Positions 1 to 60,979 of a DNA stretch of 60,979 nucleotides are shown piece by piece; within the stretch, counting starts at the first letter, position 1, and each line of letters begins with the position of its first letter. The notes below the pieces were generated by a model. The model did not search any database, had not been told where the DNA came from, and saw only the letters and a program-made list of their open reading frames with translations. The position numbers and the translations under genes are program-made. Source of the stretch: Gekko japonicus (taxonomy: Eukaryota); NCBI RefSeq assembly GCF_001447785.1, contig NW_015160247.1, forward strand, positions 186,001-246,979, in the 5' to 3' direction.

Positions 1-350
1 CATAAAGTGTTATATACTCATAAAGTATTATTTCCAATATTCCATATGAGACATTCAGTACAAAAATATAGTTATCTCCACCAGTATCAAAATGGCATAC
101 AGAAAACACTCACAAGGGAAAAGTTCAAGGAAGACGGGGCTTCCGGTTGACTCCCACATTTCCGCAATTTGGTCCCTTTTTCAGTAACTGGCAGAGCATC
201 CAACAAACAATCCATCTTCCTTGGACTTTTCCCTTGTGAGGGTTTTCGGTACACCATTTTGATACTGATGGAGCTAACTATATTTTTGTACTGAGTGTCT
301 CATAGGGAATATTGGAAATAATACATTACAATAACACTTTATGAGTATAC
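1..350. repeat. Imperfect inverted repeat (~125-bp arms, ~13-137 vs ~212-350) with ~75-bp spacer; probably transposon-derived
   Basis: The reverse complement of 13-137 (tatactcataaagt...caaggaagacgg) aligns to 212-350 at roughly 90% by eye. Confidence 0.8.
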
Positions 351-527
351 AGAATCATTTTTTACTTTTGCCTTTATTGGAACAGCATTGTATTTCACAG
401 CGGTTGTTTTTGCTGTTGTGTTCACAAGCTGGCATCTCAACCACTCCATGGATAACGTCGCAGGAACATCAGCACTCTGGGCTAACATTTTAAAAGTCAA
501 AGGGCCCTCTCAGCCTGTACTCTTATC

Positions 528-840
528 CAGGGCTCTAGTCGGGGGGGAGCTCTCAGGTACGGAGCTCCGGAAGCGAACCTCTAGGGGGCGGGGCGGTCAC
601 GTGGTGAAGCCCCGCCCCCTTCTTTACCCCGCCCTCTGCTTCGATCCTCATTCCGTTTGGGAATGAGGATGAAGCAGGAGGGTAAGTAGCCGGGCCTTCT
701 GACACACTTCCAGTGATGTCAGGGGGTGTGGCCTTCTGTCACTTCCGGTGATGTCAGGGGGCGTGGCATATGCAAATAAGTTATGCTAATGAGTTATGCT
801 AATGAGCTCCGGCAGCTCTTTTTCTACAACAAGACCCCTG
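528..840. mobile_element. hAT-type MITE with 8-bp TSD
   Basis: Ends CAGGG...CCCTG; perfect TSD CTCTTATC at 520-527 and 841-848; same family as 37487-37879 and 23410-23552. Confidence 0.85.
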
Positions 841-1080
841 CTCTTATCGATTTTAACCTCACAGCTTGAGGAAGAATCTTTCCAAGAACCTTTTCCTCTT
901 CATTATCAACAACAGATGCCAGCGATTTCTCCTTTTTAAATTCTCCCTCCAGAGACGAGGGCTGCTCCGCGCCTTTCAAAATAGACTGGAATACTCGCGC
1001 CGCTCCCAACCGCGCGCCAGGAAACCCTTCTTAATCCCGGATTGGTTTGCCTTCCAGGCGCCAAGGCACCACCGCGTCAC

Positions 1081-1125
1081 CTCAGCAGTCCGCCACCTGC
1101 GCATGCGCTCCGCCATTTTAGGCCC
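1081..1125 (-). other. Possible non-coding first exon of the divergent gene (PBLD by synteny)
   Basis: Minus strand reads AAAATGGCGG...CTGAG|GTGACG (donor at 1081/1080); assignment rests on synteny only, as no PBLD coding sequence is in the window. Confidence 0.3.
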
Positions 1126-1254
1126 TTGACCTAAACCCACGTTTCCGTGGCGCGTCCCCTTTTTCCAATTCCGCATGCGCCGTCCCCTGCACCTGGACTA
1201 CGTGAACGAGATTCCCGTCACCAAACAGCGGCGTTATCGCGATACGTGAGCTTC

Positions 1255-1388
1255 CGACGCCATCCTGTCTGCTTCAGCTGCGTAGCTCGTTAGTCCGCCG
1301 CCCGTTAAGTGCTTCCTTGTTCTTTGTGGGGGAAGTTCAGCGCTGTCGTTTGCGCCGATCGGCTGGGGAAGTGGGTGAGGTGCTGCCG
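1255..1388 (+). other. HNRNPH3: HNRNPH3 non-coding exon 1 (5' boundary approximate)
   Basis: Inside the CpG island; strong donor CCG|GTGAGT at 1388/1389. Confidence 0.55.
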
Positions 1389-2477
1389 GTGAGTGGGGAG
1401 GGGGCAGCGGCTGGGCAACCTGGTCGCTGAGGTACTGGGGAAACGTGAGGCGAGGTGGGCGGACCCGCCTTCTCGCTCCCAGAGAGATTAACGGGCTCCG
1501 AGGGGGAAGGGGGAAGGAAAGGGTTAAGCGGTGGTTTAGCGCGCGCGAGAGAGAGACAGACTTTTAGTCTCCCCGCCGCCATTTTGAATGTGGCGGTGAG
1601 AAAGGGGAGGCGGCGGTGGTGGCTGCTGAACAAAGTGGTTCTCTTCAGGGCAGATAACATGGGCGCATTCTCCAACGGCTACCGCCGACGGAAAAGGCTG
1701 CCCGGGAGCGAAGCGCATTTTGAAAACCGCAGCCGCCAAAAAGGCGGGCTTGACAAAAGAAAGAGGCCGCGCGTGCGCCTCCATTGTATTCCGGCCTACC
1801 TTCCCTCGCTGACGTAGATGTCCCCCTCAGTCTTCCCCCCCCTCCTCCCCCGGAGAGCGCGAGACGTTCTGAATTGTGCCACACCCCCTCCTACGGAGGA
1901 CTTGCGCGCCTGCGTTGTGGGGTTTGTGTTGTCGTGTTTGAACATTGGCGGCTGGGTTGCAGTTGCTATTTACAGTGTCCGTTATACGCTTGGTTTGAAG
2001 AAGGGGGGGGGGGAGGGAGAAGAGAAATCGTACTCCTGTTAACGGCCTGGTGAGAAGAGCCGTAGGCTGGTGCTTGTTGAGAAGTAAGGCCCATTGGTCT
2101 TAATCGGGATTACTTAGAGCAGTCTCCAAGAGCCTTCTGGCAACTTTAAAGCCGAACTGGTTTATCGTGGTATAAGTGGACACGAGAAGTGATGTCTGTC
2201 CCTTATAAGTATAATGAATTGACCATGCATCTTTTAATCCATAAAGTTACACTAGAGTTCTCTTTTGTAGCAACAAGCTAACATGACTACTACTCTGAAA
2301 TTTTTAAGTAATCCTGCATAGCATCGTTCTGCTAAATCCTGTTGCTCAAGCAAATTACAGAAGCAGAACCTTTGTGAAATTTAAGCCTAGATTATAAATT
2401 GTAGAACACTGCGGTAATACCTGACCATGAGTGGAAATATGGTATATAGGTAGTAGATACAAAGTAAGTATATGAGT

Positions 2478-3439
2478 TTTTAACTCTGTGTGATGGAGAG
2501 GTAGTCTGGTAAAAGATCTTACCTGCTTTGTGGAATTGGCTAGAAAATATTGTTGCTGGTTGTAAATGGCTCACTTGGCAGAGTGAACAAAAATAAGGAA
2601 AGGAAATTGTGGTACTTTCCTCTTGAAATACACAGGCCATTGTACTGATGGATCGACAGGACTGTATTGTTTCAGCAAACATAATGAGCCAAGTAGCTTT
2701 TTACAATTGACTCAATTAAATAAAACAAATTTTTACCATTAATACAGCCAGATAGGACAGTTCTGAGAAAGCAAAATAATTTAAATGAATATTTCCCATG
2801 AGATTACTAAGTATCTCTCATACTGTTCATATATTGTTAATTAAATACGATACTCTGCAAAACTTAGTATACTTTGTTCTTAGATCCCTATAACGGTTCA
2901 AGTAGGACAAGACAGATGTGTTCCCAAAAATGACCAGACAGAAGAAACAGAAATTATTTTAACTCTGTGTGATGGAGAGGTAGTCTGGTAAAAGATCTTA
3001 CCTGCTTTGTGGAATTGGCTAGAAAATATTGTTGCTGGTTGTAAATGGCTCACTTGGCAGAGTGAACAAAAATAAGGAAAGGAAATTGTGGTACTTTCCT
3101 CTTGAAATACACAGGCCATTGTACTGATGGATCGACAGGACTGTATTGTTTCAGCAAACATAATGAGCCAAGTAGCTTTTTACAATTGACTCAATTAAAT
3201 AAAACAAATTTTTACCATTAATACAGCCATATAGGACAGTTCTGAGAAAGCAAAATAATTTAAATGAATATTTCCCATGAGATTACTAAGTATCTCTCAT
3301 ACTGTTCATATATTGTTAATTAAATACGATACTCTGCAAAACTTAGTATACTTTGTTCTTAGATCCCTATAACGGTTCAAGTAGGACAAGACAGATGTGT
3401 TCCCAAAAATGACCAGACAGAAGAAACAGAAATTATTTT
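2478..3439. repeat. 479-bp tandem duplication in HNRNPH3 intron 1
   Basis: aactctgtgtgatgg at 2482 and 2961; one mismatch seen (G2751 vs T3230). Confidence 0.95.
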
Positions 3440-3689
3440 CTATAGACAATCCTAATTGTGTTCTTAATTGTAATCTACCTGAGATTAATGATCTTTAAAT
3501 TCAGTTTACATTAGTAGGATTATATATATTAAACTTGGCTGGTTTTTGTCTAGTGACTTTAGGCTGGATATAAATTTTTCTCCTGCAGACCTTGGCTGGA
3601 TAGGTAGTGGGTAAAAATGGAAAAGAGAAGTGGTGGGGGTGGAATAAAGTGCCTACTCATTGTCTGTTCTTGTTCTGTATGTAAAATCT

Positions 3690-6600
3690 GGCATGGTTGA
3701 CCTGTACACCCAGGCCCTGAAGTCTCTTATGATGAGCCTTTTTATTTTCAGTCCCTGGGATAAATGTAAATAATTGCAGTAAAATTTCTTCAAGCACTGG
3801 AAGCTTCAGATTAGATTGGCATTGCCTCTCATGCAGTGATTAGCATGCAGCATCTGAAGTGATGTTTGAGATTAAGCTAATAGACACTTCTTTTTTTTAA
3901 AAAAAATTGAACATCACTGTAAACTTTTGTGCTTTGTAGTGTTGAGAGAACAGTTTATTTTGGGATGAAGCTCCTAGTGCTGCAGGCAGAACTGGAATAT
4001 TTTTCATATAGGTGGAGCAATAGTTCTTTTTTCTTTTCCAGAAGAGGTAAAATTGCTTCCTGGTGAACCAGGAAAAGAGGATATAAAAGCAGAACTCTTA
4101 GTAAAACAGCAATTCATAACATGAAAGAATACCTGCATTCTCAGGTCTTGAAGAGGACAAAGCCTCTAAACCCATGCACAGCTATCCCATCAGAATATTG
4201 GCAGGGTTAAATGCTCTTTAGTGACCCACAAGAATGAGGCTTCATGCAAGTCCATTTTTTCTTCATGAAGAGAACAGTTCACTTTGGAATAGCCAAGAGC
4301 CTTGTTGTCTCAGGCAGGATTATTTCCGCACAACTCTTTACAAAATTCTAATGGGGGGACTCCTTTATTGCATATGTCATTGACAGCAGTGTTTGCTGAA
4401 GCAGATTAAGATACCCCCGCCCCCACAAAAGAATATTCGAATAAAATAATAGGATGTGTTTTTTTCAGATAGGGCCATGCAAGTAATATGCCAATACTGG
4501 ATACTTAGTTTGAGGTACTTTTTCTGTCTGGGATGTGGTGGTTTTGAGCGCACAAGTTTGGACAGTGCCTTGAGAGGTGTAAAAGATAGAGTTGACTTTA
4601 ATGATAAATGTGGGTGTCCCAGTTACTAACTTGGTCTGACTAAGGTTGCATATATTTTTGATAACTGATGGGTACTTTTTCTGAAATTCCGCAAGCTAGG
4701 GACGCTGCCACTAAAAATACAGTCTTAAGCAGAAGAGTCCCTAGGAGAACCTTGGACATTGGTTTGAATGGAAGTCCCACAATAGCTTGTAATAATGGGT
4801 TGGCTCCAGTGGCTCAGCATGTTTGCTGCATTCCTTGACAGTCTCTTCTGACACTGGAAAGGTTTATTCCTGGGATTGTGGGGCTTTTGTGGGCTGGCAG
4901 ATGGATGCACTAAGGAAGGTAGAGTGTTGATAAGAGGAGGAAGGAAGGGTCTATATCACTCACTTCCTCAGTGCAGCCCTCAACTCTGTTGGTTGTGGAA
5001 GGATCCATGTGGATCCCAAAACATTGGCAGTCAGCTTTTCTGTGGTGGAAGAGAGTGCTGGAGGGAAGCATTGCAGAGATCTGTAACTGTCAGTGCTTTG
5101 TGTTTACAGATAGTTGGATACAGTCCAATATATTCAGCTTTCACATTGGGAAGCTAAACTGTAAGGACTGATTGGTAATGTCCTTCTGATTATTTTTAAA
5201 AAATAAGAAAATGGGAATTAACTGCCAAGTATGCTCACCAGGGTAATAAGGGTATTTTCAAGGTTCTGACACTAAGGCTTTTTTCTAGACCTGACTGAAG
5301 TGAAGCCCTCTTGGAACAGAATGCCCCATGTAGTCCCATAAGTTTCCTGGGTAGATTGTGTGCCTGAGTATATGAGATAAGTACCTTGTTAGACTAGCAA
5401 AAATATTCCGTTTGTCTTCTGCACTGTCATGTGGGGCTATGTTGACATGTATGATGGAATGTTGCCCTAAGATAAGAGTCTCTGGCAGAAGCTGTCATGG
5501 TTTTCTGATTGATTTACTGAGACAATTTTATGCGTTGTGACCAGTATGGAACTATGAGAGTAGGTCTACACAGCCTTTCTTTTGTTCTGCGTTTGGATAT
5601 GAAATTTTTAAAAATGGAGGGGTGTAACAGTTTCATTGGCCATCTTACAATGACAGCATTAGTATCATTTTCTGTGGAAGGAAATTTGCTGGCTTTGTGG
5701 TAAAGTTGAGACGTGGTTCAGAATCAGTTGATCCTTTCTGTCTGTAATCTGTCAGAATTTAGTGCTACTTTGGTCCACCTGCCTATGACTCATTTGGTCC
5801 CTTTCAGTGTATAAAGTGCCTTGACAATGTTGTGCTTTCAGGGAGAGAGAATAAGACTTTCCACTGGAGTTGTTGCCTTGTCTCCTTGTAGAAAGTTTGA
5901 AATATTGATTTACCTTGATTTAGTTATGCCTTCACTATGTCAATGACTGTCATAACTGTTACATAATAACCTAGGGTTTCTGGAAGAAATGTCTTGAGAG
6001 CAAGATGTATAGCGAGTTCTTGCTAGTTTACGGTCCGCTGAATTGCTCCTTCAGTCCAGTGTCCCTGAGCCATTGTCCGAACATATTGGACTCCCAGGCC
6101 TATGAGGGTGATGGCAGTTTTGTAGCTTCAATATCACCTGGCCCTTAGATACATTGAAAGGATTGGACGTTTGAATGGAAAAGATCTACATCACTTAGAG
6201 GAGTGTGGTTATATGCTTGCATGGCTGTGTAGTCCTGAAAATCCAGTAGAAATCGCTGCAGAGTGATTGCATACTTCCTGGCTTCCTGCAGCAACTCAAG
6301 TCCATTAGTGGTGCCAAGGAATGTCACTGTTACTACAACGTCTGGCTTCATAGTGTTGGAAATACTATTTTGTCCTTTATGAAGATGGGAAGAACTAATT
6401 TTGGATGTGCTGTGATAATTAGGTAGCAGAGGAACTGGGGTGTATTCAGGGTTCAGTTTCCAGTTCTCTAGAAATGCATAGGATTCTAGGCAAGATAACT
6501 CTTTCTTGGGTTTCCTGAAGGACTCTGCTGTAGGAGAAATATACATTAGGATATTTATTTATTTATTTATACCTTAGATTTGATATACCGCCCTATACAA

Positions 6601-8750
6601 TAGGGATAATGGTGATAAAGGTTAGGTAGTAGGGATAACTGGGTCTTGATAAAGATCCTGGGTGCTGATGGAAGGCTGGATTTCAGGTAGAGCTTTGTGT
6701 TGATACTCAAATCTATTTAAAAATTACAGAACTCTGTAGTGGCATGTTTGGATTAATATGCACGCTTCTGGGAGATTAACTACCAAAATGGGATGGTGGT
6801 TAGATTGGGGAATGAATTTGAGATCCGTGTTTCATTAATGTAGCTATATAGCTCTTGCACAGGAGAGGATGCATAGAGTCTGAGCAGATAACCACAGTGA
6901 GAGTGGCTATAAAGAGCAATTTGTGAAGGCTGATATTAAGGGCCTTATTACTCAAGAGAGGATACCAGATCTGCCATCATAAGATGGCTGCATTTGTGAA
7001 CACCATTGTGGTGGAAGCTCGGCTTGCTAAGACAGACATCTTGTGAGTCTTGTATATAGTACCAAAGTATCTCTTTGGTAAGTCCGGATTTGTCCTCCAC
7101 TGGAATGGCTCCATTTATCTCTCATTATTACTTTCAAGGTTTGGAGAAAAGGACTGTGGGGCCTGACTTCTTTTCCAGGAGAAACTCCCATGCACTTTTA
7201 GTGGTTTACAGTTTGAGTTGTTTCCCCTGGCTCCTATCTAAGTTGGAGAGTTTTAGCTTTTGTTAGACTTTTGATGAAAACGCCTTTAAACAAGTATTTT
7301 TACCTGGACTCAACCACAATGTCCCCTTCTTCTGATAACTGGCTACTGTCTTTCAAATGCTTCTGAAGCCTTAGCTGGCTTATTGGGGAAGGGGGCTTTT
7401 CCCTGCTGCCCTGTATTAAGGAGACCATGTGAGTCTTGATTTTGAGACTGACTGGTTGGATTAGCCACTTGCTTGATGATGTAATATTGGAGTCTGGAAG
7501 GGATAGAGGTTTGAGGTAAGGAAAAACAGAAGTTAACTTGATTAGCTGCAGCATTTCCCTTCTTTGTCCTTCAGGGGGACAAACATTGTTTCAGCGGCAT
7601 GTACAGTATTGTTTGCCTTTGGTCCTTTGGGGGGGGGGAGGCATGAGGCTCTGAGTGGGCATTAATGGCAAACTGCCTCTTGGTCCTAGCTTTGAAGAAG
7701 GGTCTTCTCATATATAATCCATGGGTATCTATATGGAAAAGGTAGAAATCTGAGCTGTTTTCTTCTTTGCTTTTTCTGAGGTGACCTGCCCAGAACTGTT
7801 AGTGGGAATGGCATCTTTCATTTTAGATTTCTTTTTTCTTCTTGGTGTACATAACATCAGGTAGGAAGAGAAAGCTAGTTTCGAATTACTATGTTGATGA
7901 GATTGCACTATAAGGCTCTGAAGCCCTGCTGCTATTAACCTATTATAGGAAGAAGGGGGACATTTCTCCTTCATGACCTGTTTTGGCAAAAAAGAGTCTG
8001 GCTTTGCTAGTTCAATAGGAGGAGCTTAATCCCAAAGTAAACTATTCTCCCCCACCAACTCAGCTAATGCTTGTGGTTTCATAATAGCATAGAAGAAAAA
8101 CATTAGAACGGTCTCTTAGTGAATTGAACTTTTTCTCTTTTGAGGTTTTATCTAAAAGGGGGGAGTCTCATAAAGCGCATCTCCAAGTCAAGTCTAAATA
8201 GATTTCAGTCTTCTCGGAGAATAACTAGAGAAAGGTAAAATAAAATTCAAGGATCCCACTGTGTGTTGCAGTTGACAGGTATGTGTGCAGGTGTGTGGCC
8301 TTCACTAGAAATGCTGACTTTCAGAGACTTTCTCTAAAGAAATGCATGTTATTTCTAATCTTTCCCATCTTAATATAGAGCCTGTTTTTACGTTTGGCTT
8401 GCCTCTCTCCTCCGTCTTTCCATCTGGCTGGTGAAGCTCGGTAGACTCTGTGCACTCTAATTTGCTGAGTTTTGTCTCGTGCCCATTAGTCCCTATGCCT
8501 GTATTTTGGTGCCTTGCTTCTTAGCCACTGCTTTACTCTCTTGTTAGGGCTCCAATTCTGTGGGCCTCTTCAGGAATATTGCCTTGGCTCTCCTAGCTGG
8601 CAGTGGAGAGAAGCATGCACATGGCTTGTGTACTTAGCAGCATTGGTCAGAAGTGTGCATGTGGGTTTGTGTTTTGGAAAATAGTTCAGAATGTCTTCGC
8701 TGGCCCATAGACATAGGAAATCAAAAGTAGTGTACCCATTGCAGTGATTG
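3690..8750 (-). mobile_element. Heavily decayed DIRS-like (tyrosine recombinase) retrotransposon, tentative
   Basis: Faint minus-strand similarity in DIRS order: RT-like ~6200-6550, RNase H-like ~5900-6120, YR-like ~3780-4300; no intact ORF. Confidence 0.35.
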
Positions 8751-8787
8751 AGTATAAGTAGTGAATGGGTCAGAGCATGGCTTGGCT

Positions 8788-8895
8788 AATTTTAAGAGGA
8801 GTTGGGAAGGCATTATCTCTTCCTGGAGTAGTAGAATTTTAAGAATTTTAAGAGGAGTTGGGAAGGCATTATCTCTTCCTGGAGTAGTAGAATTT
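8788..8895. repeat. 56-bp period tandem duplication
   Basis: aattttaagaggagttgggaaggcattatctcttcctggagtagtagaattt at 8788 and 8844. Confidence 0.9.
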
Positions 8896-9194
8896 GTTTT
8901 CCTGGATGGATGTATCTTAATTAGAGGACTAGACATCTTGAGGGAAGCTATGCGGCAGGCAGCATGAGCAGGTCATGCTAGTTGTTCCATATGTTATGAG
9001 TGAAAGACAGTGTCAAGTTGTCACTATCAAAGCATTATGCTTCAAGTGACAACTTAATAGCCTTTTCTTTTAATGTTTCAAGGTATTGCTAATGTATACA
9101 GTCCTACTTAGGAAGGGGTGGGGGGTGAATCTTGATTCTTAAATGCTAAATTTGCTGTTTATGTTTTTTATGGTGTTTGATTTTAAACAGCAAA

Positions 9195-9309
9195 ATGGAC
9201 TGGGCTGGGAAACATAATGGTCCAAATGATTCATCTAGTGATGGAACAGTACGATTGCGTGGTCTGCCATTTGGCTGCAGCAAGGAGGAGATCGTTCAGT
9301 TCTTTCAAG
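9195..9309 (+). CDS. HNRNPH3: hnRNP H3 exon 2 (first coding exon): [38 protein letters not shown]
   Basis: Acceptor aaacag|caaaATG; qRRM motif [10 protein letters not shown]; donor CAAG|gtagct. Confidence 0.95.
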
Positions 9310-9747
9310 GTAGCTCTAGTGTTACTGTCAAGTGACTTTCAGTGTTTCCATGTCTGCAAGATTGATAATTGAAATAGTTTAATTTTATTAGCAATTTGTG
9401 GGGGAGGGAGGGGGTGGGATTGGTGTGTTTAAAATTTAGATTGCTAAATTTGGTATTCTTTGTTAAAATACTACTAAACAGTTAAGAGATTGCATTGGCA
9501 GTGTAGGATATCAATTTTACACATCTAGACTTTTTTTTGCTATGAAATCAGAATTTGGAGAATTTAGTTATTACATCATGTAATATAGGTGGGCCTTTGT
9601 GATGTAGCTGTTGCTTTGTAGTTTGAACAAAGACAGTATTAGAATGTCTAAACCCATACAGTTTAATGCAAGTTCTTTAGTGTGTGTGTTTGGGTTAGGT
9701 TGGGGGGGAAGCTAAGCTATTTTCTTGCATTGTGTAGATTTGCTTTA

Positions 9748-9999
9748 NNNNNNNNNNNNNNNNNNNNNNNNNNNNNNNNNNNNNNNNNNNNNNNNNNNNN
9801 NNNNNNNNNNNNNNNNNNNNNNNNNNNNNNNNNNNNNNNNNNNNNNNNNNNNNNNNNNNNNNNNNNNNNNNNNNNNNNNNNNNNNNNNNNNNNNNNNNNN
9901 NNNNNNNNNNNNNNNNNNNNNNNNNNNNNNNNNNNNNNNNNNNNNNNNNNNNNNNNNNNNNNNNNNNNNNNNNNNNNNNNNNNNNNNNNNNNNNNNNNN
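9748..9999. other. HNRNPH3: Assembly gap (252 N) that must hide HNRNPH3 exon 3 (139 nt in human)
   Basis: Sequence stops at ...tttgcttta, i.e. at an acceptor; exon 2 ends in phase 1 and exon 4 needs phase 2, which requires a 3n+1 exon. Confidence 0.8.
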
Positions 10000-10496
10000 T
10001 TTGGGGGGTTGGGGGTCAGTAATGGTTTTTGGGGGGTTGGGGAGCATAAATGGACTGGCTATTTTTTAAACAAAAAAACAACAATCATATCACCCTAAAT
10101 TTAATTTGGGGAGTACAGTAGATCTGGTGGGAGGGGGAAATGGTAATACTATGTAGCTTGCTGAAATTTGGCTGTTGCAGTTTTATGGGGGGTGTTCTAT
10201 GATAGCCAGACATTTTTCAAAAAAGTCTTCTTGGGGTAGGGGGGAGTGTGGTTTAGAGATTTGTCGTATTTAATGTGCAGTTAGAATTCTAGACAGTAAA
10301 ATAAATTGCAGAAATGCTTGCTTTTGCATTTTAAAATTTCTAAAGATTAAGTGACACTTGGAAAAATAGTGTACGCTTTTATTCAACACTGTGTCTAGAT
10401 ATAGAATTTGGAGCATTTATGCAACATGTTACTGTAATTCATCCATTATGTATATGTATTCTTACATTTGTACATTGAAAATCTTTTTTTACTCAG

Positions 10497-10681
10497 ATAT
10501 ATTGAGATCTTCAAAAGTAGTAAAAGTGAAATCTGAGGATTCTATGACCCACCATGAAGAATGATGGGACAGCGACCTGGACCATATGATAGACCAATGG
10601 GAGGAAGAGGGGGTTATTATGGAGCTGGGCGTGGAAGTATGTATGACAGAATGCGTCGAGGAGGTGGTGGATATGACGGTG
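10497..10681 (+). CDS. HNRNPH3: hnRNP H3 exon 4 with two in-frame TGA: [59 protein letters not shown]
   Basis: actcag|ATAT acceptor, GGTG|gtatgt donor, 185 nt; TGA at 10534-10536 and 10555-10557; internal alternative donor at 10636/10637. Confidence 0.93.
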
Positions 10682-11045
10682 GTATGTGTATCTAATGACC
10701 ACAGGCTCTTGTCATTTTCACGTTCCTGACGTTTTTGTCAAGAAATACAGAAATGACAGTAATTATAATACATACCGAGTCTGAAATCTGGATACCTATC
10801 ATTTTTTTTACCAGCCGTGTGACTAAAGATTGAAAAGGTATGGTGAGGCATCTGGAAGTAGTTTTTGAATGTAGTTTTTGAATGTGGATGAAACTTGGTC
10901 TGCATGTTTTTGAGCCTGATTACTGTGATATAGAAAAATCTGTGTTTTATACATGATGTCAAAGAAATGCTGATTTATGCATAGTGTTAATCTGCCATTT
11001 ACTTTAAGACTGTTTCATAGTATGTTCACTTCTTAAATCTCACAG

Positions 11046-11132
11046 GGTATGGTGGTTTTGATGACTATGGTGGCTATAACAATTATGGCTATGGAAATGA
11101 TGGCTATGATGACAGAATGAGAGATGGGAGAG
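11046..11132 (+). CDS. HNRNPH3: hnRNP H3 exon 5 ([29 protein letters not shown])
   Basis: cacag| ... AGAG|gtaagg, 87 nt, Gly/Tyr-rich. Confidence 0.95.
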
Positions 11133-11749
11133 GTAAGGTTTAAACCAGCTTTATAATACTCTTGTTTGACCATGAGTCTTGAGGCACAGAGACCGCCATG
11201 TTTGGGATTCAGAGGGACTTCTTGGGGGCGTGGATCCCTGATTTCTACAGTTCCCTTGTTGCCACCTCATGTGTCACTTCACACATCATTTGAAAAAGTT
11301 CTCCGATCCTGGGGACAGGGACTTGCAGTGTGTAGGAGGAGACGGGGAAGTCCTATTGTTCTGCTATGGAGCCGGCTATTGTTTCATTTTGCATTGCTTG
11401 AGGAAATATGTAAACAAATATTCTAACAAGGGAAGCAATTAGTAGGTTGTAAGGGGTTTGTTTAATTTCTTAACTGTCCTGGTCCTATCCAAGTAAGTTA
11501 CAGATAATGTTATATACCAGTTTTAAATTGTCAGCTCCAGTTACTTTATAAACCTTACTTTATAATAATTTTACCAAATTCTGGGATGAGAGACTTATTC
11601 ACTATAGGATAAACCAAAATAATACAAGAGAAATTTAACTTAGGTTGGCTGTTTTGCAAATGGGGCTGATGTGTTGGCCATGAGAATTTCAAGGAGAGTG
11701 AGCAGACGTCAGTGAAGTGTACTTAAGGGTTTTTTGTGTTTTTTTAAAG

Positions 11750-11865
11750 GAATGGGAGGCCATGGCTATGGTGGAGCAGGAGATGCAAGCTCAGGTTTTC
11801 ATGGCGGTCACTTTGTTCACATGAGAGGACTGCCATTTCGAGCAACAGAAAACGATATTGCTAAT
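11750..11865 (+). CDS. HNRNPH3: hnRNP H3 exon 6 ([38 protein letters not shown])
   Basis: tttaaag| ... AAT|gtaagt; start of second qRRM. Confidence 0.95.
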
Positions 11866-12658
11866 GTAAGTGTTGTGAGCAACCAAAATCATATGTAGCT
11901 TTCTGTTAGCAGGTTATCTGTTTCCCTAGTGTGAAATGAAATGTAATGCAGCAGCTACAGTGTCCTAAGCACTACTTATTTTTCTTGGGAATTTTGCTTA
12001 TATGTGTCATATGCACACATTGACAGCAAACTGACTGTTTAAAGGCCACAAACTAGTTTTTCCCCCTATGAACAGCCAGCGGCAGGACTTGTTTTAGCTG
12101 TTGTTGTCATTGATGCTAAAGGGTCACCTTTTTTAAGTCATAAATGAGATTTCTTGCAATTAAACAAACTAGGAAATTGGCTTACTATACTTGAAATTAC
12201 TATAGTAACTCTAGCAGATGCAACTGTAGTATTTCTGTAACACGTGACAGTATTGTATTTTAAATTTGGCCCTCATTTAGCTCTTGGATAATTGTTTGCT
12301 TCTTTTGCTAAGCTTTGCTATTAATATTCTTGCCCCTAGCATTTGGAGCTTGAAATTCTCAAATGGGAAAACAAGGGCTAACTCGTTATATGTTATTTTC
12401 TGTGTTAAAGGGGTTTTTTTCTATTTTAAAAAAGTTTTAAAAGGCTGCTGCAGTGTCCATGCAGAGTAAAATTACTAGACATCAGATTTGGTATGCAGTT
12501 AACAGTTTAGCCAGGCCATTCATTTTAATATTTTCAAGAAGTGGTGTGATGTTCTCTGTCTAATAAAATTAACGTGGAGCGTTTTATTTGCTAGTTTAGA
12601 AATACTGTGGTTTAAATATGAATGGGTTCTCACAAATTACTGTTTGTGTTTGTTTTAG

Positions 12659-12794
12659 TTTTTCTCACCCTTGACTCCTATAAGAGTACACATTGATATT
12701 GGAGCAGATGGAAGAGCAACGGGAGAGGCAGATGTGGAATTTGTGACACATGAAGATGCAGTGGCTGCCATGTCTAAAGATAAAAATCATATGC
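12659..12794 (+). CDS. HNRNPH3: hnRNP H3 exon 7 ([45 protein letters not shown])
   Basis: ttttag| ... ATGC|gtaagt, 136 nt. Confidence 0.96.
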
Positions 12795-15077
12795 GTAAGT
12801 CTCAACAAATATTGGAGCCATTAAAAATATCAAGTATTTCATTCGCTATCCAAAGTGTGTATGTGGTTATATTGTACCTCAGTCCTCGAAATTTAGTCAT
12901 AGCATTTACAAGTTCTTTTAAAACTTGCTGCTGGGAGGTAAAGAAAAATCTAGATATGCTACCATTAAGATTTATTGATTGACTAGGAAAAAGGCATGTT
13001 GTGGAAATGAATACAACTGCCTCTAGAAAGAGGCTCTGGGTGGGTGCCCCAGCCTTGGACACTCAGTGTCAATTTGCTGTGGCGACCTCAGCAGGGTATA
13101 ATGACACTGAGTCCACCATTTTCTCCAGAGGAACTGATCTCTGCTACCTAAAGAACAGTTGTAATTTTGAGTGATCTCCAGCCCTCACCTGGAGATTGGC
13201 AACAATGGTTCCCCACGAATAGTTGGTTTGGAGGGTGGAGTCTATGGCTTTGTACCTGTCCGAGGTCCCACGCCTTCTGAAACCTCACCCTCTCCAGGCT
13301 CCATCCCTCACATCTCCAGGAATTTCCCACCTGGAGTTGGCAACCCTATCTCCTTCCCAGCCAATCCTCAACCTACCTTTATTTCCCCCTCCAGCTTTCC
13401 ACCCCCCACACACCTGCAGCCTCTCCCGTGCTCTGAAGCCCTGACTTCTACGTCACATTGGCTGTCATGGGGGCCACCTCAGCAGTATATAAGGATACAG
13501 AGCCCACCATTTTCTCCAGGGGAACTGATCTCTGCCATCTGGAAAGCAGTTGTAATTCTGAGTGATCTCCAGCCCTCACCTGGAGATTGGACACATTTTA
13601 CCTCAGAATAGCAAACTGTTTAGAATGTTGGAGGCAAAAGCCAATCAAGTCGCATATGCAAACAACCTCTGTGTTCCGAGGCAGAGGCCAATGAGGCTGC
13701 ATATGCAAATAACCTCTGTGTTCTGACTGGCTGTGGGGAAGCAAAATGTTTAGAATGTTGGAGGCAGGACTCAGGCAAAGCAGCCAGTGGATAGGGAGAC
13801 CCTCTGAATGACAGATCAGAGAGCGAACTGATTTTGGAGTGTATGGAATGTTCTAGAGAAGTGCCACCACCATTCGGCTTTTATTCATAAGGGAGATTGG
13901 TTTATAAGCACAATAACACAACTGAACCTCAGTAACTAAGCAGAAACAATATATCACATGTTGAATTACTTTGTGCATGATAAGTGTATGATGCCCTCCA
14001 AGAGATACCGAGTGACCAGCAGTTCCTTCACAGAGGCCAAGAGCACAGTCAAGGTCAGCTTTGAGATGACTGCACCAAAGTGTCTTGGGGATTTTTTCTG
14101 TCTTTGTTTCTCCCTTTTTATTAGTGGTGTAAGATTCTATGAGCCAATTTTAAAGGAAAACATCCCAGTTATTTTTAATAAGAGCATCAAAACATCCTTT
14201 AAATCAGAGTCTCCTGTAATAATGGAAAACATTTGCTAAGAACAGAATCTTGGCAAGGTTAAGACAAGGTTCTGCAGTCCCTTTCAGCTTCCAGTCCTGC
14301 CACCTCCTCTCTATCTTGAGCTTGTAGTGAGTAGTTTTTCTTTGATCAGTTCAATATTACAGGTGTTTCCCCCTCCCCTTCCCCAGGGAGCTCAAGACAG
14401 AGAGAGAGACCGACCTTGATAGCTGTATTGGCTAATTAAAACCACAAATAGTGTATCTTACCTCCACCTCTTAGGTAGTATGCCTGGCATAGCTTATAGG
14501 ACTCTGCACATGGAAGCTCTTCTAAAGTTTTCAGCTGCTCTAGCCAAGTTCTTACTAAATGTAAAGGGTCTGGTGAAGTGTTCTGGGATTCATGGGCTGC
14601 TTGTGAGTGCATATAAATAACTTTAGGGGAGGCTGTTAATATTCTCATGTCCATTTAAGATCTGGTTTTCAGAATACCTTGCGAGACTTTATTTTATGTT
14701 AACGTAGCTACAACAAATTACTTTATTAGGGTTAGAATCTCTGAATACTTGAATTTTTTTAGAGTGGGTTGAATGGGAGTCCTGTTGGGGAACCCTTTTC
14801 ACACTGCTTGAAATTCTGTGATGGAAGAAGGGCAGAATACAAAAGAAATGAAGGACTTGTGCAGTTGATTTCCTGGTCTGTCAGCCTTATATGAAGCAGC
14901 CATTTTATAAGGGGAAAAAGGCTATAAATCTGATCATTTGAAAATGGACCGTTGAATGAGCTAGATGCAGTGTGAATGATTGTAAATGTTTCCCTGACTT
15001 CACATAGATGATAATTACAGAACTACCTGAGTTGTCTTATCACTTAAGTGTGTGTCCTTTTTCTGTTCTTTTTAAAG

Positions 15078-15158
15078 AACATCGATACATTGAACTGTTC
15101 CTGAATTCTACTGCTGGAGGCGGTTCTGGAATGGGAAGCTATGGCCGAGAGGGAATGG
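15078..15158 (+). CDS. HNRNPH3: hnRNP H3 exon 8 ([26 protein letters not shown])
   Basis: tttaaag| ... ATGG|gtatgt. Confidence 0.95.
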
Positions 15159-15239
15159 GTATGTTTGGTTCCAGATTCTTAATTCAGAATTAAATATACA
15201 CAGGTTCTTCAGTTGCTAATGGTACACATTACTTTCCAG

Positions 15240-15329
15240 ATCAAGGCGGTTATGGGTCTGTTGGAAGAATGGGGATGGGCAGCAGTTACAGTGGAGGATA
15301 TGGTGCTCCTGATGGCTTGGGTGGATATG
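15240..15329 (+). CDS. HNRNPH3: hnRNP H3 exon 9 ([29 protein letters not shown])
   Basis: ttccag| ... TATG|gtgagt; follows an 81-nt intron. Confidence 0.94.
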
Positions 15330-15490
15330 GTGAGTTGACTGAAGTAGGTGGCCCCACACCTATACACATCAGAACTCTTTTTAAGCTTTGCTTCACATGA
15401 GGGAGCTTGAGAATTCCGTGAGAAGCAGCCAATACTAGCTTATGTTCAACAGAAATAATTAGGAATATAATTCTTCTTGTTGTTTTATAG

Positions 15491-15567
15491 GCCGTGGCAG
15501 TGGAAATAGCGGTGGATACTATGGACAAGGCAACATGGGTGGAGGTGGATGGCGTGGAATGTATTGA
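15491..15567 (+). CDS. HNRNPH3: hnRNP H3 last coding exon (RGSGNSGGYYGQGNMGGGGWRGMY*)
   Basis: ttatag| acceptor; characteristic C-terminus GGWRGMY; TGA 15565-15567. Confidence 0.95.
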
Positions 15568-15767
15568 AGAGTGATGTTGGGTCTACAAAGCATATTGGAA
15601 GGAAACAGTACCTGGTCTACTAGGCTTTCTTACAAAACTTAATTTCTTTTGTATTGAAAACTTTATAATGACTGAAGGAATGTGTTTTCCCATTATTTGG
15701 TAAGCAGCAGATTGCAATGGGGAAATCTGTTTTCTGTAGGTTTTATTTGTTGCATACTCTGACTTTA

Positions 15768-15773
15768 AATAAA
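15768..15773 (+). terminator. HNRNPH3: Proximal poly(A) signal of HNRNPH3
   Basis: AATAAA ~200 nt after the stop, followed by T-rich sequence. Confidence 0.6.
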
Positions 15774-16694
15774 TTTTTTATATTCAAACCACTGATGTTG
15801 ATACTTTTTATACTAGCTGTTCCTAAAGATATGTTGCATATTCCAGAATTCTTGTTTGTTTGAGAGATTCGGTTCATTGAAGCAGTTGTATGGTAGGTTC
15901 TCATTATCGATGCAACATTATGTAAAATGAAACAGCCATTAAGTTAGTACACTTGATGAGATGTGAGGGTAGTTTTTTTTAAAATAACCTAATACAAAAC
16001 TGCTCATCAGTGAAGACAAATTCCCATAGCAGAATGTCAAAACAACTGTGCTGGGCATGAAGGCCGTGAGTTAAAGTTCTGGAATGACCTAATGCACAAC
16101 TGCTATATTAAAAAAAAACTGGTTGATGTCTGAACTGTATGCATGCTAGAAATCTAACCTATTAAATGTATGTTAAGTATTGGTACAAATCTGTGTATCA
16201 ATCTTCATACTCGTATCCTTGGCAATCAGATTTTCAGATAAGTTGTGAATATTATTGTTTGGGCAATATCAGGGAGGGGAAGAGTCAAGACTATTACTGT
16301 AGTGGGACTATTGCAACATCCATAGAGAAGTCAGTCATTGTTTAGATTCCTAGAAACAAATTAATTTAGGAACACTGCTCTTATTCCTGAATGCAGCTGT
16401 GTGTTGAGAAAGCTGCCTGACGGGTATTTCCAGCAGAGAGCTAGGCTTGTGGCAGATGATTTAAATAACACAATATATGTGGTCCTCTTGCTGTGCATTT
16501 AACATGTAAGATGTTTGGGTGAAATATTGTTTAGACACTTAAGCATTCACTGTATATTGAAGAAAGGGTACTGAATATTCTAGTTTTCTTCATTTCAGTT
16601 GCTTGTCCTCCAAATTCTTCCCAATAACTTGTCAAATGTGATCAACTATTGAAAGTTTGTTGCCTGTTTTCTTTGCTAGTAATGTTATGTATGT

Positions 16695-16700
16695 AATAAA
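16695..16700 (+). terminator. HNRNPH3: Distal poly(A) signal of HNRNPH3
   Basis: TGTA-AATAAA with GT-rich sequence downstream (~16743-16757). Confidence 0.6.
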
Positions 16701-18243
16701 CGTCTTATTGTGGGAGATAGCAAAATAGACTTGATTCTAGGAAGTGTGTGTTGTGTCAATTTATCTACAGGGTTTATAAATTTCAAAGATTGTTTCCTGG
16801 TGTGCAAAGGAAAGGGCACAGGAAGTCACTGTTTGGAATAGGTGCATCATCAGGTCACAGATGAAGAACTTAATGAGTGAATTGGCCCAATACTGCCAGC
16901 ATTCAAACCAGTTTCATTTGATGTGTGCTGTGATTAGTGCAGACTCTGTTACTACATGTACTCATCAGGAAGTTGAGCAGAGAGACCCTGAAGTGTTAAA
17001 GGAGGGAACTATGGTGGTCTTCAGATCAAATGCATATGGTGAAATAAGTGGCCATTTAAGTGAGATGCCAAGGTCTTAACGTAGCAGTGACCATTTGCAT
17101 CCAAAATTTGGATTTAGAAAGCATCAGAACAGTTAATGTAGGCTGTATAGTATCCTAAAGTTGCCCACTGAAATGTGCATGCACTGCATCAGCTGGAGCC
17201 TTTCTGCATTAGTGCTTTATGTGTTTAGAGCCAGAGAGCAGTTCCTTTCCACCAAGCAGAAGAGTAATTTGGTTTTTTTCAAAACAGAAACCAGATTGGA
17301 AGGGAGGGGTAGTCTGTTCTCAGAGTAAACCCTTGGCCAAACATCTCATCTAGAGGCTAGATTGCAGTAGGCTACAGTGTTACCTATGTGTTTCCATGCA
17401 TTGAGCATACCATTGGACTTTTACCCCTCCCCCCAGGAACCACTCCAGGCAGGCTTAACAGAAGTTGCTAAACACTGCATTAAGGGAGTGGACAGGGCAG
17501 AGACCACAATATACTGAACATTTTTGCTTCCTAAACCAGGGTTGTTTCCTCACTGACCATTAAATTCATCTAATGAAGATGCATTTTCATTGGGTTTTTT
17601 GCATCTGTGGAACAAAGGCTACATACAGGTAGATCTTCCTATACAGCTTCAGTTTCAAGTCTGTTTACTTGTGATTCAGCAAATACTCTGAACACTGAAC
17701 TGTAGCAATAGAACATAAGGCAGTAAAAGTGGTAGGCAAAAGAATGAATTGAATAGTTTCTGCAGTAAGACCTGGCAGTGGCTCTCTTCCAATTTCAGCA
17801 AAGGGTTGTTTTTCACCTGACCGTGCTACCTAGGTAATCTACTGCTCTAGTAATGTTGGGAGTCAGCATTTGCTGTGGGTGCCAGTACTTCCAGTGAGGT
17901 GTGGGACTGGCATGGCATCTGCCCATCAGCTGTGGGGGTTTGCTTGGTAAGTGTTACTGGTTGTGTAGGCTCTTTCCACTCAGAAGACACAAACCTAAAA
18001 ATAAGTTACCTAAGAATCAACCCTAATTTGTTGACATAATAATCTCATGAAAAGAGTGTAGTGCAAATATACATATAGATTGTTTAAATAATTGCTATAA
18101 TTGGTCTTTTGGTGCTTGAATTATTTAAAGTAATTGCTATAATTGGTCTTTTGGTGTTCTGGTGCTTGGCATAAAGCTAGAAATGTACGTTTAATGGGAC
18201 TCAAAAGATTCAGCATTACGAAGATGAGCTGAAAGTTGTCAAA

Positions 18244-18249
18244 TTTATT
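18244..18249 (-). terminator. RUFY2: Candidate poly(A) signal of long RUFY2 3' UTR
   Basis: TTTATT on plus = AATAAA on minus, 3.2 kb past the RUFY2 stop. Confidence 0.4.
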
Positions 18250-20241
18250 TTTTCAAACCACAGGATTACAAATGTCTGCATTTAAAATTACAAAAATCTG
18301 TTAAAACATTACAAAAATCTGAATTAGTTAATTTAACATTTTGGTCTGCTCTGAAGTAGTATAGCTATACTTCTTGATACAGGAATGGCGCAGCTTTCTT
18401 AAAAGATACAGTTCCAAACCCCTGTACCTCTGAGCAAATTAAGTGCCTGAGATTGGAGCGGGACTTCAGAAAAACTCAGTCAGATGCCCAGTCTCAGTCA
18501 CTATCTTTCCATTCTTTTTTGTAGGCTGCAGAAAACATGCTTCATTATAATGTCTGAGAAATTTTTGGAATGTTAATCACAATGGAGGTGGAATAATGAA
18601 GAGTGTTCAAAACTGTTGAGTCCTAATTATAGCACAAAGTTACAAAATACTGCTTGAACTGGGTAGTAACAATTGAAGCATTTAATACACTTGATATTTT
18701 GGAGTGAAGGACCTGTAGTCCCACAGGTCTTAGGGCTGGTGGAACCAAAGCTCTCCCTTCAGTGAAGTAGATATACATTACAAACACTGGAATCACTATA
18801 CTTGAGAAATCAAGCAGTGATGGGCACATTTAGCTCAAGCAGCAGTTACTGAGCTGTGCAAGATTGCAGGTTTTATATGTAGTTTTCCAGAGACTTTCTG
18901 TTAGCAGAAAGTACACAGCATGTTTATCCTCATAGAAGAAGAATATGCCCATCACTGCTGCTCAGCCCCCCACTCCCCCAAGTGGTTGGGACACAGCTCC
19001 TGAGAATGAAGAAACTTCCGTTTTTAAATACGTGACCAAAAGTCCTCTGGCAATTAGCAGGCTTTTCTTCAAAGAAATTAGGATATCTCACAATAAACAA
19101 CCAGAAGTTTTTCTGTGGCTGCAACAATATGGCATAAGGTCACTGGCTAGCTGGAGTTTCCCTTTTGAATTTCTGCCTGTTGCTGGCCAAACACAAAACA
19201 GCCACACCAGTGTGGAACTTTGAAGTTTTAGACACTCCTCCTTAGGAGCAACTTAGGGAGCCAGAAAGACGACTGTCCTTTGACCATCGACGTGACCATC
19301 AGAAATGCAGTTGGTGAAGCTTTTGGCCATGCTACTTGAATTTTTTTAAAGTGCAGGAGCCTATTGGGGGGAAATAAGCAAAGCTGTGTTCCCCCCCCCC
19401 CCCCCGCCCCCCCCCCCAGTTGTGCTTCCTTCCTGTCATACCCACCCACCGCTGACCCTAGAGGAGTATTGGAAAACTTTCCTAAGAGGCTAGTCCTGCC
19501 ATTATTCTAGTTCCCTTTTCAGGCAACACCTACAATAATCTCATGAAGCACTGTGGGGCTGTTTCTTTTTGGTACCAACTTGGAAGCTGAATAATGTAAA
19601 TTTGATTAAATTAACCCCCTTAATCAAGGATACTTTCTTCTACATTGATATAATACATGTTCATCCTTGGCTTGTCATACCATTTGCTAGGCTTCACAAT
19701 CTGACAAGCAACTCCTGTTTTAGGAATGATATAATCAAAAGTATTTGAAATATTCATACCAGTATGAAAATAGGTGGATTACTTATAAACTGCAATTAAT
19801 AAAGGCATTACCATAACATGAACACAGTATAGTCTTGTGGATAAACTAAATATGCCAGTCTTTTTAAAATTACTTCCATAGAAACTGAGACTGTTCTGCT
19901 GCCTTTGTAAAAAGTGTTCAACTACCCCCATTTTCAATTTAATTACTAAAAAAAAATTCTTTGTGCAAGACATCTTAAGAATTGGTTTGCATTAAAAATT
20001 TCATTGTACACAGAAATAATTGAAACAAACAATTATTTAACCTCTGCTGTATTTTGATTACCCATTTTCCTATATGCTTCCTGTTTGCTGTGCAGCCTGA
20101 TAGCAAAGGGTACAGAACTCTTACAACCTACTTCCCAGTTGTACATCTGCTAGCAATAGTCTAAGTCAACAAACCTCAAAAAATTCATCTAGCGTCCTTC
20201 AGCTAACCTTCCACAGTATATAACATGCATTATTGGGGGGA

Positions 20242-20428
20242 GATGCTGGGAAAGACTGAAGGTCAAAGAAGTCAGGGACGGCAAAGGATGAGATGGTTCG
20301 TGTCATAGATACAACGAACATGAAATTGAGCAAACTTCAGAGGACGGCGGAAAACAGGAGGGCCTGGGGAGATCTTGTCAATGGGGTCACGAAGAGTCGG
20401 ACTCGACTGTGCGACTGAACAACAAAAC
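20242..20428 (+). mobile_element. RTE-BovB LINE 3' fragment
   Basis: gatgctgggaaagactgaagg...ggggtcacgaagagtcggactcgactgtgcgactgaacaacaa is a typical BovB 3' end. Confidence 0.85.
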
Positions 20429-21476
20429 CAGGGACTATACCCCAACTAGGTACAAAAAGCTCCCAACATTCCCGCCCCTTAGTTTCAAAGCTGAGCGGAA
20501 ATGGTTGAAATATGGTTCTTTCTTTGATGCCTCAGCTGGGCTCCTAGCCCCAGTGCAGGGCTTTCAAGTCCAGGCCTTCTCCAAGCTTTGCTCCTCCTTT
20601 TCCCATAACACTCCGTGCATCATGCAAACTGGGGAGTTACCTCCCCCCACCCAGAAGGTCCTTTAGGGATGTTGGCAAGCCTCTCTCCAAGGTGGGGCCT
20701 CAGCTGCCCGGAGCCTCCCTGCCAAGCACAGTCCCCTCCCTCCTGTGTCAGATATCTGTCTCCCCCTTATCTGTCCAGAAATTGATGGAATCAAACACTA
20801 GAATCCTGAGAGCCAAAATTTGCTAGATTATTAATGGAGGATCGACATGCCAAATTCTACGCCAAAGGAAACCCGATACTGCCAACAGAAAAACTAGATC
20901 AGTTAGATTCATTTGCTTATATTTAATTTGCAAAATTGTGTGTCCACAGTGAAGCAGTTCAAATAATCTTTTTGTTGAGGATGGATAATGGGAGTGGGAT
21001 ACAAAGCGGCACGCTGGATAGTGAGTCTTAGTGAACCCTCGTCCAGCTCCTCTCTGATTTCCGAGCTCCAGCTGCTGCCATCTTAACCCCAAGCTAGGAA
21101 TTTTTGAAAAACAAAAAAGGCCAAGGAGGCGTGGTTCTGCACTAGACGTTTGAATGGTCCGCCTGCACAGTAAAAACATCAGCTGTATCGAATACAAAAA
21201 GTCATGCCTTATATCCTTAAGGACCAACCATAAAATGTAAAAAAAATACATTCTTCAGATGAGGCATGCCAATTGCTGCACTGGCATAGCATTGCAAACT
21301 GACCTCATGCTGGCACTGCAGGACTATCACAATGGCACAATGGTTTCAGATTGGGTGGTTGGATGACTTGGAAGATGCAAAAGCATTAGCCAGTGTTGCA
21401 CAACTCTGTACAGCAACACCTGTAGTATCTACCATTGTAGTGGAAGTACAATGTTTTGTAAATCCGCAAATGACAC

Positions 21477-21620
21477 TCATGGCACATTGGAAGAGCACCT
21501 CTGTATGAGCAACGCGTGACAGGAATCACAGACTCGTACAGGCTTTGGCGAAGACGGTAAAGGCAGTTCGTTGTCTGAGCAGGCATTACAGAAAATTTCA
21601 CCACAGTTCCTACAGTGATG
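21477..21620 (-). CDS. RUFY2: RUFY2 last exon (18), FYVE domain: [47 protein letters not shown]
   Basis: FYVE motifs RKHHCR and RVC; acceptor at 21621-21622; stop 21477-21479. Confidence 0.96.
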
Positions 21621-21824
21621 CTAAAATGAAGATGGGGAAAAAAGTGTTGAAATCAATGCAGCATCACGAGTTAAACAATGGGTTGTAATCAGTTATAACT
21701 GAATGCATATAGGATTTCATGTATATGAAATGACTCCTTGAATGTCTGTATTCTATGAGAAGAAAAGTGTCAATGCTGACTCAAAACTACTTGGGGGGTT
21801 TATTCTATGCATGGTGACATCTCA

Positions 21825-22002
21825 CATAAGACCATAAGAGAAGCCATGCTGGATCAGGCCAATGGCCCATCCAGTCCAACACTGTGTCACACAGTGGATA
21901 AACCTAGGTGCCATCAGGTGGTCCACCAGCAGCGCCAGAACTCCAGAAGCACACCCACTGTTGCCCACCAAGCACCAAGAATACAGAGCATCACTGCCCC
22001 AG
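21825..22002 (-). mobile_element. CR1 LINE 3' end
   Basis: cataagaccataagagaagccatgctggatcaggcc... tail repeat; same family at 39040-39462. Confidence 0.65.
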
Positions 22003-22653
22003 ACTCACTGTAGATGAAATATACAAGCGCTGGGTTACATCCCGTGATCCAGCAGCAGAATGTACTAATGGATGCAGGTCTTCCCAGCTCTCCCCAGCAA
22101 CCATTTCCGATTCCAGGGAAGTTTATTCCCAGTGTCATGAGACACACACGGATAACAGCTATTTGAGCTGGGAAGCGGTCGTGGGAAAGGGGAAGGCAGC
22201 AAAATGGTCCCCTCCCATCTTTTGAGTGAGCTGTGCTGAAAAAAGCAGAAGGGCCTGTTATGTTTCCCCACCGCCAGCCTCTTGGCCTGTGTGGCTGTTA
22301 CTCCGTGTAGGTCTTGTGACCCGAGAAATAAACTCCTGGGGTCAGAAATGGCAGCTGGAGGGAGGGAGAGCCAGGAAGACTGGGGGTCCTTGAGGGAACC
22401 TCACGAAGTCCTTGCTCCTGGGAATAATTTGCACTGACTTGTCCATACAGTTGCATAAAAAGTGACCTGGCTTGAGCAAAATCATCTTGTAAAACTCCCC
22501 TATCATGACTTATGGGGCCAACGGTATGAAAGTAAGAACAGTGTTTAATTTGGTAGCAATTGATGATTCATTGCACGTGCATAAATAAAAATGTAGATAA
22601 TCATCATATGCACAACAAAGGCTTTTTTTGTACTGGCTTTTATCCACTCTCAC

Positions 22654-22731
22654 CTTTCTTTTGGATAGAGAAAACTCCTTTTCGCATAATTTGCAGTGAG
22701 TAGCTTCTTTGTCCTTTAGCCAGACCTGCCC
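22654..22731 (-). CDS. RUFY2: RUFY2 exon 17 ([26 protein letters not shown])
   Basis: FYVE WxxD motif; canonical AG/GT; 78 nt. Confidence 0.96.
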
Positions 22732-23409
22732 CTAGTAGAGAAAAAAGATGTTCTCTGAACAGAGCAATTACAAGAGCATAGTTATCTAAACTTAAATACT
22801 AATTGCCTTTCATGCAATGGCAACGTGATGGATTCCTCGCTCCAGGCCTTTTGGCCCACAGACAACTCCGGCTGGTGGGACTGCTCTCTCTGTATTAAAG
22901 TTCAGATTTCCAAACTCTCAACAGGCTTTCCCCACATTTGCCTGCTGCCTGGCCCTTAGGCACGGCAAAGCACTGCACAGCAGTAGGCACATTTGATACC
23001 AATATCCCATGGTAGCATATTGCAGGGCAAAACTGGCAACGCAGGAATCCTATCATGCCATTTATCTGCCTGTAGAGATCTGCCATGGAACTCTTAATTT
23101 TTTATTGTTATTTTAACTGTATCAATTACCAAAGCAGCACAAGCAAATATCTGAGAATGCAAGTATACCTTAACCAAACCATGCAAATCAGTAAATCATA
23201 ATATAAACTTTATGCCTCTGTACTTGTAGTTCATCCTCTACACGGAATCACAGGTTTCCTTAAGGTTTTTTTGCATTGATTTCTGAAAAGCCATCAGCCT
23301 AATAAATTTGAATAGACCTTTTATTTTATCAAGCCATTCTCTCACAGAAGTACCTTTTATTTCTAAAAATTTGCAAATATTAACCTCCCAGCCATTAAAA
23401 TATCTAAAG

Positions 23410-23552
23410 CAGGGGTCATTTCGTAGAAAAAGAGCTAGGGGAACTCATTAGCATAACTCATTAGCATATGCCACACACCCTGAAATCACCGGAAGTGTGT
23501 CATAACGCCACACCCCCTGACATCACCGGAAGTGTGTCATAAGGCCACACCC
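23410..23552. mobile_element. Partial copy of the hAT MITE family of 528-840, in opposite orientation
   Basis: caggggtcatttcgtagaaaaagagct...cattagcataactcattagcatatgccacac. Confidence 0.8.
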
Positions 23553-24116
23553 ATCACTCAGTCTTAGTCTTACAGGTTAGTCTTAAAGGTGCTATTTGTT
23601 AGTCTTAAAGGTGCTATTTGAACTCTTGGACTATTTTGCAGCAACAGACTAACACAGCTAATTCCTCTGAATCTAAACCCACCACTCAGGCTCCACCCCC
23701 AAAATCTTCAAGGTATTGCCAACTCAGAGCTGGCGAGCCTATCTGATGGCACATGTGGGGGAAAACAAGCAAACCACCCAGAATTACGAAAACTGGTTTC
23801 CAGAAGCAGACTAAAAAGAACAAGAGCGCAGCAGCAGCAAAGGCACTTCACAGAATCATAGAGTTGAAAGGGACCTCCAGGGTCATCTAGTGGAGCTGAA
23901 GATATTTTATAAGTATACCAGTTAAATTATGTGCCTTAAGTCTTATAAACCACACTGGGGAGTAACAGAACATGGGATGGACAGACAGCTGCAAAGCAAA
24001 GTGGGAGAGGGGCTTTACTACTCAAGTTGTCCCTGAGCTTAATGTGTCAGAGTGCGGTGTACAAAACATATTTCACATCAATCGAACTACCCTGCCATTC
24101 CCCCCCCATTACTGAC

Positions 24117-24165
24117 CTGCAATGTTTTGTTTGCTTCTTTAATATCTTCTATTTTAAGCTTTGAC
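24117..24165 (-). CDS. RUFY2: RUFY2 exon 16 (SKLKIEDIKEANKTLQ)
   Basis: tttag| ... CAG|gtcagt, 49 nt. Confidence 0.93.
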
Positions 24166-25574
24166 CTAAAGAGAAGACGTGATATGTAAATAAACTGTGA
24201 CTAATTACAGACAAGTGGTAAACTATTTCTGTTCTTTCTGAGACTGACAACCACATTTAAAACTCACTTCTCCTCCAACCCACTACAACCCAGTGGCAGA
24301 CTCATTCCCTCTCCACCCCAGATTTATGTAGATATTATCACTGACCTGACCCTGTCCCCAAGTTCTTCCACTTAACATTTTGCACCCCCATGCATCTCAG
24401 TGAAGAGAGAAGCCTGCGTGGCTGAGAGCTTGGGAAAGCCTACCAAAGGCATTGGTGCATTTTCCATGACTAGGTAACTTAGTTAATGTTTCCGCACAGA
24501 ACCCCCCTGCACAGTTGTTCACAACATTTCTAAAATCAGACTCCACTGTTAGAAGGGAAACAAGCCTTTCACATTCGGTTATCCAAATACAGAACTCGCT
24601 CATGGGAGCAGCCACTGAACTGAACAATGTTAATGTGGATTCCCATATTGCGCTTGATAAGTGGGCCTGTTCCCCAGGCCTCCATGACCTGACAGGAGGG
24701 CCATCTACGGTGGAGCAGTGTCTTCACAGCAAGGTTCCAGGCTTTGGAATGACTTTCCTGAGGAGATCCAGAGCTAGTGCTCTTCCCACCTTTCAAAGAG
24801 GATAGCTCTTCTGGAAGCCCTTTGGAGATCGCTCTGAATTTGTTTTCTTGTTTGGTTGATGTTATTTATATTTAAATAAACAAACAGGTGTGTATCCAAA
24901 CATTTATCCCAATCTCTAAAAGTTTAAAAGTCAAGAGTACTTCTGAAGGCGATGACAAGCAAATTTCTAGGGAAATGGGTGAGTTGATACATTGACATTA
25001 CTCACCAAACAGTTAGACTATATTGAAAACCCATTCAGACTCTTCCAGAATGAAAACTGCTTATGAGGAATTGCTCACACTAAAAACGGTAATGCTTTTA
25101 TCCTGAAGTAAATGTATACCCGAGTTAATGATTTAATGGAATTTGCTAGGCCAGTTCTGACTATTTTCAGATGAAGACTCAGCATCTTCCTTTGGACCCA
25201 AAGAACCATCACTTAGATCCCCTTTGCATTCTTTGAGAAGTGTGGCTACTTCTATGGCTGTTGGCAGAGGGGTTTACTGTAAAGCAGGGTACACAACACA
25301 CAGCCTGGAGCTGTGTGTGACCCACCAACACATGTGCTGCAGCCTGCAAAAACCCCACCCACTTACTATTTCCTTTATTTACAAAATATACACCCCACCA
25401 TTCTGCCCTCATCAGGGCCATCAAGGCAGCTAACAGGTTAAAAACATACATAATAAATCACATCTTGAAAGCCATTTTAAAATAAACCATCACTTCATTA
25501 AAACAATTAAAACAAAAACACACATGCCCTGTAACATAAAAGTGGCAATTAAATCAGGGCGAGATCACTGAGGA

Positions 25575-26205
25575 AATGGGGTACAGGTGGACAGTAAGTT
25601 AAACATAGGCAGGCAGTGCGACGTAGCAACAAAAAGGGCTAATGTGATCTTGGGGTGTATCAACAGAGGCATAACATCCAAATTGCAAGACGTCACAGTC
25701 CCGCCGTACACCGCATTGGCCAGGCTGCACCTGGAGTATTGTGTACAGTTCTGGAGGCCTCGCTTCAAAAAGGATGGGGACAGAATGGAGCAGGTGCAGA
25801 GGAAAGGGTGATCAGGGGCCTGGAAACCAAGGAAAGGCTGAGGGACTTGGGAATGTTCAGTTTGGAGAAGAGGAGGTTGAGAGGGGGGGACATGATTGCT
25901 CTCTTTAAGTATCTGAAGGGCTGTCACTTAGAGACGGGCAGGGAGCTGTTGGCAGCAGAGGATAGGACTCACAATCATGGGTTTAAATTAAGGGCGGGAA
26001 GGTACCGGCTGGATATTAGGAAAGACAGTAAGAGTTGTTCAGCAGTGGAATCAGCTGCCTAGGGAGGCGGTGAGCTACCCCCAACTGGCAGTCTTTAAAC
26101 ACCGTCTGGACAAACACTTGTCAGGGATACTCTAGGCTGGTCCTGCATTGAGCAGGGGGTTGGACTAGATGGCCTGTATGGCCCCTTCCAGCTCTGTGAT
26201 TCTAT
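25575..26205 (+). mobile_element. CR1 LINE 3' fragment
   Basis: Translates to QCDVATKRANVILGCINRGI...RLHLEYCVQFW, then LGMFSLEKRRLRG; gattctatg tail. Confidence 0.92.
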
Positions 26206-26209
26206 GAAA

Positions 26210-26935
26210 TGCCAGATGAAAGGGAAAAAAACCTCTTCACCTGCTAGCAGAGAATGGCAACAGAATGGGGCAGGCCAAGTCTTCCTTGGGACAGAATTCC
26301 AGCGCTTTGGTGCCACAACCAAGAAGGCCCTCTCCAAGGTTGCTACCCACCTAATCCCAGAAGGTGGGGCAGCCCAAGCAGGGTCTTGGGAGATGACCAC
26401 ATGTGTCAGGTAGATTCATAAGGGAGCAGACAGTGGTTCAGGTATGCTGGTCCCAAGCCATGCAGGACTTTAGAGGTCACCACCAGCACCTTGAGTTGCA
26501 CCCAGAAACAGACGGGCAAAGACTGAAGGGACAAGGTCTCTACAACCATGCTAGTCAACATCCTGGCTGCAGCTTTCTACACCAACTGAAGTTTCTGAAC
26601 ACTTTTCAAGGTCAGCCCAACACAGAATGCTTTGCAGTGATCTAACCGGGGCAGGCACCACAGTGGCCAGACCCTTTCTGCCCAGGAAAGGCTGCAGTTT
26701 CCTAACCAGTCAAAAGCTGGGAAAAGGCACTCCTGGCTACAGCTGCAACAGCCTATCTAGCAGTAGGCCTGGGTCCAAGAGCCACCCCCACCCCACCCCG
26801 ACCATGAACCTGCTCCTTCAAGTCAACCCCATCCAGAATGGGCGACAGCTGAAATCCCAGGTCAGACCCTCTGCTTACTAGTAGCACCTCCATCTTGTCA
26901 GGATTAAGCTTCAGTTTATTAGTTCACATCCACAA
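26210..26935 (-). mobile_element. Decayed L2 LINE fragment
   Basis: RAFLVVAPKRWNSVP motif typical of the L2 ORF2 C-terminus. Confidence 0.7.
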
Positions 26936-27260
26936 CAAAACTGCCTCCACAACAAAACTACCTGGGAGTCAGCAGGTCTTACACAGCCAGTATTATTGCT
27001 CAACTTCATGGAGCAGCTCAACGACAGCAAGGCAGCTGCATGTTCATGAAACTGCACTACAAGAGCAGGGTGGCGAGTCTTAGGCCAAGAGTGCTGGCAC
27101 AGTGCAGTAGTTAAGGGTGTTGGATTAGTACTTGGGAGACCCGGCGTCGAATCACCACTTGTTCTGTGGAAGCTCACTGAGCAACCTTGGGCCAGTCATA
27201 CTCTCTCTGCCTAATGCTACCTCAAGGGGTTGGTGAGAGGATAAAATGGAGAACAATGTA

Positions 27261-27757
27261 TAGAATCATAGAGGTAGAAGGGATCTTCAGGGTCATCTAG
27301 TCCAACCCCCTGCACAATGCAGGAAATTTACAAATACCTCCCCCTCCACACCCACAGTGACAGCTGTTCCACGCCCAGAAGATGACAAAAAAAACCCCTC
27401 CAGGATTGCTTCCTGATCCCAAAGTGGCAATCAGCATTTTCCTGGGCGTGTAAGAAAGGGCCACAAGAGCTAAGCGCTGAGGCAACCCTTCCTGCCCTCC
27501 CTTCTCGTGATCTGCCTAAGTTCACACAATCAGCATTGCTGTCGGATGGCCCTCTAGCCTCTGTTTGAAAACCTCCAAAGGAGGAGAGCCCATCACCTCC
27601 CGAGGTACCACTTTAACTGTCAGGAAGTTCTTCCTAATGTTTAGCCGAAAACTCTTCTGATTTAATTTCAACCCTTTGGTTCTGGTCTGGCCTTCTGGGG
27701 CAACAGAAAACAGCTCCACACCATCCTCTAGATGACAGCCCTTCAAGTACTTGAAGC
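27261..27757 (-). mobile_element. CR1 LINE 3' fragment
   Basis: FKYLKGCHLEDGVELFSVAPEGQTR...FRLNIRKNFLTV; tagaatcataga tail. Confidence 0.88.
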
Positions 27758-28257
27758 TGCTTTGGGTTCCCATTGGGGAGAAAAGCAGGGTACAATTAAA
27801 TAAAATTAATTAATTAAATAAGTAAGTTGCCAGACAGCGCAGACACCCAGGAATTTTCCCCTTTCAAATACTAACAATGAAGCAGAGAGTCAAATTTCAG
27901 ACACTGAAACAGAGTAGAAGGTGAAGGCTTTATACCCCCTGTCCTGAGGCTGCATGAGTTCGCAATTCATACTTTTATCTACGGAATGAGATGGTGATCT
28001 TCATCTTATTTTGCTGGAGCCCTGAATACTGTCAAATCCCCACCATCTCAAAGGGCAAGTCCTGATGATGTCATAGAACAGGGCTTAGTGATGTCACACT
28101 TTTACAACTTGGCCCGCTTAACTCCACACAAGGTCAATTCTGGCCAATGTTTTTGTCTGCGTTGTGCACCCTGGTGTAAAATCTTCTGCTCAGGTGTCTC
28201 CTCTGTAGATGTATTATGTATACCATGCAAGCACTGCTCCTCTAGGGCCTGGGGATA

Positions 28258-28478
28258 GATCAAGATGGGTAGCTGTGTTAATCTGTCTGTAGCAGTAGAA
28301 AAGGATCCAGCAGCACCTTAAAAACTCACCAACTTTGTCGTAGGGTATGAACTTTCGCGAGTCACTGCTCACTTCTTCAGATGCCAAGAAGAAGTGAGCA
28401 GTGAATCATGAAAGCTCATACCCTACCACAATTTTTGTTAGTCTTTAAGGTGCTATGGGATTCTTGCTCTTTTCTACT
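28258..28478. mobile_element. Penelope-like terminal fragment as an inverted pair, with minimal hammerhead motif
   Basis: Arms ~28294-28379 and ~28388-28478 are inverted; minus strand 28384-28345 reads GCAT-CTGAAGA-A-GTGAG-cagtga-CTCGC-GAAA-GTTC-ATAC. Confidence 0.75.
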
Positions 28479-28710
28479 AATAACGGGAACGACTGAGCTG
28501 GAAGACTTCTCATACAACTAGCAGGATGGAAAGAAACATCAGGAGAGTCAAGTATGTGGCTGGAAGTCTTGCACTCAAGGGTTTTATAATTCTGAGGCTG
28601 GATGGTACTAATTTATATTACAAGTGTCCCGTTTAACAAACTTTAAGTTACAGGAATAGTCATGCCTCTTTCCCCACACCACCACCAAAAGGAAAAGAAA
28701 GAAAAATTAC

Positions 28711-28805
28711 TCGCTCAGTTTGCCAGCTAGTTCTTGGAGAGCTTCTTCTTGGTCATGACATAGATTTTTCAACTGCTTGTTTTTTTCCTGTAACTTCAGG
28801 AACTC
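28711..28805 (-). CDS. RUFY2: RUFY2 exon 15 (EFLKLQEKNKQLKNLCHDQEEALQELAGKLS)
   Basis: ttttaag|GAG ... GA|gtaatt, 95 nt. Confidence 0.92.
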
Positions 28806-29150
28806 CTTAAAAAAAACAGAATTAGGGATACCATTTATATGAGCTGCATATTATCAACAACTGGACAAATCAAAGGAGAAAGGCAAGGGTAAGGTAAACT
28901 ATACTACCATCTCATGGCTCTCTCCTGGTTACAATCTCTTCCTTATCAGTCACCAAAAGTCACAGCTGACTTATGAGTCACAGACCAAGCATGTGGAAAA
29001 ATAAACACCACGGCAACCTCTGACTACACCTCACTTTCCCCCCCCCAGACCCACACAAGTCTCTTATCTGAATGAGTAAACACACACTTCCTGATATCTG
29101 CAAAGCACTCTGAGTTGTGGTCATTTCACACAAGAAAAGTTAACACGCAG

Positions 29151-29678
29151 TAGGGTTGCCAGGTCCCCTCGTTGCTCTGGCAGGGGGGATTTGGGGGGGC
29201 CTTTCGGGGTGGGCAGGGATGCCCCCACGCCCCACCCCCAAGAGCGACCACCTGCCTGGCCACCCCTCTCCCTCCCCTCCCGCCTGATTTAAAGGGCTTC
29301 AGCTGATCAGCAGGGACCACGTGGCCCGCCGACCAGCTGGAGGGCCCTTTGAATCTAGCAGGAGGGAGGGAGAGGGGCGGTCATGGGCTGCATGCTTGGC
29401 TGGTAAAAAGATCAATGGGTATTTTTGTGAGCCGAGCCTGTGGCCCACAACCACCCCTCTCCCTCCCTCCTGCTAGATTTAAAGGGCCCTCCAGTAGGTC
29501 GGCGGGCCAGGTGGTCCCTGCAGATCAGATCACGCCCTTTAAATCGGGCAGGAGGGGAGGCTGTCTAGCTGGTTGCTCTTGGGGATGTGGCTTCTCCCAC
29601 TGGCCAGCTGGTCAGGGGCGGATTGAAGCCCCCAGAAGTGAGGGAACCCCCACCCAGACCTGGGGGCTGGCAACCCTC
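29151..29678. mobile_element. MITE with TAGGGTTGCCA termini and ~105-bp internal inverted repeat
   Basis: tagggttgccagg...ctggcaaccct; 29271-29377 is inverted at 29454-29560. Confidence 0.8.
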
Positions 29679-29965
29679 ACGTGAAATGTAGGGAAGCAGA
29701 CATTTTTTCAAAATCTCATCCCTAACCATACCAGATAATCAGCAAGTTCGCACAAGGAATAATAGAGGACATAATTGATAAGAACAAGCCAGACAGAAAA
29801 GGCAGATTGATGTCACACTGGTAAACATCCCCACTGACTAGCTAATGTAGGCCTTCACATTATAACAATACACTGGAATTAGGAGCGATCTGTGTATGAA
29901 ATAAACTATCAGATTACTAATACCAGAACAACAGTCCAGTTCTGTATGCAGCCACTTCAGCACAC

Positions 29966-30432
29966 TGTCAGCAAGCTGCCAAAAGTTCATTCTTGTCTAT
30001 ATGTTCCTCTATGCATCTTCCCCCCCCCTCTGTAGATGCGCTCAGCTTGTCATGCGCACATCTCTCCAGTAGCTCTGCATTCCTTTCAGTATACGCCAGC
30101 CATGCTTTGATGTAACGTTATCTAACTAAGGCCACAGGTGGAAGAGCAAGAGAGCTTTGCTTTGTCTTTAATTAGTAGAGACTGTGAGAATCGTATGCTT
30201 ATTTATAATAAGGTAGCCGTTGCTTTCCCAAGGTTTAAGCGCGCAAGAAACCCTTTGGCCGCGCGCGGGAACCATGTTTATTGGCTGTAATTATTATGAA
30301 TTTGCTTTAACCTTTCCAGCTCTCCGAGCTATCGTTATTCTGAACAGTGACCTGTTCAAGTGCTTCATGGCTTCAATAAAGTAAAACCTTCTTGCAAGTG
30401 TGTACTACGTTGTTTGCTGTGGGGACCTGACA
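29966..30432 (+). mobile_element. Solo LTR
   Basis: TGTCAG...CTGACA termini, internal AATAAA (~30375), 5-bp TSD CACAC; homologous to 49444-49937. Confidence 0.8.
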
Positions 30433-31616
30433 CACACACATTGCTTCTTTAGATCAGAGCTTTATCTACTTACACCAGTGAATGTTAGAAATCTGACAAA
30501 TGTTGACATTCACAGTGGAGATTTACAATTGTGACTTGTGAGTGTGTGAGATAGAGTGACAGAGACAAGTATTGAAAAGTGTATTTATTTTTGGCTGGGT
30601 TTGTCATTCCATTCCTACAAGAATGATTCCTGTCTCTGTCAACTAACTTTCCCCGTTTTTGCTTTACCAAGTTCAAAAATGTTTTGAGTACTACCATATA
30701 TATATTTAGACACTGCCTTCACCTCTATGCCCAGAAACTATCTCTTGATCCATGCTCACTCTCTACAGGTGTGTGTGTGAGACAGAAAAGACTATGGCAC
30801 ATGCCCCACCGTTGTTAGACCCATCGCCAGAGATTTGCTTAATTCCAAACCTGCCAATTTTCTGGGGAAACAGTAGATCATTTCTATTTAAACTAATTTT
30901 AAAACTTGGACTAACTAGGCATCACATAATCTTAATCCAGCACTACATTTTAAGGAAACACAAAGAGACAAATGGTGTAAGTAAACAAGTCTTTGTGAAA
31001 GCATGTTCAGCGTGTTGTATATGTAGATGTACAATTTTCTGTCCAGGTCTTAACTCCGTAGAAATCAGTTTTCCCAGTCTGCAGTACAAACTTGCTGTGC
31101 ACAGCAATGACTGGCTAGTGTTTATGGCATCACAATCCTCCCTTTCCCTCCCATCCCCAGAACAACTTTGCAGTATTCTATATAAAAGTACCCCCCCCCC
31201 AAGTAAGCAATCAGCACATATTGAAATGAATAAACATTTATGATGAGCTTGAAAACATTATGAAAAAGGCAGACACTGAATATTGGAGGAGAAGCAACTG
31301 AGTGGAGACTTATTCTTGTTTTGTGGGAGAAAAGAAATTACAATTAATTCCATTTAAAGGTACATCTATGTACTCCATGTGTTTTTACTGAATGGTTTTA
31401 CTCAATTTTGGTTTGGTTTAGTTCATGGGATGGGGTGGAACAGTAAATGAAATAAAGACAATAAATTTAAGATGCAAGTATTGACCTAACAAGCCTTAAA
31501 GCTTCATCCCATTGCTTTTCACTGTGGCTTTAGAAATTATACAATGCAGAACAGAAACTACGACTCCTACATCCTCTTCTTCTTGTTTCTCTGTAATGTC
31601 TGATGTTGTTTCCCCC

Positions 31617-31868
31617 TACGTTTGCCAGGTTCCTCCTCCCCCCCGGCCATCAGCGGGGTGTGGAAGGGCAGGGCTGCCAGCTCCAGGTTGGGAAACTCCT
31701 GGAGATTTGGGGGTGGAGCCTGGGGAGGGCAGGGACCTCCTCAGTGGGGTCCAGTGCCAGAGAGTTCGCCCTCCAAAGCATCCATTTTCTCCAGGGGATC
31801 TGATTTCTGTAGTCTGGAGCTGTAATTCCAGGGGATCCCCAGGTCTCACCTGGAGGCTGGCACCCCTA
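31617..31868. mobile_element. MITE of the GGGTTGCCA-terminus family (relatives at ~13100-13350, 13480-13590, 52836-53020)
   Basis: Shared core ccattttctccaggggaactgatctctg...cacctggaggctggcaaccct. Confidence 0.7.
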
Positions 31869-33611
31869 TTCCCCCCATAGCTAGTTGCAGAAGTTCTAAA
31901 TGCAGGGGAAACTTCTACATCTGACCGTGCTTCTCATGGGGGGGTGGGGGTGGCAGGAGAGTTCTGCTTTGGATCTTACATGGAGATCAGAAAAGACCAG
32001 CCTCACACACACACTTTCTCCTTCCCAGCCTCATGAAACATCAGAGATCAGAAAACACAAGCCTCACACACTTTTTCCTTCCCAGCCTGATGAAACATCA
32101 AAACCTACTGTCAAGAGACTGACTTCTTCCTCCTGTAAGCCTGGCCTCTTGAACCCACATAAAAGTACCCTGACTGGGAACTGCAACGAAAACTTTCAGA
32201 TAAATACAGCTCTTTCCCCTGGGGACTCTCCAGCAGTTCCCAGAGGGCTGGAAAGGCCGGGTGCCTCAGCACCCAGACAGAGTAATACAGCTGCCTATCG
32301 GCAATTATTCAGTGCACCGTTCCTTGCAGCCTTTTATCATGGTGGAATGTTATATTGTGCTTTTAAGGTGCAATCAAATAGCTTCCTGTTGGTTTGATAG
32401 CCTCTCTGAGTCTCAGGAGAGAAGGTGAGATCTGGATATTTTCAGTAAATACATCCAGTACCTTTTCTGACAGGTTCAGTAGCCTCCAACTGATCATAGT
32501 GTTTATTCTCTCAATAGTCTCTATGATATCCTTATAAAGTTGGTCAATAATATTACCCCCCATATTGCACACTTGGAACTAAGACAGCTGTAACAGAGAT
32601 CAGATTTTCATACGGTATTTCCTGATAAGAGAAACGGAAGTGTAACATAAGGCCCACAGATTGAGCCCTTGACTTTATATTAAAAGTATGGGGAAGGTAG
32701 GTACCCCCACAAACACACATGCAGTAAATTGTTTGTGCTGTTCCAAAGGAGGAGTGCCTCTAGCACCTGTCACTATATAGCAGGAGATGTAGTTATCTAA
32801 GCCAAAAACTGTATGGCCAACCTCCATGGGAAACAACTTCTGAACAGAGTGGCATTTTTCAAAGCAGTTTGTAACCCTCATATACGGCATCAAACACACA
32901 AACAAACAACCAAACAAAAAGGTCCCCCTCAATGTGAGCAGGTTCTTTGGAATGTCTAAAGCATCCATTTAGATTACAGACAATCTATTTAATGATCTTT
33001 CCCTGTATTTTAGGGATCAGAAATGCAGTCTGCACTTTCCCCCTTATAACTGCAAGAAAAGGGCTAGAGACTTATTTTTTTAAAAAAAAATGAAAGGTGG
33101 GAACAAGGAGACAACAGATTATAATAACATTACAGTCATCTAGCAGTCTGTGATCCAGAAGAAGAGAGAAGTTAAATTAAAACATTTTCTGTAATGAAAT
33201 TTGACTTGATTCCTTTGCATTTAAAAAAACACTCCATGCAAATAGAAAACCAACACACCAGAGATAAAGGTGCTACCTATGGTTACCTATGGTTACCAAC
33301 CTCAAGGTGGGTCCTGAAATTCTCCCAGAATTACAAATAAAACTTGACTTGATTCTGTTTTCACTTATAATGTTTAAATCTTTCTTAAAATACAGTTTAA
33401 AAGAATTCATTCTGAGATTCTTACAAGGCTATGGTAATGATATTCTAAAAGACTAATTTATGCAATAGTCAAATGTAGGCACACTCATGACTTAATTCTT
33501 TGGTTCACAAAGTTGAATTTTTACGCACGACATTCCACAGCTTACAGGGAACATTGGTTGGAAGCATATTTGCAGTTTCACTCATATAGTGATAAAGGTG
33601 AATATATATAC

Positions 33612-35070
33612 TTTATTTATTTATTTAAAACATTTCTTAACTGCCTTTTTTCCTCACAGACAGCTTAAAACATAGATAGAACACATAACATAAAATACAT
33701 TAAAAACAGAAGAACCAAAATTTAAAATCCCCACTCAGGATTCCAGTAAACTTAACCAAATGCAGTCCTAAATAAAACTGCCTCCTAAAGACCGAAAATG
33801 AGGGGGCCAGCCGCATCTCCCTGGGGAGGTTGTTCCATAATCGTGGGGCTGCTACTGAAAATAGCCTCACTTGTATACCCACCAGGCAAGCTTTTTTGAT
33901 TGATGGGACAGTCAGCAGGGCCTCTCCCCATGATCTTAATTCCAGGGAAGGAATTAACATTTGGGGGGCATATTCCACTCATGAGGGTCCTTCAACAGGA
34001 GAGAGTAGAAAATAAAGGAGGGGAGAAAGACCCCGGGAAGGCCACTGATCTCTTTAACCGTCACTGTCCTCGACCATATGCCCAGCAGAACATCTCAGTC
34101 CCACAGGGCCCAGACCTCACTGGGGAGAGAGTTCCACCAGGATGGGGCCAACAAGGCCCTGGCCGAGGACTGCCAGACCATTTTGGGACCAGGGACTACC
34201 AGAAAGTTGGTACCAACTGAGCGTAATACTCTCTGAGGGACATATAAAAAAGGAAGAGGTGGTCCCGCAGGTATGATGCTCCTAGACCATTTAGGGCTTT
34301 AAAGATAAGTACTAGAACCTAGAACTTGATTTGGTATTCCAGAGCAGCTGATAGAGCACAGGTCGTATATGAGCTCTCAAGGGAGTCCCCGTAAGGACCC
34401 TCACAGCTGCATTCTGGACCAGGTGAACTTTATGGAGCAAGTTCAAGGGCAGCTCTGCATAGAGCGAGTTGCAGTAGTCCAATCTAGAGATGACTGTTGC
34501 GTGGATAACTGTAGCTAGGTCGGCACGGGACAGGTAGGGGACCAGCTGCCGGGCTTGGCGAGGATGAAAGAATGCTATCCTGGCTGTATTTGTGACCTGT
34601 GCCTCCGAAGTAAGAGAGGCATCAAGAGTCACACCCAAACTCCTGGCAGAGGAAGCCGGCACCAGCTGTACCCCATCCGGAGTGGGAGGCTGAAACCCCG
34701 GCCTCGCCCCCCCCCCAAACCCAGTCACAGGACCTCCATCTTCAATAGGTTCAGCTGCAGGCAACTCTGTTTTAACCATCCCACCATGGCCCCGAACAAT
34801 TGGTCAGATCTTCTGGGGTGGTATATCTGGTCGGCTGTCCATTAACAGATATAGCTGGGTGTCATCAGCATATTGATGGCACCCTAGCCCAAACCTCCTG
34901 ATGAGCTGGGTGAGGGTGCACATACAGATGCTGGAAAGCATTGGGGAGAGGATTGCCCCCTGTGGGATGCCGCACACCAATGGGTGTCATGAAGAAACCC
35001 TCTCCCCAAGCGCCACCCTCTGTGCCCACCCTTTGAGCAATGAGCACAGCCACTGTAAGGCAGTCCCACG
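33612..35070 (-). mobile_element. L2 LINE fragments (RT domain and C-terminus)
   Basis: YADDTQL at ~34850-34872; RSLGVTLDASLT...ISRLDYCNSLY; RLFSVAAPRLWNNLP; (TAAA)n tail at ~33612-33627. Confidence 0.88.
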
Positions 35071-35267
35071 TATTCCAGTAGATTCAGACCTCATGGACAC
35101 GGACAGAATGACCTTCTGTCTGTCAGAAGAACTGGACTCAGCAGTAAGAATTTCACTCCCTAGCAGACAAGAGGTGTCTAAAAAGCAGAACTTTCTAGGG
35201 AGGGAATGCATCCCCCCCTCCCTGTCCAAATGCCCTGTCGTTGGTCAAGGCTTAAGGTTTTAAGACC

Positions 35268-35482
35268 CTGACTGGGATAGCCCAGGCTAGTCCAGTCTTC
35301 TCAGATCTTGGAAGCTAAGCAGAGGTGGCCCTGGTTAATACTTGGATGGGAGACCACCAAGAAAGTTCAAGGTTGCTACACACAGGCATGCAATGGCAAA
35401 CCACCTCTGTTCACCTCTTGCCTCAAAAACCATACACGGTTGCCATAAATTGGCTGCAACTTGATGACACTTTCCACCACCA
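35268..35482 (+). mobile_element. 5S rRNA-derived SINE (copies on minus at ~43017-43222, 47812-47924, 51745-51876, and split around the LTR at 49415-50105)
   Basis: Head gatcttggaagctaagcag...ctggttaatacttggatgggagacc resembles 5S rRNA, followed by a non-5S tail ending (cca)n. Confidence 0.8.
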
Positions 35483-36583
35483 AGGTTTTAGAATTCTCTT
35501 AAGGACCCTTTGCCCCAAAGCAGCTTCTGCAATGACCAAAGTGTCTTTTCATAGTTTGCAGAGATTTAAACGGAGGCCCAAGGAGCAGACTTACAAATTT
35601 CCTCCAAGAGAAACCCCCTAACCATTCCCCCTGCCAAAGCAGGTACTGCTGCTCCTTCACCAAAGAAACCAGAATACCTTCAGATAATAAAGGATGGAAA
35701 TGCACCTTCTTCTCCAAGGATGTAAGATTAAAGGAAATGACAGATTCCTGGATTATGTGTTTTATGATGCCATCCTAAGAAGAGTTATACCCTTCTAAGT
35801 CTATCAAATTAAGTGGGCTTAGAATGACATTGGCTAGCATAGCCAATATAGAGTTTGAGAGCTTGGCATACATCCAAGCAGTGCCCATCCCTATTCCTTA
35901 GGTGTAGCCAGGTAAGGACAGAAGGAAGGGAGCAGCAGTTCTCACACCCTGTGAAAATTTGAATTTATCTTCAGACTAAAGAGAGGAGCTGGCTAGAGAA
36001 TACCCCTCTGGAAAATGAACAAATCCCCCCCCCCAAAAAAAAGTCCTTGAAGCTCAAAATGTCCTTGAAGCTAACAAGAACAGAGCCTTAAGAGTCAGGA
36101 TCTACAGAGAGAGCTCCCAGAGGTTCAAAGGATTGTGAGGGATTCCCAGGACTACACCTAGACTCTCTACAGGAATACAACAAACTGGTTGAGGCAAAAT
36201 CAGAGAGGCAGGTGGGAGGAATGTTTTTATGTAGGAGATGTAAAGAGAGGGCAAGGCCTCCAGTTCTTCACAGTTATGCCTGGGAGAGAAGACCCTGGTT
36301 TCCTTAAGAGATTAGGTCAGAGACTTGCTCACCTGTCAGAAACAGCAGAATGCCACATACTGAAGTTGTGAGAGTGGGCTTGCCTGATGAGCCTTTCACC
36401 TGTTGGGAGAGCTTTCATGATGCCAGAAGAAAGGCAATCATCCAGGGCAAACGTACTATCACAACGGTGTCTGCCTCTCAGCTCCCAGGCGATCAACTGG
36501 AATATTCATGCTCTTAAGGGGAAAAGAATCCAATATCTCTGGATGAGGTTAACTCACATTCACATCCACATTCACAGGCATGA

Positions 36584-36785
36584 AACCTCTGAATCCCAGA
36601 GCCAGGAGGCAACATCAGGGGAAAACCTCAGCCTCTATGCCCTGTTGTTGGCCCTCCAGAGGAACTGGTTGGCCACTATGTGAGACAGGATGCTGGACTA
36701 GATGGACCAGATGGACTAGATGGACCAGATGGACTAAATGGACCAGATGGTCTGATCCAGCAGGGCTCTTCTTATGTCCTTATGA
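36584..36785 (+). mobile_element. CR1 3' end with internal 9-bp tandem expansion (tggacYaga)x6
   Basis: tggactagatggaccagatggactagatggaccagatggactaaatggaccaga at ~36694-36747; cttatgtccttatg tail. Confidence 0.7.
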
Positions 36786-37486
36786 GGCCAGAGCTCTTTA
36801 ACTGAAACGGCTACATGGTCAGAGAATAAAATTCTCAGGTGATGTTAAGATGCACAGACTTTGTTCCAGTTCTTGTTTTCTGAAGGAGAGGGAAAGCACA
36901 GCCAGCATCACTGCAGAGCATCAACCAGAGACATTCAGAGTTCTTTCAACCTACTTCCAGACCTTTTGGGTCATTTGCTCATGTTTACAGTGAACAGCTC
37001 CAGTATCAGCACTGCAACCCCAACCGTTGTCTGAATGAATAGCGCCCACTATCTCTAAGGTATGCTCTGCCTTTCCAGCCATCCTGCTCTCAAAATTAAC
37101 CGATATGGATTTGAGCCACTTCTCTGCCAAGTACTTGGCCTAGCTCAGATGTCAGGGGCTAAGGATATGGCCTCCATCTGTATGGCCACAACCTGTGACA
37201 CATTAACCAGGAGTACGGCAGTAAGAGAGTTCCCTTTAAGGCCATCTTTTGAGTGGTCTGATGAACTCCAACATGGCAGGAAGCTTACTGGTCCACATGA
37301 AGGCAGCCCTGGCTTTTGACAGATAAGAACTGACATCCATCTATTTTTATCCATATTTGGATTATGAGTTGCCAACACCATCTCCATCCTTAATTAACTC
37401 CTTCCCTGGGCAGGATGGCTACTTTGTATTCCCCAATACTCAGTCCTAGTCTGAGGAAAACTGGGGTTCTTAGTCTTGGCTACAGC

Positions 37487-37879
37487 CAGGGGTCATTTCC
37501 TGCAGGAGCGCACAGGAGCGGAGCTCCGGCAGTAAAGAGCCCAGGGGGCGGGCACATGCAACAAGCCCCACCCCCTGCTCCCAGCAGCCCTCAGACAGAG
37601 CAAGAAGCAGCCAGGTAAGTTGCAGAGCCCCCCACCCCAAAACAGTCCACTGGCACCTTTAAGACCAAGTTTTATTCAGGTACAAACTCTCCCTCCTTTA
37701 TGAGGGCATATCTGCACATTCCCCCCCCCCCAACAGCTAGCAATCCAAAACAGTCCAGTGGAGCCTGAGCGGTGGGTGTTGCCTTCTGCCACACTTCCGG
37801 TGATGTCAGGGGGTGTGGCATATGCAAATAAGTTGTGCTAATGAGCTCCTGCACCTCTTTTTCTACGAAATGACCCCTG
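37487..37879. mobile_element. hAT-type MITE with 12-bp TIR and 8-bp TSD
   Basis: CAGGGGTCATTT / AAATGACCCCTG; TSD GCTACAGC at 37479-37486 and 37880-37887. Confidence 0.9.
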
Positions 37880-38123
37880 GCTACAGCTAAAGGAGCAATA
37901 TTGGTCGGGTGAGGCAGACGGGCACGCTCCCCTTCTTCTGTGGAAGAAATCCACCTTCAGAGAAATGCTGCTTAGTCCTGCCTTCTGAGTTCAGGTGGCA
38001 GGTCCTAACTCAGTGGTGCATAACTGGCTATCTACAAGGAGAGAAGGCATTTCAGTGGCATTCAACAGAAAACAGACAGACACGTTGATTTAGTCTCGCT
38101 TCTCCCAAACTTATTTTACTTAC

Positions 38124-38243
38124 AATTGTTTCTCCTTTTGGGCGATTTCTTTCTGCAGACTTTCAGATTTACTCATATAGTCTTGCTTAAATCTCTTGTC
38201 CGCATTCTCTGCCTCCATTTGAGCCTTCTCAGCTTGCTGCAAT
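38124..38243 (-). CDS. RUFY2: RUFY2 exon 13 (LQQAEKAQMEAENADKRFKQDYMSKSESLQKEIAQKEKQ)
   Basis: accag| ... TT|gtaagt, 120 nt. Confidence 0.94.
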
Positions 38244-39878
38244 CTGGTGTAATTCAAATCAACTTTGGGTAAAACTGAAGCTAGAATTTGGGTGTAAAGG
38301 ATGAAGAAGACAAATAAAAGGGGAAAAAATGGGGAAATAGAAACATTTCTAAATGAAAACAAAGTTTGGGGTAAAACTCACAAACTCAGATGAGACCCAG
38401 ACAATGACTAGAGATCCAAACTCTTTTTCTCACTACAGCAACAACAACAACAGAGACAACTGTCCAATTTCTCCAATTTTATTTGGTGTTCACAATTAAC
38501 AGATGCCATCTGTGCAGAGCCATATATGAGTCACATGTGCAGAACTTTGAATGTGCATTCTTGTGTTACTGTGAGACTGGCTTCTTTTTTTAAAACAACA
38601 GCAACAGAAAAAAAATGCAACTAATCAGTCCTTAACGGCACAAATCCATCAGCTCCACAAAATGGAATACAAAAGCGTACTGAGGGGCATGATAAAATTC
38701 AGAACACAAAGTGGAACAGTGCAGCCAAGGCAGCGAAAACAGTCCTGTGCAAAGTCAACACAACGTGTGTGAAGTCTGTCACCCTGAATCCAAATCAGTG
38801 CACTTGACATAAGTGAATGCATGAACTTAATTGGTATACTCAGGACTGTGGAGAGGATGGGAGGCAGGCAAGTGTACCCTTAATGTGTTCACGAAGCTCC
38901 CACACCAGTAAGGGCAACCCTCCTTCACTTCAATAGAAGTTTAGCTCTCATCCTAAAGCTGGAGCATCATTTGTGCCTGTAGGGGAGACGGGGCCAGGGG
39001 GATAATAAGGATGACTCTGGACAATTGGGCCAAGAATAGGAACTCTCCGTCTGGGGCAAGGGGTGCTCTGTATTCTTGGTGCTTGGGGGGGGGGCAACAG
39101 TGGGAGGGCTCCTAGTGTCCTAGCCCCACTGGTGGACCTCCTGATGGCACCTGGTATTTTTGGCCCCTGTGTGACACAGAGTGTTGGATTGGATGGGCCA
39201 CTGGCCTGATCTAACATTTGGCTTCTCTTATGTTCTTAGGAACTCTCAGTCTGGGNNNNNNNNNNNNNNNNNNNNNNNNNNNNTCTCGCGCAAGGGATTT
39301 TCTGTCTTCTGGGTGCTGGGGGGGGGCAACAGTGGGAGGGCTTCTAATGTCCTGGCCCCACTGGTGGACCTCCTGATGGCACCTGGTATTTTTGGTCCCT
39401 GTGTGACACAGGGTGTTGGACTGGATGGGCCGTTGGCCTGATCCAACATTGGCTTCTTCTTATTGGCTGCCAGCCTGGGAGCTCCCAAGCAGCTTTCTGC
39501 AGCCTGTCACCAGGGGCCAGCCCGTTCTGGGAAAGACCGGAGGGCTGCACGTTTCTATTTGGTCCCCAGCTCAGGTTGACAAGGAAGGGTCTGAAGGCAC
39601 GCCGGGCATTCAGGAGCTCCACGCTCCTACCTCATGCGTTTGAATTTTTGTTCTGTTGCGGCTGGCCATTCTCTGCTATATCCACACGGGACCACTGGCT
39701 AACAGGACCAGGCAGAAATTTTACCCAAGGCTCTGATTGGCTGATAGGTCTTGGGGCTTTCCCCTTCCCCATAGCAAAGGGTAAATACTGTGCATGTTTG
39801 ACTGTACTGCTAATAAGAGTGTAAATGTCACAACTGGCTACTGGAGTTTAATGCAGGTTGTGCAGGGTGGGCTCCCTG

Positions 39879-40130
39879 TAGGGTTGCCAGGTCTGGGTTG
39901 GAAAATGCCTGGAAACGTTGGGCCCCCAGGGGGAACCCCACCCCCAAAACGAGTCACACGGAAGTGACGCAAGCACGTCGGGGATGTTGGGGGCGGGGCC
40001 ACAATCATCCGAGGGAAACTCTATGGTTTTCCCTCGGATGATTGTGGCCTCGGCGGCGCGCACGCACGAAGACTCCCGGAGCAAGGCTGGACTCCCCCGC
40101 TCCGGAACAGGTAAGCACTTGGCAACCCTA
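39879..40130. mobile_element. MITE with TAGGGTTGCCA TIRs
   Basis: tagggttgcca ... tggcaacccta, CpG-rich interior. Confidence 0.75.
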
Positions 40131-40664
40131 TGATGTTCCCAGTATACTAACAGAAGTCATTCGTAATGGACATTTTTCAGGCCTTAAAAAGTATTCTATT
40201 TAACTCAAAAGACTATTTGCTGTATTTGACTACTACACCACAATCCAATAAAAAGTACCATGTGAATGTTATCTACAGTTTTCAGCAAACACAGAATAAA
40301 ATTATGCTAGCTGAATTTTGAAATTTGTTTTGACTTTTTGAAAGGAGTAAGACCTTTTTAAAAGAATGTTAATTCTGACTGCTAAAGAATAAAATATTAA
40401 TCTTTGGGGAATATTTCTGAAAAACAAACTCATATCTGTATCAGAAACAACGACCAATTAGAATGCCAGATTTGTCAAAATGATTCTGCTACATGTATAG
40501 CTTGACCCACAACCCAATATAGCCAAAATACGTGAACAACAAACTTAAGTCCAAGCATTATGGCTTTTAAAAACCAGGCTGCAATTTGAAACTTCAAGCA
40601 TTTTTTAAAAATTCCCACAAATATTACTCCTTCATTATCAATTTAAAGAGTCAGAAGTTGTTTC

Positions 40665-40773
40665 TCAAAATGATATATGATGTTCCCCCTTGTACTGCGG
40701 CTGCCCTTCATTGCCGGCACATTTCATGAGGGACGTGGCAATAGTTCTTGTCTGCGTTAATAATTCTTTGTCA
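40665..40773 (-). CDS. RUFY2: RUFY2 alternative terminal exon (FYVE-less isoform): SDKELLTQTRTIATSLMKCAGNEGQPQYKGEHHISF*
   Basis: Acceptor catctgaag| in phase with exon 12; resembles the RUFY3 short-isoform tail SEKDLVKQAKTL (from memory). Confidence 0.75.
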
Positions 40774-41162
40774 CTTCAGATGTGCAATGGACAAAATAAT
40801 AAAAAAATAAAGATAATAAAAACATTTAACAATGTAAAAGTTGGGATAAAGGAGAAAAGAAAAAGAAAAAGAGGAAAAATGATGTCAATAAAAGAATACT
40901 CATGCCACTACCACTTCAATACAGAATTATGTTTCTTGTCAAGTAGATTGAAAAGAAAAACAATGGAGAGACGTGTCAACAGCCACACGATGGGCCTCTG
41001 TCAGCTGACATTTTATATTTTGCAATTCAGAAAACTAACGAGGCATGTAAACCACCACTCTGGCATATCCTCTGCGATTTCAGGTGTTGTGCACTGCACA
41101 CAATGTTACATTTATATATTCAGTTGGTATCACATTTCATTTGTTAATACAGACTGCAGAAT

Positions 41163-41217
41163 TCAGAGAGGGACTTTATCTGCATCGAGGTCTCGTACAC
41201 ACGTTAAGACCTCCTTC
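41163..41217 (-). CDS. RUFY2: Candidate second alternative terminal exon of RUFY2: RKEVLTCVRDLDADKVPL*
   Basis: Acceptor ttgttttcgcccgttcaaag| in phase with exon 12; locally retained CpGs. Confidence 0.4.
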
Positions 41218-41737
41218 CTTTGAACGGGCGAAAACAATGCCACAAATCGTTTTGGGGACTCTCCTCAGTTTCAAATGCACATTCTATGAGGTGGGGGAGG
41301 GGGACGCTCCTTTTCAAGGAACATGAGTCTAAATACAGCTGAGCTCATGGAGCTCTCTGCACAATTCACTGGATTGGCTCCAAAGGAGCCCTCCCAAAAG
41401 TAGGAAGGACCTTCCACTCACACAAGGGGGCGGGGTAGGGTGGGAGGGTCTGTGATTCCACTGACTGAGATACAGCCCCCCCCCCCATGCTACATCCCAT
41501 GTTTTTTCCAAGGATTTCCTGACCACCCTTTTTTTAAGGGGTTCTGGAAGCGATGGAGGACCAGGGGAGGCTGGAGGATCCATTCTATGGGCAGAGCTCC
41601 TGCCTCCAGTTCTTATGATCCAGCCCTTGGCTCTACTATTTAAATCAAATAATATTTACAAGTTATTTTTACTCCAGCAGAAATTCTGGGGCTCTCCAGA
41701 ATTTCTAAGCATTCATGCTTAGCTTTAAGTATATAAG

Positions 41738-42300
41738 CATAGACCCACCAGATCAGACCAGTTGCGTTGTAGCTAGTCCAGTATCCTGTTTCACGCAGTG
41801 GCCAACCAATTGCCCTGGAGGTCCAAACAAACAGGGCAAAGAGGCCAAGACCTTCCCCTGATGTTTACTGCCTCTGAATGTGGAGGTTCCCTTAACTCAC
41901 CATGGCTAGTAGCCATCGATGAACCTCTCCTCCATGATTCTAACCCCCTTTTAGCCATCTATACCATCACTATGTTTACTGGCAGTGAACTGCACAATTT
42001 AAATACTTGTTGAGTAAAGAATTATTTCCTTTTGTCTCTCCTGTACCTATTGCCCATCAATATCATTGGGTGCCCTCAAGTTCTAGTATTATGGGAAAAC
42101 TCCCTTTATCCACTTTCGTGACACCATGCATGACTTTATAAACCTCTACCATGCCCCCTCCCCAGCTGCCGTTTCTCTAGACTGAAAAGTCCCAGACTCT
42201 CTTCAGCCTTTCCTCATAGCAAAGGTGCTCCAACCCTTGGATCATCTTGGTTGCTTTCTTCTGTACTTCTTCCAGCTCTGCAATATCCTTTATGAGATAT
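41738..42300 (-). mobile_element. Decayed CR1 LINE 3' fragment
   Basis: Minus strand ...gcagagctggaagaagtacagaagaaagcaaccaagatgatccaagggttggagcacct, CR1 ORF2 C-terminus. Confidence 0.75.
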
Positions 42301-43744
42301 TAGCAACCAGAAGAAATTAGGTTTACTTTGGTTGATTGGGGGTTCACTGAATAGTGGTAATGTGCAAAACAAAAACCAGGAAACAAAGTGGTTCCTGATT
42401 GACTGGCAAGGAGCCTCGTGCTGCTTCCACACCAAAGTTTTTCTCCACCTCGGCTTCTAAACTGGAGTGTTTTTTTCCCTGACATGACACCACGCTGCAA
42501 CTGTTTTCTTTCCAGGTTTTCTCCATTCTCAATGTGCTCTTTGCCAAAAACTGCCTTATTCTGATCTTTTTGAAAACGAACACTGGCTCAGCACATTTAT
42601 TGTGCTATCTGAAAGGAATGGTGCACAGTCTGGCTCATACCGGCACCATTTTCCCGCCATGTTTTGCCCACTGCACCAAAGAAGGGCTTTTTGCAGTCCT
42701 TTTGGTTTCATCAGTAATTGATATTACACTATAGCGCTATTATATATTTCCATTTGCAATTTCAGTTCCTCTGAATTCCCAGTTCCGATTTTTTTTTAAA
42801 TGAAATCTCCTGGTCTTTTTATTGAGGAGATATAACAGTAAAGGTGCAGACAGTTTTTGTCCAGGTTACCTGGAAAACAATGGAGACAGGAAGCTGCAAG
42901 ATGGCTGGAGTACAGTGGGAATTTCCACCATGCAGCAATTTATCCAAATACTAGATAAAAGAAATGAAAAGGGCAGAGCTACACTTCACATGGAGGGATG
43001 GTATTTGTATGTCCACGGTGGTGGTGGTAAGCGCTGTCAAGTTGTGGCTGACTTATGGCAACCCCATAGGGTTTTCAAGGCAAAAGACGTTAGAGGTGGT
43101 CTGTCACTGCCTGCCTCCGTGTCATGAACCTGGACTTCCCATCCAAATACTAACCAGGGCTGATCCTGCTTAGCTTTTGAGATCTGATGAGATCTGGCTA
43201 GCCTGGGCCATTCAGGTCACAGCTGTATGTCCATTTTGCACTATAGTATTAGTGCATGAGTGAAGGGAAAAATGGTGGTGATGGCAAATCACCATGGCAT
43301 CCATGATGACCATGCTCCCCAAAAGCCGGTGTGGAGTTGTAGCAGAGCATGCACGGAAAAACTGAAAAAAGATGGAGGAAAATTTGCTAGAAACTCCCCT
43401 CTAGGAGCTCTGTTGGCAACATGCACACGGCTGCACTTGCAGCAACAGTTAAAGCAAAAGTGGAGAATCCTTGCCATGTGGAAGCAGCCTCAAAGATAAA
43501 TGTAGAGTTTCAGGAACAGGCAATAAAGCAAGGAGATATGAAAGTTGAAAAGCCTGAATTGTGATTGTATTCAGCCTTCTCTTGCACGTATCACATTTAA
43601 GCATTTTTTAAAAGTCAGCAGAAACACGTATTCTGGTCCTTCTTCAAAATTACATCATGCTTGATGGTAATATGGTAAGTGAAAGAAAGGAAGAAAAATG
43701 AAGAAGAAGAAGAAGAAGAAGCAAAATAAAACAAGATGTTGCAC

Positions 43745-43842
43745 CTTTGTTCCAGTTGCTTCATAGTTGCAGTGATCTGACTAGTCTTATTCTCCAGACG
43801 ACCAATTATTTCATTCTTCTCTTTCAGGGCATCATCAGATCC
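43745..43842 (-). CDS. RUFY2: RUFY2 exon 12 ([32 protein letters not shown])
   Basis: aatag|GGA ... AAAG|gtgcaa, 98 nt. Confidence 0.92.
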
Positions 43843-44164
43843 CTATTATTAGAGGGATTAATGGATATTTATTAGAAGAATATTATATCTCTCTTCAATC
43901 TTGATGTATATTAGCCTGCATAACAAAGTTTCCGGATGAGCCTCTAGCACACTGCTGGTACTATATCCATGTTCAGGAAATAAGACAGTAGCTATTAGTC
44001 CACATGCATCCTATAACCCAGATTATCAGAAGGAGGGAGGGCAAGAATGAACTGCTCAAGGGGCAGGGAGACAAAAATCAGTACTCTGCCAGCTTACTGA
44101 GTCCATCCCACCTACAGCCATGTATACTTTCATTAATCTTGCCAGTTGTTGACAGAACTTTTAC

Positions 44165-44332
44165 CTGCAACTTTTGGTACATCTCTATATTGATTGCTTT
44201 GACTTCCTCCAATTGTTGCCGCAGACTTATAAGGGTATCTTGTTTTTCATGTATATCTTTCTCCAGCAGCTTCATGGCAAGTTCTATCTCATGCTTCATA
44301 CCAACTTGGACCATCAGCTCATTCTCTATATC
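44165..44332 (-). CDS. RUFY2: RUFY2 exon 11 ([56 protein letters not shown])
   Basis: ttgtag| ... CAG|gtaaaa, 168 nt. Confidence 0.96.
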
Positions 44333-44904
44333 CTACAAGATGCAAAATAAATACATTTCACTCAGCATAAAGACTGTCAAAGAGTGATTGTTACACTCAG
44401 TCAGTCTGGATGCATTCAGAGGTACCATTTCACAGTTAAGAAGCTATATGGGATTCTCTGAACTGCCTGCACGTTCCTCCCAAACAACAGTGAGCTGATA
44501 CCGGTACACTTACGTAAAAGCAAAGTTATTTTCTCACCCAAACCTGTTTGTACTGTCATTCAGTGCAAATTGTTCAAAAGAATTTTGTCATGGAGATGTG
44601 GTGGTAATGCCATACCAACATTACTTACCCACCCTACCCACTTTTCTAGGCTCAAATCCCATCCTTCCACCATAGATTGCATAGATTGCATAGATACCAC
44701 AATTACTGCCTGCAGTCCTTGAAATCTTCTCCCTATCCTTGCTCCTGTGTCCAAGTCTCACAGTCTCAGCCTGTGACTACCATGGTCCTGAAGCTGGGGG
44801 GGTCTGAAGCCGCTTCTGCAAACAGCTATCCTTTCGATAGGCGGACACGCAAGGAAAGATGGGTAGTTCATGCGCAGCACTCAGTCATCTCCACAGGTCA
44901 CTTG

Positions 44905-45110
44905 CAATGTTCCCTCTAAGCTGTGGAATCTTGTGAGCAAAAATTCTTCTTTGTGAGCTGCTGGCATCAAAGTTGTGAGGGAGCGATTTGGCTGCTGCAT
45001 AAATTAGTGTGCTCTGGAGCCACCCTTCCTGAGCTAAGACAAAATTGTGTGAGCCGGAGGCTAAAAAACTGTGAGCTAGCTCACACTAACTCAGCTTAGA
45101 GGGAACACTT
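44905..45110. mobile_element. hAT-like MITE
   Basis: TIR caatgttccctctaagctg / cagcttagagggaacact. Confidence 0.75.
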
Positions 45111-45218
45111 GGGCAAGAAACCCCCGTCAGTAGATACACAGCCCACCAACAAATAATGCCCCCCGAGCCATTTCCAGTCAGGAATACAGCATGGGGGGAG
45201 GCTAAAGACCATCCCCAC

Positions 45219-45253
<35 letters not shown>

Positions 45254-45873
45254 ATCACAGTGGTTCTGCCAGGAATCAGGGCCCTGTCAGTGTTTGGGAA
45301 ACGAGTTCCCTTGCAGCTGATGTGTGATTGTTAGAGTCAGTTCGGGGAAACACAGACACAACGCAATAAAATGCATAACATGTAATTTGGGCCAAAGTCA
45401 CCCGGCATGCTTGAGTTGTGGCCCCATGCTGTGTAAGCTATCATGTGAGGTATGGGTGTCCTCACAGCAGTATATATAATGCTTAGATGCGCTGTGATCG
45501 TTTGCAGACTTGGCTGGAAATCTAAGAGGCACCATGGCTGTGTAGGAGCGGTGAGAAGCCTATGGGGTGATTTGTTTACACTACCACTGACTTTAGGCGG
45601 GAGTGCCCCCTCTTTCATTGGTGTAGCATAATGTTGACAGAGGGGGGATTAGGATGCTGATAAAGTTCTGTTCCTCCCCCAGAACAGCTCCAGGGTCACT
45701 GGTTTCTGGCACCCTATACTGGCAGCAGGTTAGACAAGGTGTTGGCAGGACACGAAACCAGTATATCCACTTTAAATTGAGGTAGGGTCTATAGTTGCCA
45801 TCCTAAGCAGCACCAAAGAGGCTTTAAGATTACATCCTAAAAACAAAAGTCAGTATATCTGGCATACACTCAC

Positions 45874-45990
45874 TTGTCGCAACTGTGATTCTTCCCGAAG
45901 TTGTCTGTGTGCTTCATTGTACATTTCATCCAGGCTCTGTCTGGAGTGCTTGTATGTCTGGAGTTCTGCTTCAGCATCCACTTTGTTCAC
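45874..45990 (-). CDS. RUFY2: RUFY2 exon 10 ([39 protein letters not shown])
   Basis: tcacag| ... CAA|gtgagt, 117 nt. Confidence 0.95.
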
Positions 45991-47097
45991 CTGTGAAGAA
46001 AGCAATGTACTCTCACTTAAATCTTGTACTTTAGCCCAGTGGTCTTCGGTCCATGGGCTGGGACCCCCTGGTGGGCTGCAGAGCTCCACCTCCTGGGTCA
46101 TGGGGTCCTAAAAAGCTGCCATGTTATAGTAGCTTTTTGGAAGGATTTGCTGCTAGTGCATCTGGGTCAACAGCCAGAAGACCAAAGGCTCCTGGCCTCT
46201 CTTTGAAGGTGTGGTGGAAAGAAACAGCAGGAGAATGAGGTGAGGACACTCAGAGACGGAGAAAACTTTTCCTTACCATAGACAAGTTCAGAGAATCCCC
46301 CCCCTACAAAAGCTTTACCTTGCCTTCTTTTTCTTCCCTTGTCCCCCTGCTCCCCTCCAAGACTCCATTGTGCACTTGCAGCACAGAGTTTCCCTCCTCG
46401 CTGATGGAGTCATCATAACTCTATTCCCATCATCCCCTCTCATGTGACTCTGTTATCATGTGACTTCTTGGGATCTAGCTGCTGCCTGGGCATTGAAAGT
46501 GGGTCCCAGTTTTGGAAAGGATGAAGACCACTGCCTTCACCAGTTAAAAAAGGGAGGCCTCTCTCTCTAGAGAAATAGAAAGAAAGCACTTTTCTAACCT
46601 TTTCCGTTTGCTCAGACAGTAGCAGGAAGGCAAAAATGCCATACAAGGGCACTCTTCTGAACCAACACATGAAGCTGTGTGTGCATGCTGACAGTCAGTA
46701 AGGCAATACACACCAAAACTACTTTTCCACATGGGCTCCATTATCTCTATTTTGGTTTTCTTCATGTTCCCAGACAACAGCATGTACTGAAAGGCAAATC
46801 CTCTCTCTTGGTTTTGTTTTCTTACTTCTGGGAAGTTGATTTCTTGGCATGAACATGCTCACTGCAAGATCCTCTTTAACTATAATATAAAACTGCTTTA
46901 AAGGGGGCAGATATACCCCCGACTATTTTAACTGATCATTTTCACCAATTGAGCCGTCTGTTTGGATGTTTCCTATTTCATCCAGCTGTTCCCAAGGTGG
47001 TGAAAAAGTAACACAGCTCCTGTTGGGAGAAAGAATGAGCTCTCCTCTCATCCTCACCTAAGTGAATACCAGATTATTTGGGTCATATCACACATTA

Positions 47098-47324
47098 GGT
47101 AAAGGTTCCCCTTGCTCGAAAGCCAGTCGAATCCGACTCTAGGGATATGGTGCTCATCTCTGTTTCCAAGCCGAAGAGCCAGCGCTATCCAAAGACATTT
47201 CCGTGGTCATGTGGCCGGCATGAGTAGCCGCTGAGGTGCACGGAACGCTGTTACCTTCCCACCGAAGTGGTATCTATTTATCTACTTGCAATTTCTTGCT
47301 TTCAAACTGCTAGGTTGGCAGGAG
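47098..47324 (-). mobile_element. 5'-truncated Sauria SINE with 12-bp TSD
   Basis: ggtaaaggt tail, ttccgtggtcatgtggccggcatg...gctgttaccttcccaccgaagtgg body; TSD TATCACACATTA at 47086-47097 and 47325-47336. Confidence 0.88.
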
Positions 47325-48013
47325 TATCACACATTACACAGCAACAAACTCAAGTCTACCATTAATAGTATAATTGGTAGGAAGTTGAAGTCAACTTTGG
47401 CACAACAGGTGATGTGAAAGACCTCTACCCAAGACCCTGAGCAGCTGCTGCAAGTCACGGAAGACAATGCTGACCCTGAAACACCGATGACCTGATTCAA
47501 TATAAGACAGGTTCATGTATTCAGTATCACCCTTCCCCCTTTATAGTTTGGAAACTACCATATTCATTAAGATTTATTAATGAACAGTCTAGTAGACTTG
47601 ATAGCAGGCTTTAAAACGAAGCAACTCATAAGACAATATTTTCCAGACAAAATGCATTTAAACAATTGTTTTCTAAAATCTTCATCACAAAACTTTTACT
47701 TCTATGTGCCAGGTTTCTTTGAAACACAAGCCACACCCCATTTTTTACATTTGCTTATTTACACTATTTTCAGTCTGAGGGTGATTTGGCAGCTGCATCC
47801 ATCACCCCATTTGGTGGTGGAAGGTATCGTTAAGTAACAGCTGACTTATGGCAACCCTGTTGGTTTTTCAAGGCAAGAGACACTCAGAGGTGATTTGCCA
47901 TTGCCTGCCTCTGCGTAGCAACCCCAAAATAAAATTATACATTGGTAAATAAACAGTAACCAGGCATCACTCCATTTACAGTAGTCAAACCATAATAACT
48001 GGACTCTTAATAC

Positions 48014-48115
48014 CTCTAGATGCCGCTGTGTTTTCATTAAAATGAGTGTATTCTCGCTTCTTAAGTGATGGTTTTCTTCTTGAAGTTTGATGATGTTATT
48101 TTTGGCTATTGCTAA
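48014..48115 (-). CDS. RUFY2: RUFY2 exon 9 ([34 protein letters not shown])
   Basis: ttcttag| ... GAG|gtatta, 102 nt. Confidence 0.95.
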
Positions 48116-48995
48116 CTAAGAAAGAGGCAGAACAAACAAAAAAGGAAAGTTAAAAACATTTAGAGGAATGCGTTAAAAACAGTTATTCTGAGGTATAAGA
48201 CGACACAGATAGAACTGGTCTCCTAGAAGATGTTTAGGTGCTCCATGTATGAACATGTTTAACAACAAAGACTTAATCCTTGTATTTGTCAGTAGTATGC
48301 TATGGAAAGTGGGTTAAACAAAAAGAAAACAATTTTAGATGTCCATGTTTGTAAATAAGGTTCAGCATAAAGCACTCTCAGAAGACACAGCTCTAAAAGA
48401 ACATTCCAAGTACTGCTGCTGTATAATAACCAAGCATAAAATCTCTGGGTAAACGGACTACCAGAATGGAGAATTGCTTAAAGGAACTTTAATATGAACA
48501 GCAATTAAAAACATCTTGTACAGCAATCTCTGAGACCCCTGCTCTCGAACTAAGATCACGTTATTACAGGACAAGTTCACAAACCCCCAATTCTTTAACA
48601 ATGTAAAATATAAGTGTATGCCTCTGAACTGTAGATTCTATTACTATACTACACATTTCAAGGAAGATGTTCTGCACAAGCCCCTCCCCCCAATTAAATT
48701 TAAAGATATTCTGAGAGAGGAAGTAGCTGGTGGCCTGTACACATTATCATCTCCATTTCATACCGTAGTTATATCTAACTTAAATGACTATTTTGCAAAA
48801 TCAATACACATAGTTAACAAGATCAGAATTCTACTGGAGATTTGAACATGTGGGGGACCAGACACAGATTTTATCCTCACCGGATTTTCAGTAATCCACA
48901 AGGCACCATATGGAAAGGGTTACAGGCAAATTGGCTTTTCTGAAATTAAAACCACTCTTTCAAAATAAAATTATACATTGGTAAAAGGCAGTTAC

Positions 48996-49065
48996 CTCTT
49001 CGATTAGCTTAGTGTTTGACTTCTCTAATGAATCGACACGTGAGTGGAGGCTGCTGACTGTGCTA
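48996..49065 (-). CDS. RUFY2: RUFY2 exon 8 ([23 protein letters not shown])
   Basis: ttttcag| ... GAG|gtaact, 70 nt. Confidence 0.95.
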
Positions 49066-49443
49066 CTGAAAACGACAAAAAGAAACCCTCATTAAAAATT
49101 ATGTCCCCTATTGAAGAAGTGCTATGCCACTTACAGAACTTGCTGGCACCTGAGTTCAATGGGGCTAGGGCAGTGTCTGGTAAATCTGGGCTAATCAGGT
49201 TTCCCAGATGTACATACACTTGTATTTAAAGATGTGACTATATCTAATGTCAATACATTACGTATTTGCTGCAGAAAAACAACATCTTGTACGACGGCAT
49301 TAAGCTTCAGGCAATGCAAACAAGGGGTTTCCCCCTCATCATGTTCATCGGAACCTAATTAGACAGTCTTAATCAGATAGATTGTATGCCAAACTCCTCA
49401 TAGTACAAGGTAGGATAAAGTGTGCCTTCGAATCGCATCCTAT

Positions 49444-49937
49444 TGTCAGCAAGCTGCCAATGTGTCTTTCCTATGTGTATTCTCTATGCCCTACCCCCCC
49501 CCCCATTGCCATGGTGAATATAATCAGCTCGTGTGCGCATGTCTACCCTCACTCTCATGCGCTCATCTTCTCCTAGGCTGCATTCCTTTCTATGTACGCT
49601 AGTCTTGCTTTGAAGAACCTTATCAGTACAAGGCCACAGGTGGTGAGCGGCAAGAGGCTTATTGCTTAGTCTGTAATGAACATGTAGTATGGGAATAGTC
49701 TAATTGTTTAACTGTATGGAACCGTTGCTTCTCAGGGTTTGGGCACGCGATGAGCCTTCTGAGCGGGAGCGGGAAACATATCTATTGGCTAGTGTGATTA
49801 TGAATCTGCTTTAACCTATCTGTCAAACGCACGTCTCGTTATTCTGAACAGAGAATCTGTTCTAAGTACTTCATGGCTTCAATAAAGTAAAGCCTTCCTG
49901 CAAGTGTGTACTTCATTGCCTGCTGTGGGGTCTGACA
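49444..49937 (+). mobile_element. Solo LTR inserted into a 5S-derived SINE
   Basis: TGTCAG...CTGACA; 5-bp TSD CCTAT (49439-49443, 49938-49942); internal AATAAA at 49881. Confidence 0.85.
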
Positions 49938-50357
49938 CCTATTCATGGTGACCCCTTTTGGGGGTTTTAAAGGCAAGAGATGAACAGAGGTGGCTTGCGT
50001 GACAGTGCCTTCCCCTGCAGAGCCATCCTGGCCATCCTCGGTGGTCTCCCATCCAAGCACTGGCCCTTCTTAGGTTCCCAGCTGGGACGAGATCAGGCTT
50101 GCCTCGGCTGCTGGACCTGCCACCCCTTCCTCGTACCCTCAGGTTCAGAAGAGAGAAGGGGTGCCTTTCCCACGGTGAAATCCCTTCCAGCGTCACCCTT
50201 CCCAAGAGCCAGCCATTAAAAGGAGCCAAAGCAAGAATGAAAATGTCAGAGTCTGGTTCTGTAGTGGAAAAGGCATCATTTTACAAGGAGAATTATATTT
50301 TTTAAAGTGAGGATACCTCTTCTATAGACTTTAACACACCACTGGATATATACTTAC

Positions 50358-50423
50358 TTCAGCTGTCGGTTTAATTCTTCAACGTAATTCTTTTGATCCA
50401 ATATAGCAGCAATATGGTCATTT
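50358..50423 (-). CDS. RUFY2: RUFY2 exon 7 (NDHIAAILDQKNYVEELNRQL)
   Basis: RUFY family motif LDQKNYVEELNR; 66 nt; canonical sites. Confidence 0.95.
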
Positions 50424-50511
50424 CTATTAAAAAAAGAGTTGAAAGCCTATTTAATCAGACATTTATTCGAGCCCTTGAAACTGCAGCACAGGAGTGTTTA
50501 TTTAAAGACTC

Positions 50512-50586
50512 AGAGTCCAGTGGGGCACCCTTAAGACCAACAAAGGTTGATTCAAGGTATGAGCTTTCGTGTGCAAGGCACACTTG
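50512..50586 (-). mobile_element. Truncated Penelope-like terminal fragment
   Basis: Minus strand AAGTGTGC-ctt-GCACAC-GAAAGCTC-ATAC, a hammerhead 3' half lacking CTGANGA. Confidence 0.6.
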
Positions 50587-51351
50587 ATCTGGGTCTATTT
50601 AAAGACTGTACTTTAAAGTTCTACTACCAGATAGTTATAATCCAAATCATTGCATAGTTTTAAAAAATTGGGGTACAGGTTCAGGCACAGAATAGCTTTG
50701 TTTTACAAAAGCAGAATGAAACGGTTGACCAACTGACCCTTTCCAACAGGCACCCCAAAAGAACTGGGGGGGGGGTTGGAATGGGTGGATATGGGGTGGT
50801 TCCACTAAAAATGGTTAACAGATTCCTAATATGCAACAGCACCAGACTGAGCTAGATATTTCATCTCTGCTGCTACTCAGTGGTGGGCTCAGGGTAACGG
50901 GACCTCAGAATCACTCTCCCCACACACCTAGCTGTTGTCACCGGGATCCAAGCAAGGGGTCCTCCTTGCCTTCATATGAGGCAGGTGGAAGCTACCCCCA
51001 GAAGTTGGCTGCCTGAGCCTTAGATGGGCCAGGACCCAGTAACCGCTGCTGCTGACCTGGATGGTCACGGGTAACAAGGCTGTGGGCAAGAAACCCCCCC
51101 CCCCAATGGAGCCAGGGTAACTTCCTCTGTTGCCCATTGGTTACAACTGCCCTCGCTACTACTATTTTGTGATCTGAACAATTCTTTTTACTCCCAGTCC
51201 CTCTGACTTTTCCCCCTGCAAAGCCTAGCAGAAACAAGCATTCTCCTTTACTAAGCTTTAAATGGATCCGTTTGTTAAAAGTGTTAAAAACACTGGATTT
51301 TTTTAAACAAGCAATTCAGTTCAGCATACTACAAATTCCAGTGTAACACAC

Positions 51352-51413
51352 CTTTCTTTGCTTTCAGTATCATCTTCATTCTTCAAATACATAGAGAAAT
51401 CAATCACACCAAC
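51352..51413 (-). CDS. RUFY2: RUFY2 exon 6 (VGVIDFSMYLKNEDDTESKE)
   Basis: ttctcag| ... AAAG|gtgtgt, 62 nt. Confidence 0.95.
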
Positions 51414-52071
51414 CTGAGAAGAAATAGGTTTATTCACACTTTGGAAAAGAAAGGAAGAAAGGGTATGATCTTCATTCTTTCGACAGTACTGGAAATTTAA
51501 TCAGTGGACTGCGAAATTCCACATTATGAATAACAACTGTGTTACTAATAATGTAANNNNNNNNNNNNNNNNNNNNNNNNNNNNNNNNNNNNNNNNNNNN
51601 NNNNNNNNNNNNNNNNNNNNNNNNNNNNNNNNNNNNNNNNNNNNNNNNNNNNNNNNNNNNNTTTTCTGAATCAGAGAACAAGCAAGTTATTTTTGAGATG
51701 TTCTTCATTTAATCACTTTAATCAAAGTCCAACATCACTTTTTTTTGCCATCAAGTCACAGCCGACTTATGGTGGCCCCGCAGGGTTTTCAAGGCAAGAG
51801 ATGTTCAGAGGTGGTTTGCCACTGCTTGCCTCTGTGTAACGACCCTGGTACTCCTTGGTGGTCTCCTTTCCAGATCTCCCTGAGCTGGAGCAAGCAACAA
51901 TACAGGGCTCTTTCTCATCTATTTTCAAAGTTGTTGCATTTTACTATTTTCCCAGCATTTACACCTTTCTAATTCACTGGTCTTCTTCTGACAGCAGAAA
52001 CTATTTTCCAAAACTGACTGGGGAAAGCATGCCAATCATGTAATTGTTTGGTGTGTCGCAGATATTACAAG

Positions 52072-52417
52072 TAGGGGTGTGCAAAAAAAATTTTTTTGGT
52101 CCAATTCGGATTCGGCTCAATTGGGCAGAATCAATTTCGGCCAGCAGAAAGACTCCCACATGTCGATTTCGGCAGTAGGAGCAGATTGGGGAGTCTTTCG
52201 GCCAGCCGAATGTCAATTTCGGCCCCATTATATCCTATGGGCCATTGAAGTCAATGGCAAAAACACAGGGTATATTCTGGGGGCTGGAGGGAAAGGGGTT
52301 TGAGGGAGAGGCTCCAAACTCGCAGGGTAGCTGCTGGAGCCTCTCCCCAAGATACCCACCAAGTTTCAAGAACATTGGACCCCCTTGTTCAATGTTCTTG
52401 AAACTTGGTGGGTATCT
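52072..52417. mobile_element. Truncated non-autonomous DNA transposon ending in a perfect 28-bp fold-back
   Basis: Begins taggggtgtgc with ttcgg subterminal repeats; 52350-52377 is inverted at 52390-52417. Confidence 0.6.
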
Positions 52418-53119
52418 GCATGCATAGCAACTAACACAGCTGTACCCGCTACAGCAAGGCACCCCCCCACACACACACACACAACCACCATCCTCTGTGC
52501 CATGAAGACCAAATACTGAGCACTCCTTTTATTCTCGGAGAACGCATACAGGATAATCTTCCAAACAGCGTGCCTCTGCATGGTTTCATGAATAAGCCAC
52601 ATGTTTCCTGAGCAAGGAATTTACTCATGTGCCCTCCCAACCAATGTCATCTGTAGAAGCAAAAATGTTACGAATCAGCAGTTCTTACATGTTTTCATTG
52701 TGTTCCAAGGAAATGAGTCTATTTTGTTCAGGGAAGAGCAATCCTTTTATAGACTGAACTGAGCCAAGAAGTTATGCTTGTATGTTAAAGAAGCCCATTA
52801 AAGCTTTTAATGTTCCCACCTGCCACCCTAGCCAAAGGTTGCCAACTCCAGGCTGGGAAATTTCTGGAGATTCAAGGCGGACCTTGGGGAGGGGGTATAA
52901 TGCCACAGCAGCATCCAAAGCAGCCATTTTCTCCAGGGGAACTGATCTCTGTACTCTGGACATCAGTTGCAATACCTTCCCAGGAGATCTCCAGGCCCCA
53001 CCTGGAGGCTGGCAACCTTACCTGAGCATCATGCTCAAGCAACAACATATTCCATATCTCCAAAATGAAGTGGAAAATCTTACTGCAAGATCCTCACTGA
53101 TAACTTTGTATTCACTCAC

Positions 53120-53243
53120 TTGTGAGTCCAAGTCTTCTCCTTTCACACACAGGTTGGCATCTATTACATTCAAGCCAACGAGCAAGCCAACGATGACGAC
53201 GCCTTCCTCTTCCATCATCAGGGCGTGATATTCATAAAATTCA
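53120..53243 (-). CDS. RUFY2: RUFY2 exon 5, RUN domain ([41 protein letters not shown])
   Basis: tgacag| ... CAA|gtgagt, 124 nt. Confidence 0.96.
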
Positions 53244-54326
53244 CTGTCAAAAATACACTGCTTCTTAAAAACTAGTTTTACAGCAGGACACACATTTTAA
53301 TACACTTTAGAACAGGGTTTTTTTTAAAAGAAAGAAATGCCTCTCAATCAATCCTCTAATTGATTTCACTACTGATATCCAAAGTGATTCTAAAAACCAG
53401 GCAAATCACAATGGATTTTAGAATAGGGCTGCTTCATAGAAGCTGAAACTACTCCCATGGAATACAAATAGAGTTAGTTTTTCTTCAAACAAAAAAGGGC
53501 GCAAACCAACCAACAAAATTAAGAATTCCTAAGACTCCTTTATATCAATAGAGTTATAGTGCAGTCCGAAGTGGAGTTACACCGATTCTAAGCATATTTA
53601 CTTCAAAGTACTTAGAAGGGTATAACTGCTTAGAATGGCACACTTAAACATATAAGATGTTTACATTTGTCTGGAATCAACCAAAGTTTTTAACTCACAT
53701 GGCTACAGAGAACGGTCAGAAGACGTTTGGGCCTAATGTTTAAAAATATCGAAATGGGGTAGGGGAGGGGGAGCGGCTATTCAGGAGATAGCGCTTAACT
53801 CAAACACAAATCCCATTCGCACACAGTCTGTACACGTCTGCACCCCACTCTTCAGCAGACACACGCCCCCCCCATCCATAAGAGAACACAGAAACAAAAG
53901 TTCTGAGTTCTGCAAAAAGCTATACAATTTTGCATTCTGTAAGCGATTCAGTGCTACTTTTGTTTATGCTGGGGGCTTGGAGCATTTTCAATAACTCAGT
54001 TTAAGTAACAAAAGCAAGTGTTACTGAATCCTGAATTACTGTCCATCACTAACTATACTGAAATACAACACAAGTATGTAACTCAGTTTAAGTAACAAAA
54101 GCAAGTGACACATTCAGATCTGCTGTGGTATAAAGCAACTTAAATTGTAAGACTTTTGTATCAGCGGAAACTTCTCTCTCTCTCTCTCTTTCTCTCTCAC
54201 CTTCAAATGAATCCTGAATTACTGTCCATTACTAACTATACTGAAATACAACACAAGTATACTATTATGGCAGCAGATACGGAAATGACCTTAATTTTCC
54301 TCACAGGCTTCTAGACTGGCCCTCAC

Positions 54327-54428
54327 CTGAGAAGGTCTCTCCGAATGATGAGACATCGTAGATAGTCCGCCATCTTTTTTTGCATCAGTGCCAATCGTAA
54401 CCAAGCCCGAGCACGTCCCAATGGAGTC
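54327..54428 (-). CDS. RUFY2: RUFY2 exon 4, RUN domain ([33 protein letters not shown])
   Basis: RUN motif [11 protein letters not shown]; 102 nt; canonical sites. Confidence 0.96.
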
Positions 54429-55567
54429 CTGATAAAGGAAAGGAATAGCTCAGAAAATAGCCAAACATGAACTAGACATCAGGTCGATCCCACATTCTCC
54501 TGTAAACAGATGAGAGAATAATTTCTGCAGCTCCCCCTTCCCACCTGAAAACCCCCAGTGTCACATCCCATACCATTCTTAAGGGTCCCTATCCTCCAAA
54601 GTGGCTTCTCAAGGTGTGGAAGAGGCTGTAAGAAGAAGGGCAAGATAGAAAAGCAGGGAAGCGCAAGGGGAAACTCCTCTTGAAACTCCTTAAATCAAAC
54701 CCATAGTCTTGATGGCAGTCAACAGCTTTCTGGTAAGGAAATTTGAAGCCCTCACCCAAAAAACCTCTTTGTATTATCTATTTATTATCTATTTATTATT
54801 TTCAATTTGTATCCCACCTTGCCAGAGAACCGGCAAGGCTACACAAGACAATAAAATCCCAATCATAACAGATCTTTTCTAACAAAAAAGATACCATGTT
54901 GCACCATTGTTTTTTCTGAGGCAACTATTTAAAAGTAAGACTCCAACTGTTTAGATTCAGGTTTCGGAACAGTTTTCAAGATATTAAATTATTCTGCCAC
55001 CAGAAGGGGGAAGCAGCCAAAGACTCTTTCCAGAACAAGCTCCATTCAAGCAAGAGTGAGGGTAGGATAATTGCAGCCGATATCCACTCCAACCCGCATG
55101 CCATTACTGTTCCAGAGGGCTCTCAGCTATCATCAGTGGCTTTTCACGAGCTGTGAGAAAGTAAAATTGCTTGTGTGAACTTGCTCTGTTTGCTTTGCCA
55201 TCACACTGTAATTCACTGGGAAATACTGGGTAGTGAAATCAGGAGAGGAGGAGTTAAAAAATCAGGAGACATATCTGGTATCATGGCTTGATTCTGATAG
55301 TGCTATTGAAATACTGGTTAAACTCTGGTTAAATTCAATAAAGTATTATTAGCAAAAAAAATTAATCTGATACATGCAACCGCTTAATACTTAAGCAGAT
55401 TTTTAAAAATGAAGTTTTCTGATGTTTGATATTTAACTTATAATATATGGATCCCTATCCCAGTAGGTCTCATAATGCAAGCAAGAAAAGCAAAGGTGCA
55501 GGGAGCAGGCAAGGCACAAATACTGTTCAATGGGTATAAAGAGATCTTTGTTAGCGACACAACTTAC

Positions 55568-55685
55568 TTGAGTCCAGGTAAGTCTCGCACACTGGCAGCG
55601 ATCTCCTCAGCTTCTGGGTACAGTTTCTCGACAAGCTCCAAAGGGCCCCAGATCGTTTTATTGTAACTTAGAAAAGATTTTCTTA
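55568..55685 (-). CDS. RUFY2: RUFY2 exon 3, RUN domain ([38 protein letters not shown])
   Basis: tttctag| ... AA|gtaagt, 118 nt. Confidence 0.96.
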
Positions 55686-56011
55686 CTAGAAACATAAATA
55701 GTATGACTTTTCATATACTGTTTTACTCTCTCAGAACCATTAATACAGCAGCTACACAGTTAACTAGGTGGGTTAAAAGCTATTTAACATCAGTGAAAGG
55801 GGCAATCCTAAAGAGATCTGCACCCTTCTAAATCCATCACTTCAATTGACTTAGAAGGGTGAAAGTCTGCTTAGGAATGAACTGGAAATGTCACCGTATT
55901 TAACGCCTTGTCAATATAAGCATATTCAGCAGCAAATGTGAAAGACCTCTACTTGAGACCCTGTAGGGCAGCTGCCAGCCTGAGCAGACAACACTGACCT
56001 TGATAGACTAA

Positions 56012-56152
56012 GGCTGCGGTCACACACACTAAATAATCCACTTTCAGTGCACTTTCCAACTGGATTTTTACTGTGTGAACGGGCAAAATCCAGCTGGAAA
56101 GTGCACTGGAAGGGGATTGAAAGTGGATTATTTAGTGTGTGTGACCGCAGCC
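56012..56152. mobile_element. PIF/Harbinger (Tourist-like) MITE nested in a SINE fragment
   Basis: ~35-bp TIR ggctgcggtcacacacactaaataatccactttca; 3-bp TSD TAA at 56009-56011 and 56153-56155. Confidence 0.85.
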
Positions 56153-56210
56153 TAAGGGTCCCACCTGGTATAAAGTAGCATCATGTGTTCATGTCATAAG
56201 AAGGCAAAAG

Positions 56211-57427
56211 AAAGATAAATCACGGCTGGTCAGGATCCCGCTTATTCCAAGTACGTCAAAAGAAAAGAGAAACAGCAAGGACACATGAGCCAACAGCTAT
56301 ATTTAGACATCACAAACTAACCATGATTTAGATGAAGATGGGTAGCCATGTTAGTCCGTCTGTAGCAGTAGAAAAGAGCAAGAGTCCAGTAGCACCTTAA
56401 AGACTGACAACATTTCTTCAAATCTGTATAGCTGTATCTTCTTCAGATACAGCTATACAGCTAGAATCTGCATCTGAAGCTGTATCTGATGAAGTGAGCA
56501 GTAACTCACAAAAGCTCATACCCTGCCACAAATTTTGTTAGTCTTTAAGGTGCTACTGGACTCTTGCTCTAACCATGATTTGTTTGTGATGTGAATGAGA
56601 CTGAAGTTCTTGCATTTGCTTCCACTGCCCCAGGCCCCAGGCACATCCTGCCAGGACTGATAACTTTTATCTAACCACAGTTTGTTGGTTGCTGTAGATT
56701 TTCCGGTTTGTGTGGCCGTGGTCTTGGCATTGTAGAACATGACATTTCACCCGTAGCTGTGACTGGCATCCTCAGCTGTATAACACAGAAAGATGGAGTA
56801 CTCTCTGTGTCAAGGATGTCAACCTTGACACAGAGAGTACTCCATCTTTCTGTGTTATACAGCTGAGGATGCCAGTCACAGCTACTGGTGAAATGTCAGG
56901 TTCTACAGTGCCAAGACCACGGCCACACAAACCGGAAATTCTACAGCAACCAACAAACTGTGGTTAGATAAAAGTTATCAGTCCTGGCAGGATGTGCCTG
57001 GGGCCTGGGACAGTGGAAGCAAATGCAAGAACTTCAGTCTCATTCACATCACAAACAAATCATGGTTAGAGCAAGAGTCCAGTAGCACCTTAAAGACTAA
57101 CAAAATTTGTGGCAGGGTATGAGCTTTTGTGAGTTACTGCTCACTTCATCAGATACAGCTTCAGATGCAGATTCTAGCTGTATAGCTGTATCTGAAGAAG
57201 ATACAGCTATACAGATCTGAAGAAATGTTGTCAGTCTTTAAGGCGCTGCTGGACTCTTGCTCTTTTCTACTGCTACAGACGGACTAACATGGCTACCCAA
57301 CTTGATCTAAATCATGGTTAGTTTGTGATGTCTAAATATAGCTGTTGGCTCATGTGTCCTTGCTGTTTCTCTTTTCTTTTGACGCACTTGGAATAAGCGG
57401 GATCCTGACCAGCTGTGATTTATCTTT
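56211..57427. repeat. 1,217-bp palindrome: 605-bp arms, 7-nt spacer (56816-56822)
   Basis: Manual arm-to-arm comparison gives 12 substitutions and no indels; contains Penelope-like termini. Confidence 0.97.
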
Positions 57428-57430
57428 ATT

Positions 57431-57483
57431 TTTAGCCATATTCAATAAATTTGCTCGTTCCACTGCTGTGGGGTCTTTCACAG
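57431..57483 (-). pseudogene. RUFY2: 5' fragment of RUFY2 exon 2 (VKDPTAVERANLLNMAK), truncated by the palindrome
   Basis: Poly-T acceptor at 57484-57496; homology stops after MAK; expected [11 protein letters not shown]...HGLK and the donor are not found. Confidence 0.9.
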
Positions 57484-57562
57484 CTAAAAAAAAAAAGAGA
57501 CGTAATTAAATAGTACTGAAAAATCAATTCCATGAAAAACAATGACAGCACCGTGCTGTCAC

Positions 57563-57922
57563 AGTTATAACCAGCATTAAAGGGAAACCATTGCTGGTCC
57601 AGACCAAAAAGAAACTCATTGAGAATGCTTCTGTAGTTCAGGCCAGAATCAGAACTGAATGAGTACATAGAGCTCAAATTTTACGGTCCTCTAACCTCAA
57701 ATTTGAATCAACCTGGTTCCCGATATTTTCATTTCTTGCTTCACGGGGCATATTGCCAATAAATACCTGTTACCAAAAATGGGTTCTGATGTAACATACT
57801 AAGAGTCGAAATTTAAAGGATAGTTATAACCAGCATTAAAGAGAAACCATTGCTGGTCCTGACCAGAAAGAAACTCATTGAGAACGCTTCTGTAGTTCAG
57901 GCCAGAATCAGAACTGAATGAG
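57563..57922. repeat. ~100-bp direct repeat (57563-57663 and 57822-57922)
   Basis: agttataaccagcattaaag...cagaatcagaactgaatgag twice, about 4 mismatches. Confidence 0.9.
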
Positions 57923-58534
57923 GAGTCCCAGAACAAAACAGACTTGGAGAAGGGTAAAGAACAAAGGAATAATAAAACAATATGGCCTTTAGTAACTACA
58001 AATAATATTGTAATTATTTAGTAATTATTTAGTAATTACAAATAATATTGTAATTATTTAGTAATTACAAATAATAATATCAATAGATATATGTCCGATT
58101 CCATAGGCAAGAAGTGTCTGAGAATTGCAAGAACATCTAACTAAAAACAGAAGTGAAGTTATACTTCAGAGACTCACGTACTGGTTGGAGTCCAAGACAC
58201 AGTCTTATGTATGAGAAACTTGTAATTCCTATTTTTATATTCTTTGTCATGATGAAGAGGAGCAAGAATGAATTAACAAAGATTTTGTATATTTTAAGAA
58301 AATACATGAATCTAGATAACTATGTATGGCATTTGAAGTTGTAAGATAATTAATTAGCTAAGAATGTGAGTGCCATCAGTCTGGGCAACTAGCTATTGCT
58401 GGAAGATGATTTTGAAAACCTACAAATATAGGAAACTGAACTGATCTGGAATATCTTATCCAAAGATGCTCTTAGCCTGTAACAGCTTACTTTGGGCAAT
58501 AAATCATTAATGGGGTCAAATAATTGCTCTCCTT

Positions 58535-59575
58535 TACAGTTAAACTTTATTGGCATAAAAATACCTTAAAAGAGGATTACTATAAAAATATACATTTAAA
58601 ACCATATAGAGCCTAGCATTTTGTCGACTGCATAATATTGCATAGTGTTGCATAAAACAATTACTCATTGGTAGTTTCCTTGACGTGGCTTTATTGCTGA
58701 TTGCAAAAACATGGCTACGTTCATGGATATTTCCAGAACAGAATCTTTTAGGAGACAGTACACTTTTAAAGCATCAGGAAGGTTCGTCATATTGGCTAAG
58801 ATAGGATTTAAATATCTAAAACGTAAATGCACATAAAATTGACAATGCAGACAAATATGTGAAACAGTTTCAATGCATCCAAAGTTGCAATGGCAAAGTC
58901 TATCTGCATATACTATGTTATTATATCTCCCCTGCAAGATTTTTGACAGTATTACAATTGAATCTTGCTAGAGAAAAGGCTCTACGCTGTTGCGGTGCTT
59001 GTATACCGGATAGATATGGGGCCAATCAGCCTACCGTGAGGGGTATCTCAAAGTTCAGGGGGAAACAAGATTTGTTAGCTAAACTGTAAAGACTTTGTGT
59101 TTCAATATCAAGGGCTCTGCATTTAATCATCTGAAAAGTGCCCATAAAGGGGAGCTTAAACAGAGAGTCCAATGCAGTTATTTTATTCTCAATGTATGAT
59201 AGCCAGTTAGACATGTTTGACTCTGGAAGCATTTGTTGTTTAAGGGTCCCTTGGTCTACACTGTAATGTAGACGCAGCCAATATTGTACTGTCGTAAGCC
59301 ATGCACCAGATTCCACAAAATTTAACCCGGTTTCTAAACATAGAGCTGCATAAGCTACACAGTGGGGCATTCCCATAATCTTTCAGAGAAATTTAGATTG
59401 AACACGTTCAATGGTGCCATTAAGTGCGCTTATCCATATTGGAATAACAATACATGAGTTGGGGAATTACTTTGGCCTTGAAGACTTTTAATGCAGCTGT
59501 TATGAATTGACTGCCTCCGGTGTAGAAAAATCGGGAAATGACGGAAGCATTGATGTTAGCCTTATTTATTGCTGA
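58535..59575 (-). mobile_element. Non-LTR retrotransposon ORF2 C-terminal fragment (RTE-X-like)
   Basis: YAALCLETGL...YWLRL, then a C-terminal zinc-knuckle-like RLCHCNFGCIETVSHICLHC; frameshifted. Confidence 0.65.
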
Positions 59576-60063
59576 GTTACATCGCACAGACTTTGAAATG
59601 AGTGAAGGATATTATCATATCCTTTTAAGTGAATCTATGGTGAAAGTGTAAATTTTTTACGTTTTAAAATATAGATAAAATTGAGACAAGATTTCCTAGG
59701 AATTACTACTGTACTATATCTAAAATTAATTTAAAATGCTGTTAAGGTCTACTTCTTACCAGGAGAAGAATGATCTGACAAGAAAGCCTAGGGCTTCTTA
59801 AGTGCACCACTACATCTGATTAAGGCCTTACCAGAGCCTTCCAGAACAATGAAGTGTATCTGTGCAGTCCCTTTACCTTCCAGGAATAGAAAGTACTTGT
59901 ATACCTGCAGCACTGGCAGGTGTTCTGCTCTACATTAGTACTAAAAGCATTGTAGTGCTAGACCATCTACTACTGGCCAGTGTTTTCCCAGGTGGACATA
60001 CGCTTGGAAATCTCCCCATGACTGCCCAGACCAAAAGAACATAACATAAGAACATAAAAGACA

Positions 60064-60150
60064 TGTTGTTGTTGTTGTTCAGTCGCACAGTCGAGTCTGA
60101 CTCTTCGCGACCCCATGGACCAGATCACGCCAGGCCTTCCTGTCTTCCGC
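60064..60150 (-). mobile_element. BovB 3' fragment
   Basis: (tgt)n-tcagtcgcacagtcgagtctgactcttcgcgaccccatggac is the reverse complement of the BovB tail. Confidence 0.8.
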
Positions 60151-60154
60151 CCTA

Positions 60155-60979
60155 TCTATATCTTGTGGCTAATAGCCACTGATGGACCTCTGCTCCATAT
60201 GCTTATCTAATTCCCTCTTGAAGCCGTCCATGCTTCCTGTGGCAGTGAATTCCATGTATTAATCACTCTTTGGGTGAAGAAGTACTTCCTTTTATCTGTT
60301 CTAACCCAACCGCTCAGCAATTTCATTGAGTGCCCACGAGTTCTTATATCGTGAGAAAGGGAGAAAAGTACCTCTTTCCNNNNNNNNNNNNNNNNNNNNN
60401 NNNNNNNNNNNNNNNNNNNNNNNNNNNNNNNNNNNNNNNNNNNNNNNNNNNNNNNNNNNNNNNNNNNNNNNNNNNNNNNNNNNNNNNNNNNNNNNNNNNN
60501 NNNNNNNNNNNNNNNNNNNNNNNNNNNNNNNNNNNNNNNNNNNNNNNNNNNNNNNNNNNNNNNNNNNNNNNNNNNNNNNNNNNNNNNNNNNNNNNNNNNN
60601 NNNNNNNNNNNNNNNNNNNNNNNNNNNNNNNNNNNNNNNNNNNNNNNNNNNNNNNNNNNNNNNNNNNNNNNNNNNNNNNNNNNNNNNNNNNNNNNNNNNN
60701 NNNNNNNNNNNNNNNNNNNNNNNNNNNNNNNNNNNNNNNNNNNNNNNNNNNNNNNNNNNNNNNNNNNNNNNNNNNNNNNNNNNNNNNNNNNNNNNNNNNN
60801 NNNNNNNNNNNNNNNNNNNNNNNNNNNNNNNNNNNNNNNNNNTGTTGACGCCCACTTGCCCATCCTTGACAGATCCCTTTGGAGTGCCTCACAATCCTCA
60901 CTGGTTTTCACCACCCTGAACAACTTTGTATCATCCACAAATTTAGCCACTTCACTGCTTACTCCCAACTCCAAATCAT
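60155..60979 (-). mobile_element. CR1 LINE ORF2 fragment interrupted by an N gap (60380-60842)
   Basis: SEVAKFVDDTKLFRVVK (RT) and TRGHSMKL...RKYFFTQRVINTWNSLP. Confidence 0.92.

Follow-up and report, generated by a model that had tools for sequence, protein, structure and literature searches.

A 1.2-kb palindrome in place of part of RUFY2 exon 2 in a Gekko japonicus draft contig and the likely origin of the exon loss in assembly error

The window, meaning the whole stretch of 60,979 nucleotides from Gekko japonicus contig NW_015160247.1 that was analyzed, carries exons of RUFY2 on its minus strand. RUFY2 is a trafficking protein whose RUN domain binds Rab33A, according to the available text of PMC7431699. 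A downstream exon from the window retrieved RUFY2 proteins, and the exons for the RUN domain, the coiled coil, and the FYVE domain match named RUFY2, which identifies the gene as the RUFY2 ortholog. The features that bear on the analysis are as follows.

21480..55685, minus strand: 15 downstream RUFY2 coding exons, all with AG/GT splice sites and no stops, 503 codons
28806..38123, minus strand: interval from which a second RUFY2 exon is missing (about 43 residues, critical for frame), with no N run
55568..55685, minus strand: RUFY2 exon 3, intact
56211..56815, no strand assigned: left arm of the palindrome, continuous with its left flank
56330..56568, no strand assigned: small self-inverted element that includes a hammerhead-like stretch and is bordered by an 11- to 13-bp direct repeat resembling a target site
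56741..56775, minus strand: degenerate hammerhead-type core, left copy, with helix II broken by the arm difference at 56752
56816..56822, no strand assigned: 7-nt spacer, itself palindromic with one mismatch; the innermost perfect stem is 63 bp per side
56823..57427, no strand assigned: right arm, an inverted copy of the left arm that occupies the place of the 3' part of exon 2
56863..56897, plus strand: degenerate hammerhead-type core, right copy, in which helix II, with its bulged base, is paired
57382..57390, minus strand: predicted cryptic donor-like site (CAA/GTGCGT) whose use would produce a stop-free exon of 96 nt that joins exon 3 in frame
57428..57432, minus strand: outer junction, an A-run with 3 nt of exact microhomology and no N
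57431..57483, minus strand: 5' end of RUFY2 exon 2 (53 nt) with an intact acceptor, lacking the remaining 121 nt and the donor

The palindrome is centered on position 56819, and its presence in the sequence, far beyond chance, is confirmed. Its arms of 605 bp each differ by 12 substitutions (7 transitions and 5 transversions) and by no indels. The inner 133 nt fold at a z of -23, a value equaled by 0 of 200 shuffles, and among the 39 inverted repeats found in the window the palindrome far exceeds the rest in length and in perfection, the runner-up having 139-nt arms at 86% identity. Ungapped similarity between the arms extends to 56206/57432 with 1 extra mismatch, which leaves the outer breakpoint uncertain within a few A's. 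A previous sequence-only reading had described the same arms, 7-nt spacer, and 12 indel-free substitutions, and all of these were reproduced at the same coordinates. Its remark that several of the differences fall at CpG sites applies to 3 of the 12, of which only 2 are transitions. No open reading frame of at least 90 codons overlaps either arm, and the left arm is probably native RUFY2 intron 2. A MITE-like hairpin whose arms share a perfect run of 36 bp lies just left of the palindrome at 56008-56156, and natural-looking inverted repeats are found at 29271-29560 (139-nt arms, 86%) and 21-328 (117-nt arms, 91%).

On the minus strand, the right arm adjoins the first 53 nt of exon 2. Ortholog residues and splice phases give a full length of 174 nt for this exon, and the earlier estimate that about 120 nt and the donor are gone agrees with the 121 nt and donor that we find absent from the window. 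The Lys codon of exon 2 occupies 57433-57431, and the right arm does stop 3 bp short of it, as had been stated. No trace of the missing part was found in the window in tblastn searches with two ortholog pieces (best E of 0.08), and a SIKG-like stretch at 57573 was rejected as an exon 2 remnant because its E of 1.3 is that of a chance match. The 40 lost residues are invariant in all eight squamate orthologs aligned and lie in a region that matches the solved RUFY3 RUN construct. A 101-bp direct repeat (57563-57663 and 57822-57922, 4 differences, 158 bp apart) lies immediately upstream of exon 2 and may be a further allelic duplicate or belong to an older rearrangement.

Translation that continues from exon 2 into the right arm yields 26 residues and then a stop. 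The sequence-only reading had reported this peptide and its stop, which were reproduced. The cryptic donor predicted at 57387 would preserve the frame, so truncation by read-through need not be the sole consequence; the length of exon 2 is also a multiple of three, and skipping of the exon is in frame too. The imperfect microhomology previously noted at the junction is exact over 3 nt, but it is weak, as 6.5% of 20,000 random 15-mers align equally well. The junction peptide had no match among 1.84 billion representatives and was found in 0 of 3 exact look-ups, which together constitute a weak negative.

The rest of the gene appears healthy. Private changes in the window affect 3 of 503 residues, none of them among residues 11-139 that make up the remaining RUN domain, and the corresponding values in four other geckos are 2/381, 7/463, 6/503, and 9/503. 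Under neutral drift for the time that corresponds to 1% divergence per arm, a mean of 11 changes is predicted (P of 0.012 for 4 or fewer), and a stop codon arose in half of the runs of the same simulation of RUFY2. For the RUN exons, the probability of no change under neutral drift is 0.08 to 0.12. Because exon skipping and the cryptic donor would both leave the frame open, the absence of decay is a strong test only for these RUN exons. Taken together, the coding sequence suggests that the gene is otherwise under purifying selection and is not decaying.

A second RUFY2 exon is missing as well. This exon is present in other geckos, and its loss shifts the frame of the intact FYVE exons. No trace of it was found in the window (best E of 0.05), where N runs occur only at 9748, 39256, 51557, and 60380. 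With two exons gone without an N gap and the remainder intact, the simplest reading is that the sequence drops real exons unmarked. The window also holds, at 40668-40775 on the minus strand, an alternative terminal exon of a short RUFY2 isoform that is 81% identical to the Heteronotia X3 end.

The exons in the window are 100% identical to those of the named RefSeq model of G. japonicus RUFY2 (P0015), which itself has no exon 2. Instead, P0015 has an ad hoc first exon that lies within the left arm (56349-56322), and it fills the frame at the second lost exon with an ad hoc exon of 30 nt (36587-36558), and it uses neither the predicted cryptic donor at 57387 nor the remaining part of exon 2. Since the model shares both odd exons with the window, the sequence it derives from had the same lesions. 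In a comparison with P0010, P0013, P0039, P0210, and P0211, only P0015 and the window lack the residues of exon 2 and the 43-residue exon further downstream. Among the best 120 of 736 matches, P0015 alone is a same-species RUFY2 that carries the species-specific residues at 100%, and a fragment search gave two short matches at 85% among 68 candidates, which were set aside. No other G. japonicus RUFY2 record was found among the listed members of the protein clusters (15 of 60 for the largest cluster), and no same-species protein with a full exon 2 was found among the records listed, which is a weak negative. A literature search for RUFY2 and gecko returned no report of such an exon loss.

The differences between the arms carry information on their history. 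Comparison with a relative of the element at 56330-56568 located at about 28.3 kb and with internal repeats covered 5 sites and resolved 4 of them, placing derived bases on the left arm at 56334 and 56421 and on the right arm at 57300 and 57244, while site 57248 could not be polarized. In addition, the left-arm base at 56752 is derived as judged by helix pairing. Derived bases on both arms fit either two alleles or two aged copies, and they rule out one-sided, error-prone copying. Mismatch spacing along the arms is indistinguishable from uniform (KS p of 0.45), so no boundary of a seed can be drawn. With coalescent variance included, the probability of 12 or more differences in 605 bp is 0.03 at a heterozygosity of 0.5% and 0.16 at 1%. 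In another gecko, heterozygosity is 0.5% according to the accessible part of PMC12142722, and no figures for heterozygosity or assembly completeness in G. japonicus were found in the literature searched.

The center of the palindrome holds sequence of the hammerhead type. Two of the 5 matches in the window to the minimal core (CUGAnGA...GAAA..UH) lie there, against a chance mean of 0.81, and the 5 matches include two mirror pairs. Rfam produced no matches at the gathering score and 44 subthreshold matches of hairpin type, none of them hammerhead. The departures common to both cores look like CpG decay, and the cores resemble decayed Penelope pLTR ends, a likeness that makes Penelope a candidate family only. 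The Penelope label is tentative for both the central element and the small self-inverted one. No open reading frame for a Penelope reverse transcriptase (RT) or GIY-YIG domain was detected. When read against the available portion of PMC4209133, neither core has the G10.1-C11.1 pair, helix I, or palindromic positions at 15.2-16.2. Four short motifs were absent from the accessible supplements of PMC11167929.

The sequence-only reading had proposed that a natural inverted pair of Penelope-like ends occupies the center. The hammerhead-type cores are indeed present, but they are degenerate and share their departures, so a pair that existed beforehand is only putative; the right core may be part of the duplication itself. 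That such a pair, with arms of about 130 bp, served as the seed of the palindrome is unproven, given that divergence in the proposed seed does not differ significantly from that of the rest of the arm (4/142 versus 8/463 mismatches; Fisher p of 0.49). The small element at 56330-56568 was duplicated whole into the right arm. Its relative elsewhere in the window spans 28256-28470 and includes a full core match at 28349-28380.

The likelihoods that we attach to all of the readings below are judgments rather than computed values. We consider it likely that the loss of RUFY2 exon sequence is an assembly error, since a gene whose remainder looks fully functional makes such an error likelier than true gene loss, and we lean moderately toward the palindrome itself being fabricated. 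According to the available text of PMC4673495, the published G. japonicus draft rests on Illumina reads that were assembled by means of SOAPdenovo (k=29), SSPACE, and local filling of gaps, and it has a contig N50 of 21 kb. The mechanism that we favor, with a little better than even confidence, is a gap-filling walk that reversed direction at a hairpin and duplicated the left arm using bases of the other allele. In the animal, intron 2 would contain one copy of the 605-bp sequence, a short natural hairpin near 56819, and more intron, followed by a whole exon 2; if the gap was filled to its estimated size, this intron would measure roughly 1.6 kb. The short-read de Bruijn draft would have had a gap here; the gap-filling walk would have entered the hairpin, exited on the opposite strand, run back along the left arm while taking the other allele at heterozygous sites, and joined the next contig inside exon 2 without an N. 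We infer the allelic nature of the arms, the size of the natural hairpin, and the making of the outer join.

A toy diploid model that contained a short central hairpin only was explored with a greedy walk at k=29 (40 runs per stem length). The walk folded back in 10 to 16 of 40 runs at stems of 28, 29, 40, and 142 bp, in 2 of 40 at 27 bp, and in none of 40 at either 20 bp or 63 bp, the latter being the observed inner perfect length. A turn of this kind by an assembler walk is thus possible in the model and not guaranteed. The walk displayed 3 to 12 (mostly 5 to 9) of the 12 planted differences. With about half of them shown, the 12 differences observed would need a local heterozygosity of 2 to 4%, and about 4% under random allele choice. 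Compared with the 0.5% of the other gecko, the 2% divergence of the arms is high for alleles and counts against the favored mechanism. At the outer junction, the model produced 3 junction k-mers in 280 runs, which we attribute to chance in the random filler. The real junction offers no overlap usable at k=29, so a join without overlap must be assumed. Five other inverted repeats that were checked have innermost perfect runs of at most 17 bp, and a natural stem of 28 bp is therefore not typical.

Published accounts describe comparable behavior. Inverted Penelope structures often trouble short-read assemblies, according to the accessible text of PMC8557442, and the available portion of PMC9516828 reports that false duplications occur in regions of 1.5- to 1.8-fold higher heterozygosity and that an N gap may be lacking after a wrong, unsupported gap fill. 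Elsewhere in the window, a 479-bp tandem duplication (2478-3439, 1 difference) and a perfect 56-bp tandem duplication (8788-8895) likewise have no N. The former is possibly an unmerged contig overlap, and both may be N-free mis-joins; with 1 difference in 479 bp, the longer duplication is significantly less diverged than the arms with their 12 in 605 (Fisher p of 0.009). Two 146-nt copies at 90% identity lie on either side of a 28-N gap (39086-39463) and are presumably tandem LINE 3' ends. A weak Pfam RRM_1 match marks an RRM-coding exon at about 12659-12982 on the plus strand, in a neighboring gene that is probably HNRNPH3, and a Pfam search of four repeat-like open reading frames gave no match.

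The sequence-only reading had offered two origins, an assembler crossing strands at the center and a real fold-back synthesis that rejoined in exon 2. The former is better supported by the absence of decay, the second N-free exon loss, and the derived bases on both arms, whereas the latter requires the loss of the 40 invariant residues. Left out were the in-frame splicing options and two further explanations. One of these holds that a real, old, and wholly intronic palindrome aged to 2% divergence and that a separate N-free mis-join dropped intron sequence together with the 3' part of exon 2, so that RUFY2 is intact in the animal. We regard this as unlikely, if worth serious attention. It accounts for the divergence, the derived bases on both arms, and the intact gene, and the second N-free exon loss shows that such deletions occur here. 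A small, imperfect loop is also typical of hairpin priming in the available text of PMC7467729. Nevertheless, it still needs the overlap-free join, and no other inverted repeat in the window exceeds 139 nt in arm length. Long palindromes that are close to perfect and have only a tiny spacer are unstable, which also counts against this reading; the available abstracts only link inverted repeats to instability. The other omitted explanation is a chimera of two real alleles, one intact and one with an inversion (or a homologue switch primed by an inverted repeat) whose breakpoints lie near 56211 and within exon 2. At the central hairpin, the assembler would have switched alleles, in which case the outer junction would be real and heterozygous and the palindrome perhaps not. 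Only this reading jointly explains the clean, N-free junction, the full allelic divergence between the arms, and a coding sequence that is intact, yet it demands a rare exon-breaking allele that also spans the hairpin. The microhomology is not beyond chance, and the unmatched junction peptide weakly disfavors a real junction. We consider such a chimera improbable.

A fixed or common fold-back duplication with deletion, in which synthesis primed by a hairpin copied 605 nt before rejoining within exon 2, would assemble identically if both palindrome and junction were real, and the 7-nt spacer provides the small central loop. The gene would survive by exon skipping or through the donor predicted at 57387, both in frame, with about 15 new residues in place of 40 RUN residues. 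We give little credence to either the event or this mode of survival. The lost residues are invariant in the orthologs, the remaining RUN exons are unchanged, the cryptic donor and the exon 2 remnant both go unused in the RefSeq model, and the second missing exon needs a separate cause. The arms, moreover, are not identical and carry derived bases on both sides, unlike the product of a recent event. Because fold-back arms begin identical, a difference of 2% implies that the structure persisted for millions of years. Still less credible is the more elaborate version in which an aged fold-back at a decayed Penelope-like end removed the 40 RUN residues and the donor at 57387 was recruited, adding about 15 palindrome-derived residues and placing a 605-bp RNA hairpin beside that donor. 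Finally, the whole 1.2 kb could be viewed as a foldback-type transposon with long terminal inverted repeats inserted in exon 2, as its long inverted arms and the Penelope-like pieces within them might suggest. However, its outer flanks, read by eye, show no direct repeat, the window holds no second copy of the arm ends or center, the arms have no open reading frame of at least 90 codons, and the 3' part of exon 2, which should follow beyond the far end of an insertion, is absent. This extremely improbable candidate was rejected because neither a target-site duplication nor dispersed copies are present in the window.

If the exon losses are errors, as we consider likely, the draft yields false losses of RUFY2 exons without N gaps, and these have been inherited by the public model P0015. 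Scans for gene loss and for palindromes on short-read squamate drafts accordingly need read checks. If the junction is instead real, it would represent a rare fold-back event in the germline, one that rewires a trafficking protein of high conservation. None of this amounts to a new kind of system; what is new is the predicted in-frame cryptic donor at 57387.

The arrangement resembles the false heterotype duplications described by Ko et al. (2022; PMC9516828, available text) in its adjacent, near-identical copies, allele-like divergence, damaged gene model, and origin in a short-read draft. Unlike those cases, the copy here is inverted, replaces sequence, and has no N gap between the copies, and the word "invert" does not occur in the main text of that report as available. 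Like the foldback inversions of Li, Putnam, and Kolodner (2020; PMC7467729, accessible portion), the palindrome has a small-loop central hairpin and a second junction that returns to distal sequence. In contrast to those inversions, however, the arms here differ by 2% with derived bases on both, and homologous recombination accounts for most of the secondary joins reported there, whereas the homology here amounts to about 3 nt.

The central cores share with Penelope pLTRs, which carry minimal hammerhead motifs and occur with inverted, 5'-truncated copies, the CUGAnGA...GAAA core, a bulged base, a long helix II, and an inverted arrangement, as far as the available parts of PMC4209133, PMC8557442, and PMC11167929 describe them. 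They differ from the elements in those sources in that RT and GIY-YIG reading frames are missing, the G10.1-C11.1 and 15.2-16.2 positions are altered, and helix I is lacking. Most of each arm, moreover, is probably host intron rather than element sequence. The gene around the palindrome is like other gecko RUFY2 genes, with RUN and FYVE domains and an exon-by-exon match.
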